Origin: a bacterium
Lineage (GTDB): Bacteria > UBA8248
Assembly: GCA_965219955.1 (NCBI GenBank)
Contig: OZ244799.1
Location: forward strand, 2,816,001 to 2,880,000
Length of the DNA: 64,000 bases
Direction: 5' to 3'
In this document: positions 1 to 64,000 of the stretch, one piece after another
Position numbering within the stretch: position 1 is the first letter of the stretch
Layout: the number at the start of each line of letters is the position of its first letter
Position numbers and translations under genes: made by a program
Notes under the pieces: model-generated
Seen by the model: the letters and a program-made list of their open reading frames with translations, nothing else
Databases searched by the model: none
What the model was told of the DNA's origin: nothing

Positions 1-56
1 TGTGATGTCCTCGGGAGGGCGCGTCCATCCTTTCGTTTACCGGCACGCACGCGCCA

Positions 57-215
57 GGATACGTAGGAGTTATAATTCATCCGTTTCCGATTTGATTACA
101 TTCTGCAGAAACTGGCTTGAAAACGAGAAAGAAAACATTGAACTATCTCCAATAAAATTAACGCGATATCGAAGTATCCCAGTCGTCGACAATCCCCCGA
201 TGTCTAAAACGGGCG
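57..215 (+). repeat. Module-boundary element, copy 1 (GGATACGYAGGAGTTATAAT...TTTGATTAC...TCTnAAAAC)
   Basis: Aligns by eye with 3744-3903, 7105-7265 and 9657-9790. The ATACG-to-GATTAC distance is 35 bp in all four copies. Confidence 0.75.
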
Positions 216-490
216 GAAGCGCCAAAAGGCAATTTGATCGAGGTGTATGTGAGGCTAAGAAAGATTTTTGTGGTCTGTTTGCATGGTTTTCTTGAAGTGG
301 AGCAGACCATCTCATCCGACATCCAGATGGGATGGGCCTTGAAAGATCCAACGCATCTTTCGATTTAAAAGCGAGATTTTGCGAGTTATTGAGGCTTGAT
401 TGATTAAAAACAATACCTTGGAATCATTAGACTAAGTCAACGAAACACCTTATGCCTCTGATGCGTTGAACTCCAGATTCCGAGGACTGG

Positions 491-640
491 CAACGAGATG
501 GATGCCTCCTCCCGACAACACCAAACTGTGACGAAGTGACTTCGCTTGCCGTCCTAAAGGAGGCATCCATGGCACAAGTTAGCATAGTCGGGGTCGCCCT
601 GGAGAAACAGAGCTTCCAATTCCACGGTGCGCGCCCGAAA
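491..640 (+). mobile_element. IS110-family (IS1111-like) left end plus about 24 codons of degenerate transposase
   Basis: 13-bp inverted repeat ATGGATGCCTCCT (498-510) / AGGAGGCATCCAT (558-570) ending at ATG 569. MAQVSIVGVALEKQSFQFHG resembles the IS110 N-terminus (GIDLAKxxFQxHG) with the catalytic Asp lost. Confidence 0.7.
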
Positions 641-802
641 CGTGTCGAATTTGGCCAGAATGCGCATGGCTTCCAGAGGTACCTTCACTATGATCGGATG
701 CCCTGCGATGGCCTCTTCCAATATTCTCTCGCGAAAGGTAAAAAGATTGCGTGGCATAGCGACACCTAACGGTTCCTAATTGGTAAAAGGCGGGATTTCA
801 TA

Positions 803-2029
803 ATGGCGATTTCCACCGTAGCTGAGTTTCTCGAATGCATCGAGAGAAGCAGAAGTGACGACGAAACAGAACTTCTGTACCGTGGACAAGCCGACGCCAA
901 ATGGATCGTGGATTGTTCTGCGGTGCGTCGACTCAGAGCCGATCATAACTTTGCGATTGATTCAACACTCATCGGGCACGCTTTGGTCGGATATTTGGAT
1001 GACCTGTTGAACAAGGCGTCACAATATGTCGGTAAGTGCCCGGAACTACCCGGAGGGTGTACCGATCTTGAAGTCCTCGCCCAGCTCCAACATCAGGGAG
1101 CAGCCACCGGACTAATCGACTTCACCTTGGAACCACTCGTGTCCCTCTGGTTCGCGTGCAGTGGGTACCCAACCGAAGACGGTGCGGTGTACGTCCTCTC
1201 CCGCTCCGACGTACAGGAAACAGATGAAGCCGAAGTTCGGGAAAACGGGGTGCTGAAATACTTTTACGGAGCTGGCACAAAAGACTGGGACGATCCTCCC
1301 TACCTGTGGTGTCCTGGTGCGATGTACGGAAGACCCGCTTCCCAAGAATCCGTCTTTATTCTGGGGGTCCCGTTTCTGTGGCCTGCTTTGCTCAATAAAA
1401 TAGTGATTGACAAGAATTTCAAGCAACCTTTACTCGAAGAGCTACGTATCGCACATGGCATCGCGGAAGAAAAGCTGTTTCCCGATCTCTCCGGTTATGC
1501 ACACGCCAACTCGGTCTCCAAACCCTTCGACATGAAGCGCTTTATTCGGTTTTGGGAAAATCGAGTAGAATGGTTTACGAACAACGCAGAGAAAGCACAA
1601 GCGTATGTCGACTGTGGGCTTGCCCACGCCGCAATCAAGCAATACGAGTTTGCCATTGAACGGTACACCGAAGCGATCACTTTTGACGCTGAGAATATAG
1701 GAGCCTACGTCAATCGTGCAAGAACGAGGCAATTGCTTGGCGACCAGACGGAAGCTCTCGCGGACTACAACACAGCGCTTCTAATGTGCGGAAGAGCGGA
1801 AGGACTTGATTCCCGGCAAATCGCTCGTGTCCACTGGAATAGAGGCCAGGCGTACTTTGCATTGGGGCAGGAAGAACAGGGTTGCGCGGACTACAATCGG
1901 GCAATAGGGCTTGGACACAAGTTGTACTTCTACGACAATGGTAAAGACGGAGCACGAATAAATGCCCACCCAGAGTACCTAGAAGAGTATAAGCCATTTA
2001 CCAATGGTGAAGACAGGTCCACGAAATAA
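803..2029 (+). CDS. FRG domain-containing protein with C-terminal TPR repeats
   Basis: YRGQ...W, LAQLQHQGAATGLIDFT..PLVSLWFAC FRG motifs; TPR-like repeats AYVDCGLAH, AYVNRA, HWNRGQAY. Confidence 0.85.
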   Translation: MAISTVAEFLECIERSRSDDETELLYRGQADAKWIVDCSAVRRLRADHNFAIDSTLIGHALVGYLDDLLNKASQYVGKCPELPGGCTDLEVLAQLQHQGAATGLIDFTLEPLVSLWFACSGYPTEDGAVYVLSRSDVQETDEAEVRENGVLKYFYGAGTKDWDDPPYLWCPGAMYGRPASQESVFILGVPFLWPALLNKIVIDKNFKQPLLEELRIAHGIAEEKLFPDLSGYAHANSVSKPFDMKRFIRFWENRVEWFTNNAEKAQAYVDCGLAHAAIKQYEFAIERYTEAITFDAENIGAYVNRARTRQLLGDQTEALADYNTALLMCGRAEGLDSRQIARVHWNRGQAYFALGQEEQGCADYNRAIGLGHKLYFYDNGKDGARINAHPEYLEEYKPFTNGEDRSTK

Positions 2030-2336
2030 TTCGTGCGTATGTTGGGTCCCTTCGGCATTGTGTTTCTGTATGGCTTCCTTGGCTATCACTTCAAGAAAGT
2101 TCGGCAACTGGGGTAATGGACGACCAACACCTGAGCTATGTACTTAAGCGTGACAGCGTGGTTCGCCGCTTTCAGTTTTCAGCAAGGAATAGCTACAAGG
2201 GGATTCGAGTCATGAAATGTCCGACGTCGTACTAGGGTAGCCTGATCCGTTGCTCCACGGACCTCATGTCCGCGGCAGCCGCGGTCCTAGTGGTTATCAC
2301 AGCCCCTTTCTTACTCTCTTGAACAGGAGAACCAAC

Positions 2337-2696
2337 ATGAAGTCGCCTATTCGATCCGCAATGCTCAGCATCATGGCGCTAGCGCTTCTCACGGCTTGTA
2401 CCGCCGATATGAAAAATGAAAATGGGCGACTGACCGTAGAGTCACAGGCTCCTTTTATTGTTCCTTTCGGATTATTGCTGGCTTCTACACATACGGCAAT
2501 ACAGGCCGAGTGCAATGATATAAAAAGAAGAACAACAGATTCTGGCCCAGGCCAAGGACATGCACTTGCGCCGGATTACCAAAAGGTCACGGAATGGACC
2601 ACAGCCATTAAAACCTTCTTTGGTTTGCTTCCTATCAATGAATATAAATGGGTTGGAGAATGCGATTACGAGGGAGAGACCGCTAAAGGGAATTGA
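2337..2696 (+). CDS. Hypothetical lipoprotein
   Basis: AGGAGA RBS, ATG 2337, signal peptide with lipobox LTAC, two further Cys. Confidence 0.65.
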   Translation: MKSPIRSAMLSIMALALLTACTADMKNENGRLTVESQAPFIVPFGLLLASTHTAIQAECNDIKRRTTDSGPGQGHALAPDYQKVTEWTTAIKTFFGLLPINEYKWVGECDYEGETAKGN

Positions 2697-2699
2697 GTG

Positions 2700-2912
2700 A
2701 TGAATTACAAGGTTACATCTAAGAACAATAGGAGCAATACTATTAAAGCTAACGATGTTCGTATGCGGTTCATCGACTCAAAGCTTATGGTTGTTTTTCT
2801 GTTAGGAAGTCCTAGGCAAATTCAAATGGAAGGAGCACAGGTAAAAGCGATGTTTGAGTTCGACAATATCAAAAGCGTTGTGAGGGAGCAAATGCGAAGC
2901 TCTGACAAATAA
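2700..2912 (+). CDS. Small hypothetical protein
   Basis: ORF directly downstream of the lipoprotein; no recognisable motif. Confidence 0.4.
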   Translation: MNYKVTSKNNRSNTIKANDVRMRFIDSKLMVVFLLGSPRQIQMEGAQVKAMFEFDNIKSVVREQMRSSDK

Positions 2913-3104
2913 GCGCTCCCACTAGGACCGCAATCCCCGGCGGGAGCAAACCACGAGAACACATACCTTCACCACAAAGGAGTAAGACCATGTCACATTT
3001 CAATGCTCGTGTCCTCGCGGTCCAAAAGTGTTCTATCTAAAACATCCCTCTCAAGATCCGCAGTTCCTACACGGATCCTCCCGATAATCAATGAGCGTCC
3101 CGTT

Positions 3105-3404
3105 TCAGCTTGAGCATGGCTCATCCGCGACCTTCTCCACGTTATAAACGGGTGACTCATGTTCGACCACTTTGACGAAAGAGTAGCGGGACCTAGCGTG
3201 CTCGAATGCGCGCTCGCAGGCATTCTCGTGAGCCGAGAAGGTCGTGATTTGCAGCAGATACCCGCCGTCGACGGCAGCTTCTACTCACCATTCTTCGCCT
3301 AGGTTTTGAACGATCCTGTAAGGGAAGTCGTCGGTAGGCTCATGGATAGCTTCTCTTGGGGGCTCAAGTTTGAACACCTTGGCATGGGTTTTAAGTTTGC
3401 CCAT
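3105..3404 (-). pseudogene. About 99-codon hypothetical ORF interrupted by an in-frame TGA (3285-3287)
   Basis: Manual translation MGKLKTHAKVFKLEPP...GEEW*VEAAVDGGYLLQ...EPCSS*; not in the ORF track. Confidence 0.3.
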
Positions 3405-3684
3405 GAGGAAATACTTAGCTAGCTAGGTCAAAAGACCCATAGTATCGATTTAATATGAACTTGATGTGCCTTTTGCGGTGTTATCATGGTTTAAATATGA
3501 CCATTCATGGCGCGGGCGTCATTTCCCGCGGCCTGGAACTCGTAAGCGGTCGATCTGTAAAGTCCGGTGAACTATTCGACGAGGAGACGTAGTGATCGAT
3601 CCATATCCACCGAATCCCGAGGCGAAAGCGTTCAGGCGGTGCATCTCAACGCTCAGCATGTCCATCCCATCGGTTACGATTTGC

Positions 3685-3727
3685 GGCCTGTTAGGAGGGG
3701 TCGTTGCCGAGCCCCTCCTAACAGGCC
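3685..3727. repeat. GC-rich palindrome GGCCTGTTAGGAGGGG...CCCCTCCTAACAGGCC (relatives at 9587-9629, half copy at 7071-7086)
   Basis: 16-bp perfect stem; related hairpins precede boundary copies 2, 3 and 4. Confidence 0.7.
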
Positions 3728-3743
3728 CGACTTGCCCGCCCTA

Positions 3744-3903
3744 GGATACGCAGAAGTTTGATTTCGCCCACTTCCGATTTGATTACGTATTGCAGATAAG
3801 CAAATCCCCAACGAAATTCCCAAAAACGGATACCCGCAATAATATCAACAAGCTACAAGAATTCCCCACCCGCTGGAAACAACCCACCGTCTCAAAACAC
3901 GCG
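3744..3903 (+). repeat. Module-boundary element, copy 2
   Basis: Closest to copy 3 (shared ATACCnGCAA, TCAACAAnCTACAAG, AAAACACGCG). The IS256 stub is truncated at its right end. Confidence 0.8.
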
Positions 3904-4304
3904 GCAACAACTCCGAGCGAAAGCACCGCCCCGCCCCCGACCTGTCCCGCGTCCGGGGAACACCAATCCGCACCGCACCGACACCCGTCAAAACCTCCCG
4001 CGACGGCAGGTAGCCGCCCAGCACCACCGCGCGACGGCCTCGCGTGTCTCGCTCGGTAGAATGCTCTTCCAGAAAGGTCCCCAACTCCGCTTCCACCGCC
4101 CGGCGGATGATTCGCTGCGCGCCTTCGCGCACCAGTTCGCTCAACTCCTCTCGAAAGGCTGGATTCGTAAAGGGAATCGTCGTATCTTTGTGCATGGTGG
4201 CGCATCTCCTGTTTGCTGAATGACAGGGCTTCTCACAACCCCATTCCAGCAGGAATGCGCCGCCTTCTTCAATTCAACCCATACACAAGATCTGAGGGTA
4301 ACTC
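3904..4304 (-). mobile_element. Truncated IS256-family element (left end plus N-terminal about 95 codons of transposase)
   Basis: LSELVREGAQRII..AVEAEL...GRRAVV.GGYLP.REVLTGVGAV.I.VPRTRDR matches the IS256 transposase N-terminus. GAGTTACCCTCAGATCTTGTGTATGG at 4304 resembles an IS256 terminal IR. Confidence 0.85.
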
Positions 4305-4322
4305 CATAATATAGTGTCCTCC

Positions 4323-6227
4323 CTAAAACGCCCCGGTGACGCCGACGAGGAAGACATCGGAGCGCGCCGAGGCGTCACTGTGCGTTTGGTCCGGCATTAT
4401 CTCGCCGTTTTCGTCCTTGATGTTGCCGCCGCTGATGAAGTTCAAGGGTGTGTATCCATCGACACGGATGTATTCGGCAAAGAGCTTCACGCTGGGCCGG
4501 GGCAACCAGGCCACGCCCAGGGCAAGCTGGTTCTGGCGCTCCCACGGCGCGTCATCCGGACCGGCGACGAATCGGCTGAGTTCGATGGAAAAATCCAGAG
4601 GGCCGCGACTGGAGTCGTACCTGTATCCGGCCCCGACCCTGAAGCTCGTCACCTTGCTCGCCGGGAATTGCGGGATGCCGGGGTTGAATGTAGCGGGCCA
4701 CTCATTCAGCGTACGGATGAACTCGCCCCCGATATTGAGATTGCCATGGACGAGTTTTCCGTAAACGCCTGAAGCCGGGTTGTTGTCCTTGCAGGGCGCG
4801 AAATGAACAACCGGAAAATCCTGGCAATAAGCCGTCCCGCGCAGGTATGACCCTCCCAGGAGAAACGTGCCCCAGGAAGCGAGTTCTACCGTGTAGTTCG
4901 CGTCGACGGTGAAGTTGTTCAGTTTGCTCGGGACCGCGGTTCCGTTCACCGGGGTGTTTGCGGCCCTGAACTGCGCTCCTCCCTGCACGCCCATGAAGGA
5001 GAGGTTCAACCCGTCGCTGGAATAGCCCAGCTTCAAGCCGTTGGCCAGCCCTCCGAAGGCGTGCCAGACGCTCGAGGCGGAGAACGGATTGACGGTATCC
5101 GTGAGACCGAAGGGAATCGCCATCTTGCCCAGGCTGGCATAGAGCGGCGACCTGTCGAGATTCCCGATCAGGACCCAGGCGCGCCGCAATTGCAACTGGT
5201 TGCGTTCCAGGTCCGTATTGGTTCCCTGGCCGAAACTCTGTTGCGGATCATAGAGAATCTCGGCGTTGGCGGTAATCCACCCGCCGAGCGCACCCGTGAA
5301 TCCGAGTTGCGCCGAATGGATCGCCGCCTCGGAAACCACGGTCCCCGCCTGATTCTTTGCGGTCGGGTGGCGCATCAGGTATCCGAACTTGTTCTCCCTG
5401 TTGCTCGACTGGTAATCGGCTATCGCGGTGACCGCACCGTGCAGGTGAACGCTGTCCGGGGCGAGTACGCCCTCTTGCTTGCGCTGGAGTATCAGGCGTT
5501 GCTTGGAGTTGATGTTCGTCGTCGGGTCGAGGATCTCGTAGCCGAATTGCGGGTCGATCTGGATGAATCCGGTTTTGGCTCTGACGGGCGCTGCCTCCCT
5601 CGCGGATACATCCACTGACAGGTCGCCCGAAGCGTAGCGGACGAAGCCGCCCGCTTCCACTTGCGCGGAGCTCCCCTCGAGCGAAGGCGTCAGCACGAGG
5701 TTCTCCCCGAAGCGCGAAGAGCGTGAGCTTTCGGGCGGTGCGCGAACGCGGCTTGCATCCCCGTCGACTCCGGGCAGGCCCGGCGCCGCCTCGCCGGTAT
5801 CCGCCGGCGTCGTGGCCGTGGCGACCGCAGAGGGAGGCCCCGCTCCCGACTCGCCGACCGCCGAGACGCGGTAGTGGTACGTCGTGCCTCCCGGGAGGCC
5901 CGAGTGCCTGTACTCCGTGTCCCTGACGCCCGTCTCGGGGACAAGGTCGCTCCAGCCCGCCTCCTCTTCGCGGACCTCTATCCGGTAGCTCAAGAACGCC
6001 GATTCGCTGACCGAAGGTGCACGCCAGGACAGGAGGATGACCGAAGGCCCCTCCGCCCGCGCCGTGAGGCCGCCGGGCACGGTCGCCGCCGTGCCGTTGA
6101 ACAGAGTGGCGGCCTCGGTCCCCTTGCTCCATACTTCGATGACGGCCTGGGCATGGGCCAGCCCGGCGGAGGCCGGTGCCATGACGGCGAGGAGGACGAG
6201 ACACGCCGCGAGACTGCTCCACCACAA
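4323..6227 (-). CDS. Fibronectin type III domain plus outer-membrane porin-like beta-barrel protein
   Basis: Signal-like N-terminus; FN3 motif (LSWRAP...YRIE...GLPGGTTYHYRVSAV); amphipathic beta strands; C-terminal Phe. Start uncertain. Confidence 0.75.
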   Translation of the reverse strand: MWWSSLAACLVLLAVMAPASAGLAHAQAVIEVWSKGTEAATLFNGTAATVPGGLTARAEGPSVILLSWRAPSVSESAFLSYRIEVREEEAGWSDLVPETGVRDTEYRHSGLPGGTTYHYRVSAVGESGAGPPSAVATATTPADTGEAAPGLPGVDGDASRVRAPPESSRSSRFGENLVLTPSLEGSSAQVEAGGFVRYASGDLSVDVSAREAAPVRAKTGFIQIDPQFGYEILDPTTNINSKQRLILQRKQEGVLAPDSVHLHGAVTAIADYQSSNRENKFGYLMRHPTAKNQAGTVVSEAAIHSAQLGFTGALGGWITANAEILYDPQQSFGQGTNTDLERNQLQLRRAWVLIGNLDRSPLYASLGKMAIPFGLTDTVNPFSASSVWHAFGGLANGLKLGYSSDGLNLSFMGVQGGAQFRAANTPVNGTAVPSKLNNFTVDANYTVELASWGTFLLGGSYLRGTAYCQDFPVVHFAPCKDNNPASGVYGKLVHGNLNIGGEFIRTLNEWPATFNPGIPQFPASKVTSFRVGAGYRYDSSRGPLDFSIELSRFVAGPDDAPWERQNQLALGVAWLPRPSVKLFAEYIRVDGYTPLNFISGGNIKDENGEIMPDQTHSDASARSDVFLVGVTGAF

Positions 6228-6629
6228 GGTCAGGGGCCGCCGGTCGGGGGGGATACAGGCGGGTGTTCGGCTTCTTCGGTCTCGAGCCCCTCGATGAACT
6301 CGGGACAGGCTCTGCCGATGACGAGGGAGCCGGCTTGCGCACCCCGTTCGGGCGCTGCGCGCTCATGCCGCCCTCTTCTTCCAGATGACAGACTATTGCC
6401 GATGCCGACTCCGGTTGCAAGCCCCACCAACCTCTCCACGCGATGTCTCATTTCTGAATCTACTTTTCCCGGTATTGCGAGGGAGCCGGACCAGCGGTTC
6501 CCCTCCCCATGGAACGTCTATTCATTTTTTGCTTGAAGTTTACCAAAGTCATATGTATTTATCATATCTATACTCTTGTTATATATATCATTAACATATA
6601 TAATTCTGTTTTCCGCCCGGGAGGCAGGG

Positions 6630-6712
6630 ATGATGAACGGAAGCGAAGAGGAGGGGCGCATCTCGCGGCTGTGCGCGGCGTCGGCTACACGATGCCGGAG
6701 CCGGGCGAGGGG
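6630..6712 (+). pseudogene. Collapsed relic of a hybrid sensor/OmpR-type regulator gene (first and last codons only)
   Basis: GGAGG RBS plus MMNGSEEEGRISRLCAA overlapping VRGVGYTMPEP (trans_reg_C end); homologous to 9231-9569. Confidence 0.6.
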
Positions 6713-7104
6713 CAGCGGTCACGACACGGTAACGATTCGGTGGCAGTGTGATGGCCACGCTGAAACCGGCGGCTGCATGAAGTATGGTCCGAAAGGAGTC
6801 AGACCAGCGCCCTCACCACTTCGGCAGTGGCAGGAGATTCAGGCGTCCCGGTGAATCAGCAGCATTCTCGCTGACCGTGGGGGACATCGGCCCGCGCCGT
6901 TGGCACTCACTCAGGAGAGTCCGTGATTCGCTCTATCACCCCAGTGGCGAACACATATATGAACGGAGTTACCGTTCAGTCGCGGGGTGATGAGCATCAA
7001 GAATTCGCCGGCCCAAACCGGATACACCATGCTATACCAATAACTGCTTCCGGGTTTTGCGCCATTATCACCCCTCCTACCCGGCCTCCGACTGAGACGC
7101 TTCC

Positions 7105-7265
7105 CCATACGCAGGAGTTATAATTCGCCTTCTTGCGTTTTGATTACTTGTTGCGGGAATCGAATCTCCGAACCAAATTCGAAAAAAACAAATACCTGCA
7201 ACAGTTTCAACAAACTACAAGGATTCCACGGCCGTTGAAAATACCCCACTGTCTGAAAACACGCG
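7105..7265 (+). repeat. Module-boundary element, copy 3
   Basis: ATACGCAGGAGTTATAATTC...TTTGATTAC...TGTCTGAAAACACGCG. Confidence 0.8.
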
Positions 7266-7295
7266 AAAGAGGGCGAAGAACCACGCGCCAGCTTT

Positions 7296-8659
7296 TCATG
7301 TGGAACGGGTCGCCAGCAACTCCGCAACTTCTTCGGCTGCGTCGACGCCGCTGGCCAGGGCGCCGTTCACAATGGGCGACCGCATGTAGTCGCCCGCCAG
7401 AAAGAGATTCTTCACGTCCTGGTTGAGTCGAGCGCGCATATCCACTATCGCCTTGAACATGCCGGGCAGCCCCATGCACACGGCCTCTCGCCAGCGGTAC
7501 ACGCGGGTAAACAGCACCTCGTCGTCGCCGGGAAGGTTGGAGCCGGGAGGAGGGTTCCGGCGCACGTCGGCGAGCATCCGGCGCCTGATCTCCGCATCGT
7601 CGAGCGGAAGCAGTTCCTCAGCGCGGTTCTCGCCCACCCAAAGGTCCAATGTGCTCTTACCGGGCGGTGCGCAGGCGGGCAGGTTGATGGTCCGGTCCAA
7701 GAGCGCCGGGGTGTCGTCTTCGGGGTACAATGCGACAGACCAGCCGGGGGGGAGCGGCCGGTGGTCGAGGCCGACTACTACTCGAATCCCGCGCGAGTAA
7801 GTTACCTTGCCGAGCGCGTGGCGAATCCCGGGCGGCAGGTCGGGGATAAGTTCCAGCGCCTTCGTGGCTTGCACGGCGCAGATGACGGCGTCCGCCTCGA
7901 TGAGGCCGGCGTCGGTGATCACGCCCGTCACGATCCCGTCCCGGATGACCACCTGCCTGACGGGCGTCGAGAGGCGAATATCGGCTTCCGAGGCGTCGGC
8001 CAGGGCGTAGGACAGGGAACTGCAGCCCTCCTCCGGCACGTAGAGCTGCTCGGGTTTCAGCAGAACTTCTCCCAGAAATGCCCGAATCCACGTCGCGCCG
8101 AAGTCTTCGGGGTTGCCCATCGTCAATTCCAGGAACCCCTCCAACGTCACCCTCAGAGACTCGGGAATACCAAGTCTGTCGAGGTAGTCGCCGTAGGTCT
8201 CTTCCCCGTCGAGCTCGGCGATTTTGTGGTCGCTGGAGTAATTCAGGTACTCCGAATCGTCCTTGATGCTCTTGACCAGCTTCAGGGTCGGCCACAACCC
8301 CCGAGGCGACAGGAACTCTAACGTCCAGAACGGCGCCAGGTTGCTGATGAAGTCGCCGAGGGATTCAATCGGCCTCGTCACAACCCATCGACCCTTTCTG
8401 CGCCAGTCGATGTTCATCTTCGTGCGAATCAAGGGTAACCCCAACTCCTCGCACAAGCGAAATGCGACGTCGTAACAGGCCGGGAAGAAGTCCGCGCCCG
8501 CATCCACCGAAAAGCCATCCACCCTGTCGCCGCCCATGCGTCCGCCTATCTGGTCGTTGGCCTCGAGCAAGATGGATTCGATGCCGCGTTTCTTGAGCGT
8601 GTACGCCGCGCTAAGTCCGGCCGCCCCCCCCCTATAATTACAACGGTATTCTTTCTCAT
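7296..8659 (-). pseudogene. FAD-dependent oxidoreductase (protoporphyrinogen/amine oxidase family), frameshifted in a G9 tract
   Basis: ATG 8659 MRKNTVVII followed by G9 (8624-8632). Adding one G gives IIGGGAAGLSAAY..LEA..IGGR (GxGxxG). C-terminal LFLAGDY...GALASG. Confidence 0.8.
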
Positions 8660-8710
8660 GTAGCTTTCCTCATGGATGTAAAGTTATCGCAACATTCTTA
8701 TGGGTAGGCA

Positions 8711-8944
8711 TCATGAATGATTCCTGTCGATGGCGATCAGCGCGTTGTCGGATGAGGAGAAGGTGTGTTCCAGCGCATCGAAAGCAAGGAGGTAAGGGTT
8801 GTCCTTTTGGAACAAAATGCGGTAATCGCTCGCAACGGTGATGAATCGCCCGCCCGCTCCCGCGATGATCATCAGCAAAACGGCCAGCGTTATGATCAGC
8901 CACCAGTGGCGCAAAACGGCGTCGATGTATCGGTCCAGTTGCAC
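8711..8944 (-). pseudogene. N-terminal fragment of an MMPL/RND-type membrane transporter
   Basis: RHWWLIITLAVLL..AGAG...DYRILFQKDNPYLLAFDALEHTFSSSD is typical of MMPL N-termini; only about 77 codons remain. Confidence 0.65.
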
Positions 8945-9230
8945 GAGTATTATCGCATCCTCATCACGGGTAGCCCGTGAATCATGACGGACGGCATGAT
9001 TCGCTCCGGTTTGTCGCCTTTGTCGCCGCCCCCGCCGCAAGAGGTTGTATTGTTCTCCATTCAAAGGAGTCGCGGCGGGGACGACTCGCCGTCCGGATGT
9101 GGTCACCGGAATCAGCTTTCATTTTACAAAAACTTTATATCTGTTTCATATCTGAATTATTTATTTTCATATTATTATCGTGTACATTTGCGTTTTTTGC
9201 CGTATTTCCCGCTCACGGGAGGCGCTGACG

Positions 9231-9569
9231 ATGAACGGATGCGACGAGGCTTCGGAAGATCGCATACCGCGGCCGTGCGCGGTCCTTGCGCGGACCACCG
9301 CGAGCCTGGACCCCGGGACCGTGCTGCGCGAGATCGTGGAGGGCGCGGCCGACTACATCGTCAAGCCGTTTTCCACAGTGGAACTCACCACGCGGGTCGG
9401 GGCCGAGCCCTTCGTGCTCGGTGAGCTCGCCATCGACTGCGAGCGGCGGCTCGTGAGCATCGGCGGCCGCCCCGTGGAGATGACCGCCACCGGGTACGAA
9501 TTGCTGCGCCGGGTCTGGACCCGGCGCTATGACGCAAGCGCGGCGTCGGCTACAGGATGCCGAAGCTAA
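9231..9569 (+). pseudogene. Multiply deleted relic of a hybrid GAF/kinase/response-regulator gene
   Basis: ASLDPGTVLREIVEG fused to GAADYIVKPFS..EL..RV, then EPFVLGELAID.ERR.V.IGGRPVEMTAT.YELLR, and an out-of-frame GVGYRMP end. Confidence 0.7.
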
Positions 9570-9656
9570 GCGAGGCGTAGCGGTTAGGCCGGGTAGGCGG
9601 GGGCATTGCTGCGCCCCGCCTACCCGGCCAAAGGTTACCCCGACAGGCACCCGCCG

Positions 9657-9790
9657 GGATGCGCAGGGGTTTTAATGAACCCGCTTTCATTTTGATTACC
9701 GGCCTGGCAGGAAGGATTTTCAAAAACCTCTTAACTGATATTATTACAGCATCTTACAGGAAAATCGGAACTGCTCGTGTTTCTAAGACG
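9657..9790 (+). repeat. Module-boundary element, copy 4 (most diverged, 21-22 bp shorter)
   Basis: GGATGCGCAGGGGTTTTAAT...TTTTGATTAC with 35-bp spacing; TCTAAGAC 88 bp after GATTAC versus 109-110 bp in the other copies. Confidence 0.6.
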
Positions 9791-9811
9791 AACAAAAGCG
9801 CACTGCCTCTT

Positions 9812-9839
9812 GTAGGGACAGGTCGCGACCTGTCCCTAC
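9812..9839. repeat. GTAG-type REP palindrome GTAGGGACAGGTCGCGACCTGTCCCTAC (also 11867-11894 and 61400-61427; variants near 11976-12042, 19839-19865, 20021, 20070, 21655-21713, 38932-38959)
   Basis: Near-identical intergenic palindromes with a GTAG foot. Confidence 0.85.
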
Positions 9840-9928
9840 GGACCCTCCCTCCCCGGCCAGCAACATACGCCGAATGACAAAATCAGGACTTCTTCAACAA
9901 CCCCGATTCGGTATGAAGTAGGGTAACC

Positions 9929-11782
9929 CTACGCTTTCGACTGCGCGGCGGCCTCCCTGATCCGCCCGAAATACGCCTTGGCGTCGTCGGGCAGGGAGGT
10001 GAAGCGAAGCATCAGCCGCCTCCCCTCCGCCTCCACGACCTTCGCGTAGATTTCGGACACGTCCGCCTCTTCCGCCACCCGCAGCATGAGGTTCGCGTTT
10101 CTCTCGAAGGGGGTTTCCGCCTCCACTTCTATGCAGTTCTCGGAAACCCGCCCGATGGCGGCGGCCACCACCTCATCGGACACCGTCTTGCCCTCTACAG
10201 CGAAAATCCGCGCGTCTATGGGCGAAGCGAGGTCGACGAACGCCTCGGGCGCGGTTTCCGGCATCTCGCACGCATAAGGCCCCGACATGCCCCGCACCTC
10301 GTAGACGCGAACCGGCTCCTCCAGCCCCTTGAAGCGCAGATCCTGGGTCTCACCCACCTGAACGAATTCCGCCATCTTCTGGTAAGTATCCATGCTGATG
10401 AGCACCTGCCCGCTCACGGTGTAGGACTCGATGCGGTAGGCCGTGTTGATGGCCGTGCCCATCGCGCCGTACTTGGTGCGTTTTTCCGAACCGATGTTGC
10501 CGACGATCACCTCGCCCGTGTTGATGGCGATTCCCATGTGAAGATCGGGCATGCCGCGCGCGCGCTGCTCCTCGTTGATCTCGACGAGGGCGCGCTGCAT
10601 CTCCACGGCGCAGGCCACCGCCCGGGCCGAGTCGTCGGGGGCGGCGAGCGGCGCCCCGAAGAACGCGAGAATCCCGTCTCCCTGGAACTCGTCCACCGTG
10701 CCCCTGTGTTTGGTGATGATCTCCACCATCGGCTCGAGGAAACGGTTCACGACATCGATGACTTCGCCCGGCTCAAGGCGCGAGGAGAGGGCGGTGAACC
10801 CCCTGAGATCCGATACCAGGAAGGTCACCTCGCGCACCTCGCCGCCGAGCTTGAGGCCGTCGGGCGAGTTCAGGAGCTCATCCACGATCTCCTTGCTGAT
10901 GTAGCGCCCGAAGGTGTCGCGGATGAAATCGCGCTGCTTCAATCCCTCGATCATGCCCTCGAACGAAGTGGCCAGACGGCCCACCTCGTCGTGGCTTCTC
11001 TTCTCGGGAACGGTGACGTCGAGGTTGCCCCGGCTCACCTCTTCCGCCGCGCTCGTCAGGTTCCTGATCAGGCGCAGCATCCGTGAGGAGATGAGCCAGA
11101 AGAGGATGAGGCCCAGGGCGACCAGGATGATTGTGAAGCGGAGCAGCTTGAAGGTGTTCGTCGCCACCTGCTCGGCCACGGGGTTCGCGAGCTTGTTGAG
11201 CACGAGGATGGCCACGACCTTGCCGCCCAGCTTGAGCGGCGTGTTGAGCTGCAGGAACTGGTCGAACTCGCGGTCCCCCACCTTTCCGCCGAAGAGCCGG
11301 GAGCGCATCATCTCGCCTTTGTTCCAGGTCTCGTTCGTGGCTTTGAAAGTGGCGGGAAATAACTGGTGCAAGTGGACGTCCTGACCAATCTGAAAGCTGT
11401 CGTGTCCGGCGGCGACGTATTCGTAGCTGCCGTTCGGCCGCCTGCGCATGATGATGGCGTTGTCCACGCCCGAGTTCCGCTTGATGCGCCGGAGCACGGC
11501 GAGCACTTCCCTGTACTCGGCAGTATTCTTGTCGGCGGGGATCCTCAGGCTGTGGACGGCTTCCGCGTCGATGAACGAGGTGGCGCGCTCGGCGATGAAC
11601 TCGAGTTTGGCCGAGAGCACGTTGAGCTCGTAGTTGTAGCTCGATTGATAGTAGCGATAGGACATCGGGACGATGGCGACGATGAGAATGATCAGGACGA
11701 GGATGAGGCTCTTGAAGACGATGGAACAGTAAAACCCCTGCTTGGCTGGAACTTCAGGCTCGACACTGCTGGATTGGGACAT
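9929..11782 (-). CDS. Membrane-bound class III adenylate/guanylate cyclase (2 TM, HAMP, C-terminal PilZ-like domain)
   Basis: HAMP (DEVGRLATSFEGM); SDLRGFT, EFQGDGILAFFGAP and GNIGSEKRTKYGAMGTAINTAYRIES motifs. Start moved to ATG 11782 because the longer ORF begins inside a REP. Confidence 0.92.
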   Translation of the reverse strand: MSQSSSVEPEVPAKQGFYCSIVFKSLILVLIILIVAIVPMSYRYYQSSYNYELNVLSAKLEFIAERATSFIDAEAVHSLRIPADKNTAEYREVLAVLRRIKRNSGVDNAIIMRRRPNGSYEYVAAGHDSFQIGQDVHLHQLFPATFKATNETWNKGEMMRSRLFGGKVGDREFDQFLQLNTPLKLGGKVVAILVLNKLANPVAEQVATNTFKLLRFTIILVALGLILFWLISSRMLRLIRNLTSAAEEVSRGNLDVTVPEKRSHDEVGRLATSFEGMIEGLKQRDFIRDTFGRYISKEIVDELLNSPDGLKLGGEVREVTFLVSDLRGFTALSSRLEPGEVIDVVNRFLEPMVEIITKHRGTVDEFQGDGILAFFGAPLAAPDDSARAVACAVEMQRALVEINEEQRARGMPDLHMGIAINTGEVIVGNIGSEKRTKYGAMGTAINTAYRIESYTVSGQVLISMDTYQKMAEFVQVGETQDLRFKGLEEPVRVYEVRGMSGPYACEMPETAPEAFVDLASPIDARIFAVEGKTVSDEVVAAAIGRVSENCIEVEAETPFERNANLMLRVAEEADVSEIYAKVVEAEGRRLMLRFTSLPDDAKAYFGRIREAAAQSKA

Positions 11783-12137
11783 GCTCACGCCTCCGGCGGC
11801 GGCTCCAGAGGCCAGTATACACCACACGCGCGGGGGGAAAAGCCGAAAACATGGGGGATATCCACCGTAGGGACAGGTCGCGACCTGTCCCTGCACCGCC
11901 CCCTTTTGCCTGTGCTCACATTCCGGCGCATTCCGGAATAACGAACCAGAGCATGGGCATAGACGGGATTACCCCGCAGGGACAACCCTCCGTGGTTGTC
12001 CTTTGTCGGGGCGTCAGGACAGGCACGGAGGCCTGTCCCTACAAAAACCGCTCCTCCCCGGTCGCCTCCTCGCCTTGAAAACCAACCCCCCTACCCCCCT
12101 TGTCAGGGCTTGTTGAAAAAGCCAGAGGAGAGAGGAA

Positions 12138-12323
12138 TCACTCCCCCCTTGAGGGTCTGGCTTCCCGAGGGGAAAGCCAGACGATGAAGCCGAGCGGTTT
12201 GTGCGAAGGCTGAATCGGTGGGGGGTGAATCGCGTTTTATCGCCACTCCGAATTATACCCCCCACCGAATCGCTTGCGGGCTTACGCCCTTAGCTCTTCG
12301 ACTCCCCCTCAAGGGGGGAGTGA
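12138..12323. repeat. MITE-like element with TCACTCCCCCCTTGAGGG terminal IR, copy 1
   Basis: Highly similar copies at 15403-15588 and 56480-56644. Confidence 0.85.
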
Positions 12324-12402
12324 TTCCTCTCTCGTCGGTTGGCAATGACCCTCAAGGGGGGAGAGCGCTTCTTCTCTACTCGGTCGGGTTCGACCCGTTC
12401 CT

Positions 12403-12513
12403 CCTCACCCTGAGTAGCCGCCGAAGGCGGCGTATCGAAGGGCGAGGGGAATCGAACGCCGGGCGAGAGGGCATCCTTCGATACGGCGCTTACGCGCCTA
12501 CTCAGGATGAGGG
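12403..12513. repeat. Palindromic repeat family CCTCACCCTGAGTAGCCGCCGAAGGCGGCGTATCGAAGG...CCTTCGATACG...CTACTCAGGATGAGG
   Basis: Further copies near 19474-19570 and 49338-49502. Confidence 0.8.
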
Positions 12514-12597
12514 GTGTCGGGGAACGGCGGAGCCTGTCCCGAGTCAAGTCGAGGGGCCGCTACTCAGGATGAGGCGCAAAGGCCTTTCCAACAACCC

Positions 12598-13614
12598 CTA
12601 CGCCGTGCGCTTTTTCCCCACGTAGTCGAGCAGGACGGCCAGGATGATGATCGCCCCCACGGCCAGCAGCTGCCAGTCGGCGGCGATGCCCAGGAGATTC
12701 AGGCCGTTTCGGATGCACGCGATGATGAGCGTGCCGATGACGGTGCCGATGACGCGCCCCTCGCCGCCGAGCAGCGAGGCGCCGCCGATGACGACCGCGG
12801 CGATGACGTCCATCAGGTCGAACATGCCCATGATGGCCTGGGCGGCCATGAGGCGCGAGGCCATCACCACGCCCGCGAGCGCGCCGCAGAAGGCGCTGAA
12901 CACGAGCACGAACAGCTTGACGGCGAAGACGTTCACGCCGGCGACGCGGGCGGCCTCCTTGTTGCCGCCGACGGCGTAGATATTCGTGCCCAGAACGGTG
13001 CGCGAGAGGATGAGGTGCGCGGCCAGGAAGACGACGCCCATGATGACGGCGGCCATGGGAAACGGGCCCAGGTAGCCCTGCCCGACGACGCTGAACGCCT
13101 CGGGCAGGCCGAAGATGGACTGTTCTCCCGTCAGGATGAGCGCGCCGCCGCGCGCGAGGCTGTCCATCGCCAGGGTGAGGATGAAGGCGGGAATCGCGAA
13201 CCAGCCCACGAAGACTCCGCTCACGGCGCCCAGAACCACTCCCAGGAGCAGCGTGGCGAGCACGGCAGGCACGATGGGCACGCCGTATTCCTTCAGCAGA
13301 AGCGCGACGACGACCGCGCCCATCGACTGGATGGAGGCCACCGAGAGGTCGATCTCCGCACAGATGATGACGAGCGTGAGGCCCGCCGCCATGATGCCGA
13401 TGTTCGATGACTGGAGCAGGATGTTCATCATGTTCGAGACGGTGAAGAAATTCTCCGCCGTGATGGAGAGAAAGACGATCAACAAGACGAGCGCGAGGTT
13501 CAAGCCGTATCTGGAAAAGCCGGACGCGACGAGGGAGGAGATGCTGTACCCCTCGCTCGCCTCGGCTTCGGCGGCCGAGCCACGCCCGGTATCCGTCTTC
13601 ACCTCATCGCTCAT
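12598..13614 (-). CDS. Monosaccharide (RbsC-like) ABC transporter permease
   Basis: EIDLSV, YAVGGNKEAARVAGV, IAAVVIGGASLLGGEG motifs. Confidence 0.93.
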   Translation of the reverse strand: MSDEVKTDTGRGSAAEAEASEGYSISSLVASGFSRYGLNLALVLLIVFLSITAENFFTVSNMMNILLQSSNIGIMAAGLTLVIICAEIDLSVASIQSMGAVVVALLLKEYGVPIVPAVLATLLLGVVLGAVSGVFVGWFAIPAFILTLAMDSLARGGALILTGEQSIFGLPEAFSVVGQGYLGPFPMAAVIMGVVFLAAHLILSRTVLGTNIYAVGGNKEAARVAGVNVFAVKLFVLVFSAFCGALAGVVMASRLMAAQAIMGMFDLMDVIAAVVIGGASLLGGEGRVIGTVIGTLIIACIRNGLNLLGIAADWQLLAVGAIIILAVLLDYVGKKRTA

Positions 13615-13642
13615 CGTCTCCTCCCTTACTGCACCATCTTGC

Positions 13643-15229
13643 TTACGCCGCCGTGCCCGTCGCGTAGCGCATGATGGTTTCCGCGTCGGCGTCTTCTCTT
13701 GGAACCTCGCCGGTGATGCGGCCCTCGTTCATCACGATGATCCGGCTGCAGATCGCCGTGACCTCGGGCAGTTCCGAGGATATCACGATAATCGCCACCC
13801 CGAGTTGCGCGAGTTCCTCGAGGATGCGGTAAATCTCCACCTTGGCGCCCGCGTCGACGCCCTTGGTCGGCTCGTCGAGGATGACGATGCGCGCGCCCGT
13901 GGATATCCCCCGCGCGAGGAGCACCTTCTGCTGGTTCCCACCGCTGAGCTGGGCGATCTGATCCGTGAGGGAAGCCACCTTGATGCTCAGCCGTTCCACG
14001 TAATCGCGCGAGAGGCCATCCGCACCCGAACCGTTGACCCAGCCGAGCAGGCGCGTGAGCCTTCGGGAGCGGCTCTCCCTGCCGAAGTTGAACAGGGTGA
14101 TCAGCAGGTTCTCCAGCACCGAGAGGAGCGGGAACACGCCCTGGTTCTTGCGGTCTTCGGTCAGGAAAGACAGCCCGTGGCGTATGGCGTCGCGGGGTTT
14201 TTTGATTCTCACCTGCTCGCCGTCGATGAACACCTCGCCGCCGTCCAGCCTGTCGAGACCGAACAGCGCGCGGAACAGTTCCGTCCTTCCCGCGCCCACC
14301 AATCCCGCAAAACCGAGGATCTCGCCCCTCTTCACCTTGAAGCTCACGTCGCTGAACACGCCTTGCGTCGTAAAATTCCGGACTTCCAGAACCTCCCCGC
14401 CCACCTTTCCCGAAATCCTGGGGTAGCGCTCGCTGAAGGTGCGCCCCGTCATCATGCGGATCAGGGTGTCGACCTCGGTGTTCTCGGCGCCGATGGTCCC
14501 GACGTGGCGCCCGTCGCGCAGGACGGAAATGCGATCGCCGATCGCGAGGCAGTCCTCCAGCGTATGGGAGACGTAGACGACCCCGATGCCGCGCGCCGTC
14601 AGGCGCTCGATGACCTCGAAGAGCGCTTCCTTCTCCCCGGGACCCAGGGACGAGGTGGGCTCGTCCATCAGGATGACCTTGGCGTCGAAGGCCACCGCCT
14701 TGGCGATCTCGAGAAACTGCATGTCCGAGAGACTCAAACCCAAGACTTGGGCGTTGGGGTCGATATCCAGCTTAAGTTCGGTGAAAATCTCGCGGCAGCG
14801 CCGCTCCATCGCCGCCTCGTCGCGCACGCCCAGCCGCCCGAGCCATCTGTTCCTGCTCCTCATATCGCGGCCCAGGAAGAGGTTGCTCTTGACGTCCATC
14901 AGCCGCACGAGGCTCAACTCCTGATGGATCACGCTGATGCCGAGTTCGCGCGTGAGCGCGGGGGAGCACCTCTCGATCACCTCTCCCTCGAACTCCATGC
15001 GCCCCGAGTCTTTTTCGACGACGCCCGAGATGATCTTGATCATCGTCGACTTGCCGGCTCCGTTCTCGCCCAGCAGCACGTGGACCTCTCCGGGCCGCAC
15101 GCTGAAGTCCACCTCGTCGAGCGCCACGACGCCCGGAAACCGCTTGCCGATGCCGCGCATGTCGAGGATGAGGCGCTCACCCGCGCCGTCTGTGCGGGAT
15201 TCGGCTGGATGGGAGGGGGATGACGTCAT
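13643..15229 (-). CDS. Sugar ABC transporter ATP-binding protein (RbsA-like, two ABC domains)
   Basis: GENGAGKST, DEPT, LSGGNQQKV, DEPTKGVD. Confidence 0.95.
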   Translation of the reverse strand: MTSSPSHPAESRTDGAGERLILDMRGIGKRFPGVVALDEVDFSVRPGEVHVLLGENGAGKSTMIKIISGVVEKDSGRMEFEGEVIERCSPALTRELGISVIHQELSLVRLMDVKSNLFLGRDMRSRNRWLGRLGVRDEAAMERRCREIFTELKLDIDPNAQVLGLSLSDMQFLEIAKAVAFDAKVILMDEPTSSLGPGEKEALFEVIERLTARGIGVVYVSHTLEDCLAIGDRISVLRDGRHVGTIGAENTEVDTLIRMMTGRTFSERYPRISGKVGGEVLEVRNFTTQGVFSDVSFKVKRGEILGFAGLVGAGRTELFRALFGLDRLDGGEVFIDGEQVRIKKPRDAIRHGLSFLTEDRKNQGVFPLLSVLENLLITLFNFGRESRSRRLTRLLGWVNGSGADGLSRDYVERLSIKVASLTDQIAQLSGGNQQKVLLARGISTGARIVILDEPTKGVDAGAKVEIYRILEELAQLGVAIIVISSELPEVTAICSRIIVMNEGRITGEVPREDADAETIMRYATGTAA

Positions 15230-15345
15230 GGGCGAGTCTTCCAGTTGGAGCAGTCGGAGGATCGGGGGTCTGTGGAAAAACCCGGCACACGACCCCTACG
15301 AAGTCGCTTTACACAAATGAGAACACCAAAATCACTCCCCCCTTG

Positions 15346-15655
15346 AGGGTCTGTTGAAAAAGTCCCGTGGAGCGATTTTGGTTGAGCGCACGCTTTTGAA
15401 GTTCACTCCCCCCTTGAGGGTCTGGCTTCCCGAGGGGAAAGCCAGACGAAGAGCTGAGGGCGTAAGCCCGAAAGCGATTCGGTGGGGGGTATAATCCGGA
15501 ATGGCAATAAAACGCATTTTACCCCCCACCGATTCAGCCTTCGCACAAACCGCTCGGCTTCATCGACTCCCCCTCAAGGGGGGAGTGATTTTTCTCTCTC
15601 GTCGGTCGGTTACATACGAAAAATCCAGAGTTCCGGGCTTTTTCAACAACCCCCT
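15346..15655. mobile_element. Composite TIR-shell element containing MITE copy 2 (15403-15588)
   Basis: AGGGTCTGTTGAAAAAG ... CTTTTTCAACAACCCCCT. Confidence 0.65.
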
Positions 15656-15721
15656 CAAGCGGTGCTGCGCTCGCCGGGTTCGCCGCGGCCTTGAGCGCGA
15701 GAACATCCTCCCCGCTCGCCG

Positions 15722-16927
15722 CTATATCTCCAGCGGCTCTTTGGGAAAGGACGTAAAGGAGACGCCGCCGTCTTTCGTGACGTGCACCATGTCCTCGTTG
15801 CCGAACAGGTAGGTGTTGTCGACGGCGATGCGCGGCTCGACGGCGAGCACCATATGTTCCTCAAGGGGGATCTTCTCGATGCCCATGTCGGGGCGCTCGT
15901 GGATGTCCCACCCCAGGCCGTGGCCCAGGAACCTGTCCCACAAATCGAACCCGGCGTCGCGGGCCATCGCCTCGGCCGTGTCGACGAGCCTGCTCGCGAT
16001 AACGCCCGGCTTCGCCTCCTCAATGACCGTCCGCTGAATCTCGAGAATCGTCTCGTAGGCGCGCCGGTGGGTATCCGTCACCGGCCCCATGGCGCGCGTG
16101 CGCGAGGAGTCGACCGGATAGCCCTCGAACCTCATGCAGATGTCCCAGTGCACGACGTTGCCGCGCTCGATGGCCTTGCCCGGGCTGGGCATGTGCAAGA
16201 GCGCGCCCGCCACCGGATAGCCGCTGCAGATCAGGCTGGGCGAACTGCTGCACGAATCCTCGTAAATCGGGTCCGCCGAGCGCATCGCGTGCTCGGCGGC
16301 GCGGATGAGTTCGAGTTCGGTCGTGCCGACGCCCTCCTCACCCAGGATGGCGGCGACGGTCTCATGTCCCAGATCCGCCACGCGGCCCGCCTTGCGCATC
16401 ATCTCCAGGTCGAAATCGCTCTTCACCATCCGGAGTTCCTCCACGATGGTCGAGCGCACGATTTCGAGATCGGGGAACGTCTCCCTCATTCCGGCGTAGA
16501 GCGGGGCCGGGAACTTGTCGAACGTCTCGACGCCGACGCGCTTCACGTCGCCCGCCTCGCGGATGAGTTTTTCGAGATTCTCGACGGAGAGGCCGTCGCC
16601 CTTTTTCGCCGAAAACCCCTCCCCCGCCACGATGCGCGGGACGCACACCTCGCGCGTCGGCATGAGGCCCGGATCGACCATGAGCGCGGGATCGTCGGTT
16701 TGCGTGATGAAGGCCGCGCCCCCGTCGACGATGGAGGTCTCCGTGGACGTCAAGCTGATCCAGCCCGCCCGGTCGGGAAAGTAGTCGGTGAGATAGCGCA
16801 GGCTGCCGGAGAGCTTGTTGTTGCCGTAGACGATCAGGGCGTCGTATTCGCGCTCCGCCATCAGCCGCCGGGTGTTCGCCAGCCGCCGGTCGATTTCGGC
16901 CTGGAGCACGTCGCGTGGAATGGGCAT
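15722..16927 (-). CDS. M24-family (Xaa-Pro peptidase/creatinase-like) hydrolase
   Basis: Creatinase-like N-terminal domain; ligands WD...VDSSRT, GHGLG..IHE, VEP, NED. Confidence 0.9.
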   Translation of the reverse strand: MPIPRDVLQAEIDRRLANTRRLMAEREYDALIVYGNNKLSGSLRYLTDYFPDRAGWISLTSTETSIVDGGAAFITQTDDPALMVDPGLMPTREVCVPRIVAGEGFSAKKGDGLSVENLEKLIREAGDVKRVGVETFDKFPAPLYAGMRETFPDLEIVRSTIVEELRMVKSDFDLEMMRKAGRVADLGHETVAAILGEEGVGTTELELIRAAEHAMRSADPIYEDSCSSSPSLICSGYPVAGALLHMPSPGKAIERGNVVHWDICMRFEGYPVDSSRTRAMGPVTDTHRRAYETILEIQRTVIEEAKPGVIASRLVDTAEAMARDAGFDLWDRFLGHGLGWDIHERPDMGIEKIPLEEHMVLAVEPRIAVDNTYLFGNEDMVHVTKDGGVSFTSFPKEPLEI

Positions 16928-17008
16928 GTCCGTCCCCTCGGGCGAGGACGCGCGGGGAGACGGGAGGTCGATACCCCCGCCTCCCCGCGCGGCGCCGCGT
17001 TTGAACTC

Positions 17009-17959
17009 TTACTTGATGCCGGCCTTGAGGTTCTTTCCGACCGCCTGGAGCAGTCTCGTGTCGAGCGGAATCGTGCCGGTGTCGATCGTGTACTTGGACT
17101 TGTCGTCCTTGTCCATCGCCACGTCGACGCCCGTGCGCACGAGCTGCTTGCCCACGGAGTCGCAGAAAGTCAGCACGGTCGCCAGCATGTTGCCGCGGTA
17201 CACTTCCTGCATCGCCTCCTCGACGCCGTTGAAGCCCGTGACGATGATCTTGCCGAGCTTGCCGCGCGCCTTGACGGCCTGCAGCGCGCCCAGGGCCATG
17301 TCGTCGTTCACGGCGACGATGGCCGAGATGTCGGGATGCGCCGTCAGGATGTCCTCAGCCTTCTTGAGTCCCTGCGCGCGGTCCCAGTTGGCCGCCCAGA
17401 CGCCGACCACCTTGATGCCCTTGTACTTGGCCAGCGTGTCCCTGGCGCCCCTTTTCCGCAGGATGCTGGACATGTTGCCCGGCACGCCTTCCATGAGCGC
17501 GACCTTGCCCTTGCCGCCCAGCTCCTCGGCGACGGCTTTGGCGACCGCGGACTGCCCGTAGTACTGATCCGGCCCGACGAAGTGCCGCGCCACCTGCTTG
17601 GCCAGATCGTCGGAATGGATGAGCACGCGGATGCCGCTTTTCTGCACTTTCTTGACCGTCTGCACCATCGCGTTGGGGTCGATGGCGCTGAAGGCGAGCA
17701 CGTGCACGCGCTTCTGGATCAAGTCGTCGATCATCTTCGTCACGCCGATCAAGTCGGTGCCCAGGGCGCCGCTCAATACCGTGAGCTTGACGTTGGGATG
17801 ATTCTTGGCCTCCGCCTCGGCGGAACGCTTGAGACACGCGAAATACGGGTTCCCCAGCGTTTCCACCACGATGCCGATCTTGATGTCCTTCGCGAACGCG
17901 GGCGACGTGAACCCGGCGAACGCCAATGCCACGATAACGATGCCAATCATGCGCTTCAT
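17009..17959 (-). CDS. Sugar ABC transporter periplasmic binding protein
   Basis: Signal peptide; NPYF, ANWDR, NDDMALGA, GFNG motifs of the RbsB fold. Confidence 0.93.
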   Translation of the reverse strand: MKRMIGIVIVALAFAGFTSPAFAKDIKIGIVVETLGNPYFACLKRSAEAEAKNHPNVKLTVLSGALGTDLIGVTKMIDDLIQKRVHVLAFSAIDPNAMVQTVKKVQKSGIRVLIHSDDLAKQVARHFVGPDQYYGQSAVAKAVAEELGGKGKVALMEGVPGNMSSILRKRGARDTLAKYKGIKVVGVWAANWDRAQGLKKAEDILTAHPDISAIVAVNDDMALGALQAVKARGKLGKIIVTGFNGVEEAMQEVYRGNMLATVLTFCDSVGKQLVRTGVDVAMDKDDKSKYTIDTGTIPLDTRLLQAVGKNLKAGIK

Positions 17960-18142
17960 AGACTTTCCCTCCCCGGTTGGATCTATGGCCCAGTGTGCAA
18001 TCGTATTCTCTGAAATGTGGTGATGGGAAAATCATCACACACAGGTCTCGGCCCGTCAAGAAAGGAGACCGGCGACTGCCCGGAAGCACCGGCGTGCGAC
18101 GAAGTTTCAATCCGGAGCATCCGCCTCGATGGATTTATTTCC

Positions 18143-19276
18143 CTAAAGCAGGCTCACCACCCGCTCCAGTTCTTCTTCGGTATTGTAGAAATGCGGCGCG
18201 AAGCGAAGACCATTGTTGCGCGCGCTGGCGATGATTCTCTTCTCGCGCAGGCGCGCCGCCGCCTTGGGCGGGTCGGGCGACTCGATGCTCACGATGGCGG
18301 CGCGCTCCTCCCAGGGTCGAGGCGTCAGAATCTTCTCTCCCCGCCTCTCCAGCAGTTCCATCAAGTATGTCGTCAACCCCCGCACGCGCTCCTCGACCTG
18401 ATCGAGACCCACCCCGGCCAGGAACTCGACCGAGCGGCCGAGCACCCACAGTCCCAGGTAGTTTTGATTCCCGATCTCGAAGCGGCCGGCGTCCGGGATC
18501 AGTTCGACCTCCATCCGGGGGCGCGCTTCAGGCACCATGCTGGCGCGGGCGAAGAAAGGGGGCGTCATCCCGGGAATCAGGTCTTCGCGGCAATAGAGAA
18601 AACCCGTGCCCGGCAGGCCGAGCAATCCCTTGTGGCCGCCGCAGACCACGATGTCCGCCCCGAGGGCCGGCAGCGACGCCGAGAGTATCCCGACCCCCTG
18701 AATCGCGTCCGTCATCAAGACGACACCGCGCTCTCGGCAGGCCGCGCCCAGGGCGGGCAGGTCCACCCGGCAGCCGGTGCCGAAAGTCACGTAGGAGACC
18801 GCCACGACGCGCGTTCTCCCGTCCATCGCCTCGACGAACGCCTCCACGGGGGGATAGCCGTCCCGGCTTCGCACCCACCGCAATTCGACACCTCTATCCT
18901 CCAGGCGCTTCCAGGCGTACACCTGGTTCGGGTGGTCCATTTCCGCCTGGATGACGTTGTCCCCCGCCTTGAGATCGAGCGCCTGCGCGGCGATGTTCAT
19001 GCCCTCCGACGTATTCTTGATGAACGCGATCGTCCCCGGCGCGACGCCCAGCAGCGAAGCCAGCGAGGCGCGAACCTCCTCCACGCGGCGCTTGGAGAAG
19101 GCTTCCCGGACGCCGAGTTCGTTCATCTCCCGCAGGAAATCGGGGATGGCGTCCTGGGCGCACTGGGGAAGGGGCGCCTTGTTGGCGAGGTCGAGATAGG
19201 TCCAGTTCCGGGTGACGGGAAACGCATCCCGCAGCGCCGCAAAATCAGGAGCAACCGCCCCCTGTTGTTCGTTCAT
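18143..19276 (-). CDS. Aminotransferase class V PLP-dependent enzyme
   Basis: YLDLA, DAIQGVG, GHKGLLG (PLP Lys), RFEIGN, RFAPHFYN; no desulfurase Cys loop. Confidence 0.9.
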   Translation of the reverse strand: MNEQQGAVAPDFAALRDAFPVTRNWTYLDLANKAPLPQCAQDAIPDFLREMNELGVREAFSKRRVEEVRASLASLLGVAPGTIAFIKNTSEGMNIAAQALDLKAGDNVIQAEMDHPNQVYAWKRLEDRGVELRWVRSRDGYPPVEAFVEAMDGRTRVVAVSYVTFGTGCRVDLPALGAACRERGVVLMTDAIQGVGILSASLPALGADIVVCGGHKGLLGLPGTGFLYCREDLIPGMTPPFFARASMVPEARPRMEVELIPDAGRFEIGNQNYLGLWVLGRSVEFLAGVGLDQVEERVRGLTTYLMELLERRGEKILTPRPWEERAAIVSIESPDPPKAAARLREKRIIASARNNGLRFAPHFYNTEEELERVVSLL

Positions 19277-19681
19277 CCGTTTTCTCCCGTTAGATAATTT
19301 GGTGAACCCTGATTCGGTGAATTATATACAATCCTGCCCGAAGGGGGTTATTGAAAAAGCCTTCTTGCGGCGCAATCCTCTTCTTCGTCCTGCACTGCCC
19401 GCCGCTCCGCCTCACCCTGAGTAGCGGCCCCTCGACTTCGCTCGGGGCAGGCTCCGCCGTCCCCACCACTTTCCTCACCCTGAGTAGCCGCCGAAGGCGG
19501 CGTATCGAAGGGCGAAGTTCGTGCCCCCCATCCTTCGATACGGCGCTTACGCGCCTACTCAGGATGAGGGTTTGGGGCGCTTGCCCGGGATGAGGGCGTC
19601 AAGGGGGGAGTGGTTCTTTTCACTCCCGTGAATTGGCGACGGCTCTCAAGGGGTCAAATCCAAACGATGTGGGAAAACCAC

Positions 19682-19818
19682 CGTCATTCCGGCGAAAGCC
19701 GGAATCCATTTGCCTTTCGTTTTTATACTGTCATTTACGAACTGAACATCGAGAAATGGAAATACCGCAATATGCGCCCCCCGTCTCTTTTTGGATTCCG
19801 GCTTTCGCCGGAATGACG
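19682..19818. repeat. Paired palindrome CGTCATTCCGGCGAAAGCCGGAATCCA...TGGATTCCGGCTTTCGCCGGAATGACG (also 36190-36404; half copy near 21849)
   Basis: Perfect inverted pair with variable spacer; resembles dRS3/RPE-type repeats. Confidence 0.85.
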
Positions 19819-20193
19819 AACAAAGCCGAATCGCATCCGTAGGGACAGGCCTCCGTGCCTGTCCGAGGGGCCCTGCGCCCGTCCTGACGCGGGACTGCAA
19901 AACCTCCAGGCGGCAGAACCACTCCACCTCATCCCGAGTAGGCGCGCTCGCGCGCCGTATCGAGGGAGCGCCCCTTCGACAGGCTCAGGACAGGCCCTTC
20001 ACCCGACGCAAGATGAACCCGTAGGACCGCGTGTATGGGACCCCTGCACCAACACCTTGCGCGGCGATTGTAGGAGTCGCATACATGCGGCCCATGACGG
20101 GCGGCGAAAAAGGCCGGGTCGCATGTATGTGTGGGGCGGTCCCGAGGAGGAACCGCCACCTACAAACCCATTGCGTACCCCCCGGGGGCGGAC

Positions 20194-21498
20194 CTATGCG
20201 TCCACGCCGCACCATTCGAGTATCAGGTGCAGCAGCCCGTCGACCGAGAGTTCCAGCTCGTCGATAAACGTGAATTCATCGGGAATGTGGCCCCGCGGGC
20301 ACTCCCCGCCGAACATGATGGTGGGCGTGCCGCCGTAGAGAACCGGGAACCGCATGTCCGTCGTCCCGTTCAGCGCCTGGCGCTGGCAGGGCCGGCCCGT
20401 GACCCGCTCGGCCACCGACAACGCCGTTTTGACGAACGGGTGTTCGGGGTCGGTAAGGCAGGGCTCCGCGCGCCTCTCCGTCCATTCCAGACGGGGCGGA
20501 TGCTCGCGAAGCCACGGGTCGGCTTGGGCGGCCCGGGCGAGGTGGTCTTCCACCAGTTGTTTCACCTCCTCGAGACCCTCTCGCGGGGCCACCCCCGCCA
20601 CGCCCTCCAGCACGCACTCGGCCGGGAGCTGGCCGATGGACACGCCCGCGCGGATCACGGTCACCACGAGGTTCACCGTGCGGGGTTCGAGCCCGCTTAT
20701 CTCGAAGCGTTTTTCCACCAGCGGCTCGCGAACCGCCTCTGCTCTTTGCGCGTCCAGCTCCCTGAGTGCTGCGTGGATATATTCGGCTTTCTCGATGGCG
20801 TTCACGAAAAGGTGCGCCGAACCCTTGTGACCGGCCTGGCCCGGCACGGTGATCCTGAAACTCACGTCGCCGCCCGAACCGATGTCCACGCCGCCGAGTC
20901 CGCCCGGCTTCATGTGCGTGTAAACGGCGCCATCCGCGCGAAGGCCACGGAGAACGCACGCCAGCATGCCCCCGCCCCCGCCTTCTTCTTCCTCGACGGT
21001 GGAGAGGAACGTCAGATCCCCCTTGAGGCGCACACCGGCGGCTTTCAACGCCTGTGCGCACGCGATCATGACGGCCAGCCCAGACTTGGCGTCTCCCGAC
21101 CCCCGCCCGTAGAGCCGGTTACCCTCCACCTCCCCTCCGAAGGGATCCTTCGTCCAGGCGCTTCCAGGGCCGGGCGGAACCGTGTCGGCATGGCAGAACA
21201 GGAGAAGCGACCTGCCGCCTCCCGCGCCCGGCATGCGGCCGATCACGTTCGGCCGCCCCGCATAACCGTTCTCCAGCGATGAGCGCGGGGCCGAGAACGC
21301 CGGATGCTCCCTCAACTCTTCCAGGTTCGCCTCGAACGCCTCCACATCGAGACCGGCACCGGCGAACCGTTGTTGCACCAGGGTCTGGACCGCCGTTTCC
21401 TCCCCCGTGGGGCTGGGGATCCGGACGAGTTCCTGAAGCAGGGCGGCCACGTCCATTCGCCGGGCCTGCGAAATCACCTTTTCGAGAGCGTCATCCAT
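20194..21498 (-). CDS. M20-family metallohydrolase (ArgE/DapE-like)
   Basis: HADTV, GRGSGDAKSG, EEE, GTTD, GHIPDE. Confidence 0.92.
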   Translation of the reverse strand: MDDALEKVISQARRMDVAALLQELVRIPSPTGEETAVQTLVQQRFAGAGLDVEAFEANLEELREHPAFSAPRSSLENGYAGRPNVIGRMPGAGGGRSLLLFCHADTVPPGPGSAWTKDPFGGEVEGNRLYGRGSGDAKSGLAVMIACAQALKAAGVRLKGDLTFLSTVEEEEGGGGGMLACVLRGLRADGAVYTHMKPGGLGGVDIGSGGDVSFRITVPGQAGHKGSAHLFVNAIEKAEYIHAALRELDAQRAEAVREPLVEKRFEISGLEPRTVNLVVTVIRAGVSIGQLPAECVLEGVAGVAPREGLEEVKQLVEDHLARAAQADPWLREHPPRLEWTERRAEPCLTDPEHPFVKTALSVAERVTGRPCQRQALNGTTDMRFPVLYGGTPTIMFGGECPRGHIPDEFTFIDELELSVDGLLHLILEWCGVDA

Positions 21499-21593
21499 GA
21501 AAAACCCTCCGCCTTTTTACATCTGCGGGTTGAATTCAAAATTCCCTCTCCAAAACCACTCCCTGGTGCCTGGGTTTTCTCACTCCCCTTTTG

Positions 21594-21760
21594 AGGGGGC
21601 TGTTGAAAAAGCCCCCCGAGGAGGGAGGGAATCCCGAGCATCGAATTGTTTACCGTAGGGACAGGCCTCCGTGCCTGTCCTGACGAAGGACAACCACGGA
21701 GGGTTGTCCCTACAAAACCATCGTAACCCCACCGCTTGAGGGGACTTTTCAACAATCCCT
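21594..21760. mobile_element. Composite TIR-shell element with a GTAG REP doublet as cargo
   Basis: AGGGGGCTGTTGAAAAAG ... CTTTTCAACAATCCCT, flanked by CACTCCCC..TTG / CAAGGGGGGAGTG. Confidence 0.6.
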
Positions 21761-21942
21761 CAAGGGGGGAGTGATTCTGGTATGCTCCATGGTGGGAATA
21801 CCCCCCAAGTAGAATGATAGACACTTTTCCCTGGTCGGTTTTGATCGCCGTTATTCCGGCGCATGCCGGAATCCAGAGCTCGGTATCCCAGTGCTGAGTC
21901 ATATATATAATCCCCAAAAGAAAGGCCCGGCAGCTAAGTGTA

Positions 21943-22965
21943 TCAATCGGCCGCGGCGTCGACGCCGACGTCGCCTGCGAAATGACAGGCCACCGTATGG
22001 CCGGGCCGGAGCTCCTGCAGCACCGGCTTCTCTTCCACGCAGCGCTTCTCGCTGTAGGGACACCGCGTATGGAAGCGGCACCCCGTCGGCGGGTCGAGGG
22101 CGGAGGGAACCTCTCCCTCGAGGATGATGCGCCGCCGCTTCCTGGCCTTCACCGGGTCCGCCACCGGCGTGGCCGAGAGCAGCGCCTGCGTGTAGGGGTG
22201 CAGGGGGGTCGTGAAGAGCGACTCCACCGCCGCAAGCTCCACGATCTCGCCCAAATACATGACCCCCACCCTGTCGCAGACCGAGCGTACTACGCCTAAG
22301 TCGTGCGTGATGAAGAGGTAGGAGAGATCATGCTGCGCCTGAAGAGCTTTCAGGAGGTTCAGGATTTGGGCGCGGATGGAGATGTCGAGCGAGGAGACCG
22401 GCTCGTCTGCGATCACCAGCCGGGGCTTCAGCGTGAGCGCCCGCGCGATGCCGATACGCTGGCGCTGGCCGCCGCTGAGCTGGTGGGGGTAGCGGTCCAT
22501 GAAGATTTCGCCCGGCTCCATGCCCACCTGGTTCAGGAGCCCGACGACGGTCTCGTCGATCTCCCCTTTCCCGGCCGCGTCATGATTGAGGAGGGGCTGG
22601 CGCAGGATGGCCCGCACGGTGCGCCTGGGATTCAGGGATTCGAAGGGGTCCTGAAAGATCATCTGCACGTCGCGGTTGTACTGCTTGAGGGCGGGCCCGC
22701 TCAGTTCCGCGACCTCTTTCTGGTCGAAGAGGATGCTCCCGTCATCGGGTTTTTCCAGTTTCGCCAGCAGGCGCGCCGTCGTCGTTTTCCCGCAGCCGCT
22801 CTCACCCACCAGGGCGAACGATTCGCCGGCGCTGACCGAGAAGCTGATGTCGTCCACGGCGTGCACGTGGCGGGGAGGCCTGAGCCATCCCCCGTCGACG
22901 GGGAAGTGCTTCGTCAGCCTTTGCACTTGGAGGAGTGAATGATTCATCGCGGCGGACTCACTCAT
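21943..22965 (-). CDS. Oligo/dipeptide ABC transporter ATP-binding protein (OppF/DppF-like)
   Basis: GESGCGKTT, LSGGQRQR, HPYT, GCRFHTRC. Confidence 0.95.
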   Translation of the reverse strand: MSESAAMNHSLLQVQRLTKHFPVDGGWLRPPRHVHAVDDISFSVSAGESFALVGESGCGKTTTARLLAKLEKPDDGSILFDQKEVAELSGPALKQYNRDVQMIFQDPFESLNPRRTVRAILRQPLLNHDAAGKGEIDETVVGLLNQVGMEPGEIFMDRYPHQLSGGQRQRIGIARALTLKPRLVIADEPVSSLDISIRAQILNLLKALQAQHDLSYLFITHDLGVVRSVCDRVGVMYLGEIVELAAVESLFTTPLHPYTQALLSATPVADPVKARKRRRIILEGEVPSALDPPTGCRFHTRCPYSEKRCVEEKPVLQELRPGHTVACHFAGDVGVDAAAD

Positions 22966-23941
22966 AAAGCCAGCAAGCCACCATCCGTCCCTCCCCCAGA
23001 TCCAGGGATGGCGGCGACTCCTCGCGGCAGATGTCTTTGACGTGGGGGCAACGCGGGTGGAAGCGGCAGCCCGAGGGCATGTCCGTCGGGTTCGGCACCT
23101 GCCCCTCGATGGTCTCGAATACCTCGACCCGCTTGTCGGGGCTGAGCGTCGAGCGCAGGAGGCCCTCCGTATAGGGATGCTTCGGTTCGGCGAACAGGGT
23201 GAAGGTGTCGGCGTGCTCCACGATCTGGCCCGCGTACATGATGTAGATCCGGTCGCAATGCTCCGCCACCAGGCCGATATCGTGGGTGATCAGGAACAGG
23301 GCGTTCTGGAGTTCCTCGCGGAGGTGGGCGAGCAGGTCCATGATCTGCGCCTGAATGGTCACGTCCAGCGCCGTGGTGGGCTCATCGGCGATGAGCAGGG
23401 ACGGGCGGCACGAGATGGCCATGGCGATGAGCACCCGCTGGCGCATGCCGCCGCTCAACTGATGGGGGTAGCTGTCATACACCCTCTGAGGCGACGGGAT
23501 GCCGACGCGCTCGAACGCGTCGAGCACCTGCGAGCGGGCCTCCCCCTTCGAGACGTCCTGGTGTTCCAGCACCACTTCCGCCACCTGGGCGCCCGCCCGC
23601 ATGACGGGGTTCAGATACGTCATGGGGTCCTGGAAGACCATGGCGATTTCCGTCCCGCGCAGGTCGCACATGCCCGCCGTGTCCAGCGTCAGAAGATCCA
23701 CGTCGTTCAGCAGTATTTCGCCCGAGAGGATGCGGGCCACGACCGGCTGGAGCCGGATGATGGTGAGCGCCGTCATGGATTTCCCCGAACCCGACTCGCC
23801 GACCAGCGCAACGGCTTCCTTGCGGTTCACTTCCAGCGAGACGCCGTCTACGGCCTTGATCACGCCGGAGGGGACGTCGAGATAGGTCCTGAGGTCCGAG
23901 ACCCGCAGGAGGCCGTTTCGGTTTTCAGCGGTCGCGTTCAT
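22958..23941 (-). CDS. Oligo/dipeptide ABC transporter ATP-binding protein (OppD/DppD-like)
   Basis: [24 protein letters not shown]. Start at ATG 23941 overlapping the upstream stop. Confidence 0.93.
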
Positions 23942-24837
23942 AGGCCGGTCCGGTGAATCTCGGAGGAGCGGGGGTTGAGCACGTCGTTCAGGCCGTCTCC
24001 CAGCAGGTTGAGCGTCAGGACGGAGAGAAAAATGCCCAGACCGGGATACACGGCCATCCACCACGCCTGGCGCAGAAAGGGCTGGGCCTCATACAGCATC
24101 CGCCCCCAGGTGACCAGGCTGGGGTCTCCCAGGCCCAGATAGCTCAAGCCCGCTTCGAGCAGCATCGCCTGCGCGGTCAGCAGCGAGGCGTTCACGACCA
24201 CGACACCGATGGCGTTCGGCAGAATCTCGCGGAAAATGATCGTCGAGCGCTTCGTGCCGATCACGTGCGCGGCGTCCACGAACTGCCGCGTGCGCAGGGT
24301 CAGGAACTCCGAGCGGACGAGGCGGGCCGTCACCGGCCACGTCAGGATGGATATGGCCAGGATGATGTTCCAGATGTTCGCCCCGAAGAAGGCCACGATG
24401 ATAAGAGCCAGGAAAAAGCGCGGAATCACCATGAAGGTCTCGGTGAGCCGCATCAGGATGTCGTCCACCCAACCGCCCAGGTAGCCTGAGATCGTGCCCA
24501 CGAGAAGGCCCAGGAACGTCGTGGCGAAGGCCGCCGAGAAACCGACGAATATCGAGACCCGCCCGCCCCACAGGATGCGGCTGAAAACGTCGCGGCCGAG
24601 GTTGTCTACGCCCATGATGTTGCGGAAGCTATGCCCGCCCAGCCTCGAGCCCGAACCCAGCGCGTAAGGGTCATAGGGCGCCAGGACGGGCGCAAGCAAT
24701 ACGAGCAGAACCAGCACCAGAAGAATGGACCCCGCGATGGGCACCGCGCGGTTCTGGCTGAACGCTCCCCAGACGGCTCTCCACTGGAGCCCTCTGTTCG
24801 AGCTTCGATGATCGATTGTATCCGCCGATGTCGTCAC
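23938..24837 (-). CDS. Peptide ABC transporter permease (OppC/DppC-like)
   Basis: GVDNLGRDVFSR, EAGLSYLGLG, NLLGDGLND. Confidence 0.95.
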   Translation of the reverse strand: MTTSADTIDHRSSNRGLQWRAVWGAFSQNRAVPIAGSILLVLVLLVLLAPVLAPYDPYALGSGSRLGGHSFRNIMGVDNLGRDVFSRILWGGRVSIFVGFSAAFATTFLGLLVGTISGYLGGWVDDILMRLTETFMVIPRFFLALIIVAFFGANIWNIILAISILTWPVTARLVRSEFLTLRTRQFVDAAHVIGTKRSTIIFREILPNAIGVVVVNASLLTAQAMLLEAGLSYLGLGDPSLVTWGRMLYEAQPFLRQAWWMAVYPGLGIFLSVLTLNLLGDGLNDVLNPRSSEIHRTGL

Positions 24838-24849
24838 GAGCCTGAGTTC

Positions 24850-25833
24850 CTAGTTATACGCCACGCGCGGGTCGATCAGGGCGTAGAGAATGTCCGTGAT
24901 GAGGTTCGCCAGCATGATCATCATCGAGACGACGAGGAAGATCCCCAGAATCATCGGGTAGTCCCGCGCGGTGATGGATTCGAAGATCAGCCTGCCCATG
25001 CCCGGCCACCCGAACACGGTCTCGGTGAACACCGAGCCCGCCATGACGTAGGCGAAATTGATGCCGATCACGGTGACCACCGGGAGCAGCGCATTGCGCA
25101 GGGCGTGCCGGTAGAGCACGCGGCGTTCGTTCAACCCCTTGGATTTCGCGGTCAGGATGAAGTCCTGCGCGAGCGTCTCCTGCATCTTGCCCCGCGTGAT
25201 CCGGAACACGAGGGTCATGTGGTAGGTGGCGTAGGTGATCGCGGGAAGGAGCAGGTGCTTCAGGACGTCCAGGACCGCGGGCCAGCCGGGTTCCACCCCG
25301 CGCATCGAATACATGCCCTGGCTCGGCAGCCAGTCCAGATAAAGGGCGAAAAAGAGTATGAGAAGCTGGCCCAGCCAGAAAATGGGCATCGAATAGCCGG
25401 CGAGCGAAGCCAGGGTCGCCAGGTGGTCGCCCACCGAATAGGAATAGCGCGATGCGATGACGCCGAGAACCACCCCCATGAGGCTGGCGATGGAGAAGGC
25501 CGTCGCCATCAGGAGCATGGTCGCGGGCAGACGATCGATGATGACGCCGAGCACGGGGGAGTTGTGCCAGGTGGAATAGCCCAGGTCCAGATGAAGAAGC
25601 TTCCAGAGGTAAATCCCCATCTGGACGTAAAGGGGCTTGTCCAGGCCGAACTCCTTGCGCAGTTCCGCATAGGCCTCCGGCGTGGCCTCTGTGACGCTGG
25701 CCAGGTAGATGGCCGGATCGCCCGGAGCGAGATGTATGATGGTGAAGTTGATGATGATGACCCAGAAAACGAGAGGGACGGCCTGGAGGATTCGCCTTAC
25801 GCTGTAACGCAGAAGCGGATAATCGCCTGCCAT
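24850..25833 (-). CDS. Peptide ABC transporter permease (OppB/DppB-like)
   Basis: APGDPA, AKSKGL, HALRNA, ETVFGWPGMG, DPRV. Confidence 0.95.
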   Translation of the reverse strand: MAGDYPLLRYSVRRILQAVPLVFWVIIINFTIIHLAPGDPAIYLASVTEATPEAYAELRKEFGLDKPLYVQMGIYLWKLLHLDLGYSTWHNSPVLGVIIDRLPATMLLMATAFSIASLMGVVLGVIASRYSYSVGDHLATLASLAGYSMPIFWLGQLLILFFALYLDWLPSQGMYSMRGVEPGWPAVLDVLKHLLLPAITYATYHMTLVFRITRGKMQETLAQDFILTAKSKGLNERRVLYRHALRNALLPVVTVIGINFAYVMAGSVFTETVFGWPGMGRLIFESITARDYPMILGIFLVVSMMIMLANLITDILYALIDPRVAYN

Positions 25834-25917
25834 GGATCGCCCCTCGGTGAGACGTCAGGAAACCCGCGGGGCCCCGCCCGGAGACGGGGCCCCTGAAACA
25901 CGATTCGAATACCGGGA

Positions 25918-27534
25918 CTACTTCTGGTAAGCGTCCTCCCGAGTGCAATACGCGCAGTAGGGACGCGTGACCACGTCCGCCCATTTCGCCGAATGCGTGT
26001 GGACGAAGGGCGTCTCGAACAGCGGGATCACGGGCGCGTCGGCCGCGACCATATCGACGATCTGACGCCACGCGGCGCCCCGCTTCTTCACGTCGGGGAT
26101 CTGCCATTCGGCGTCGAGGAGACGCTGAACGCCGACGTTGATGTAGGACGGCGCGTTGTTGAAGTTCGCCGAGCCGATGTTGTTCCTGTCATAGACCCGC
26201 GTCACGCTGATCTTGGGGTCGGGCCCGGTGGTGAAGAACTGCATCATGATGTCGAAATCATGATTGATGTACACCTTCTTCAGCGTCGCCGCCCGGTCGA
26301 AGGACTCGATCTTGATGTCGATGCCGACCTTCTTGAGCTGCTGCTTGATTACCTCGGCCGCCAGTCCCTCGAAGCCGCGGCCCTTGGCCCAGGTTACCGT
26401 GAGGCTGAAGCGCTTGCCTCCCTTCATCGGGTAGCCCGCCTCGTCGAGCAGCCTGTTCGCCATCTTCAGGTCCTGCTTGTACTGGGCGAAGCTGCCCTTG
26501 TGCGCCCACTTCATGGCCGAGTGCATGATGCCGTTCGCCACTTTCGCGGTGCCCCCGGTAGCCAGCTGGCTGATCTGGTTCTTGTCCAGCGCATACGCGA
26601 TCGCCTGGCGAACCTTCGCGTTCCCGGTGATGGGCCGCCGCATGTTCAGGAGCATGAACTCGACCTGACCCGTCGCTTCTCCCCCCTTGTCGAGGACGAC
26701 GAGTTTCGGGTTCTTCTTGAGGCGTGCGGCCTGATCCCAGGGGATGAGGGCCGCGCGGAGATAGTCTATCTCCCCTTTCTCCAGGGCGATGAGCCGGGTG
26801 TTGGCGTCCGAGACGAACCGGATGACCAGCTCATCCGCGTAGGGCTTGGGCGCGTTCCAGTAATTCGGGTTGCGCACGAGCCGGACGTGGCTGCCCTTCT
26901 TGTACTCCTTGAGCATGAAGGGCCCGGTTCCGACGGGTTTCTTGCTATACGGAGCGTTCAGGAACGCCTTGCGGCTGCCCACGTGATCCTTCCACAGATG
27001 CTTGGGATAGATGGCGGGGCCGCCGAAGATCACGCCCATCACGGTGAGCAGGGGGGCGAAAGGCTTCTTGAGGCGGACGACGATGGTGTACTTGTCCGGC
27101 GCCTCCACCTTCTCCGCCACCGGCTTCCAGAACACGCGCGAGCGCGGGTTGTACGGCAGGCACTTCTCGAGCGAGAACTTCACGTCTTCGCTCGTCATCT
27201 CCTTGCCGTCGTGGAACTTCACGCCCTTCCGGAGGTGGAAGACGAGCGTCTTCCCGCCGTCCTTGACCTCCCAGGATTTCGCCAGCTCCGGCTTCGGGTT
27301 GAGTGCGAAATCGAGCGTGATCAGCTTGTTGTAGATGTTCACGGCCGGCACCTGGACCGTCGTGCCCGGTTTGACGATCAGGTTGAAGTGCCCCGGATCG
27401 GCTTCCAGGCCAATGACCAGCGTGCCTCCCCGCTTCTGGGCCCATGCGGACCCTTGAACCTGGCCGAATACAAGCACCGCCGCGAGAATAAAGAAAACAG
27501 CGACTCTTCCGAACCGGATCTTATGCCGTTCCAT
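25918..27534 (-). CDS. Peptide ABC transporter substrate-binding protein (family 5)
   Basis: PELAKSW, LRKGVKFHDG, PVGTGPF. RBS GGAGGG before ATG 27534. Confidence 0.92.
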   Translation of the reverse strand: MERHKIRFGRVAVFFILAAVLVFGQVQGSAWAQKRGGTLVIGLEADPGHFNLIVKPGTTVQVPAVNIYNKLITLDFALNPKPELAKSWEVKDGGKTLVFHLRKGVKFHDGKEMTSEDVKFSLEKCLPYNPRSRVFWKPVAEKVEAPDKYTIVVRLKKPFAPLLTVMGVIFGGPAIYPKHLWKDHVGSRKAFLNAPYSKKPVGTGPFMLKEYKKGSHVRLVRNPNYWNAPKPYADELVIRFVSDANTRLIALEKGEIDYLRAALIPWDQAARLKKNPKLVVLDKGGEATGQVEFMLLNMRRPITGNAKVRQAIAYALDKNQISQLATGGTAKVANGIMHSAMKWAHKGSFAQYKQDLKMANRLLDEAGYPMKGGKRFSLTVTWAKGRGFEGLAAEVIKQQLKKVGIDIKIESFDRAATLKKVYINHDFDIMMQFFTTGPDPKISVTRVYDRNNIGSANFNNAPSYINVGVQRLLDAEWQIPDVKKRGAAWRQIVDMVAADAPVIPLFETPFVHTHSAKWADVVTRPYCAYCTREDAYQK

Positions 27535-27705
27535 TGCTCTTCCCTCCAAAATGATGGGTTGCCACGAACACTCCCGCATGGATCGGGACTTCGTGCCGCA
27601 ATGTCCTATCACCTCCGGGGTTGAACCCCCGCCATGAGTCCAGGGATCAGCAACCGGGGGCGATGCAGCGTTGAATCCGTTCTCCTCTCGAGTTCGACTC
27701 AAGTT

Positions 27706-28761
27706 TCAGCCGGTGAAGGAAAATTCCATCTTTCGCGTGACGCTGTGCGTGTTGCCGAACGTCGGGATGACGAGGCTGTGCTTGCCGAGGCCGCCCGCCA
27801 CGAACAGGCAGATGCTATCCACGTCGTCTACGACGGGAACGCTTTCGAGGTCTTCCTGCGCCATGAGGTCGTCCCGGCGCCCCCGCGCGCGCGCGAGGTT
27901 CGCCGGCGCAAAAAGAAACGTCGGCACCCGGCCCCGCTCGTACAGGAAGGCCCGGATCCGAGGCGGATCCCAGCCGTCGCGCACGAGCATGTCCACGTGT
28001 TCGGGGCCGAGGACGACCACCATCTCGCCTCCGAACAGCGCGTTGTTGCTCCCCGCCTGCATCATCGACGAAGCGATGGACTGAAGCACGCCCTCGCCGT
28101 CCGTGCTGGCCGCGTCGTTGACCATGATGTGTGGGTCGACGGCGATGACCGTCACGGCGCTGTCGGTGCGCTCAAGGCCGCGCTCGACGTGGAGCGGCGG
28201 CCACGGGCTGGCCTCTTCGTTCTCGCCGATGCAGCTCGAGAACTTGCCCTGGTGGCCGAAGGTGCTGCGGTCCGTATCGCCCGGCTTGGCGCCCCCGATA
28301 TTCTGGAGGATGAAGCGAAAGGCTCTTCCGATGGTGGCGTTGGCCCGCCAGCCCTGGCCGAAGAGGTTTTCCCTGCAGTTGATCCCCAGCGCGCCCCGGG
28401 CGGGGCCGTGGACGACGATGAGCTGCGCGATGCAGTTCGTCGTCCCCTGAACGCCCGGCAGGTTGTATATGGGGTCGAAGATGGCGTCGACGGCGGTAAC
28501 GAGCACCGGCATGTATTCGGGCTTGCAGCCCGCCATGGCGGCGTTGACGGCGATCTTCTCGATCGTGGCGTCGCCGAACAGGTGGGGGATGCGGCCGCGG
28601 GATTCTTCGGGCGGCCGTCCCGATGCCTCCACCATGGCCGCCACCCGCTCTTCGGTCGGCGGGATGACGGGCAGCCCGTCCCCCCAGCCGCGTTCCATCA
28701 CGTACTCGAGGAGTTCCAGGGGGGATTCCGCCACCTCGTGGCGCACGGAGGCCAGCTTCAT
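27706..28761 (-). CDS. Conserved partner protein of UGSC-family (seleno)proteins (GDGLPVIPPTEERV family)
   Basis: GWGDGLPVIPPT, KIAVNAAMAGC, RANATIGRA motifs; ATGA-coupled to the upstream UGSC gene. Confidence 0.75.
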   Translation of the reverse strand: MKLASVRHEVAESPLELLEYVMERGWGDGLPVIPPTEERVAAMVEASGRPPEESRGRIPHLFGDATIEKIAVNAAMAGCKPEYMPVLVTAVDAIFDPIYNLPGVQGTTNCIAQLIVVHGPARGALGINCRENLFGQGWRANATIGRAFRFILQNIGGAKPGDTDRSTFGHQGKFSSCIGENEEASPWPPLHVERGLERTDSAVTVIAVDPHIMVNDAASTDGEGVLQSIASSMMQAGSNNALFGGEMVVVLGPEHVDMLVRDGWDPPRIRAFLYERGRVPTFLFAPANLARARGRRDDLMAQEDLESVPVVDDVDSICLFVAGGLGKHSLVIPTFGNTHSVTRKMEFSFTG

Positions 28762-29315
28762 CCTTCGTCTTCCGGCGGCGGCGCCTGCGTCAGGGACTCC
28801 GCCACGCTTTCGAGGATTCCGTCCGCGTGGGCGTGCACCGTATCGAGCGGTATTCCGGTGATGGGGTGGGGGATCGAGACGATGGGGAGGCCCGCGAAGC
28901 CCAGGGCGCGCGCCTTCTTGCGGCCGAAGGCCTCGAACATGTCCGTGATGATGGTGAGCGTGGGGAGCCCGCGCTGTTCGAGCTCAATCGCGTCGTGGAT
29001 ACTCCACGGCGTGCAGGACCCTCAGTCGGGCACCGCGTTCACCACGAAGTCGCACTCTTCCGCCATCCGCTCGATCAGGTCCTCCTCCAGGGGGAGCGCG
29101 CTGCCGCCCTTGCGGTAGTGCGTGAACGAACCGATGGGGTATTTCCCGCGCATCTGTTCTTCCAGCCGGAAGAGCAGCTTGTCGGAGTTCGGTTTCGTGT
29201 TATCGAGAAGACCCAGGCGAATGCCCTCGGGGGAGGCGGGGCGCGCGGCAGGCCGCACCTTCTCCATCGGAGGGGGTATTCCCGAGGGATCGAGGATCAC
29301 CAGAGTCTTCGCCAT
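28758..29315 (-). CDS. UGSC-family selenoprotein (185 aa, Sec at codon 98, TGA 29022-29024)
   Basis: ORFs 29022-29315 and 28758-28940 are one frame: VVNAVPD-U-GSCTPWSIHDAIELEQRGLPT. Hairpin CGTGGA-GTA-TCCACG follows the TGA. Confidence 0.85.
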
Positions 29316-29527
29316 AAAAGACTCCTCTCCTTCAACTACGTGGAGTCGTGCTTAACGCGGTCTGGAATCAGGATAAATGCTGAATCGCTATGATGAAGTA
29401 AGATTGTTGAAATTATCATCTATTCTTGCTGATAGTGTCAACAAACCCTCAAAACGCCTCTGCGCGTAGGCGTATGAGGTGAATCGGCATCCCGTCCGGC
29501 CGTTCACCCGCCGCCGCCGGGAATTCC

Positions 29528-31273
29528 CTACTTGGGCGGAATGACCGGCAAGAGCACGTGGGAGGGATGCTCGGGGCCGGTGTGGATCGTCACCTCGCCG
29601 CCGAATACCTCGGGCGGCCGGTCGACCGGGTCGTTGTGCCTAAACGGCCCCACGCCCGAGAACACGGCGGGCATGTTGGGAAGCCCCTGCGTGACGCCTC
29701 CCGGATAGACGTAGTCGCATCCCCGGATGCTCAAAGCCAGGCGATACCCTTTGGGAACCACGATGCAGGTGGGCCATATCTCGACGTCGAGTTCGTATAT
29801 CTCGCCCGGCGTCAGCGGCTGAATCTCGTCGTGCGCGTGGTAGGGCCGGTAGGGCAGCGTGAGATTTTCATCGAGCTTTCGGTGCGAGGCCCGGAGCCAG
29901 CCCTGGGCCACCGGGGTGTGCGGGTCGAGCGCGCCCTGGAAGGTGACTTCCCTGAAATCGGGCGTGAACAATCTGAGAACCAGGAACAGATCGGCGTCCT
30001 GGGTCTCGGACGACACCCACAGCTTCGACGCCAGGGGGCCGGTGATCTCGGTTTCACGCTTCAAGGGAGGCGAGACGAACGTGACGCCGTCGCTCAAGCC
30101 GGCATAGGCCGCCGTACCCGCCTCCTCCGGCGCGGCCTCGCCGAGCAGGTGGCCTTCCGCATGGAGATAGAGCTTCGTCCAGTTCGTGCGCGCGATGGGC
30201 CACTCGTTCTCCGCGCGCTCCACGAACTTCTCGCCCGGGTGGCGAATCTTGAGCTGCACCCTCGGCTGATCCTTCCAGCCCGTGTCCTCGCCCTTCAGGT
30301 AATGGCCGAAAAATTTCTTCTGGAGCGCCACGCCGTAATCGGTGTAAAACTCCGTCCAGTGCTCGATGCCGTGGCTCTCCAGCCATTTCTCCTTTGAGGC
30401 CGCGCGCATGAAGGCCTCGCAGTTCCCCCTCGGGTGAAGACCCTGCCCGCCCCAGTTGTTCGAAGACAGGAAAGGCACTTCCACTTTCGACCAGTCGGGC
30501 GTTTTCGCCTGCCAGTATTCGTCATCGAGCGGATGCGCGCGCATCTCCGCCCCCAGGCGGCAGCGGTTCGCGCCCAGTTCCTCCTCGCTCAGCGTGTCCG
30601 GCCCCGAGACCCAGTCCCCCGTCACCCGGCTCTTGTAGCCGCGCTCGCCCAGGCCGTGCTGCTTGGAGCGGCCCCTGTTCTGATACCAGTTCTCCGTGAA
30701 GGTGCAGTAGATGCCCCCGTGGTAGTTCATGTCGCGGTAGAAATCCGCCGCCCCCTCCCAGGCGCACATGGCGACGAGATGAGGCGGCTTCAGGCACGCG
30801 ACCTGCCACTGGTTGATGGCGTAATAGGAGATGCCGTTGGCCCCCACCTTCCCGTTGCTCCAGGGCTGCACGCCCGCCCACTCGATGCACTCGTAGAAAT
30901 CGCGCGTCTCGCGATCCGAGAAGGGGTCCATATACCCCGGCGAGCGGCCGGCACCCCTCGAATCCACGCGCACGCAGGCGTAGCCGTCCGGCACCCATTT
31001 CTCGGGGTCCACGACTTCCCAGTTCTGGTACTTGTTCGAAGAACCCAGGGCGACGTCGGGGTGTTCCTCCACCATGCGCCGCCACTGCTCGGGATAGCCG
31101 TCCTCGAAGTGGAGCCACTTCCCGTAAATCCCGTATGTGATGATGACGGGATAGCGGCCCTCATCAACAGGCCGGTAGACGTCGCAGCGCAGCACGAGTC
31201 CGTCGTCCATCTCGACCGGAACCTCCCAGTCGATCCGCATGCCGTCGGCAATTTCCGATTTACGCCCTCTCAT
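29528..31273 (-). CDS. CocE/NonD family hydrolase (peptidase S15), paralog 2
   Basis: DSRGAGRSPG, WSNGKVG..GISY, GWLRASHR; C-terminal jelly-roll domain. Confidence 0.93.
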   Translation of the reverse strand: MRGRKSEIADGMRIDWEVPVEMDDGLVLRCDVYRPVDEGRYPVIITYGIYGKWLHFEDGYPEQWRRMVEEHPDVALGSSNKYQNWEVVDPEKWVPDGYACVRVDSRGAGRSPGYMDPFSDRETRDFYECIEWAGVQPWSNGKVGANGISYYAINQWQVACLKPPHLVAMCAWEGAADFYRDMNYHGGIYCTFTENWYQNRGRSKQHGLGERGYKSRVTGDWVSGPDTLSEEELGANRCRLGAEMRAHPLDDEYWQAKTPDWSKVEVPFLSSNNWGGQGLHPRGNCEAFMRAASKEKWLESHGIEHWTEFYTDYGVALQKKFFGHYLKGEDTGWKDQPRVQLKIRHPGEKFVERAENEWPIARTNWTKLYLHAEGHLLGEAAPEEAGTAAYAGLSDGVTFVSPPLKRETEITGPLASKLWVSSETQDADLFLVLRLFTPDFREVTFQGALDPHTPVAQGWLRASHRKLDENLTLPYRPYHAHDEIQPLTPGEIYELDVEIWPTCIVVPKGYRLALSIRGCDYVYPGGVTQGLPNMPAVFSGVGPFRHNDPVDRPPEVFGGEVTIHTGPEHPSHVLLPVIPPK

Positions 31274-31298
31274 CGCGCACCTCTCATCCTGTGGGGAA

Positions 31299-33047
31299 TC
31301 ATCCTTTCGGCGGAATCACCGGCAGCAGTACGTGGGACGGACACGACGGGCCGGTGTGCAGCGTCACCTTTCCGCCGAAAAGCTCCGTCGGCCTGTCCTC
31401 TTTCAGATCGTGCTTGAACGGCCCCACGCCGTAGTAGACGCGGCCCGATATTCTGGGCGCTGACGGCTCGTAGCCGGGCCAGACGTAATCGCGCCCCCGG
31501 ACGCTGATCGCCAGGCGGTATTCCTTGGGGATCACGATCGAGGTCGGCCAGATCTCGACGTCCAGTTCATATATCTCGCCGGGCGTAAGCGGCTGAATCT
31601 CGTCGTGCGTGTGGTAGGGCCGGTAAGGGAGCGTGAGGGCTTCATCGAGTTTCCGGTGCGAGGCTCTGAGCCAGCCGATGGCCACGGGCGTGTGCGGGTC
31701 GTTCGCGCCCCGGTAGACGATCTCCGTCATGTCCGGCGTGAAGACGCGCAGGGTGAGGAAGAGGTCCGCATCTTCGGTATCGGAAGAGACGAACAGCTTG
31801 GCCGCCACGGGGCCGGTGATCTCGGTTTCCTCGGCGAAGGGATGCGAGACGTAGACCAAGCCGTCGCCCAGGGCGTCATAGGTCTTCGTCCGCTCGTTGG
31901 TCTGGGGTTCCGCCCGGAAGGTGCCCGAACCCGAGTGGAGGTAATACTTCGTCCACTGCGTGCGCGCGATGGGCCACTCGTTCTCAGCTCTCGGCACGAA
32001 TTTCTCACCCGGATGCCGCACCAGGAGCTGGACTCTCGGCTGCTCCTTCCAGCCGGTGTCCTCGCCCTTCAGGAAATGACCGAAAAACTTCTTCTGGAGC
32101 GCGACGCCGTAATCGGTATAAAACTCCGTGAAATGCTCCAGCCCGTGCATCTCCAGCCATTTCTCGTCGGTGGCCGACTGCACGAAGCCCTCCGTGTTGC
32201 CCCTGGGGTGCAGACCCACGCCGCCCCAGTTGCCCGAGGAAAGAAGAGGCACGTTGATTTTCGAGTAATCGGGCATGCGCTCTTTCCAGTAATCATCCAC
32301 GAGGGGGTGATCCAGAATGTCCTGGCCGAAATCGCTCCTGTTGGAAGCGAGTTCCTCTTCGCTCAGGTTGGCGGGGCCGGAAATCCAGTCGCCGTTGATG
32401 CGGCTCTTGATGCCGCGGTTTCCCTTGCCGTGCTGGCGGGGGACGACGGCCTGGCGGTACCAGGTGTCCGAAAACCGGCAGGCGATGCCGCCGTGGTGGG
32501 CCAAGTCGCGGTAGAAATCGGCCGCCCCCTCCCAGACGCACATGGCCGCCAGGTGCGGCGGCTGGAGCGAGGCCACCTGCCACTGGTTCATCCCGTAATA
32601 GGAGATGCCGTTCAGCCCCACCTTCCCGTTGCTCCAGGGCTGCACGCCCGCCCACTCGATGCAGTCGTAAAAATCCCTGGTCTCGCGCGGCGACCAAACC
32701 TCCAGATAGCCCGGCGAGCGGCCCGCGCCACGCGAGTCCACGCGCACGCAGGCGTAGCCGTCGGGCACCCATTTCTCGGGGTCCACGAGCTCCCAGTTCT
32801 GGTATTTGTTGGTGGTGCCCATGACGGTCTCGGGATAGTCGTTCACCATGAGATTCCACTGGTGGGGGTAGCCGTCCTGTAAGTGAAGCCACTTGCAGTA
32901 GGGGCCGTAGCTCATGATGACGGGGTATTGGCCATCCTCAAGGGGCCGGTAGACGTCGCAGCGCAGCACCACGCCGTCGTCCATCTCGATAGGCACGTCC
33001 CAGTCGATCCGCATCCCGTCTCTTGCCTCGCTCTTGTACTCGCTCAT
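31299..33047 (-). CDS. CocE/NonD family hydrolase (peptidase S15), paralog 1
   Basis: Same motifs as paralog 2; AAAGG RBS before ATG 33047. Confidence 0.93.
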   Translation of the reverse strand: MSEYKSEARDGMRIDWDVPIEMDDGVVLRCDVYRPLEDGQYPVIMSYGPYCKWLHLQDGYPHQWNLMVNDYPETVMGTTNKYQNWELVDPEKWVPDGYACVRVDSRGAGRSPGYLEVWSPRETRDFYDCIEWAGVQPWSNGKVGLNGISYYGMNQWQVASLQPPHLAAMCVWEGAADFYRDLAHHGGIACRFSDTWYRQAVVPRQHGKGNRGIKSRINGDWISGPANLSEEELASNRSDFGQDILDHPLVDDYWKERMPDYSKINVPLLSSGNWGGVGLHPRGNTEGFVQSATDEKWLEMHGLEHFTEFYTDYGVALQKKFFGHFLKGEDTGWKEQPRVQLLVRHPGEKFVPRAENEWPIARTQWTKYYLHSGSGTFRAEPQTNERTKTYDALGDGLVYVSHPFAEETEITGPVAAKLFVSSDTEDADLFLTLRVFTPDMTEIVYRGANDPHTPVAIGWLRASHRKLDEALTLPYRPYHTHDEIQPLTPGEIYELDVEIWPTSIVIPKEYRLAISVRGRDYVWPGYEPSAPRISGRVYYGVGPFKHDLKEDRPTELFGGKVTLHTGPSCPSHVLLPVIPPKG

Positions 33048-33212
33048 GTTTCGCCTTTCCGTGAAGAAGTGGATCACCGTCGGTGATGTATTTGGGGATG
33101 GAGGGAATATAACCGAGCGTGAGGGGGTGAGTCCAGATGGGAAGGGTGCTTATGTCGGGAACGTGGGGACTTAAGCTCTATTCAAACTTGATGATGCAGC
33201 GTATTTCTTCCG

Positions 33213-33488
33213 TCATTGCGCATAAGCTTCACGGGTCTTGTGTTCCTCGTCGAATGGACGTTCCCATACTACAGTTGAAAACAAGTCTTTAATTTTTCTC
33301 GTGGTGAAATCGGGGCCTTGAATATGGTTTGCGATGATAAGATCGCCGACCAGATCTTTCATCACCTCTTCAAATTCATCTATCGTTTTTGCTTCAATGT
33401 GCAATCCCTTGATGTCACTTTCAGATATAAATACTTCCGCCTCTTCGTCCCATGTGGCTTTTACATAAAAGGTCAAATTTGAACTCAT
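33213..33488 (-). CDS. DUF1902 domain (HicB-like) protein
   Basis: VKATWDEEAEVFISESDIKGLHIEAKTIDEF. Confidence 0.8.
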   Translation of the reverse strand: MSSNLTFYVKATWDEEAEVFISESDIKGLHIEAKTIDEFEEVMKDLVGDLIIANHIQGPDFTTRKIKDLFSTVVWERPFDEEHKTREAYAQ

Positions 33489-33777
33489 TTTTTTCTCCCT
33501 CACTCAACAAATGTGGGTTCAACTCCCACCACGGCCTACACTAAACCACTTTGAAGTGGGGATTTCCTTATCCGTTGCCTTGAACCTGACTTGGCTATCT
33601 GTATCGGCGTTACAGGTATCTCTTACACCCATACCCTATCTCATTATGTGTAATATTTCGCCATATCCTGCCATACATTGCGAAAATCTCAACCAGCCCG
33701 GAATAAGCCCCCCACTACTCCACCCGCTTGCTCTTGCGAGAGCATGTTAACCGGCAATAAAGGGTCGAGACGCCGGC

Positions 33778-34017
33778 TTAATTCTCGTCGAAAAAACCTT
33801 CAGGGAGACCGAATAAACGAATGATATCTTTTTGATAGCCTGGGAATATCGGGGTTTTCCCGCCATGATAAGGAAGCGGGTAATGGCGCTCGACGCCGTC
33901 AATATCTGGATGGTAGAGCATTCGGTGACTACCCTTGCCGCGTCTTGTATGGACGCTGAACCTGGGATCAAACTCACGAAGGCGCTTCAAGAGTTGCCTG
34001 TACTCAATCGTCCGCAA
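33778..34017 (-). CDS. hicA: Type II toxin HicA (mRNA interferase)
   Basis: RGKGSHRMLY...LPYHG...GY.KDIIR dsRBD-like HicA signature. Confidence 0.85.
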   Translation of the reverse strand: MRTIEYRQLLKRLREFDPRFSVHTRRGKGSHRMLYHPDIDGVERHYPLPYHGGKTPIFPGYQKDIIRLFGLPEGFFDEN

Positions 34018-34020
34018 ACG

Positions 34021-34365
34021 CTAAACCTCTGCGAATTTTTGCGGATCCACCCGGGGCAAGGGGACATCACAGGAGAAGATGTCGGGAAGGCTATGCGGGG
34101 GTTTCGATTTCAGATGCCGCTTCACGCTCTCGCGCTTCACGGATTCATAGAGCGCGTGATAGGAGGGCTCGGCGGGTACGAATATCTCATCCAGGGTGTC
34201 GTGCTGCACGGCGAACGATATCTGCGCCTCGACCGCTTCGGTCAGATTTTCCACCGCCTGATCTTGCGTTTCCCCATAGCCCCTGAGGCTCATATCCAGG
34301 GCAATCGCGCACCATTTCCCGTCCTCACGGACGACGATAACGCGAAGGGTATGGTTGAAATCCAT
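34021..34365 (-). CDS. hicB: HicB-like antitoxin
   Basis: EDGKWCA.ALD....GYGETQDQAVENLTEAV partial RNase H fold; adjacent to hicA. Confidence 0.75.
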   Translation of the reverse strand: MDFNHTLRVIVVREDGKWCAIALDMSLRGYGETQDQAVENLTEAVEAQISFAVQHDTLDEIFVPAEPSYHALYESVKRESVKRHLKSKPPHSLPDIFSCDVPLPRVDPQKFAEV

Positions 34366-34484
34366 GGGCGCGTGCGCTCCTTTTGGGGTTCATCCGGGTG
34401 CCGAAATAGTCACGGCAAATTCAGTCACATAGCTTACATGGTTTTAAGAATGTTTGCATTCGACGCAATTTTCAATTCCCCCCA

Positions 34485-35057
34485 TCACTCCACCCGCTCC
34501 TCCAGCTTCCGGGTCGCCTCCTCTACGATTTCGCATACTTTTTCCATAATCTCGGGATGCGCGCGGAACGACTCGCGCACCTCCTTGACGATCGCCATCT
34601 TCGCCGCGGCGAAGCCGTCCTGGTATTCGAGCTTGAGCTTCTCGGCCGATATGCGGCTGCGCTCGAGACCGTTCACCATCTGGGCGAGTTTCTCGGGCGT
34701 GAGGCCTTCGAAGGCATCTTTTTTCATCTGCGAGACGGCCTCCACCGCCTGGGTCATCAGCATCCGCCTAGCGGCCGCCGCCACCTTCTCGCCCGGGTCC
34801 CTGCCCTCGCCGTCATAGGCCATGACTTCCTCGATCAGCTCATCCACCATGGCCTCCACCCGCTTGGTCTTCCGGATGCCCTCGAGCAGGCGGTTGTTGC
34901 GCGCCCCGATGGAGCCGAGCCCTATCTTCTCCCCGGTCTCCTTCTCGAAAGCCTCGGCCACCTCCTGGTAGGTCTTCCCCTCGACGAGCATGGTGTCGAC
35001 GACTTTCTCGGCGCCGTATTCCACCACCTTCGACCTGCGCCCCCGCCTCCTCTCCAT
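34485..35057 (-). CDS. DUF3486 / Mu gp27-like phage protein
   Basis: N-terminal GRRSKV, HTH-like TYQEVAE...IGLGSIG, coiled-coil C-terminus; follows a gp26-like gene as in Mu-like phages. Confidence 0.7.
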   Translation of the reverse strand: MERRRGRRSKVVEYGAEKVVDTMLVEGKTYQEVAEAFEKETGEKIGLGSIGARNNRLLEGIRKTKRVEAMVDELIEEVMAYDGEGRDPGEKVAAAARRMLMTQAVEAVSQMKKDAFEGLTPEKLAQMVNGLERSRISAEKLKLEYQDGFAAAKMAIVKEVRESFRAHPEIMEKVCEIVEEATRKLEERVE

Positions 35058-35389
35058 CACAACTCTCCCACGAGGATGTCGGGCGAGGCGGAAACGGCGC
35101 CTTCGAGCAGGCCGCACCCCCTGCGGGTCAGGTGCGCCTCGTAGTCGGTCAGCAGGCGGCCGAACCCGCCCGGGGTGCGCTTTTCCAATAAACCCCGCCC
35201 GGCCAGATCGTCCACGAAGGCCTCGAGCGTCTCGCGGCCCAGGGGCGCGCCGTCCTCATGGTGGCCCGCCTCGCGCAGCGCGCTCCAAAGGAGAAGGCTG
35301 CCCACGCTCGATTCCGGGCGCAAGGCATCCTGGTAATACAGCGTCTTCAAAATGTCGCCGCGCAGGACGCGGGCCGCCAGATCGTTCAC
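35057..35389 (-). CDS. Mu gp26-like winged-helix phage protein
   Basis: RGDILKTL...LAGRGLL...AHLTRRG.GLLEG....PDI pattern; GGAGG RBS before GTG 35389. Confidence 0.65.
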   Translation of the reverse strand: MNDLAARVLRGDILKTLYYQDALRPESSVGSLLLWSALREAGHHEDGAPLGRETLEAFVDDLAGRGLLEKRTPGGFGRLLTDYEAHLTRRGCGLLEGAVSASPDILVGEL

Positions 35390-35406
35390 GATGAAACACC
35401 TCCTCC

Positions 35407-35553
35407 ATGACATTCATACCGGCGCGCAGGACGCCGTTCGACGTGGGCCAAGCCTATCTTGCGCACTGGAAACCTCCCCGATGACGTTCATACCGCCGCG
35501 CCGGACGCCGCTCGCCGATATCCGGACCTCTTGCGCGCACTGAAAACACCTCC
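35407..35553. repeat. Two-copy tandem repeat with about 74-bp period upstream of the gp26-like gene
   Basis: ATGACRTTCATACCGSCGCGCMGGACGCCGYTCG...GCGCACTGRAAAC at 35407 and 35481. Confidence 0.75.
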
Positions 35554-35716
35554 TCGACGGCTTTCACTCCTGAATGCCGAACACCCCCGCGCGCGGCGGG
35601 ATTCAGACAACATACAAGGCGGCGCGGGTCGGGACGGCCCGGCAAATGCGGGGAAATGCGGGCGCGTTGAGAAAATACATTCCGGGCTGCACAATGCCGC
35701 CCGAGGAGGATGTTCG

Positions 35717-36121
35717 ATGCGCCCTATCGCGCCGACAATCGCTACCATCGCCATTTTCGCGCTTTGGTTCGTCGGGCTGCCCGACGCCCCTGCCCTCGCT
35801 CACGGGGAGGAGGAGATCCTCCTGTTCGCCTACCTGGCGGAGGAACGGAACCTGCTCCGGATTTCGGCCGCCATCGTGGGCGGCATCATCCTAGCGATGG
35901 GCGCCTTCATCACCCAGCAGTCGCGCGCCGAGGCGAGAGAAAACGCCCGGGCCGAATTCACGGGCTTCAGGGTGATATTGCCGGGGCTGCTCGTCACCTG
36001 CCTGGGCGTCGCCGTGCTGTTCACGGCCGCCTTCATCCTCCCCGAGCAGGTCAAGATCGTCCACGACCATCCCCTGGAGCGCGTCGAGACGAAAACCACG
36101 AAAAGCAAAAGCGGCCCGTGA
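35717..36121 (+). CDS. Hypothetical membrane protein
   Basis: GAGGAGG RBS; signal peptide (PALA-HG) plus two hydrophobic segments. Confidence 0.65.
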   Translation: MRPIAPTIATIAIFALWFVGLPDAPALAHGEEEILLFAYLAEERNLLRISAAIVGGIILAMGAFITQQSRAEARENARAEFTGFRVILPGLLVTCLGVAVLFTAAFILPEQVKIVHDHPLERVETKTTKSKSGP

Positions 36122-36449
36122 GGGGTTGTTGGAAAACCCCATCAAGGAGGAAGTGATGCCTGCGCTTCCGCCCGGTTTTCGGTTTTGACCGTCATTCCGG
36201 CGAAAGCCGGAATCCATTTTCGCCTTTGCCTTTTCGCCCCCTCGCTCGGCCGTCTTTGCACCCGGGCGGGGAGGCTTGGAATCGCACGCGAAAACGAAAG
36301 GCGAATTCTCTGGATTCCGCGTCCGGACGCCGCGCGAGAACAAAGTCGTGGCCGCCCCGCCCGGTGAAAAGTCAAAATGGATTCCGGCTTTCGCCGGAAT
36401 GACGGCGGTGGTCAATTCCGAGCGCGGGGGATTTTTCCAACAACCCCCC
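36121..36449. mobile_element. Composite TIR-shell element with a GTCATTCCGGCG palindrome pair as cargo
   Basis: AGGGGTTGTTGGAAAAC ... TTTTTCCAACAACCCC. Confidence 0.6.
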
Positions 36450-36473
36450 AATCCCTCCCCGCGCAAAACCTCC

Positions 36474-36896
36474 TCACTTCGTCTTTCCCGTGAGCTTCTC
36501 CATCGTGCGAAGCGCGCCAAGGCCCAGCATCCCGAGGGTGAGTTCGAGAAGCCCTTCCGCCGAGACGGGATAGGGCGCGAGTTCGCCGCTCATCAGCACC
36601 TGCCGCGTCCAGAGCCATGCGCCGAGCGCATACTGGGGGATGAAGTAAAAGGCGAGCGAGACGCCGCAGGTCCACAGGATGAACGGCCTGCCGCCTGCGA
36701 CGAAGACGCTGCGGTGGGCGGCCTCTATCTTGTTGATCTCGTTCTGGGCTTCGGCGGGCCGCATCATCAGCTTCTGCTTTATCGCCTCCGCCGCGCGCCG
36801 CTCGTCGGGCGTCTCGACGAACCGGTCGATGACGTTGGCGACGCCCTCCGCCGCCGTCATGACGCCGCCGCCGATGAGCTTTTCCAAAAAGGCCAT
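36474..36896 (-). CDS. Holin, 3TM / gene-transfer-release family
   Basis: IDRFVETPDE, EINKIEAAHRSVFVAGGRPFI.W.CG, GMLGLGALRTMEK. Confidence 0.85.
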   Translation of the reverse strand: MAFLEKLIGGGVMTAAEGVANVIDRFVETPDERRAAEAIKQKLMMRPAEAQNEINKIEAAHRSVFVAGGRPFILWTCGVSLAFYFIPQYALGAWLWTRQVLMSGELAPYPVSAEGLLELTLGMLGLGALRTMEKLTGKTK

Positions 36897-37309
36897 CACG
36901 CGCTCCTCATCCGCTCGGCCACCCGGCCCGCCCGCGCGGGGAGCTCCCGCGCGTAAACCGAATCGAGCGCCTCCGCCGCCGCGAGCGCGTAATCACCCTC
37001 CGTGAGCGCGGCCCACATTTTCTGAAAGCCCAGGAGGTTCGGCACGCCCATGTTGTAGGCCATGTTCAGGACCGCGCGCTTTGCGCCGGGCTCAAGATTC
37101 CTGTATGTCCCGCCGACGCGGGAGCGCTCAATTTCCCCGGCCATCAGAGCCAGCCGATGCCGGAGGAGCAGTTCCGCTTCGGCTTCCGATATGCCGTCTT
37201 CGATCAGCGTTCCGTAGCCGATGGTCTTCTTTCCCTTGCCGTCCAGATACACGACCGGCACGAAACCCTCCTCGCGCTTGATGTCCTCTACGAGTTCATC
37301 CGTGAGCAT
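36896..37309 (-). CDS. Phage lysozyme/endolysin (GH24)
   Basis: EEG...YLD..G..TIGYG with intact E/D/T triad; NMAYNMG..L.GF.KM; LDS.YA...P.RA. Confidence 0.9.
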   Translation of the reverse strand: MLTDELVEDIKREEGFVPVVYLDGKGKKTIGYGTLIEDGISEAEAELLLRHRLALMAGEIERSRVGGTYRNLEPGAKRAVLNMAYNMGVPNLLGFQKMWAALTEGDYALAAAEALDSVYARELPARAGRVAERMRSA

Positions 37310-37527
37310 GATCTCTCCTCATTCACGAGCGAATCCCCGGCTCTGGCCGCCTGCTGCAGGACGCGGCAAAGCGCCGCCGCGCCCTTGCCCGCGCCCGAGC
37401 GGCCCGCATAGGCCCGGCTCGACGCCAGGACCCGTCCGTTCCGCGCCCGCACGCGGAAGCGATGCCGCCCGGATTCGTCCCGGAAAATCTCGACGGGGCG
37501 ATGCTTCGGTCTCTTTACGGCCGGCAT
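37288..37527 (-). CDS. YegP/DUF1508 family protein
   Basis: EIFRDESGRHRFRVRARNGRVLASSRAY. Confidence 0.75.
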   Translation of the reverse strand: MPAVKRPKHRPVEIFRDESGRHRFRVRARNGRVLASSRAYAGRSGAGKGAAALCRVLQQAARAGDSLVNEERSCSRMNS

Positions 37528-37664
37528 AAATAACCCCCCAGGAAAAAGCCCAACAGCACCAGACCCGCGCCCGCGGCGACCAGGCGCAAGGCGGTGTGCT
37601 TCTCCTTCGCCCAGCGCCACAAGGCGGCGTCCGTTCGTTTTTCGGTTTCATTTTTCCCGCTCAT
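37515..37664 (-). CDS. Small single-TM protein (49 aa), first gene of the lysis cassette
   Basis: GAGGAG RBS; MSGKNETEKRTDAALWRWAKEKHTALRLVAAGAGLVLLGFFLGGYLCRP; overlaps the yegP-like start; not in the ORF track. Confidence 0.6.
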   Translation of the reverse strand: MSGKNETEKRTDAALWRWAKEKHTALRLVAAGAGLVLLGFFLGGYLCRP

Positions 37665-37943
37665 GACTCTCCTCACATTCTGTTAGCGAAATCCCGCGCG
37701 CCGCGCTTGAGCGATGCGCCTCGACGTGAAAGATTCTAGGCCTTGATCCCGCCGGGCCGATGACGGAAAATGCGGGCAACTGCGGGGTGATGCGCTCTCA
37801 CCCGTACGCGAGGGAAAAAAGCGCATCCCGCAGCGCCGGACACGCCCGCCCGACTCTTCGTTCGCGACGCGCGAGGGGCGTTTCAATCCGCCAGGAAGAC
37901 GACGCGCCGAGGGGCGCATGCCGCCAAGTACAGGAGATGAACC

Positions 37944-38432
37944 ATGAAGAAACTGACCGCCACCCTCCTCGTAGCCGTATTCACCCTGGGGCTGGCTGGA
38001 TGCCGCGCCGACGGCACGATGGACAAACAGACCGGCGGAGCGATTCTCGGCGGAATCGCGGGCGGTCTGATCGGGTCCAAGTTCGGCAAGGGCCGGGGCC
38101 GCAAAGCGGCGACCTTCGCGGGCGCGGTCCTCGGTGTCCTCGCGGGCAGCTCCATCGGGCGCCAGCTCGACGAGCGCGACCGCCTGCTGATGTCGCGCAG
38201 CACGCAAAAAAGCCTCGAACGCGGCAAGACGAACGTCGCCAGCAAATGGGTGAACCCGGACACGGGCAACCGGGGCACCATCACGCCCAGGCGCACCTAC
38301 CGGGTCCAGAGAGGCTCGACCACTAGGTATTGCCGCGAGTTCCAGCAGACCATCACCGTGGGCGGCAAGACCGAGCGCGCCTACGGCCGCGCCTGCCGGC
38401 AGCCCGACGGCAGCTGGAAGATCGTCAACTAG
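37944..38432 (+). CDS. 17-kDa surface antigen-like lipoprotein (glycine zipper plus RT0821/Lpp0805 domain)
   Basis: Lipobox LAGC, glycine zipper, WVNPDTGNRG, CREFQQTITVGG...ACRQPDGSW. Confidence 0.9.
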   Translation: MKKLTATLLVAVFTLGLAGCRADGTMDKQTGGAILGGIAGGLIGSKFGKGRGRKAATFAGAVLGVLAGSSIGRQLDERDRLLMSRSTQKSLERGKTNVASKWVNPDTGNRGTITPRRTYRVQRGSTTRYCREFQQTITVGGKTERAYGRACRQPDGSWKIVN

Positions 38433-38554
38433 GCCCGCGCCGCGCCACCGGCGCGGATCGTGAAACGCTCCTCGACCACTCCCGGGAAATCCGGCCGCCT
38501 GGAGTTCACGCTCCTTGATGGATATAATCCGGGCTTATCCACGAGGTGCGTTCC

Positions 38555-38935
38555 ATGAAGAAGCGAATCTGCGCTGGCGTTGCGTTCATGTTCTTCGTAT
38601 CGGGGTGCGCGGGCTCGGGGCCGAACCCGGTGGCGCGCTACACGCCTGCGGATGAAAAACGGAACTGCGCGTCGCTCAAGGCGGAAATCAAGGCCAACAA
38701 AAAGGACATCGCGAAAAAGACGGCCGAGCGAACGAACAAGACGAACAAAAACCTCATCCTCGGCGCTGCAGGCGTGTTCTTCATCACGCCGTGGCTTCAC
38801 ATGGATTTGAAGGGCAAGGAGGCGGGCGAGACAGAAGCCCTCGAGCGGCGGAACGCCGCACTCCGCCGGATCGCCGCCGTGAAGGGCTGCAACGCGCCGC
38901 TTCCGATCGTCACGCATCAGAGAAAGAAATCGTAG
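38555..38935 (+). CDS. Hypothetical lipoprotein
   Basis: Lipobox VSGC; D...NC..L..EI motif and terminal KGC. Confidence 0.7.
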   Translation: MKKRICAGVAFMFFVSGCAGSGPNPVARYTPADEKRNCASLKAEIKANKKDIAKKTAERTNKTNKNLILGAAGVFFITPWLHMDLKGKEAGETEALERRNAALRRIAAVKGCNAPLPIVTHQRKKS

Positions 38936-38995
38936 GAGCGGTTCACGAACCGCCCCTACAGGAGAATCGCCTCGCCGTCGCCCATTGGAAGCGCC

Positions 38996-39847
38996 TTGCC
39001 GAAAAGACGCACGAGAGATCTTCTCGTCAAATCCCTGCTCATCGCCGTCTCGATGTTTTGCGCGGCAAGCGTCCCTCTCGCTGACGCCAGGGAATGCTCA
39101 TACGGCCCCTACACGGGGCGCTGCCGCGACATCGGGCTCATGCGCTCGCTCAAGCGCGACGGCGAAAAACGCGTCTCCGCGCGCTCGGTGCTTTGGGTGG
39201 AGGCGGGCTATCTCTCGGCTGATGAGGCGGGCGAATTGCAGCAAAAGATCGACGCCGGCATCGAGGCCGTCGAGAATTTTCTGGGCCTTCCGTTCTCACG
39301 CGAGGCCTACGGGCAGGAGAAAATCGAGTTCTTCGTCCACAGCCGGCGCGCGCCGTCACACACCATCACGGGCTACAGCCCGCGGAAATACATGCACCCG
39401 GTGGTGTTCCTCTCTTTCGCCAAGGGAAAGCGAACGCCCTATCTTCACGAAATCGTCCACATCATCGCGTGGGACTGGAACACGCTGTGGCTCAAGGAGG
39501 GCCTGGCCGTTCACCTGAACGACCGCCTGGGTGGCTACGCCGCGTTTCCCAATTTCGGCGAATCGGTGGATGACTTCGCGGGCCGCGTGCTGAGGCGCGA
39601 GTTCCCGCCCGCCATGGAGGCGCTCGACCTCGTGGGCGAGAACGGCATCCCCAGATTCGGGGACAGGCGCGTGCGGCGGATGTTCTACATCCTCTCGGGC
39701 TCCTACACCGGCTATCTCCTGCGCGAGTGGGGGGTCGAGAAACTCATGCGAATCTATTCCGCAAAAGACACTGAAGCCGCGATTCAACAAGAGACGGGAA
39801 AACCCGGCTGGCGGTGGAAGGAGGCGTGGCTGGGCGGGGTGAAATAG
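38996..39847 (+). CDS. Secreted gluzincin-like (peptidase MA/M1-like) protein
   Basis: Signal peptide; HEIVH followed by WLKEGLA. Confidence 0.65.
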   Translation: MPKRRTRDLLVKSLLIAVSMFCAASVPLADARECSYGPYTGRCRDIGLMRSLKRDGEKRVSARSVLWVEAGYLSADEAGELQQKIDAGIEAVENFLGLPFSREAYGQEKIEFFVHSRRAPSHTITGYSPRKYMHPVVFLSFAKGKRTPYLHEIVHIIAWDWNTLWLKEGLAVHLNDRLGGYAAFPNFGESVDDFAGRVLRREFPPAMEALDLVGENGIPRFGDRRVRRMFYILSGSYTGYLLREWGVEKLMRIYSAKDTEAAIQQETGKPGWRWKEAWLGGVK

Positions 39848-39884
39848 ATCAATCCTGAGTGTTGAGAGAGGGATTGCGAATTTG

Positions 39885-39919
39885 AAAAAAGAAAAGCCCC
39901 TCGGGTTTCCCCGAGGGGC
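39885..39919 (-). terminator. Rho-independent terminator
   Basis: GCCCCTCGGG/CCCGAGGGGC stem with a minus-strand U-rich tail, between convergent genes. Confidence 0.8.
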
Positions 39920-39991
39920 GTAGTTTCGTTTCAGGCTTGCTTCCTAGAAGCCGGGATCCTCGTCGTGTGTGTGGAACATCGTTTGGTCTCC

Positions 39992-40564
39992 TTAGTAGAG
40001 TTGATGGCCTCTCGCTTTCGCGGTGGCGAGCTCGACATTGAGCAGTTCTATTCTCTCTTTCGTCGCGTCCCTGGCCGCACTCAAGCTCTTCATCATCTTG
40101 CACGCTCTCAAATAAATGGCGATTGCTGCGACGACCGCTATCGTCATCGGAGAAATCAGAACCATGTGCGCGGCCATGATTTTCGATATTTCACTTCTGA
40201 ACGCATAAATCCTGTTTCTCGTCTCTTCGTTTTCGATGCGCTCGGTCTGCTCCTTCCATACGGCATAGCTGTTCGCTATTTGTGAACCCCCGAAGCTCAC
40301 CATGCTCATAATGATTCTCCAGATCGTGACGCGGTGCCCATACCGAAGCAAAGCAATGATGGTCAGCCTGAGGTTGGTATATGCCGGGTGAGTGAACTCT
40401 ATGCCTCCCGCGTTCGCGTATTCAAACAGTTCATCTCTGAGCTTGAACAGCCTTTGCCTGAAATAATCGACGCGATAAGGAATCCAGAACTGATACCAAA
40501 TCAGCCAAGCAATGAACAAAACGAGACAAAACCTCAGGACATGAAAAGCGTCTACCCCTATCAT
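39992..40564 (-). CDS. Hypothetical membrane protein (low GC)
   Basis: 190-aa ORF with 2-3 hydrophobic segments. Confidence 0.65.
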   Translation of the reverse strand: MIGVDAFHVLRFCLVLFIAWLIWYQFWIPYRVDYFRQRLFKLRDELFEYANAGGIEFTHPAYTNLRLTIIALLRYGHRVTIWRIIMSMVSFGGSQIANSYAVWKEQTERIENEETRNRIYAFRSEISKIMAAHMVLISPMTIAVVAAIAIYLRACKMMKSLSAARDATKERIELLNVELATAKARGHQLY

Positions 40565-40568
40565 TCGA

Positions 40569-40970
40569 CTAATCCTCCGGCCTGGAGCAGCCTTGACGAG
40601 TGAGGCGGCTGGAACTGCGGTTCGGATCTATCAGTTTCTCATACCTTTCACGAATGTCATGAAATTGCTCTATCGTTTTTCTTCTGAGGGACCTCTCAAA
40701 CCGCCATCCCATAAGAGCGATGAGCAACGCAATAAGCAGGAAACTTTCCAGCTTTCCCGAAACGACGCGGGCTATCGCCTTGATTCCAATTTCAAGTATC
40801 GTCGATTTTCCCGCAATGGAATCTATCGCAAGGTAAGCAAACCAGACAATGATGGTCAAAAACACCCATTTTAGTTGGGATATCGCATGGTGCCATATAT
40901 CGAGTTTTCGATTTTGGATGAGGAAATCACGTTGTTCCAGACGCTCACGAGGTGTCGGCCGTTCACTCAT
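40569..40970 (-). CDS. Hypothetical 2-TM membrane protein (low GC)
   Basis: Two TM segments and a C-terminal IDPNRSSS.LT..G motif. Start uncertain. Confidence 0.65.
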   Translation of the reverse strand: MSERPTPRERLEQRDFLIQNRKLDIWHHAISQLKWVFLTIIVWFAYLAIDSIAGKSTILEIGIKAIARVVSGKLESFLLIALLIALMGWRFERSLRRKTIEQFHDIRERYEKLIDPNRSSSRLTRQGCSRPED

Positions 40971-41096
40971 AAGTTTTCCCGGTGACGTGTTATCCTCGTG
41001 GCTTAATATTCTTAGAGCATCTGCTGAATACATGCAACTCGCTCTGGCAAAAGCGATGTCTCTCCTCTTCAATCGAAAGCGCAAACCCGCCCATCC

Positions 41097-41489
41097 TTAT
41101 CCGAAATCGCTCTCCCTCATGCCGCCGAATTTCCATTCGAGGTCGTGGGGGAAATCCTCCGTCATCTTCTCGACGTAGGCGAGCACGTCCTCGCGGCGGA
41201 AGCGCGCGCTCTTGAAGGAGGGGTGGCCTTCGGGCTGCCTCGCGCCCGCGCGCGGGGGCGGGCGGCGCAGGTATACGGGCCGGAGGCAGGGCGCGTCGCT
41301 CGCGCAGTCCTCGGCGATGATGGCGTCGAGCGTGCGGTAGCTCTTGTAACCGAGCACCCTGGCGAGCATCGGCTTGGTGAGAAACGCCTCTTCCTCGAGA
41401 ATGCGGCGCGGCGTCCTGGGATCGAGCGGGGCGTGTTTCGTTCTTCTCTGCCGCCTTTTGCTCCCTCGGATATTCTTCGGGGGCGGCAT
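41097..41489 (-). CDS. Putative excisionase/AlpA-like DNA-binding protein
   Basis: FLTKPMLARVLGYKSYRTL...ARFRREDVLAYV pattern. Confidence 0.5.
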   Translation of the reverse strand: MPPPKNIRGSKRRQRRTKHAPLDPRTPRRILEEEAFLTKPMLARVLGYKSYRTLDAIIAEDCASDAPCLRPVYLRRPPPRAGARQPEGHPSFKSARFRREDVLAYVEKMTEDFPHDLEWKFGGMRESDFG

Positions 41490-41734
41490 CAGGAAAGCGC
41501 CTCGGCGAGCGGGCGGAGGACCAGGTCGCGACGGCGGGTTTTCCGCATCCTGACGAGGGCGTCGGCGCGGGCGCGGGCGGACCTTATCGTCGGGAAGATG
41601 AGGCTCACGCGCTTCTCTCGGGTGCGGTCGCGGTAGACGAGCAGGGCGGCTTCTTCGGGCAGGCCGAAGCCCTCATCCACGAGGTCCGAGAGCGTGCGCT
41701 CATGGGTTCCGATGAAAGAAGCGGTTTCGTTCAC
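41489..41734 (-). CDS. Hypothetical phage-like protein
   Basis: GGAGG RBS before GTG; TGATG-coupled to the next gene. Confidence 0.5.
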   Translation of the reverse strand: MNETASFIGTHERTLSDLVDEGFGLPEEAALLVYRDRTREKRVSLIFPTIRSARARADALVRMRKTRRRDLVLRPLAEALS

Positions 41735-42070
41735 GACGTCCCTCCCGGGCGCAGATGCGGCGCGCCTCCGAGGCGGCGTAATAAAGACCCGGATGACCCG
41801 CGCGGTCTTGAAGGTGCGTTGGTTTCGGAGGGGGGCGCCCCGCGGGCGGTTCGAGGCGCCGTGTTCGGTGGGGAAAAAGGTGGGATTTCGCGGGACGGAT
41901 CATCCGGGCAAGGCGAATTTCCGAAAAATTCGATAAATTTAGATAAATTGGCGGGGTTTTTCGATAAATTCATGGAATTTCCTTTTTTCATCATAATCAA
42001 TTCAATATCAACCAGATAACACGTTGATCCGCCTGTGCGTGATATTCTTATTCACATATCAGGCAACGGC

Positions 42071-42099
42071 AATATATCTATATATAACTATTATGTCAA
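42071..42099 (-). promoter_or_regulatory. Sigma70-type promoter TTGACA-17bp-TATATT facing the prophage relic
   Basis: -35 at 42094-42099, -10 at 42071-42076. Confidence 0.7.
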
Positions 42100-42179
42100 G
42101 AAAAATATCCAGAAATATCTAGGAAGGGGATAGAGGTGTGCAAGTCGTTGATAAAAGAGGAGATACGGAGAGGTTGGCG

Positions 42180-43064
42180 TTAGTCGAGCTCTCTGCCCAA
42201 AAGCTCGATGAAGCGCTTCACGCCGCCGTGGAGCGGCTTGTCGCGCCTGTAGACAAGGCCCAAAGGCCGGATGATGCGCTCGCCCTCGAAGGGCAAAACC
42301 GCCAGCGTGTTCATGGCCCGCTCGTTGTGAACGGCCGAACCAGGGAGAATGCTCACCCAGGTGTCGATGAAGAGCGCCTCCTTGATGCTCTCCACGTTGT
42401 CGAACTCCATGACGACGTCCACCCTCACACCAGCCTTGCGCAAGACCCTGTCGATCGCGCTGCGGATGGGGAGGTCGCCATCGAACGCCACGAACGGCTC
42501 GCTCGCCAGGTCGGAGAGCCTCACCGCGTGGCGAAAGGCGAGTTGATGCCCCGGATGAGAGACGAAGAACATGGGCTCTTCCTTGAAGGGCACGACACGG
42601 AGCGCCTTCTCCCGCGGGGGATAGGAGAGAACCCCGACGTCGGCCGTATCGTCCAGAACGGATTGCACCACCTTCTCAGGGTGGAGGCATTCGAGACGAA
42701 CCCGCGCCTGGGGATACAGCGAGCGGAAACGCTGCATGTAAGCGCCCATCTGATGAAGCCCCACCGAGTAGATAGCCGCGACGTGCACCTCGCCGTGCAC
42801 CTCGCCGATGCCGTGTGATATTTCCGCACAAACCTGATCGAATTCCCCCAGAAGTTTCCGGCACGCCTCATAGAAACGAGCGCCTTCTTCGGTGATGCCG
42901 AATGGCCGCTTGCTTCTGTCGAGCAACTCGACGCTCAAATCCCCCTCAAGCTGGCGAAGCGCCTGACTCGCCGCGGACTGGGTCACCCCGCTTTGAGCGG
43001 CCCCCTTGGAAAAACTCCTCTCCTGGATGATTCGGCAATAGAGCCTCAAGGATTCGATGTTCAT
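42180..43064 (-). CDS. LysR-family transcriptional regulator, divergent from gltB (GltC-like position)
   Basis: SFSKGA...TQSAASQALRQLE..L...LLDR HTH plus substrate-binding domain. Confidence 0.93.
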   Translation of the reverse strand: MNIESLRLYCRIIQERSFSKGAAQSGVTQSAASQALRQLEGDLSVELLDRSKRPFGITEEGARFYEACRKLLGEFDQVCAEISHGIGEVHGEVHVAAIYSVGLHQMGAYMQRFRSLYPQARVRLECLHPEKVVQSVLDDTADVGVLSYPPREKALRVVPFKEEPMFFVSHPGHQLAFRHAVRLSDLASEPFVAFDGDLPIRSAIDRVLRKAGVRVDVVMEFDNVESIKEALFIDTWVSILPGSAVHNERAMNTLAVLPFEGERIIRPLGLVYRRDKPLHGGVKRFIELLGRELD

Positions 43065-43117
43065 GAGAAAAGGGTATAATATAAATATCTCTAATGCAAT
43101 ACATTAAATATTTTAGT

Positions 43118-43146
43118 TTGTCTTATTTTTCAGGGCATGTTATACT
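43118..43146 (+). promoter_or_regulatory. Putative gltB promoter TTGTCT-17bp-TATACT, with an AT-rich LysR-box-like region upstream
   Basis: Consensus-like hexamers at 17-bp spacing in the divergent intergenic region. Confidence 0.55.
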
Positions 43147-43267
43147 TGAAGTCCGTTTCATGGAAATCATCACGCGATGTCCATAAGACGTATTCAGGAA
43201 TTCCCCGTGAAATGGGCAAACGGGGAATTACCCGAGAAACTCTCTTAGAAAGAAAGCTGGTGAAGCA

Positions 43268-46200
43268 ATGAGAAAACCCTTACAAAAACAGGGTCTGTAT
43301 GATCCTGCCTTCGAACACGACGCATGCGGCGTGGCCTTCGTCGTGGACATCAAGGGGCGCAAGTCCCATGACATCATCGAAAAAGCCCTCACCATCCTGC
43401 GCAATCTCGCCCACCGGGGCGCCACGGGTTCTGAAATCAACACGGGCGACGGTGCGGGGGTTTTGATGCAGATACCCGACAAATTCCTGCGCAAGACATG
43501 CGAAGCGGAAAAAATCAAAATCCCGGCGGAGGGCCGCTACGGGGTGGGTTCGGTGTTTCTCCCCAAATCCCCGAGCCAGGTGAACGAATGCGAACAGATA
43601 TTCGAGTCCATCGTCTACGAGGAAGGCGCCGACGTTCTCGGCTGGAGGCCGGTGCCGAACGACTTCTCCTCGCTCGGCTCCACAGCCCTCGAAGCCGCAC
43701 CGCAATTGCGCCAGGTTTTCATCGGTGGATTCGATGAATCCCTCGACTCCATGGGGATTGAACGCAGGCTCTTCGTGATCAGAAAGCGCGTGGAACACGC
43801 GATTCGCGAGTCGGACATCCGAGACAGGGACGAGTTCTTCATTCCCTCGCTCTCGGCGCGCACGCTGGTCTACAAGGGGATGCTGACCGCGAAACAACTC
43901 GAGAAAGTTTACCCCGATCTCAAGGACCCGGACATGGAGTCGGGCCTGGTGCTGATTCACTCGCGATTCTCCACCAACACGTTCCCCTCCTGGCCCCTGG
44001 CGCACCCGTATCGCTACCTCGCCCACAATGGCGAGATAAACACCCTGCGAGGCAACATCAACTGGATGCGGGCCAGAGAAGCGCTGTGCGAATCCCCTCA
44101 CCTGCCTGATCTGGAGAAAATCCTGCCCATCATCGTCGAGGGCGGCAGCGATTCGGCGATCTTCGACAACGTGCTGGAGTTCCTCTACATGGCCGGCCGG
44201 GAAATGGCCCATGCCGTGTTGATGATGATTCCTGAGCCCTGGGAAGGCCATGAATCCATGAGCGAGGAGCGAAAAGCCTTCTACGAGTTTCACGCCAGCC
44301 TGATGGAGCCGTGGGACGGGCCCGCCTGCATCACTTTCACTGACGGCTCGGTCATCGGCGCCGCATTGGACAGAAACGGCCTGCGGCCTGCCAGATACTA
44401 TGTCACACATGACGATCTGCTCGTCATGGCGTCCGAGGTGGGCGTTCTCGACATCCCGCCCGAGAACGTGAAAATCAAAGAACGCCTCCATCCGGGGCGC
44501 ATCCTGCTCGTGGACACCGAAGAGGGCCGCATCGTCGATGATGAGGAAATCAAATCGCGCTACGCCTCCGAGCATCCATACAGGGAATGGCTGGACGAGC
44601 ATCTGCTGCATCTCGACAAGCTGCCCGACGCTCCGCAGCTTCCCGAATCGGATCATCAGAGCATCCTCGAAAGACAAAAAGTATTCGGCTATACGCAGGA
44701 GGATTTAAGGTTTTTCATCGGCCCGATGGTGAACCTGAAAAACGACCCCACGGGATCGATGGGCAACGACGCGGCTCTCGCCGTTCTCTCGAATCGCCCG
44801 CGTATTCTCTACGATTATTTCAAACAGCTCTTCGCCCAGGTGACGAACCCTCCCATCGACGCCATACGCGAGGAAATCATCACGCAGGTATCCGCTACTA
44901 TCGGGCCGGAGAGGAACCTGCTCGCGCCAGAGCCGGATTCCTGCCAGCAAGTGAGGCTCGACTCCCCCATCCTGGGCAACGAGGATTTCTACAAGCTCGC
45001 CCACATCCGGCAGCCGGGCCTCAAGGCGGTCACCCTGCCCATCCTCTTCCGGGCCGAGGACGGCCCGGCCGGCCTCAAGCAGGCGATGGACGATTTGTGC
45101 AGAAAGGCCAGCCGCGCCATCGAACAGGGCTACAGCTTCATCGTCTTATCGGATCGCGGCGTGTCGAAAAACTACGCCCCCATCCCCGCGCTTCTGGCCA
45201 CCGCCGGCGTCCATCACCATCTGGTACGGCAGGGAACGCGGACGCGCATCGGGCTACTCCTCGAAACAGGGGAAGCGCGCCAGGTGCATCACATGTGCCT
45301 GTTGCTCGGCTTCGGCGCCGAGGCCGTCAACCCGTATCTCGTCTTCGAGACCATCGACGACATGATCAGAAACGGGCTTCTCGAGAACATCGAGCCCGAC
45401 GCGGCCCGGAAGAACTACATTACCGCGCTCAACAAGGGCATCCTCAAGGTGATGTCGAAGATGGGTATTTCCACCATCCAGTCGTATCGCGGGGCGCAGA
45501 TATTCGAGGCCATCGGCTTGAAGCGCGACTTCGTGAAGAAATATTTCACCTGGACGGCCTCGCGCATCGGCGGAATCGGCATCGACGTCGTGGCCGAAGA
45601 AACCTTGAAGCGCCTCAGGAACGCCTACCCCGAAAGGCCCGTGGGCTCCCAGGAACTCGAAGGCGGCGGAGACATCCAGTGGCGCAGGGACGGGGAATTC
45701 CACCTGTTCAACCCCGAGACCGTCTTCAAGCTCCAGCACTCCACGATGTCGGGGCGGTATGAGATTTTCAAGGAATACACCGACAAGGTCGACAACCAGA
45801 ACAAGCATCTGGCCACGCTGCGCGGGCTTCTGGACTTCCATTGGGCGGAAACACCCGTTCCCATCGAAGAGGTGGAACCGGTAGAGGAGATCATGAGGCG
45901 CTTCAGCACGGGCGGCATGTCCTACGGCGCTTTGAGTTCAGAAGCCCACGAGGCGCTTGCCATCGCCCTGAACCGCATCGGCGGCAAGTCCAACTCGGGC
46001 GAAGGCGGGGAGGACGCCGACCGCTACACGCCCGACGAGAACGGCGACTTCCGGCGAAGTGCGGTCCACCAGGTGGCGTCGGGACGCTTTGGCGTGACGA
46101 GCGAGTATCTGGTCAACTGCACCGATCTGCAGATCAAGATGGCCCAGGGCGCCAAGCCCGGGGAGGGGGGACAACTCCCCGGCTACAAGGTCTACCCGTG

Positions 46201-47824
46201 GATCGCCAAGACGAGGCACTCCACCCCTGGGGTGGGTCTTATCTCCCCGCCGCCGCACCACGACATCTACTCGATCGAGGACCTGGCGCAGTTAATCTAT
46301 GATCTCAAGAACTCGAACCCCCGGGCGGACGTTCACGTGAAGCTCGTCTCGGAAGTCGGCGTCGGCACCGTGGCGGCAGGCGTCTCGAAAGCCCATGCCG
46401 ACACCATCCTCATTTCGGGCCACGACGGCGGAACGGGCGCCTCCCCCATCACGAGCATCCTCCACGCGGGCACCCCGTGGGAGTTGGGACTGGCAGAAAC
46501 GCAGCAGGTCCTCGTGCTCAACAGGCTGCGCGACCGGGTGGCCGTCCAGGTGGACGGGCAGATGAAGACCGGGCGCGACGTGATCATAGGCGCTCTTTTA
46601 GGGGCTGATGAATACGGTTTTTCCACCGCGCCACTCGTGGTGATGGGCTGCATCATGATGCGCGTGTGCCACCTGAACACCTGCCCCGTCGGCGTCGCCT
46701 CCCAGGACCCGAAACTCAGGGAGAAATTCGACGGGAAGCCTGAGTTCGTAGAGAACTTCTTCCGCTTCATCGCCGACGAGGTGCGCGAATACATGGCCAG
46801 GCTCGGCTTCCGCACGATGGAGGAAATGATCGGGCACGTGGACAGGCTCGACACCAAAAAGGCGGTGAACCACTGGAAGGCGAAGGGCCTTGATTTCTCG
46901 GCTATCCTCCATAAGCCCGACGCCGGCCCCGACGCGGCGATCCGCCAAACCACCAAGCAGAATCACGGCCTCGAACGCTCGCTCGACATGCGGGAGTTGC
47001 TGCCCCGGTGCCAGGATGCGATCGAGAACAAGACGCCGGTCGCTTTCGAGCTTCCCATCCGCAACACGCACCGGACGGTAGGCACCATCACGGGTTCCGA
47101 GATAACGCGCAAGCACGGCGGAGAAGGACTGCCGGAAGACACCATCCGCATTCACTTCACCGGCTCCGCCGGGCAGAGCTTCGGCGCTTTCATCCCGAAG
47201 GGAATGACCCTCTCGCTCGAGGGCGACGCCAACGATTATATGGGCAAAGGACTCTCGGGCGGGAAACTGATCGCCTCCCCCCCAAAGGGGGCGGGCTTCG
47301 TGCCCGAGGAGAACATCATCATCGGTAACGTGGCGCTCTTCGGGGCCACCTCGGGAGAAGCGTATTTCCGGGGCGTGGCCGGTGAACGGTTCTGCGTGAG
47401 AAACAGCGGCGCGCACACGGTGGTGGAGGGCGTGGGTGACCACGGCTGTGAATACATGACGGGCGGCCGCGTCGTCATCCTGGGCAAGACCGGCCGGAAC
47501 TTCGCCGCGGGCATGTCGGGCGGCGTCGCCTACGTGCTCGATGAGGCCGGCGATTTCGCCAGGCTCTGCAACACGGAATTGGTGGACATCGAGCCGCTGC
47601 AGGCGCCCGACGACGTAGAGGAAGTCAAGGACCTCATCAAGAAACACATCGAATATACGGACAGTGCGCGGGCCAGGGAGATTCTCGACGCCTGGGATGC
47701 ACACCAGCCGCGATTCGCCAAGGTGATGCCCCGCGACTACAAGCGCGCGCTCACCGCGATGGAAGAGGCCAAAGAAAAAGGCATCCCGTGGGAGGAAGCC
47801 GTGATGGAGGGCGCCCATGGGTAA
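43268..47824 (+). CDS. gltB: Glutamate synthase large subunit
   Basis: EHDACGV amidotransferase start, [35 protein letters not shown] repeats. Confidence 0.98.
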
Positions 47825-49268
47825 GCCGACGGGATTTGTGGAATTCGGAAGGGAAGTGCCCAGGACGAGGCCCGTGGAAGAGCGCGTCCACGACTGGGAC
47901 GTCGTCTATCTGCCCACGCCGCACGAGACGCTGAAACAACAAGGCGCGCGGTGTATGGACTGCGGCATTCCCTTCTGTCATCAGGGATGCCCGCTGGGAA
48001 ACCTGATCCCCGACTGGAACGATCTGGTCTATCGCGACTTGTGGAAAGACGCCATCGAGCGGCTCCACGCGACGAACAATTTCCCCGAATTCACGGGCTG
48101 GCTCTGTCCGGCGCCGTGCGAAGACTCGTGCGTTCTCACGATCAACGACTCTCCGGTGACGATCAAGGAGATCGAAAAATCCCTCATCGAGCATGCCTAC
48201 GAGCAGGGCTGGGTGAAGGCGACACCGCCTGCAGTGCGCACCGGCAAGAAAGCCGCGGTCGTGGGTTCGGGCCCGGCGGGTCTGGCCGCCGCCCAGCAGC
48301 TCAACTGGGCGGGGCACCACGTCACCGTGTTCGAGCGCGACGACAAGCTCGGCGGGCTCATGCGCTACGGGATACCGGACTTCAAGATGGACAAGACCTA
48401 TATCGACCGCCGCACGCAGCAGATGGAAGAAGAAGGCGTGACGTTCCGCGTGAACGCGAACGTGGGCGTCGACCCCAAGGTATCCGAACTACAGGAAGAA
48501 TTCGACGCCATCGTACTGGCCGCAGGCGCTCTGCAACACAGGGATTTGCAGATTCCGGGCCGCGAGATGGACGGCATCCACTTCGGCATGCGCTACCTCA
48601 CCATGCAGAACCGCAGGCTCGCGGGAGAGGAAATACCGGATGAGGAATTCATTACCGCGAAGGATAAGCACGTGGTCGTCATCGGCGGCGGCGATACGGG
48701 CGCCGACTGCGTGGGCACCGCGCACAGGCAGGGAGCGAAATCCGTCCGGCAGTTCCAGTACCATCCGCGCCCGCCGGACAAGCGGGACCCGCTGAACGAC
48801 CCCTGGCCGAACTACGCGAACATCTTCCGCACCGCGCCCATGTACGAAGAGGGCGGGGAGCGTATCTTCCAGATTCAGACCCGCCGGTTCCTGGGCGAAA
48901 ACGGCCAAGTCAAGAAAATCGACACCGTAAAGGTGAACGAATCCCACGATGAGGGCGGAAGAGTCATCTTCACCGAGATTCCGGGCACGGAAGAGGGAAT
49001 CGACGCAGACCTCGTCCTCCTGGCGATCGGCTTCCAGGGTCCCGACTGCCACCCGTTGCTCGATGAACTGGCGCTCGAGCGCACCGGGCGCGGCGCGGTG
49101 AGCCGCGATGACAAGTGGATGACGAACGCGCCCGGCGTCTTCGTGGCGGGTGACATGATGCGCGGCGCATCCCTCGTGGTGTGGGCGATTGCCGACGGCC
49201 GTTCCTGCGCCCGCGCCGTGGATGAATACCTGATGGGAGAATCCCAACTCCCCGCCCCGCTGGATTAG
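47817..49268 (+). CDS. gltD: Glutamate synthase small subunit
   Basis: [39 protein letters not shown]. Confidence 0.97.
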
Positions 49269-49279
49269 GGGACGTGTTC

Positions 49280-49526
49280 AGGGTCTGTTGAAAAACCCCA
49301 GCAGGCGCGACCCCCCGCAAACCGCCAACGTCTCTTTCCTCACCCTGAGTAGCCGCCGCAGGTAAAACGTGACTGAGAAAGGAGTGTTTGTATCGAAGGG
49401 CGAGGAGAGTCGAACGGCCTCGCGCCGGGGTGAGAGCAAACGCTCATTCATCAATCACGTTTGGCCTTCGATACGGTGCTTACGCGCCTGCTCAGGATGA
49501 GGCAGAGAGGGCTTTTTCAAAACCCC
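49280..49526. mobile_element. Composite TIR-shell element with CCTCACCCTGAG-family cargo
   Basis: AGGGTCTGTTGAAAAAC ... CTTTTTCAAAACCCC. Confidence 0.55.
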
Positions 49527-49569
49527 ATTCACACACCCCTTTGAATCTCCAGTCGCACGCAGAAACGCC

Positions 49570-50583
49570 CTAGTACTTGAGCGCCTTGTTCATGACCGGG
49601 AGAATCGCGAAGACGCCCGACGTTCTGGTGTCCACCATCACCTTCACGGCGTGCATGTGCTTTGCGCCGAAGACCTGTAGCGCTACGACGTTCGGCGCTT
49701 TTTTCCGGAACGGGCGCATGATGTCATAGACGTGCGTGTCGCCGTAGATCAGCAAAACCGGCTTTTTGAACGCGGCGGCCGCTTTGATCAGCGCATCGCC
49801 GAAACTCTTGAATCCCGACGCGCCCGAGAACGCCTCTTTCTTCGCTCTGAAAAACCCGGGCTTGAACATATCGGCGTGGATGACGAGTACGAGCGCCTTG
49901 GCCTTCCCGGCGATGGCTTTATCGAAACCCGCGTTCAGCCAGGCGACGTTCGCCCTATCGCGGGCGAAGAACTCCCGGGCGGCGCGCGGGTCGCGCACCT
50001 CGAAGTTGTTGTTCGAGCCGACAACGTGCGCCGTGATGAAATGGACGCCCTCTTTCACGAAGCGCGCATTCTCGGGGTATTCCTTAAATCCCTTCATCAG
50101 GTCCGACTGGCGCTCGAGCTTCATGGGAACCTTGCCGAGTGATTGCGGGCCGCGGGAGAAGTAGTGCTTCCGCAAGAAAGCGAGCCTCTCTACCGGATCG
50201 AAACGGCCAGCCTTTTTACGGTGGCAGTCGGTCCATTCGTTGTCGCCGGGCGTGTAGACGATCGGGGCTTCGAAGGAGTTCATGAAATCGAGCTGGTCGA
50301 GCAGCATCTTGTCCGAACAGGGCGTAGAGCCCGATTTGGTGTCTCCGACGTGGACCGTGAAAGCAGGCTTGAGCGCGTTGATCTGGCCGATCAGCGCCTT
50401 GAACGGCGGGTAGACCTTCGCGGGCTCCCCGTAAGGCATGTCGCCCAAGGCCACGAAGGTGAAGGGTTTATCCGCTGCGGCTGCGCCCGCCGTCAGCACG
50501 AACAGCGCGGTCGCGCCGAGCAGCGCACTGAAGCATCTCTTCAAGAATGAAGCGGAATTTTTCATCGGACCCATCTCATCCAT
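49570..50583 (-). CDS. Secreted calcineurin-like metallophosphoesterase
   Basis: GDMPY, HVGDTK, PGDNEWTDC, GDTH; signal peptide. Confidence 0.85.
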   Translation of the reverse strand: MDEMGPMKNSASFLKRCFSALLGATALFVLTAGAAAADKPFTFVALGDMPYGEPAKVYPPFKALIGQINALKPAFTVHVGDTKSGSTPCSDKMLLDQLDFMNSFEAPIVYTPGDNEWTDCHRKKAGRFDPVERLAFLRKHYFSRGPQSLGKVPMKLERQSDLMKGFKEYPENARFVKEGVHFITAHVVGSNNNFEVRDPRAAREFFARDRANVAWLNAGFDKAIAGKAKALVLVIHADMFKPGFFRAKKEAFSGASGFKSFGDALIKAAAAFKKPVLLIYGDTHVYDIMRPFRKKAPNVVALQVFGAKHMHAVKVMVDTRTSGVFAILPVMNKALKY

Positions 50584-50781
50584 CTCCTATGGATTGCAAA
50601 AAAGATCGGCATCTCCCGATACGAAAGGAGCCGTCTGCCAACAACTGGCAAAACATCCATGCCGAAACCCGCCAGAAGATGCAATATAGAGAAAATTTCC
50701 AGGAGAGGTGTTACAAACAGGTGGCGATTCCATGATTTTTCGCTAAAACGAGGTCGGATGAACAGCGCACCGCGCCGAACC

Positions 50782-51669
50782 CTACCTGCGCCAGCCCATC
50801 CTGTCCGCGATGCGCAGGATGATGTCCGAGCGGTTGAGGGCGTAGACGTGAAAATGGTTGACGCCCAGTTCCATCAACTCCCAAATCTGGAACGCCGCCA
50901 GATCGGCCGAGCTTTCCAGAAAGGCCTCGGGGTCATTCTCGTAGGGCGCCAACGCATCGACGACGCTTTTGGGCACGCTCGCCCCGCATTTTTCCGCGAA
51001 ACGCTGGACCTGGCCCAGGTCGCGCACGGGCAGGATGCCCGGCGACACGGGAACCGGGACGCCCCGAATCGCCGCCTGCTCCCTGAACCGCTCCCAGACG
51101 TGCGCTTCGAAGAAGAACTGCGAAATCGCGTAGCTGGCCCCTTCGTCGACCTTGCGGATGAAGTGATCCATATCCGCGCTCTTGTCGGGCGTTTCGGGGT
51201 GGCCCTCGGGGTAGCAGGCCACGCCGATGGAGTGGAGCCAGTCGAAGTTACAGAGCCACCGCACGAGGTCGGCGGCATAGCGGAACCCGCCGGCCACGGC
51301 CTCATCGCGCGTCATGCCTTCCGGGATGTCTCCGCGTAGCGCCAGGAAGTCGCACACCCGGTTATCCCCATAAACGTCCAGCAGGCGCTTGAGTTCCGTT
51401 TCGTTCGCGCCCACGCAGGTGAGGTGCGCCACGACGCGACGCGGATAGCGCCTCGCCAGCTCCAGCACCAACTCGAGCGTGCCCTCCTGCGTGGAGCCGC
51501 CCGCTCCGTAAGTCACCGAAATGAAAGCGACGTCCATCGCCTCGTGAATCGCCTCCACCTCGCGCAGGGTGCGCTCCACCGCCTTGCGCCCCTTGGGCGG
51601 ATAGAGCTCGATGGATATGCTCACTCCGGCGGAGACGATGCCATCGATGACGGCGGACAACCCGTTCAT
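50782..51669 (-). CDS. metF: Methylenetetrahydrofolate reductase
   Basis: SIELYPPK, SVTYGAGGS, AHLTCV, ALRGD, YPEGHPE, SQFFF. Confidence 0.95.
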   Translation of the reverse strand: MNGLSAVIDGIVSAGVSISIELYPPKGRKAVERTLREVEAIHEAMDVAFISVTYGAGGSTQEGTLELVLELARRYPRRVVAHLTCVGANETELKRLLDVYGDNRVCDFLALRGDIPEGMTRDEAVAGGFRYAADLVRWLCNFDWLHSIGVACYPEGHPETPDKSADMDHFIRKVDEGASYAISQFFFEAHVWERFREQAAIRGVPVPVSPGILPVRDLGQVQRFAEKCGASVPKSVVDALAPYENDPEAFLESSADLAAFQIWELMELGVNHFHVYALNRSDIILRIADRMGWRR

Positions 51670-51714
51670 CCCTTCCCTCCTCCCTCAGGCGGACGCCGCC
51701 AGTATGCGAGACGC

Positions 51715-51750
51715 AAAAAAACGGGCGCGGGGCATGTCCACCCCGCGCCC
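51715..51750 (-). terminator. Rho-independent terminator after sod-peroxiredoxin
   Basis: GGGCGCGGGG/CCCCGCGCCC stem followed by a U7 tract on the minus strand. Confidence 0.8.
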
Positions 51751-51775
51751 AGGAACATCAGGTACAAAGACCGGC

Positions 51776-52240
51776 CTAGCCCAGACCCTCGAGCGCCGCG
51801 AAGAGCTTCTCGTCGTCGGGCTTCTCGGGCGGAGCGGCCGTCTGCTCCATATAGGCGACGTTCCCGTCCTTGTTGACGAGTATCACCGCGCGGTTGCTGA
51901 ACCCCTTGTCGTTCAAGAGTCCATAGGCCGCGCACGTTCCCTTGCCGAAGAAATCGCTCAGCAGCGGGAACTCGATGCCGTATTGCTCGGCCCAGGCGGC
52001 GTGCGCGAAGGGGCTGTCCACGCTGATGCCGATGACCTCGCAGTCCGCATTGTCGAACTTCGCCTTCTCCGCCTGATAGGCGGGCAGCTGCTCGCTGCAG
52101 ACGGAGGAGAAATCGAACGGGTAGAAGCAAAGCAGGACGTTCTTCTTGCCCCGGTAATCGCTCAGCTTGATCGTGTCGCCCTCGGCGAGGGTTCTCGGCA
52201 GCTCGAACTCGGGAGCCGCATCACCTACGCTCAGTGCCAT
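51776..52240 (-). CDS. Peroxiredoxin (AhpC/TSA, AhpE-like)
   Basis: [25 protein letters not shown]. Confidence 0.92.
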
Positions 52241-52252
52241 GATACAACCCTC

Positions 52253-52840
<588 letters not shown>

Positions 52841-53087
52841 TTCGTTTTCTCCTTGATGGGAATGGAATGTTCCGATTCAGGTCGTAAAAATCAAACAGCC
52901 GGGGCCGCGACCCCGAAAAATTATCCGAAACCGCCGGATCGCGTGAACGGCGATGAGAGACGATGCGGATGAGTTTTCCGTTTTGAGTAAAATTGTATCT
53001 CTGCCCTGATTCACAAGCGCGCGTATTCTACTTTCAGGGATCGCCTGCGTCAAACCGCATCCCGGTCGGGAACGGCCCCTTTTTCCC

Positions 53088-53987
53088 CTATTCCGGCGCG
53101 TCCATCTTCTGGATCTCGTCGAAATCGCGGTAGAGAAGCGTCAGGTCCTCCTCGATCATCCCCCGCTCGACGGCCTTTTTCAAAAACGAGAGCGTACCCT
53201 CGGCCAACTGGATGTCCGCGCCCCGCTTTCGCCCGATGCCGACGGCGAGGCCAACGTCTTTTTGCAGGTTGTAGATGCGGGCCTGCCCGTTCCACGTGCC
53301 CGAGAGGATGTTGTTCGGAAACCGGTGGCGGCTCGCGTAGCTGTAGGCCGTCGACGCGTTGAAGATGTCGATCATGTCCTCGACCCGCATCCCGAGCCGC
53401 TCGACGAGGCGCGCTCCCTCGCACGTCGCCAGGAACATCGTGTGGAGCACCATGTTGTGGATGAGCTTCATGGTGTGGCCCGAGCCCAGCGCACCCAGAT
53501 GGAAGACGTGATCCACGAAGGGCTTGAGGTATCGCCTCGTTCGCTTGAGGAGCTTCTCGTCTCCGCCGATCATGAGCGTGAGCTTCCCCTCCAGGATGTT
53601 GCCGGGCCCGCCGCTCATGCCGGCGTCGAGATAGCCCAGCCCCGCGCGCTCGGCGCGCTTCGCAAGGCGCTTGGTCTTCGCCGGGTCGGACGTCGTGAGG
53701 TCGTAGACGACGAGGCCTTTTCCCGGGTTTTTGAGCAGGCCGTCCTTTCCCCGGAAACACGCGGCAATTTCCTCCGATGAAGGAACGACGAAGAAGACGA
53801 CCGCGCAGGATTCCCCTATCTCGCGCGGCGTGGCGATGGCGACGTCCTCGGCTCCCTCGAAGGGCTCCCGCCTTTCCTCTGAAACGTCCCAGACCATCAG
53901 GGGCATCTTCGCCCCGATAAACCTTTGCGCCACGGGATTCCCCATGCGGCCCAGGCCGATGACGCCCACGCTGTTTCTTTTCGCCAT
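53088..53987 (-). CDS. NAD(P)-dependent beta-hydroxyacid dehydrogenase (3-hydroxyisobutyrate dehydrogenase family)
   Basis: GLGRMG, DAGMSGG, G.G.TMKLIHN, KDV.LA. Confidence 0.9.
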   Translation of the reverse strand: MAKRNSVGVIGLGRMGNPVAQRFIGAKMPLMVWDVSEERREPFEGAEDVAIATPREIGESCAVVFFVVPSSEEIAACFRGKDGLLKNPGKGLVVYDLTTSDPAKTKRLAKRAERAGLGYLDAGMSGGPGNILEGKLTLMIGGDEKLLKRTRRYLKPFVDHVFHLGALGSGHTMKLIHNMVLHTMFLATCEGARLVERLGMRVEDMIDIFNASTAYSYASRHRFPNNILSGTWNGQARIYNLQKDVGLAVGIGRKRGADIQLAEGTLSFLKKAVERGMIEEDLTLLYRDFDEIQKMDAPE

Positions 53988-54025
53988 GCAACACCTCGGA
54001 TGGATGAACCAGAAATGACTTTTGC

Positions 54026-54102
54026 TGGAGCCGACGACCGGACTTGAACCGGTGACCTGCTGATTACGAATCAGCTGCTCTACCTGTCTGAGCTACGTCG
54101 GC
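54026..54102 (-). tRNA. tRNA-Thr(CGT)
   Basis: GCCGACGTAGCTCAG...CTGATTCGTAATCAG...GGTTCAAGTCC...CGTCGGCTCCA cloverleaf. Confidence 0.97.
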
Positions 54103-54282
54103 TGAAAGGAGTATGCAACCCTGGTGAGGCTCGCGTTCCCCATGAGGGTGGTATTGAACACACCGCCCCCGCCTTCGTCAAGCCAACGGCGGCGCGAGCA
54201 GCCGAATTCCGCCTTTCACCGTTCGCGGTTTCATCGGACGGCTTGACTTACGAGCCGACGCGTCGTAAATCTCTTTTCTCTT

Positions 54283-54355
<73 letters not shown>

Positions 54356-54513
54356 CTACAAACCATCCCGAATCCGTTCGGGTTTCATACTATTTCTCAC
54401 AGGAACGCCCGGACTACGTCTCGTGCGGGAATGCGGCCCGCCCCCGGTGGGGGCCGGTTCGCGCGCCGGGCAACCCACGGCCCGCTCCCAGATCACCACG
54501 ATGGAGACCGAAC

Positions 54514-54897
54514 ATGGACGACGCCGAGAAGAAGGCCCTGATCGAGAAGACCGTCGCCGACCGCGGCTGGGTGCTGCCCGAGCAGGAGTTCTACATCAAC
54601 AAAGACCCCGAATACCACGTGCGCCAGAGCGCGCTCTACAACCACGTCATCAAGCGCGAGGGCGCGCTCTCTGAAAAGATGCGCGAGATCATCATCATCA
54701 CCGCCCTTTGCGTGCGCCTCCCCGGTACGGAGGTGGATACCTACGTCAAGAACCACATCCGCCGCGCGCTGGACTTAGGAGCCACCGAGGATGAGATATT
54801 CGAGGCCGTGCAGTGCCTCATTTTCCCGGCCGGCGGCCCCTCGCTTATGATGGGCATCAAATGCCTCCGCGCCGTCCTGGAAGAACGGAACGCTTAA
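54514..54897 (+). CDS. Carboxymuconolactone decarboxylase (CMD/AhpD-like) family protein
   Basis: ALSEKMREII, HIRRAL.LGAT.DEI.EA, AGGP. Confidence 0.85.
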   Translation: MDDAEKKALIEKTVADRGWVLPEQEFYINKDPEYHVRQSALYNHVIKREGALSEKMREIIIITALCVRLPGTEVDTYVKNHIRRALDLGATEDEIFEAVQCLIFPAGGPSLMMGIKCLRAVLEERNA

Positions 54898-54930
54898 TAT
54901 CCATTATTCGATATCCCTGGGAGACACCGC

Positions 54931-55668
54931 ATGGACAGAAGCATCTGGGCGACCTGGTACGATCTGCCGAAAGAAGACGAGGCCGGATACAACGACTGGC
55001 TCCACCACACGCACATCAAGGAAGCGCTCAAACGCCCCGGCTACATGTGGGCGGCCCACTATGAACTCGTGGACCGCGAATCGCCCAAGTCCAAGAAAAA
55101 AGACCATCTGGCCTACACGGACGACCCCTCGATCCCGAGCGGCACGGAGTTTCTGCTGCTCTTCGGCGGCGCGAGCGCCGAGGTGTTCCTGAGTCCCAAC
55201 CCCGCCCAGCTCGCGGAGACCTATTCGGACGAGACGAAGGCGATGATCGCCAAGCGAATCGGCGAGCGCACGGGCATCTTCACCGAGGTGGACCGGGTGA
55301 ACGGCCCCGCCGCCGCCACGCGCGCGGTGGGCGGCGTGCCCGCGCCAATCCTCCAGATGGGAACCTTCAACTGCTTCACGCCGGAGGATGATTTTGATCT
55401 CAGCTCGTGGTACGCGCAGGACCGCCTGCCCGCGATGAAGTACATGCGCGGCTGCGTGGGCACGCGCAAGCTCGTCTCCGTGGCGGGATGGGCGAAGCAC
55501 TCCATTTTTTACGAGTTCGTTTCGCTGGAGATGGTTCTCGAGCACTTCCCGCGCGCGGACAAGCTCTTCCCCGGCGAGAACGACTGGTCGTACCACGTAT
55601 GCCAGCGCCTGCTCCACGCCCCCGGCTCGCCGACACGCGGCAAGCGCATCTGGCCGCCGGTCGAATAA
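54931..55668 (+). CDS. Hypothetical protein with two EthD/DUF4286-like (dimeric alpha/beta barrel) repeats
   Basis: YNDWLHHTHI...PGY and SWYAQDRLP...GC..TR repeated motif. Confidence 0.6.
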   Translation: MDRSIWATWYDLPKEDEAGYNDWLHHTHIKEALKRPGYMWAAHYELVDRESPKSKKKDHLAYTDDPSIPSGTEFLLLFGGASAEVFLSPNPAQLAETYSDETKAMIAKRIGERTGIFTEVDRVNGPAAATRAVGGVPAPILQMGTFNCFTPEDDFDLSSWYAQDRLPAMKYMRGCVGTRKLVSVAGWAKHSIFYEFVSLEMVLEHFPRADKLFPGENDWSYHVCQRLLHAPGSPTRGKRIWPPVE

Positions 55669-55684
55669 AGCGGAGGACGCGCGT

Positions 55685-56368
55685 ATGAACTACATGAAAC
55701 CGATTCAGGTCGAGGAGGCGGAAGGCGAAGCCGCGAAACTCTTCGAGGGCGTGACGAAGATGCTCGGCCGCGTGGCGAATTCCTTCGCCGTCATGGCCTA
55801 TCAGCCCCACGTCGCCAAGGTCATCCTGCCGCTCACGGTAACGCTCATGCGCGAGGGGCTGGGCACGGTGCTGCCCACCAGGATCAAGGAGATCGCCGTC
55901 ATCAAGACGAGCCACCTGAACGGGTGCGACTACTGACTCGGGCACAACACGGCGCTCGGTCGAGACGCCGGGGTGACGGAAGCGCAGGTGCAGGAAATCT
56001 GCTCGGACGCCTATATGGACTCCGAAACCATGACCCCAAGGGAGAAGGCCGCCGTCCTGTGGGCGGAGCACGTGACGCTGAACACCGCCAAGACGCGCGA
56101 CGACGTGTTCGAGGAAGTGCGGCGCCACTACGATGACCGGGAGTTCGTCGAACTCACGATGGTCATCACCTATTTCAACATGAGAAACCGCTTTCAGGAC
56201 GCCCTGCGCATTCCGCTGGATGAGCCGAAAACGATATCGGGCATCACCATCGGCCGCAGGCAGGACCCCGAGAATCTGAAAGCCTATCTCGCGGAAGTGG
56301 TGGCGGACTGGCCCGAGACCTTCCCAGGGCCTGAGGACAAAAGTGTTGAAAAACCTTCGATTTCGTGA
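55685..56368 (+). CDS. AhpD/CMD-like selenoprotein (CxxU; 227 aa, Sec at codon 84, TGA 55934-55936)
   Basis: ORFs 55685-55936 and 55973-56368 share a frame: SHLNGCDY-U-LGHN. Hairpin CGGCGCTC-GGTC-GAGACGCCG at 55950-55970. Confidence 0.87.
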
Positions 56369-56418
56369 TTCGGCGTGTAGAGCCGACTGGGGAGGAAAGA
56401 GACTACACTCCCCCCTTG

Positions 56419-56740
56419 AGGGGGTTGGTGGAAAAGACTCTAAGAACGAAGATTTGCCCGACCGATGAATGAGCAAGAATCACTCCCCCCTTGAGGGGGA
56501 GTCGAAGAGCTGAGGGCGTAAGCCCGAAAGCGATTCGGTGGGGGGTATAATTCGAAATGGCAATAAAACACATTTTACCCCCCACCGATTCAGCCTTCGC
56601 AAAAAACGCTCGGCTTCATCGACTCCCCCTCAAGGGGGGAGTGGTTGATTGGTGCTCTGCAAGGGAGGAATAAAGTTTCATCCCTTTATGGTCGGCTCCA
56701 TACGTGGAATCACGAAATCAGGGGCTTTTTCAACAACCCC
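56419..56740. mobile_element. Composite TIR-shell element containing MITE copy 3 (56480-56644)
   Basis: AGGGGGTTGGTGGAAAAG ... CTTTTTCAACAACCCC. Confidence 0.6.
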
Positions 56741-56771
56741 GGAATAAAGAGAACTCAGGAGGCTGTCAGCC

Positions 56772-57215
56772 ATGAACGAAAAGCCCGATTTCGTCTGGGA
56801 GAACCTGGAAGTCGGCATGACGATCGGCGAGCGCAGCCTCACGGTGACGCAAGCGATGGTGGACGCGCACTGCGACGCCGTGGGCGCAAAGCGGGAGTGG
56901 TATACGGGCGAATCGCCCTTTGGCTGCGCCATCGCGCCGCCCATGATCTTCATCAACGACCTGCTCGCCATCTACGATGAGAACTACAAGCGCTTCGGCA
57001 CCATCCACGCCAAGCTCGGCTACCGCTTCCACCGGCCCGTGCGGGTCGGCGAAACGGTGCGCCAGAAAGTCACGGTGACCGACCTCTACGTCAAGCGCGA
57101 GAAGGGCTGGATCGTGAGCGAGCTCGCCGTTACGAACGAGGCGGGGGAACTCCTGCTCACCTCCTCGCACACTTCCGTCCTGAGTCTCACGAGAAAGCAC
57201 GGAGAAGATGATTAA
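56772..57215 (+). CDS. MaoC-family (hotdog) dehydratase subunit
   Basis: SPFG..IAPP, IHA, F.RPVRVGET. Confidence 0.8.
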   Translation: MNEKPDFVWENLEVGMTIGERSLTVTQAMVDAHCDAVGAKREWYTGESPFGCAIAPPMIFINDLLAIYDENYKRFGTIHAKLGYRFHRPVRVGETVRQKVTVTDLYVKREKGWIVSELAVTNEAGELLLTSSHTSVLSLTRKHGEDD

Positions 57216-57645
57216 TACGCCCGCAGAACTCGACAATATGAATATCGGAGACGCTCTCCCCGAGCGGACGCACGAGGTGGACTGGGAGGACATCCTGAAA
57301 TTCAACCGCTACGTCACCGGCGGGGTGGATACGAAGAACATCCACACCGATGATGAGGTGGCGCGAAAAGCGGGTCTCCCCCGCGCGGTGGCGACGGGCC
57401 GCCACCCCGTGTCGTTCATCACCGAACTCATGGTCGACCACCTGGGGATGGGCTTCATCACGGGTGGAGAAATCGATGTTTCTTTCGTCAAGCCCATATT
57501 CCCGGGCAACGTTCTGACGCTCAAGGCGGTGCTCAAAGAAAAATCGCCTGAAGACGGCGCGACGCGCTATCTCTTCGACGTTTCGCTCACGAACCAGGAA
57601 GGCGCAGCCGTCACCGTCGGCACCGCTGGCGCCCGACTCGCCTGA
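57208..57645 (+). CDS. MaoC-family dehydratase
   Basis: NIHTDDEVARKAGLP..VATG, FVKPIFPG. Confidence 0.85.
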   Translation: MINTPAELDNMNIGDALPERTHEVDWEDILKFNRYVTGGVDTKNIHTDDEVARKAGLPRAVATGRHPVSFITELMVDHLGMGFITGGEIDVSFVKPIFPGNVLTLKAVLKEKSPEDGATRYLFDVSLTNQEGAAVTVGTAGARLA

Positions 57646-57655
57646 TCTCCACCCG

Positions 57656-59764
57656 ATGAGCGCGCACGAATCCCTGGACAGCCTGTTTCACCCGAAATCC
57701 TTTGCGGTGGTGGGTGCGGCCTCCGATCTCAACCGCCTGGGCGGCATCCCTCTCAGGCTCACGATGCGCTACGGCTTTCCCGGCCCCATCTACCCGATCA
57801 ATCCGAGGCGCGAGGAGATAGCGGGCTTAAAATGCTACGCGGACGTCGCCTCCCTGCCCGAAGCGCCCGAATTCGCGCTCATCTGCACCCCGAGAGAAGA
57901 CGTACTACCCGCCCTCGCCCAGTGCGCGGAGCGCGGCGTCAAGGCAGCCGCCGTCATCACGTCGGGCTTCGCGGAAACGGGCGCAGAGGGCGTTGCGCTT
58001 CAGGAGAAAATCCTCGCGCTCCGCGACGCGTCCGGCATGCGCGTCCTCGGCCCCAACTGCATGGGCGTGGTGCACGTGCGCTCGAAGCTCATGGCCACGT
58101 TCACGATATCCATCCGCGACGACGACCCGCTCATACCGGGGGCGGTGGCCATCGTCACCCAGAGCGGGGCGATGGGGGCGTGCATGCTCACGGGCTTTCA
58201 GGAGAGCGGCTCCGGCATCAGCAGCCTCGTGAGCCTCGGCAACGAGGTGGACGTTGATTTCGCCGAATGCGTCGAATACTTCATCGACGACCCGCACACG
58301 CGCGTCATCTGCGGGTATCTCGAATCGGTGCGCGACGGCGAGCGCCTGAGGCGCGCCGCCCTGCGCGCGCTGGAGCGGGAAAAACCCATCGTCCTCCTCA
58401 AGGGCGGCAAGACGGAAGAGGGCGCGCGCGCCGCGCGAAGCCACACCGCCGCCATCACGACTTCGAGCGACGTTTTTGGCGCCTTCGCCGCGCAATACGG
58501 GATTCAGACGCCGGACTCGATGGACGAGTTCATCGAGACAGCGGATTTCCTCGCGCGCAGCAAACCCATCCAAGGCAACGGGGTGGGGATTTTGAGCTTC
58601 TCGGGCGGGCTGGGCTCGCTCGCGGCGGATTTATCCACCGTGGCGGGGCTTACGCTCCCGATCCTCGCGGAGGGCACACAGGAAAAACTCGCGGGCGTCC
58701 TGCCCGACTACGCGCCCAAGGACAATCCCGTCGACCTCGTATCCCTCATGGTCAGCAAGCCCGAGAGCCAGCCCCTCAAGACGGCGGGCGAAGCCGTGGC
58801 GGGGGATAAGAACGTGGACGCCCTGCTCTTCATGATGGGCGTCTACCACCACGTGGGCGAGCAGATTGCACAGGAAGTTAAGGCGCTCTTCGAAGCCTCA
58901 CGCGTGCCCGTCGCATTCACCTGGATGACTGGGCCTCGCGAGCAGATAGACGCGCTCAGGAAATCCTCCGTGCCCGTATTCGGGGATTATTCGAGAGCGA
59001 TTCACGGCCTGGAATCCCTCTTATCCTTGAAAAACGCGCGCGAGGCGACAGCATCCCGTCCCTGCGCTATCGACACGGCACGCGCGGAAGCAGCGAAACG
59101 AATCATACGGGAGCACGCCCCCTTGGTTAGTGGTTTTCTGCCACCCGAAGCCTGCGCGAAGGTTCTCGACCTCTACAAAATTCCGAGGCCCAGGGAAGCG
59201 CTCGTGGATACGGGGGATGAAGCACTCATGGCCTGGGAGGAATTTCAGGCCCCCGTCGCCCTCAAGGTCGTATCGGAACTCCTTTCGCACAAGACGGAAG
59301 CGGGCGGCGTGCTCCTGAACCTCGATACAATCGATGACGTGCTTGCCGGGTCCGAAAAACTCCTCGCCTTGACGGACGATGCCCGCCTCCTGGTGCAGGA
59401 AATGGTCGAAGGCGGCCTGGAGCTATTCGTCGGCGTATCGCACGACCCGACGTTCGGCCCGTGCGTCACGGCGGGGCTGGGCGGGGTGTACGTGGAGGCG
59501 TTGGACGACGTGGCCCGCCTGCTGCCGCCCTTCGATGCCGGGGAGGCCGCGCGCGTGCTCTCAAGACTCCGCTCGCGCGTCATCTTCGACGGCTTCCGGG
59601 GCGGGCCGAAAGTTCAAATCCCGCACATATCCGATATAATGGTCAAAATCTCCGAACTGGCGACGGAACTCGGGAACGATGTCGCCGAGATGGACTTGAA
59701 CCCGCTCATCGCCACGGCGGAAGGCTGCATCGCCGTTGACGTTCGGATAAAGACTCATTCCTGA
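57656..59764 (+). CDS. ADP-forming acyl-CoA synthetase (acetate--CoA ligase family, fused alpha/beta)
   Basis: VVGA, SGFAE, GPNCMG, QSGA, SHTA (phospho-His), HKTEAGGV, DLNP. Confidence 0.92.
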   Translation: MSAHESLDSLFHPKSFAVVGAASDLNRLGGIPLRLTMRYGFPGPIYPINPRREEIAGLKCYADVASLPEAPEFALICTPREDVLPALAQCAERGVKAAAVITSGFAETGAEGVALQEKILALRDASGMRVLGPNCMGVVHVRSKLMATFTISIRDDDPLIPGAVAIVTQSGAMGACMLTGFQESGSGISSLVSLGNEVDVDFAECVEYFIDDPHTRVICGYLESVRDGERLRRAALRALEREKPIVLLKGGKTEEGARAARSHTAAITTSSDVFGAFAAQYGIQTPDSMDEFIETADFLARSKPIQGNGVGILSFSGGLGSLAADLSTVAGLTLPILAEGTQEKLAGVLPDYAPKDNPVDLVSLMVSKPESQPLKTAGEAVAGDKNVDALLFMMGVYHHVGEQIAQEVKALFEASRVPVAFTWMTGPREQIDALRKSSVPVFGDYSRAIHGLESLLSLKNAREATASRPCAIDTARAEAAKRIIREHAPLVSGFLPPEACAKVLDLYKIPRPREALVDTGDEALMAWEEFQAPVALKVVSELLSHKTEAGGVLLNLDTIDDVLAGSEKLLALTDDARLLVQEMVEGGLELFVGVSHDPTFGPCVTAGLGGVYVEALDDVARLLPPFDAGEAARVLSRLRSRVIFDGFRGGPKVQIPHISDIMVKISELATELGNDVAEMDLNPLIATAEGCIAVDVRIKTHS

Positions 59765-59777
59765 CGAGAGGAACCGC

Positions 59778-60212
59778 ATGAGCACGAGAATCACGCCGGA
59801 AATACGCGCCCTGGTGGGGCGAAAGCACGGCCCCTACCGCGTGAGGGTCGAGCAGGGGGCGGTCGAGAAATTCGCGGACGCAATCGGCGACGATAACCCC
59901 GCCTACCGGGGAGCCGACGCTATCGCGCCGCCGACGTTTCCCACCACCTTCCGGCCCAGGGACGCCTATCCCGACTTGCCGCCCGGTTTCGGCGACGTGG
60001 GCCTTCATGCCTCGCAGGTCTACGAGGTCGAGCGGCCCATCCGCGCGGGCGATGAGCTGGACGTCTCCTTCACCATCGTGGACATCACCGAAAAATCGGG
60101 CCGAACGGGCGACCTCGTGTTCGTCGAACGCGAATACGAGTTTACCGACGCGCGCGACGGCGCTCGCGTGGGAGGCGGCAAGTGGGTGTCGCTCCGGCGA
60201 TTCAGGAACTGA
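59778..60212 (+). CDS. MaoC dehydratase N-terminal (FAS1-like) domain protein
   Basis: FADAIGDDNP, APPTF, LHASQ, RPIRAGD, KSGRTG. Confidence 0.85.
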   Translation: MSTRITPEIRALVGRKHGPYRVRVEQGAVEKFADAIGDDNPAYRGADAIAPPTFPTTFRPRDAYPDLPPGFGDVGLHASQVYEVERPIRAGDELDVSFTIVDITEKSGRTGDLVFVEREYEFTDARDGARVGGGKWVSLRRFRN

Positions 60213-60222
60213 GGGAGAGACG

Positions 60223-60624
60223 ATGAGCTACCAGAAGGGCGACGCACTCCCCGAACTCGTGAAAGACCCGGTTTCGCGGACGCAGCTCGTGAAATACGCC
60301 GGCGCGAGCGGGGATTACAACTCGATCCACTATGACGACGAGGCGGCGCGGGCGGGCGGTCTGGAGGGCGTCATCGCCCACGGGATGCTCTCGATGGGCT
60401 TTCTGGGGCAGTTCGTCGAAACCACCTTCGGCGCGGGAAGCTACAAGCGGCTGGAGGTGCGCTTTCAGGGCATGGTGAAGCTGGGCGAGGTCATCACCTG
60501 CCGGGGCGTCATCACGGACATCACGCAAGAAATGGATCGCCAATACGCCGCCTGCGATATCGAGGCGGTAGACTCGGAAGGCCGCGTCGTCACCCAAGGC
60601 CGCGCACAGGCCTGGCTGGACTGA
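60223..60624 (+). CDS. MaoC-family dehydratase
   Basis: YAGASGDYNSIHYD...IAHGM. Start at ATG 60223 with GAGGGAG RBS. Confidence 0.9.
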   Translation: MSYQKGDALPELVKDPVSRTQLVKYAGASGDYNSIHYDDEAARAGGLEGVIAHGMLSMGFLGQFVETTFGAGSYKRLEVRFQGMVKLGEVITCRGVITDITQEMDRQYAACDIEAVDSEGRVVTQGRAQAWLD

Positions 60625-60652
60625 ATCCACAGAACGGAAAGAGAGGAATTCC

Positions 60653-61396
60653 ATGAGACTGAAAGACAAGAACGCCCTCGTCACGGGCGCTGCGCAGGGC
60701 ATCGGCCGCTCGGTCTGCCAACGCTTCGCCGAAGAAGGCGCCAAGGTGCTCGTCGTCGACATGAACGAGGAAGGCGGCGAGGAGACGGCGCGCCTGATAA
60801 GGGAAGCCGGGGGGGAGGCGCTCTTCCACAAGGCCGACGTGAGCAGCCTCGAAGAAGTCGAGGGCGCGCTCGACGCGTCCGAGGCCGCGCACGGGCCCAT
60901 CCACGTCATGGTGAACAACGCCGGCATCGTGCGCGCGGCCATGCTCCACAAAATGAGCGAAGAACAATGGGACTCCGTGATCGCCGTGCACTTGAAGGGC
61001 ACCTGGACGGGCATCCACGCGGCGGCCAAGCGCATGATCCCCCGGAAGGAGGGCCGCATCATCAACGTCACCTCGGGCGCGGGGCTTCGCGGCACCATCG
61101 GGCAGATCAACTACTCCTCCGCCAAGATGGGCATCGTCGGCGCGACGCAGAGCGCGGCCCGCGAACTGGGACGCCACAACATCACCGTGAACTGCGTCTC
61201 GCCCGCGGCCATCACCCCGATGACGGAGACGATTCGCACGGACGAGCGCTTTGAATCGAAGTATCTCGAGCGCATCTGCCTGGGCCGGTGGGGCGAGCCC
61301 GAGGAGATGGCGGCGGGGTTCGTCTTTCTCGCTTCGGACGAGGCGAGCTACGTGACCGGCATCGTGCTCCGAATCGACGGCGGGCTGGGGATGTGA
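60653..61396 (+). CDS. Short-chain dehydrogenase (FabG-like 3-oxoacyl reductase)
   Basis: TGAAQGIG, NNAG, YSSAK. Confidence 0.93.
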   Translation: MRLKDKNALVTGAAQGIGRSVCQRFAEEGAKVLVVDMNEEGGEETARLIREAGGEALFHKADVSSLEEVEGALDASEAAHGPIHVMVNNAGIVRAAMLHKMSEEQWDSVIAVHLKGTWTGIHAAAKRMIPRKEGRIINVTSGAGLRGTIGQINYSSAKMGIVGATQSAARELGRHNITVNCVSPAAITPMTETIRTDERFESKYLERICLGRWGEPEEMAAGFVFLASDEASYVTGIVLRIDGGLGM

Positions 61397-61531
61397 TTTG
61401 TAGGGACAGGTCGCGACCTGTCCCTACGGGAATAACCCTCGCTCCCCACCCCCCATCTGGCATCCCCATGAACGGCCTGCTAGAATCGCCGGAGGTTTTG
61501 CCCCTACACGAAAGATGCGGAGGAACCGCCC

Positions 61532-62560
61532 ATGAAGGCCATGATCCTTAAAGAGTTCGGCAAACCCCTCGTCTATGAGGAGGCGCCCGAGCCCAAGATC
61601 GGCCCCCGCCAGGTGCTCGTCGAATCGAAGGCGAACGGCCTTTGCGCGACGGACTTGAAGATAGTGGACGGAAGCGTCAAGTCGGCCCCCACGCCCCTGA
61701 TGCTCGGCCACGAGAATTCCGGCGTCGTGCTGGAAGTCGGCGCGGAAGTCGAATCCGTCGCCCCCGGCGACCGCGTGGTCGTCGTGAGCAAACAGACCTG
61801 CGGGCGCTGCCGCATGTGCCGCCTGGGCCATGAGGAGATGTGCCTGAACTCGCCGGGACGGCTGGGCATCGAAATAGACGGCGGCTTCGGCCAACTCGTC
61901 GCGGCTTCCGAGCGGAATCTCGTCAAAATCGGGGAGAACGTCTCCCTGGCGGCGGCCTCTCTCATCGGCGGGACGCTCGGCTCCCCGCTCCACGCCATCC
62001 GCATGGCGCGGCCCGAACTCGGCGAGTGCGCCGTGATATTCGGGGTGGGAGGACTGGGGCTGCACGCCCTCCAGATCCTCCGCCACCTGGGCGCGAACGT
62101 CATCGCCGTGGACGTGAAGGAGGAAAAACTCGCCAAGGCGCGCGAACTGGGCGCCTTCGAGACCGTGAACGCCATGGAGACCGACCCGGTCAAGGCCGTG
62201 ATGGACATCACGGACGGCTTCGGGGCGGACATCGCGCTCGAGATCGTCGGCGGAGCCGCCGTGCCGCCCGTGCTCCAGCAGTGCATCGACCTGCTCCGGC
62301 CCGGCGGCCGCCTCGTCATCCTGGGCTATTCCTTCGGCCAGAAGGTGGAAATCGACCCCGCGCAACTCGTCTACAAGTGGATACAGATCGTCGCGTCGCA
62401 CAACCACACCGTGCGCGACGTAAGCGATGCCGCGAGCCTGGTGAACGATGGCCGCGTGCGCGCCGTCATCACCGAGGAAGCCCCGATGCCCGACGCCAAC
62501 GACGCGCTGGCCGCCCTGCGCGCGGGCGACCCGGTGGGCCGCATCGTGCTCACGTGGTGA
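61532..62560 (+). CDS. Zinc-dependent medium-chain alcohol dehydrogenase
   Basis: CATD, GHE, CGRCRMC.....C, GVGGLG. Confidence 0.92.
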   Translation: MKAMILKEFGKPLVYEEAPEPKIGPRQVLVESKANGLCATDLKIVDGSVKSAPTPLMLGHENSGVVLEVGAEVESVAPGDRVVVVSKQTCGRCRMCRLGHEEMCLNSPGRLGIEIDGGFGQLVAASERNLVKIGENVSLAAASLIGGTLGSPLHAIRMARPELGECAVIFGVGGLGLHALQILRHLGANVIAVDVKEEKLAKARELGAFETVNAMETDPVKAVMDITDGFGADIALEIVGGAAVPPVLQQCIDLLRPGGRLVILGYSFGQKVEIDPAQLVYKWIQIVASHNHTVRDVSDAASLVNDGRVRAVITEEAPMPDANDALAALRAGDPVGRIVLTW

Positions 62561-62623
62561 GGCGACCGGCCCGGTGAACTCATAAACCAGCAATACCCTT
62601 ACAACGCATCCGCAGGAGGCAGC

Positions 62624-64000
62624 ATGTCGCATCGAATCGAAACCGACAGCATGGGCGAGATCGAGGTGCCCGAAGACAAATACTACGGCGCGCAGACGGC
62701 GCGCTCGCTCGTTCACTTCAAGATAGGCGGCGACCGCTTCCCGCGCGAGGTCATCCGCGCGCTGGGAATCCTGAAGAAAGCCGCCGCGGTGACGAACGAG
62801 GAGTTGGGGATTCTCGATTCCGGGAAGGCCGCGCTCATCAACCAGGCGGCGGATGAGGTGATCGCGGGCGATCTGGACGCGCATTTCCCGCTCGTCGTCT
62901 GGCAGACCGGCAGCGGCACGCAGACGAACATGAACGCGAACGAGGTCATCGCGAACCGCGCCATCGAAATCGCGGGCGGCGTGATGGGCTCCAAGGACCC
63001 GATCCACCCCAACGACGACGTGAACAAGGCGCAGTCCTCGAACGACACCTTCCCGACGGCGATGCACGTCGCGGCGGGCGAGCAGATGACGAAGAAACTC
63101 ATCCCCGCCGTGGAGATGCTTAGGGCTACGCTCGCGCAGAAGGCGGAGGCCTTCGATTCGATCATCAAGATCGGCCGCACGCATCTCATGGACGCCGTTC
63201 CTCTCACACTCGGCCAGGAGTTCTCGGGCTACGCGCAGCAACTGGAAAACGGTTTGGCGCGCGTCAAAATGTCGCTGGACGGGATTTACGAGCTCGCCCT
63301 CGGCGGAACGGCGGTGGGCACGGGCCTCAACACCCACCCCGACTTCGCGGACAAGGCCGCCGCCCGGATCGCCGAGATGACGGGGCTTCCCTTCCGCAGC
63401 GCGCCCAACAAGTTCGAGGCGCTCGCCGCGCACGATGCGGTCGTGTTCGCGAGCGGTGCGGTGAAGACCCTGGCGGCGTCGCTGATGAAGATAGCGAACG
63501 ACATACGGATGCTGGCGTCCGGCCCCCGCTGCGGCGTGGGCGAGTTGCTCATCCCCGAGAACGAGCCGGGAAGCTCCATCATGCCCGGCAAGGTGAACCC
63601 CACCCAGAGCGAGGCGATGACGATGGTGTGCGCCCAGGTGATGGGCAACGACGTGGCGGTGAACGTGGGCGGCGCGACGGGGCATTTCGAGCTGAACGTG
63701 TTCAAGCCCGTGATGATCTTCAACCTGCTCAATTCAGTCAGGCTGCTGGCCGATGCGTGCGTTTCGTTCAACGAGCACTGCGCGGTGGGCATCGAACCCA
63801 ACCGGCCGGCGATAGAAGGCTATCTCCAGAACTCGCTCATGCTCGTCACGGCGCTGAACCCCGTCATCGGCTACGACAACGCGGCCAGGGTGGCGAAAAA
63901 GGCGTTCACCGAGGGCGGCACCCTGCGCGACGCGGCCATCGCCCTCGACCTCCTCACGGGCGAGGAGTTCGATGCCGCCGTCAAACCCGAGAACATGATC
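62624..64000 (+). CDS. fumC: Fumarate hydratase class II (3' end runs off the window)
   Basis: Manual translation: [11 protein letters not shown]...[38 protein letters not shown]. Absent from the ORF track because it has no stop in the window. Confidence 0.97.

Follow-up and report, generated by a model that had tools for sequence, protein, structure and literature searches.

The window, which is the whole 64,000-nucleotide stretch of DNA that was analysed, carries four repeats in the same orientation that belong to a discrete family of about 180 nt, here called E. E is probably part of an attachment site used by integrative elements that carry two integrases and relaxases: the integrase-distal arm (P arm) plus, at its right tip, a 10–13-nt crossover core. 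The repeats would then be the end pieces of integrase-pair islands, so that the array would record islands piled up at one chromosomal site. The evidence consists of observed boundaries, direct repeats, empty sites, integrase genes with their domains and shared motifs. The underlying kind of site is already textbook knowledge; the family itself is new to the searched literature, as a full-text search found no earlier description of it. E would serve as a sequence tag for element ends in a large integrative family that had gone unannotated, and with it four islands of 36–102 kb can be delimited in the source genome (G000; other G numbers denote the related genomes compared), and it would explain the cassette-array look of variable regions in these genomes. 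The paired integrases, with a conserved arm and a variable core, would also make a natural system for target change by a tyrosine integrase.

The repeat family E

The four copies, c1 to c4, had been predicted from the sequence and were recovered by MAFFT alignment and repeat finding (Table 1), with a unit slightly larger than the 135–160 bp first proposed. The distance from AT[AG]CG to GATTAC is 35 nt in all four copies. That from GATTAC to TCT is 109 and 110 nt in c2 and c3 by regular expression, and 109 nt in c1 and 88 nt in c4 when read off the ruler (TCT at 203 and 9782), which agrees with the predicted spacing. The TCTnAAnAC box is one base off in c1 and c4, and the shorter length of c4 is due to a gap in its variable middle part. 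GTCCATCC, described as common to c1 and c2, is present at 23 and 3660. A search of the window found TATCAACAAGCTA at 3843 and TTTCAACAAACTA at 7205, and 'near-IHF' is an apt term for the box in c2 and c3 because the exact WATCAANNNNTTR is absent from both strands of positions 1–10000. The likeness is better than that of shuffled sequence: CGNTTTGATTAC occurs 3 times in the window where 0.03 are expected, none of 100 shuffles reached 3, and the profile E values are beyond chance.

Table 1. Positions of the features discussed. Positions are those of the window unless marked G000.
Feature	Position	Strand	Evidence or remark
E copy 1 (c1)	40–222	+	MAFFT, repeat finding and genome profile; model match G000 2816040–2816219
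E copy 2 (c2)	3727–3912	+	MAFFT, repeat finding, profile; right end is a junction with a truncated IS
E copy 3 (c3)	7088–7272	+	MAFFT, repeat finding, profile; model match G000 2823088–2823268
E copy 4 (c4)	9640–9800	+	MAFFT, repeat finding, profile; outermost arm, closes the 91-kb insertion
Candidate crossover core GACGAACAAA, 10 nt, in the end of c4	9787–9796	+	Second copy at the far-left junction, G000 2734684–2734693
FRG-domain/TPR protein, c1–c2 cargo	803–2029	+	PF08867, TPR families
IS256-like (Mutator-family) terminal fragment, 406 nt, cut at E junction	3901–4306	-	Intact copies ATACGGCGGCAAAAG versus E AAACACGCGGCAAC
Fibronectin type III protein, 634 aa, c2–c3 cargo	4323–6227	-	Block 95% identical in G002
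Flavin amine oxidoreductase, c3–c4 cargo	7296–8570	-	Domain match
HAMP/adenylate-guanylate cyclase gene, conserved chromosomal flank	9929–11896	-	In relatives adjoins the gene left of the 91-kb insert
PF00589 pairs	G000 2735498/2736662, 3692273/3693457, 2561975/2563156, 1849740/1850927, 2630371/2629173

A profile built on the four copies found 12 further copies in the genome (E = 1.5e-31 to 3.3e-08), and G000 holds 16 full copies of E, or 18 model matches. Thirteen of the 16 lie on one strand, and arrays are head-to-tail. When relatives were searched with a covariance model of E, it was present in 18 of 22 congeners, with 0–57 copies each, and in 3 of 7 genomes from another family of the same class, for some 500 copies altogether; same-orientation arrays reach 11 copies at a spacing of 1–12 kb. 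E-bearing records are also titled Nitrospinota, Poribacteria, Chloroflexi and Gammaproteobacteria, and a partial form occurs in Rhodospirillaceae.

Length and boxes are kept over 131 distinct copies, as might be expected if E were a small structured RNA, or the promoter or 5' leader of a neighbouring gene; in G000, a gene on the opposite strand often begins just left of E. We regard this as the least probable of the readings weighed here. E has no Rfam match at gathering or permissive thresholds, and RNAalifold runs on 16 and on 44 sequences predicted no common fold for either strand (mean z-scores -0.43 and -0.70); a structured non-coding RNA was set aside for want of both a conserved structure and a curated-family match. 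A promoter or 5' leader on the reverse strand was plausible in G000 but was dropped after the neighbour orientations in relatives, where the left neighbour is as often a co-oriented gene that ends before E, and the orientation is inconsistent. Two other candidates were rejected. A MITE or transposon end does not fit, as no inverted partner of E was found among the repeats listed and the copies favour one strand. An integron attC site, which the original prediction had also thought E did not match, is a poor fit: RNA energy parameters gave no consensus pairs on either strand, and IntA and IntB fall short of the integron-integrase cut-off.

Insertion boundaries and empty sites

The window array would form the right end of a 91-kb composite that consists of a far-left integrase pair, relaxase modules and four E-terminated segments. 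The insert, in the order integrase pair, relaxases and E array, is absent in five relatives (G016, G002, G012, G003 and G017). Of 9 loci in relatives, 5 have its left flank (G000 2732903–2734240) at 170–600 nt from the cyclase gene, homology restarts at window 9864–9927 in all 9, and none of the 9 loci contains an E. The empty sites carry GACGATCCAAA where both boundaries of the insert carry GACGAACAAA. The right junction at c4 is less clean, with about 25 nt extra compared with the empty sites. The original prediction held that a recombinase may lie to the left, and the intA/intB pair indeed begins at G000 2734889, 81 kb left of c1. Directly left of c1 are genes for TrwC, a TrwB-type coupling protein and a 1751-aa helicase, and c1 shares CGATTTGATTACAT with the intA-upstream arm at G000 2734861. 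c1 would be the attachment-site arm at the relaxase/coupling-protein/helicase end of the element left of the window. One observation counts against the model: the 10-nt repeat joins the far-left junction to c4, yet the best match to the intA arm is c1.

A second island of 35.8 kb (G000 3691438–3727211) has its uninterrupted site kept in G003, G013 and G011. The flanks are clean, a 12-nt direct repeat, AATTTATCGAAA, lies on both sides, and E abuts this core on the island side. At attL, the empty-site sequence runs through AATTTATCGAAA and is followed by the intA arm; at attR, E runs through AAAAATCT and is followed by the empty-site sequence from AATTTATCGAAA on. For this island and for the window insert alike, E lies at the edge of a segment absent from relatives, in which the target is uninterrupted, and the short direct repeat at both ends (AATTTATCGAAA and GACGAACAAA, respectively, the latter against GACGATCCAAA) matches the target. 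A tyrosine integrase lies inside the element at the opposite end.

Other copies also lie at junctions. c2 ends where the IS256-like copy is cut at its nt 406, with IS homology from 3901 on, and G002 has a different E at this junction, with about 79% identity inside E and 95–97% just beyond it in the right flank. Two copies abut the 3' end of tRNA-Ser, one at G000 4086209 and one in G003 (locus L054). The family is scattered genome-wide, which the original prediction had listed as a possible refutation; however, the tested copies do mark insertion boundaries, and the comparison with related genomes, the direct repeats and the empty sites bear out the predicted synteny breakpoints.

The same data bear on whether E is instead the target, a dispersed host repeat that carries attB. 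In favour, E occurs in many copies, some of them solitary and placed between core genes; the one at G000 3966356, for instance, has an ABC-transporter operon on one side and a RidA-like gene on the other. A different dispersed repeat does serve the islands as a target. The empty sites at two loci, however, lack E, the junction compared between G000 and G002 holds two different E copies, and within an island the variant of E changes in step with the intA-proximal arm, all of which makes this reading highly improbable. A crossover at TTTGATTAC with E as the target, prompted by the intA-upstream likeness and by the synteny break at G000 3966356, was ruled out by the empty sites and the G002 comparison.

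The integrase pair and the proposed attachment site

IntA and IntB are two tandem P4-like tyrosine integrases, each of which carries an arm DNA-binding domain (PF13356), PF14659 and PF00589. In the element of the window, intA is split by a frameshift near residue 321; therefore, this element may no longer move, unless the frameshift is an assembly error.

E would be one part of a longer site. The other end of each element carries intA and intB as translationally coupled genes, and in the circular form attP would comprise E, the core and the intA-upstream arm of about 180 nt. After integration at a short sequence that matches, the element would be flanked by the intA arm on one side and by E on the opposite side. 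The variable tip of E would set the target; the targets observed comprise a dispersed repeat, an IS, an intergenic spot with REP flanks and the 3' end of tRNA-Ser. Conserved boxes in E (GGATRCGC, GTTnnAAT, CCGCTTTCG-N-TTTGATTAC and, some 55 nt further along, TATCAA in inverted form) are predicted arm-type integrase and bending sites, and the first three recur upstream of intA. The integrases would bind E and excise the element. The original prediction saw in the repeats the att- or res-like ends of integrative elements that belong to one site-specific family and have stacked at a single locus. The boundaries and the integrase pair support att-type ends and such a family, except that each repeat represents one arm with the core, and the other arm lies upstream of intA.

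Several motifs link the two arms. In G000, GTTTGAtgccg..cgtatgcgNTTTGATTAC stands ahead of five intA genes, and E and the intA-upstream arm share GTTTGA..(22 nt)..TTTGATTAC, with arms that co-vary within islands. In G002 and G022, partial matches to the E model (positions about 3–90) lie immediately upstream of 5 intA genes. The arm pair 3691607/p3727043 has TTGATTACGGA and a 12-nt repeat in common, the pair 2561309/p2644699 has TTTGATTACGG and an 11-nt repeat, and the pair 1849105/p1950902 has TTGATTACAGACTC. Pairing of island ends by longest common substring was used only together with positions; by itself it is not significant, as random windows shared at least 10 nt in 37 of 1000 cases and at least 11 nt in 12 of 1000. 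In G022, two different integrase genes break off near residue 336, and each is joined to E with a 430-nt block, a configuration that the model leaves unexplained.

All four TrwC relaxase genes of G000 lie inside integrase-pair islands; a VirB4-type ATPase (PF03135) had no match in the genome. The relaxases raise the question of whether E is a transfer-related, oriT-like site for them. Every relaxase gene falls within E islands, c1 is about 700 nt from the helicase/coupling-protein/TrwC block, and one E of G012 (L046) is about 290 nt from the 3' end of a relaxase gene. Yet 16 full copies stand against 4 relaxase genes, copies are found at a tRNA, at IS junctions and at insertion boundaries, and there is no conserved hairpin, so that we give an oriT-like role still less weight than that of a target. 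E may resemble a known nic region.

Growth of the array and related systems

The modules between the copies (225–3726, 3913–7087 and 7273–9639; 2.4–3.5 kb) hold several genes and gene remnants on both strands. With E as an integrase-distal arm, the inner copies may derive from older or nested elements whose ends stayed behind when the integrases were lost. A tblastn search of window 1–12000 for integrase remnants right of c1, c2 and c3 gave no hit better than E = 0.37, and a five-copy array of G022 (L075) has no integrase remnant inside. The lack of such remnants beside the inner copies counts against this picture, in which whole elements would have stacked up and later lost their integrases. 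The assembled contigs of 4 public runs that cover the stretch contain no excision joint.

The absence of remnants could instead mean that E is an independent cassette-boundary site with an integron-like logic and that single modules move by recombination between two E copies, with IntA/IntB in trans or with another recombinase. Same-orientation arrays of up to 11 copies, 1–12 kb apart with no integrase remnants between them, are compatible with this, as is a weak contig joint, present in two of the four runs (X21 and X22), that leads from the left flank of c4 (9630) back to that of c3 (7070), since a circle or tandem copy of one module would yield it. The joint, however, rests on a short shared flank in metagenome contigs at 90% likeness and is too weak to rely on, and left borders of modules lack an intA-type arm. 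The junctions tested fall at the right tip of E, which they join to unrelated targets and not to another E, and the modules are multi-gene with both strands used. There is no hairpin consensus, and the integron-integrase model TIGR02249, which has a cut-off of 265 bits, gives IntA and IntB 37–45 bits. We therefore consider movement of single modules very unlikely, and the term 'cassette-array-like' in the original prediction holds as an analogy only, as no sign of single movement was seen.

In a broader version of the proposal, which we think rather unlikely, IntA/IntB islands with a portable, conserved 180-nt arm and a swappable 10–13-nt core would retarget easily, to dispersed repeats, IS or tRNA-Ser. 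Through nested insertion or incomplete excision they would leave E-terminated cargo behind, so that up to 11 'cassettes' would accumulate as an array behind one integrase pair, which would be a distinct, integron-like mode of island growth with cross-phylum spread.

The tyrosine integrases of lambda, HP1 and P4 type use attP/attR arms with arm-type sites and a core. E resembles these in its long arm (about 170–225 nt), repeated short motifs and a short core shared with the target, as do IntA and IntB in their N-terminal arm-binding domain; a tRNA 3' end is among the targets, and empty sites and direct repeats are found. In contrast, E elements carry two tandem paralogous integrases instead of one, the arm is conserved throughout the genus and even outside it, with a variable core (AAACGGGCGGAAAG-like, AATTTATCGAAA and GACGAACAAA), and most targets are dispersed repeats or IS and not tRNA genes. 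As in integron cassette arrays, diverged sites with kept boxes and spacing form a directional array with unrelated genes between them, but E has no palindrome or hairpin, IntA/IntB are not of integron type, and the modules contain multiple genes on both strands.

Recombinase-in-trio elements are further elements with several recombinases. Passages in PMC10214605 and PMC9345347 describe strand-biased circularizing elements with intA/intB, and a passage in PMC5385486 describes GInts with three recombinases. E islands likewise have more than one tyrosine recombinase gene at one end; in contrast, their intA and intB are close paralogues, directly adjacent and both with arm-binding domains, without any additional core gene seen in between. 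Tandem accretion of integrative conjugative or mobilizable elements, with decayed cis-mobilizable derivatives, is treated in passages of PMC5704250 and PMC7563491, tandem arrays of SGI1 in a passage of PMC2297512, and modular excision of PAISt in a passage of PMC4057263. Relative to what these passages describe, the E array has in common several same-orientation att-type sites, unrelated cargo between them and one recombinase module at the end; it differs in that inner E segments lack a second att arm or integrase remnant and the inner cores differ from the outer core. Accretion may have shaped the E array as well.

Left of c1, on the opposite strand, a peptide beginning MEQIHIIGIDL suggested an IS110 bridge RNA, but it is only a 16-residue N-terminal fragment, no such gene occurs at other E copies, and the genome has its 10 IS110-type genes at other places. 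Right of c3, window 7286–8741 is a 98% duplicate of G000 3121063–3122518; this amine-oxidase locus was rejected as an empty site for c3 as the junction is not clean. The IS256-like element has a full copy elsewhere in G000 (L022:2176–3396), which contains a PF00872 transposase.

Repeat family E and its distribution

The window contains four copies, all in one orientation, of a repeat of about 180 nt (E; copies c1 to c4 from left to right), and their positions in the original prediction were confirmed by alignment and a repeat search. The distance from AT[AG]CG to GATTAC is 35 nt in each copy, and that from GATTAC to TCT is 109, 109, 110, and 88 nt in c1, c2, c3, and c4 (c2 and c3 by pattern matching, c1 and c4 read off a position ruler), as had been proposed. 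The placement of the near-IHF and GTCCATCC boxes also proved correct. The exact sequence WATCAANNNNTTR is absent from window positions 1-10000, and CGNTTTGATTAC occurs three times in the window versus 0.03 expected.

Copies of E in the window, and intA arms (DNA upstream of the integrase gene intA) of the source genome with the E copies (p) that match them
Feature	Position	Shared sequence
E copy c1	window 40-222	
E copy c2	window 3727-3912	
E copy c3	window 7088-7272	
E copy c4	window 9640-9800	
Arm pair	3691607 with p3727043	TTGATTACGGA
Arm pair	2561309 with p2644699	TTTGATTACGG
Arm pair	1849105 with p1950902	TTGATTACAGACTC

A profile built from c1-c4 detects 12 further copies in the 4.28-Mb genome (E-values 1.5e-31 to 3.3e-08) and a few fragments. 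R1, a covariance model made from sequence only, was used for the cross-genome search. It gave 18 matches in the source genome (G000), 0-57 per genome within the genus (18 of 22 genomes positive), and matches in three of seven genomes from another family of the same class; the remaining 11 genomes searched had none. Most matches span the whole model, and copies often form same-orientation arrays, with eleven located within 2442689-2516959 of the related genome G022. The E pattern occurs in at least 118 stretches of the species collection, and 84 of 120 profile matches, among the stretches listed, span at least 160 model positions. Among the matches listed, full-length E is found in records titled Nitrospinaceae/Nitrospinota, Candidatus Poribacteria, Chloroflexi, and Gammaproteobacteria, and partial E (model positions 2-131) in Rhodospirillaceae records. 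Because metagenome bins are open to contamination, spread across phyla is only a lead. The strongly kept blocks in the consensus of 131 distinct copies are CGAC, ATgCGC, GGaGTT..AAT, CCGCTTtCG.tTTGATTAC, ATaaTaTCAA, and a terminal CG.A.

E has no Rfam match at gathering or permissive thresholds, and no consensus structure emerged from RNAalifold for either strand, whether 16 or 44 sequences were used; we reject E as an RNA. Folding z-scores are near zero, and the orientation of adjoining genes is not fixed. Membership tests led us to reject an integron attC array and a MITE, and no recombinase gene lies within 5 kb of any E copy in the source genome. Full-text literature searches, judged from titles and abstract openings, turned up no description of the family. 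E belongs to an already known kind of site, of which the family is a new member.

Insertion boundaries at two loci

The decisive locus is an island (G000 3691438-3727211). On its left flank, the chromosome ceases to match relatives at 3691310 or 3691437, and in three relatives (G003, G013, and G011) this flank continues straight into the sequence that lies to the right of E copy p3727043 in the source genome; the two flank matches overlap by 11-12 nt. In a five-way alignment, the empty site of the relatives reads ...CAGAAATTTATCGAAAAACCCCGT... The left end (attL) follows the empty site through AATTTATCGAAA and then enters the intA-proximal arm, and the right end (attR) consists of E up to ...AAAAATCT and then empty-site sequence from AATTTATCGAAA on. 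The island is therefore a 35.8-kb insert between 12-nt direct repeats, with E inside and its right tip forming the core. The target lies within a ~340-nt dispersed repeat. This repeat has many copies across the genus, carries the 12-nt target, and is split by the island (G000:C1:3691311-3691437 and 3727200-3727414). The motif CCCCGTGAATTTATCGAATTTTTCGG follows 9 of 45 E copies.

At the window locus, the gene left of G000 2734240 is only 170-600 nt from the cyclase gene following c4 in five of nine relatives' loci (G016, G002, G012, G003, and G017). Right-hand homology restarts at window 9864-9927 in all nine, and E is absent from all nine. The 91.1-kb stretch that begins at about G000 2734694 and ends at window 9796 is thus an insertion. 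It starts with an intA arm and a pair of tandem P4-like tyrosine integrase genes (intA/intB), contains two relaxase genes, and ends with the four-copy E array. The sequence GACGAACAAA is present at the left junction (G000 2734684) and at the c4 tip (window 9787), and the empty sites read GACGATCCAAA. About 25 extra nucleotides adjoin a variable REP palindrome at the right junction, so that this locus is not as clean as the island. REP-like palindrome families, including GTAGGGACAGGTCGCGACCTGTCCCTAC and CGTCATTCCGGCGAAAGCCGGAATCCA, occur at window 9812-9839, 11865-11895, 61399-61429, 19677-19711, 36189-36227, and elsewhere; they border the integration site, with variation among relatives.

The boundaries, direct repeats, and empty sites at both loci support the original prediction of att-type ends of stacked integrative elements, and the recombinase sought left of the window is the intA/intB pair starting the 91.1-kb insertion.

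Integrase pairs and a model for E

In the source genome, tyrosine-recombinase genes stand side by side as seven pairs; the two members encode paralogues of about 390 amino acids, and their reading frames abut or overlap. Each protein contains the arm-DNA-binding domain PF13356, a SAM-like domain, and a catalytic domain, and scores fall far under the cut-offs of Xer and integron-integrase models. In five pairs, the start codon of the first gene follows 20-60 nt after GTTTGAtgccg..cgtatgcgNTTTGATTAC, a sequence that agrees with the boxes in the left half of E; in G002 and G022, five intA genes have weak, partial matches to the E model (positions ~3-90) immediately upstream of them. Each of the four TrwC relaxase genes in the source genome is located in a region headed by an integrase pair, and genes for TrwC, a coupling protein, and a 1751-residue helicase form the block that adjoins the window on its left.

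An E copy that shares its terminal repeat with an intA arm also shares the bases adjoining TTGATTAC. This matching is consistent with both arms being read by the same integrases, and may partly reflect common subfamily descent. For the window element, the best arm match is c1 (CGATTTGATTACAT), and the terminal repeat is on c4, which fits a composite in which c1 would be the current element's own arm and c2-c4 older ends. Its intA (G000:C1:2734889-2736070) is frameshifted near residue 321, which may mean that the gene is a true pseudogene or that the assembly is wrong there; intB is intact.

We consider it probable that E is the P arm and core of attP/attR for IntA/IntB elements. The conserved boxes and their spacing would act as arm-type and bending sites, and the tip would determine the target; an arm in a lambda- or P4-type attachment site works in a similar way. 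Arrays would form by elements inserting beside or inside one another, or by partial excision leaving E-terminated cargo; they resemble accretion arrays of integrative elements and differ from an integron attC array. Searches beside the inner copies detected no integrase remnants. A bolder reading, in which two integrases form a retargetable system that builds cassette-like arrays, seems unlikely to us. In G022, an identical E with a block of about 430 nt is fused to two different integrase genes (C1:3806001-3818000 and C1:1419001-1429000), both cut near residue 336-338. This fusion may represent another element targeting integrase genes, and it is unaccounted for by the P-arm model.

Inner copies and cargo modules

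By sequence comparison, the inner copies also appear to be junctions. The end of c2 is the point where an IS256-like element is cut at nucleotide 406 (window 3901-4306); intact copies read ATACGGCGGCAAAAG there, resembling the commonest E tip, AAACGGGCGGAAAG. G002 has the same cut element and downstream gene (95-97% identity) preceded by a different E (~79% identical to c2), and the identity switches at the E tip. G000 and G003 each have an E copy abutting the 3' end of a tRNA-Ser gene, and the end of that gene, TGGCGGAG..., resembles the commonest tip. At G000 3966356, an isolated E that has lost part of its sequence lies no more than about 100 nt from a synteny break observed in at least 10 relatives.

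One E copy has the 5' part of a group II intron (RF02005, 99 bits; G000:C1:1950502-1950691, minus strand) 210 nt to its left. A 16-residue IS110-like N terminus (MEQIHIIGIDL...) is beside c1 on the minus strand (G000 ~2815900-2815960), just left of the window, and a longer one adjoins an E in the genome G006 (L066 1959-2336).

Within the cargo modules, an amine-oxidoreductase gene (window 7286-8741) is a 98% duplicate of G000 3121063-3122518, and short dispersed repeats (8728-8970, 6729-6952, and 9317-9509) have dozens of genus-wide matches at 73-94%. Related stretches after AT-rich runs (6576-6990 and 9180-9569) look by eye like remnants of response-regulator C-terminal DNA-binding domains; neither has a Pfam match. 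In assembled contigs of two of four runs (X21 and X22), window 9630 is joined back to 7070 with two extra letters, and both positions have the flank CCTACCCGGCC in common. The joint may come from a repeat artefact or from another strain, or it may reflect one module existing as a circle or in tandem copy. Farther right, the repeat search found tandem segments (29532-30983 versus 31306-32757) of at least 1.4 kb, about 80% identical and spaced 1774 nt apart, which are probably paralogous genes.
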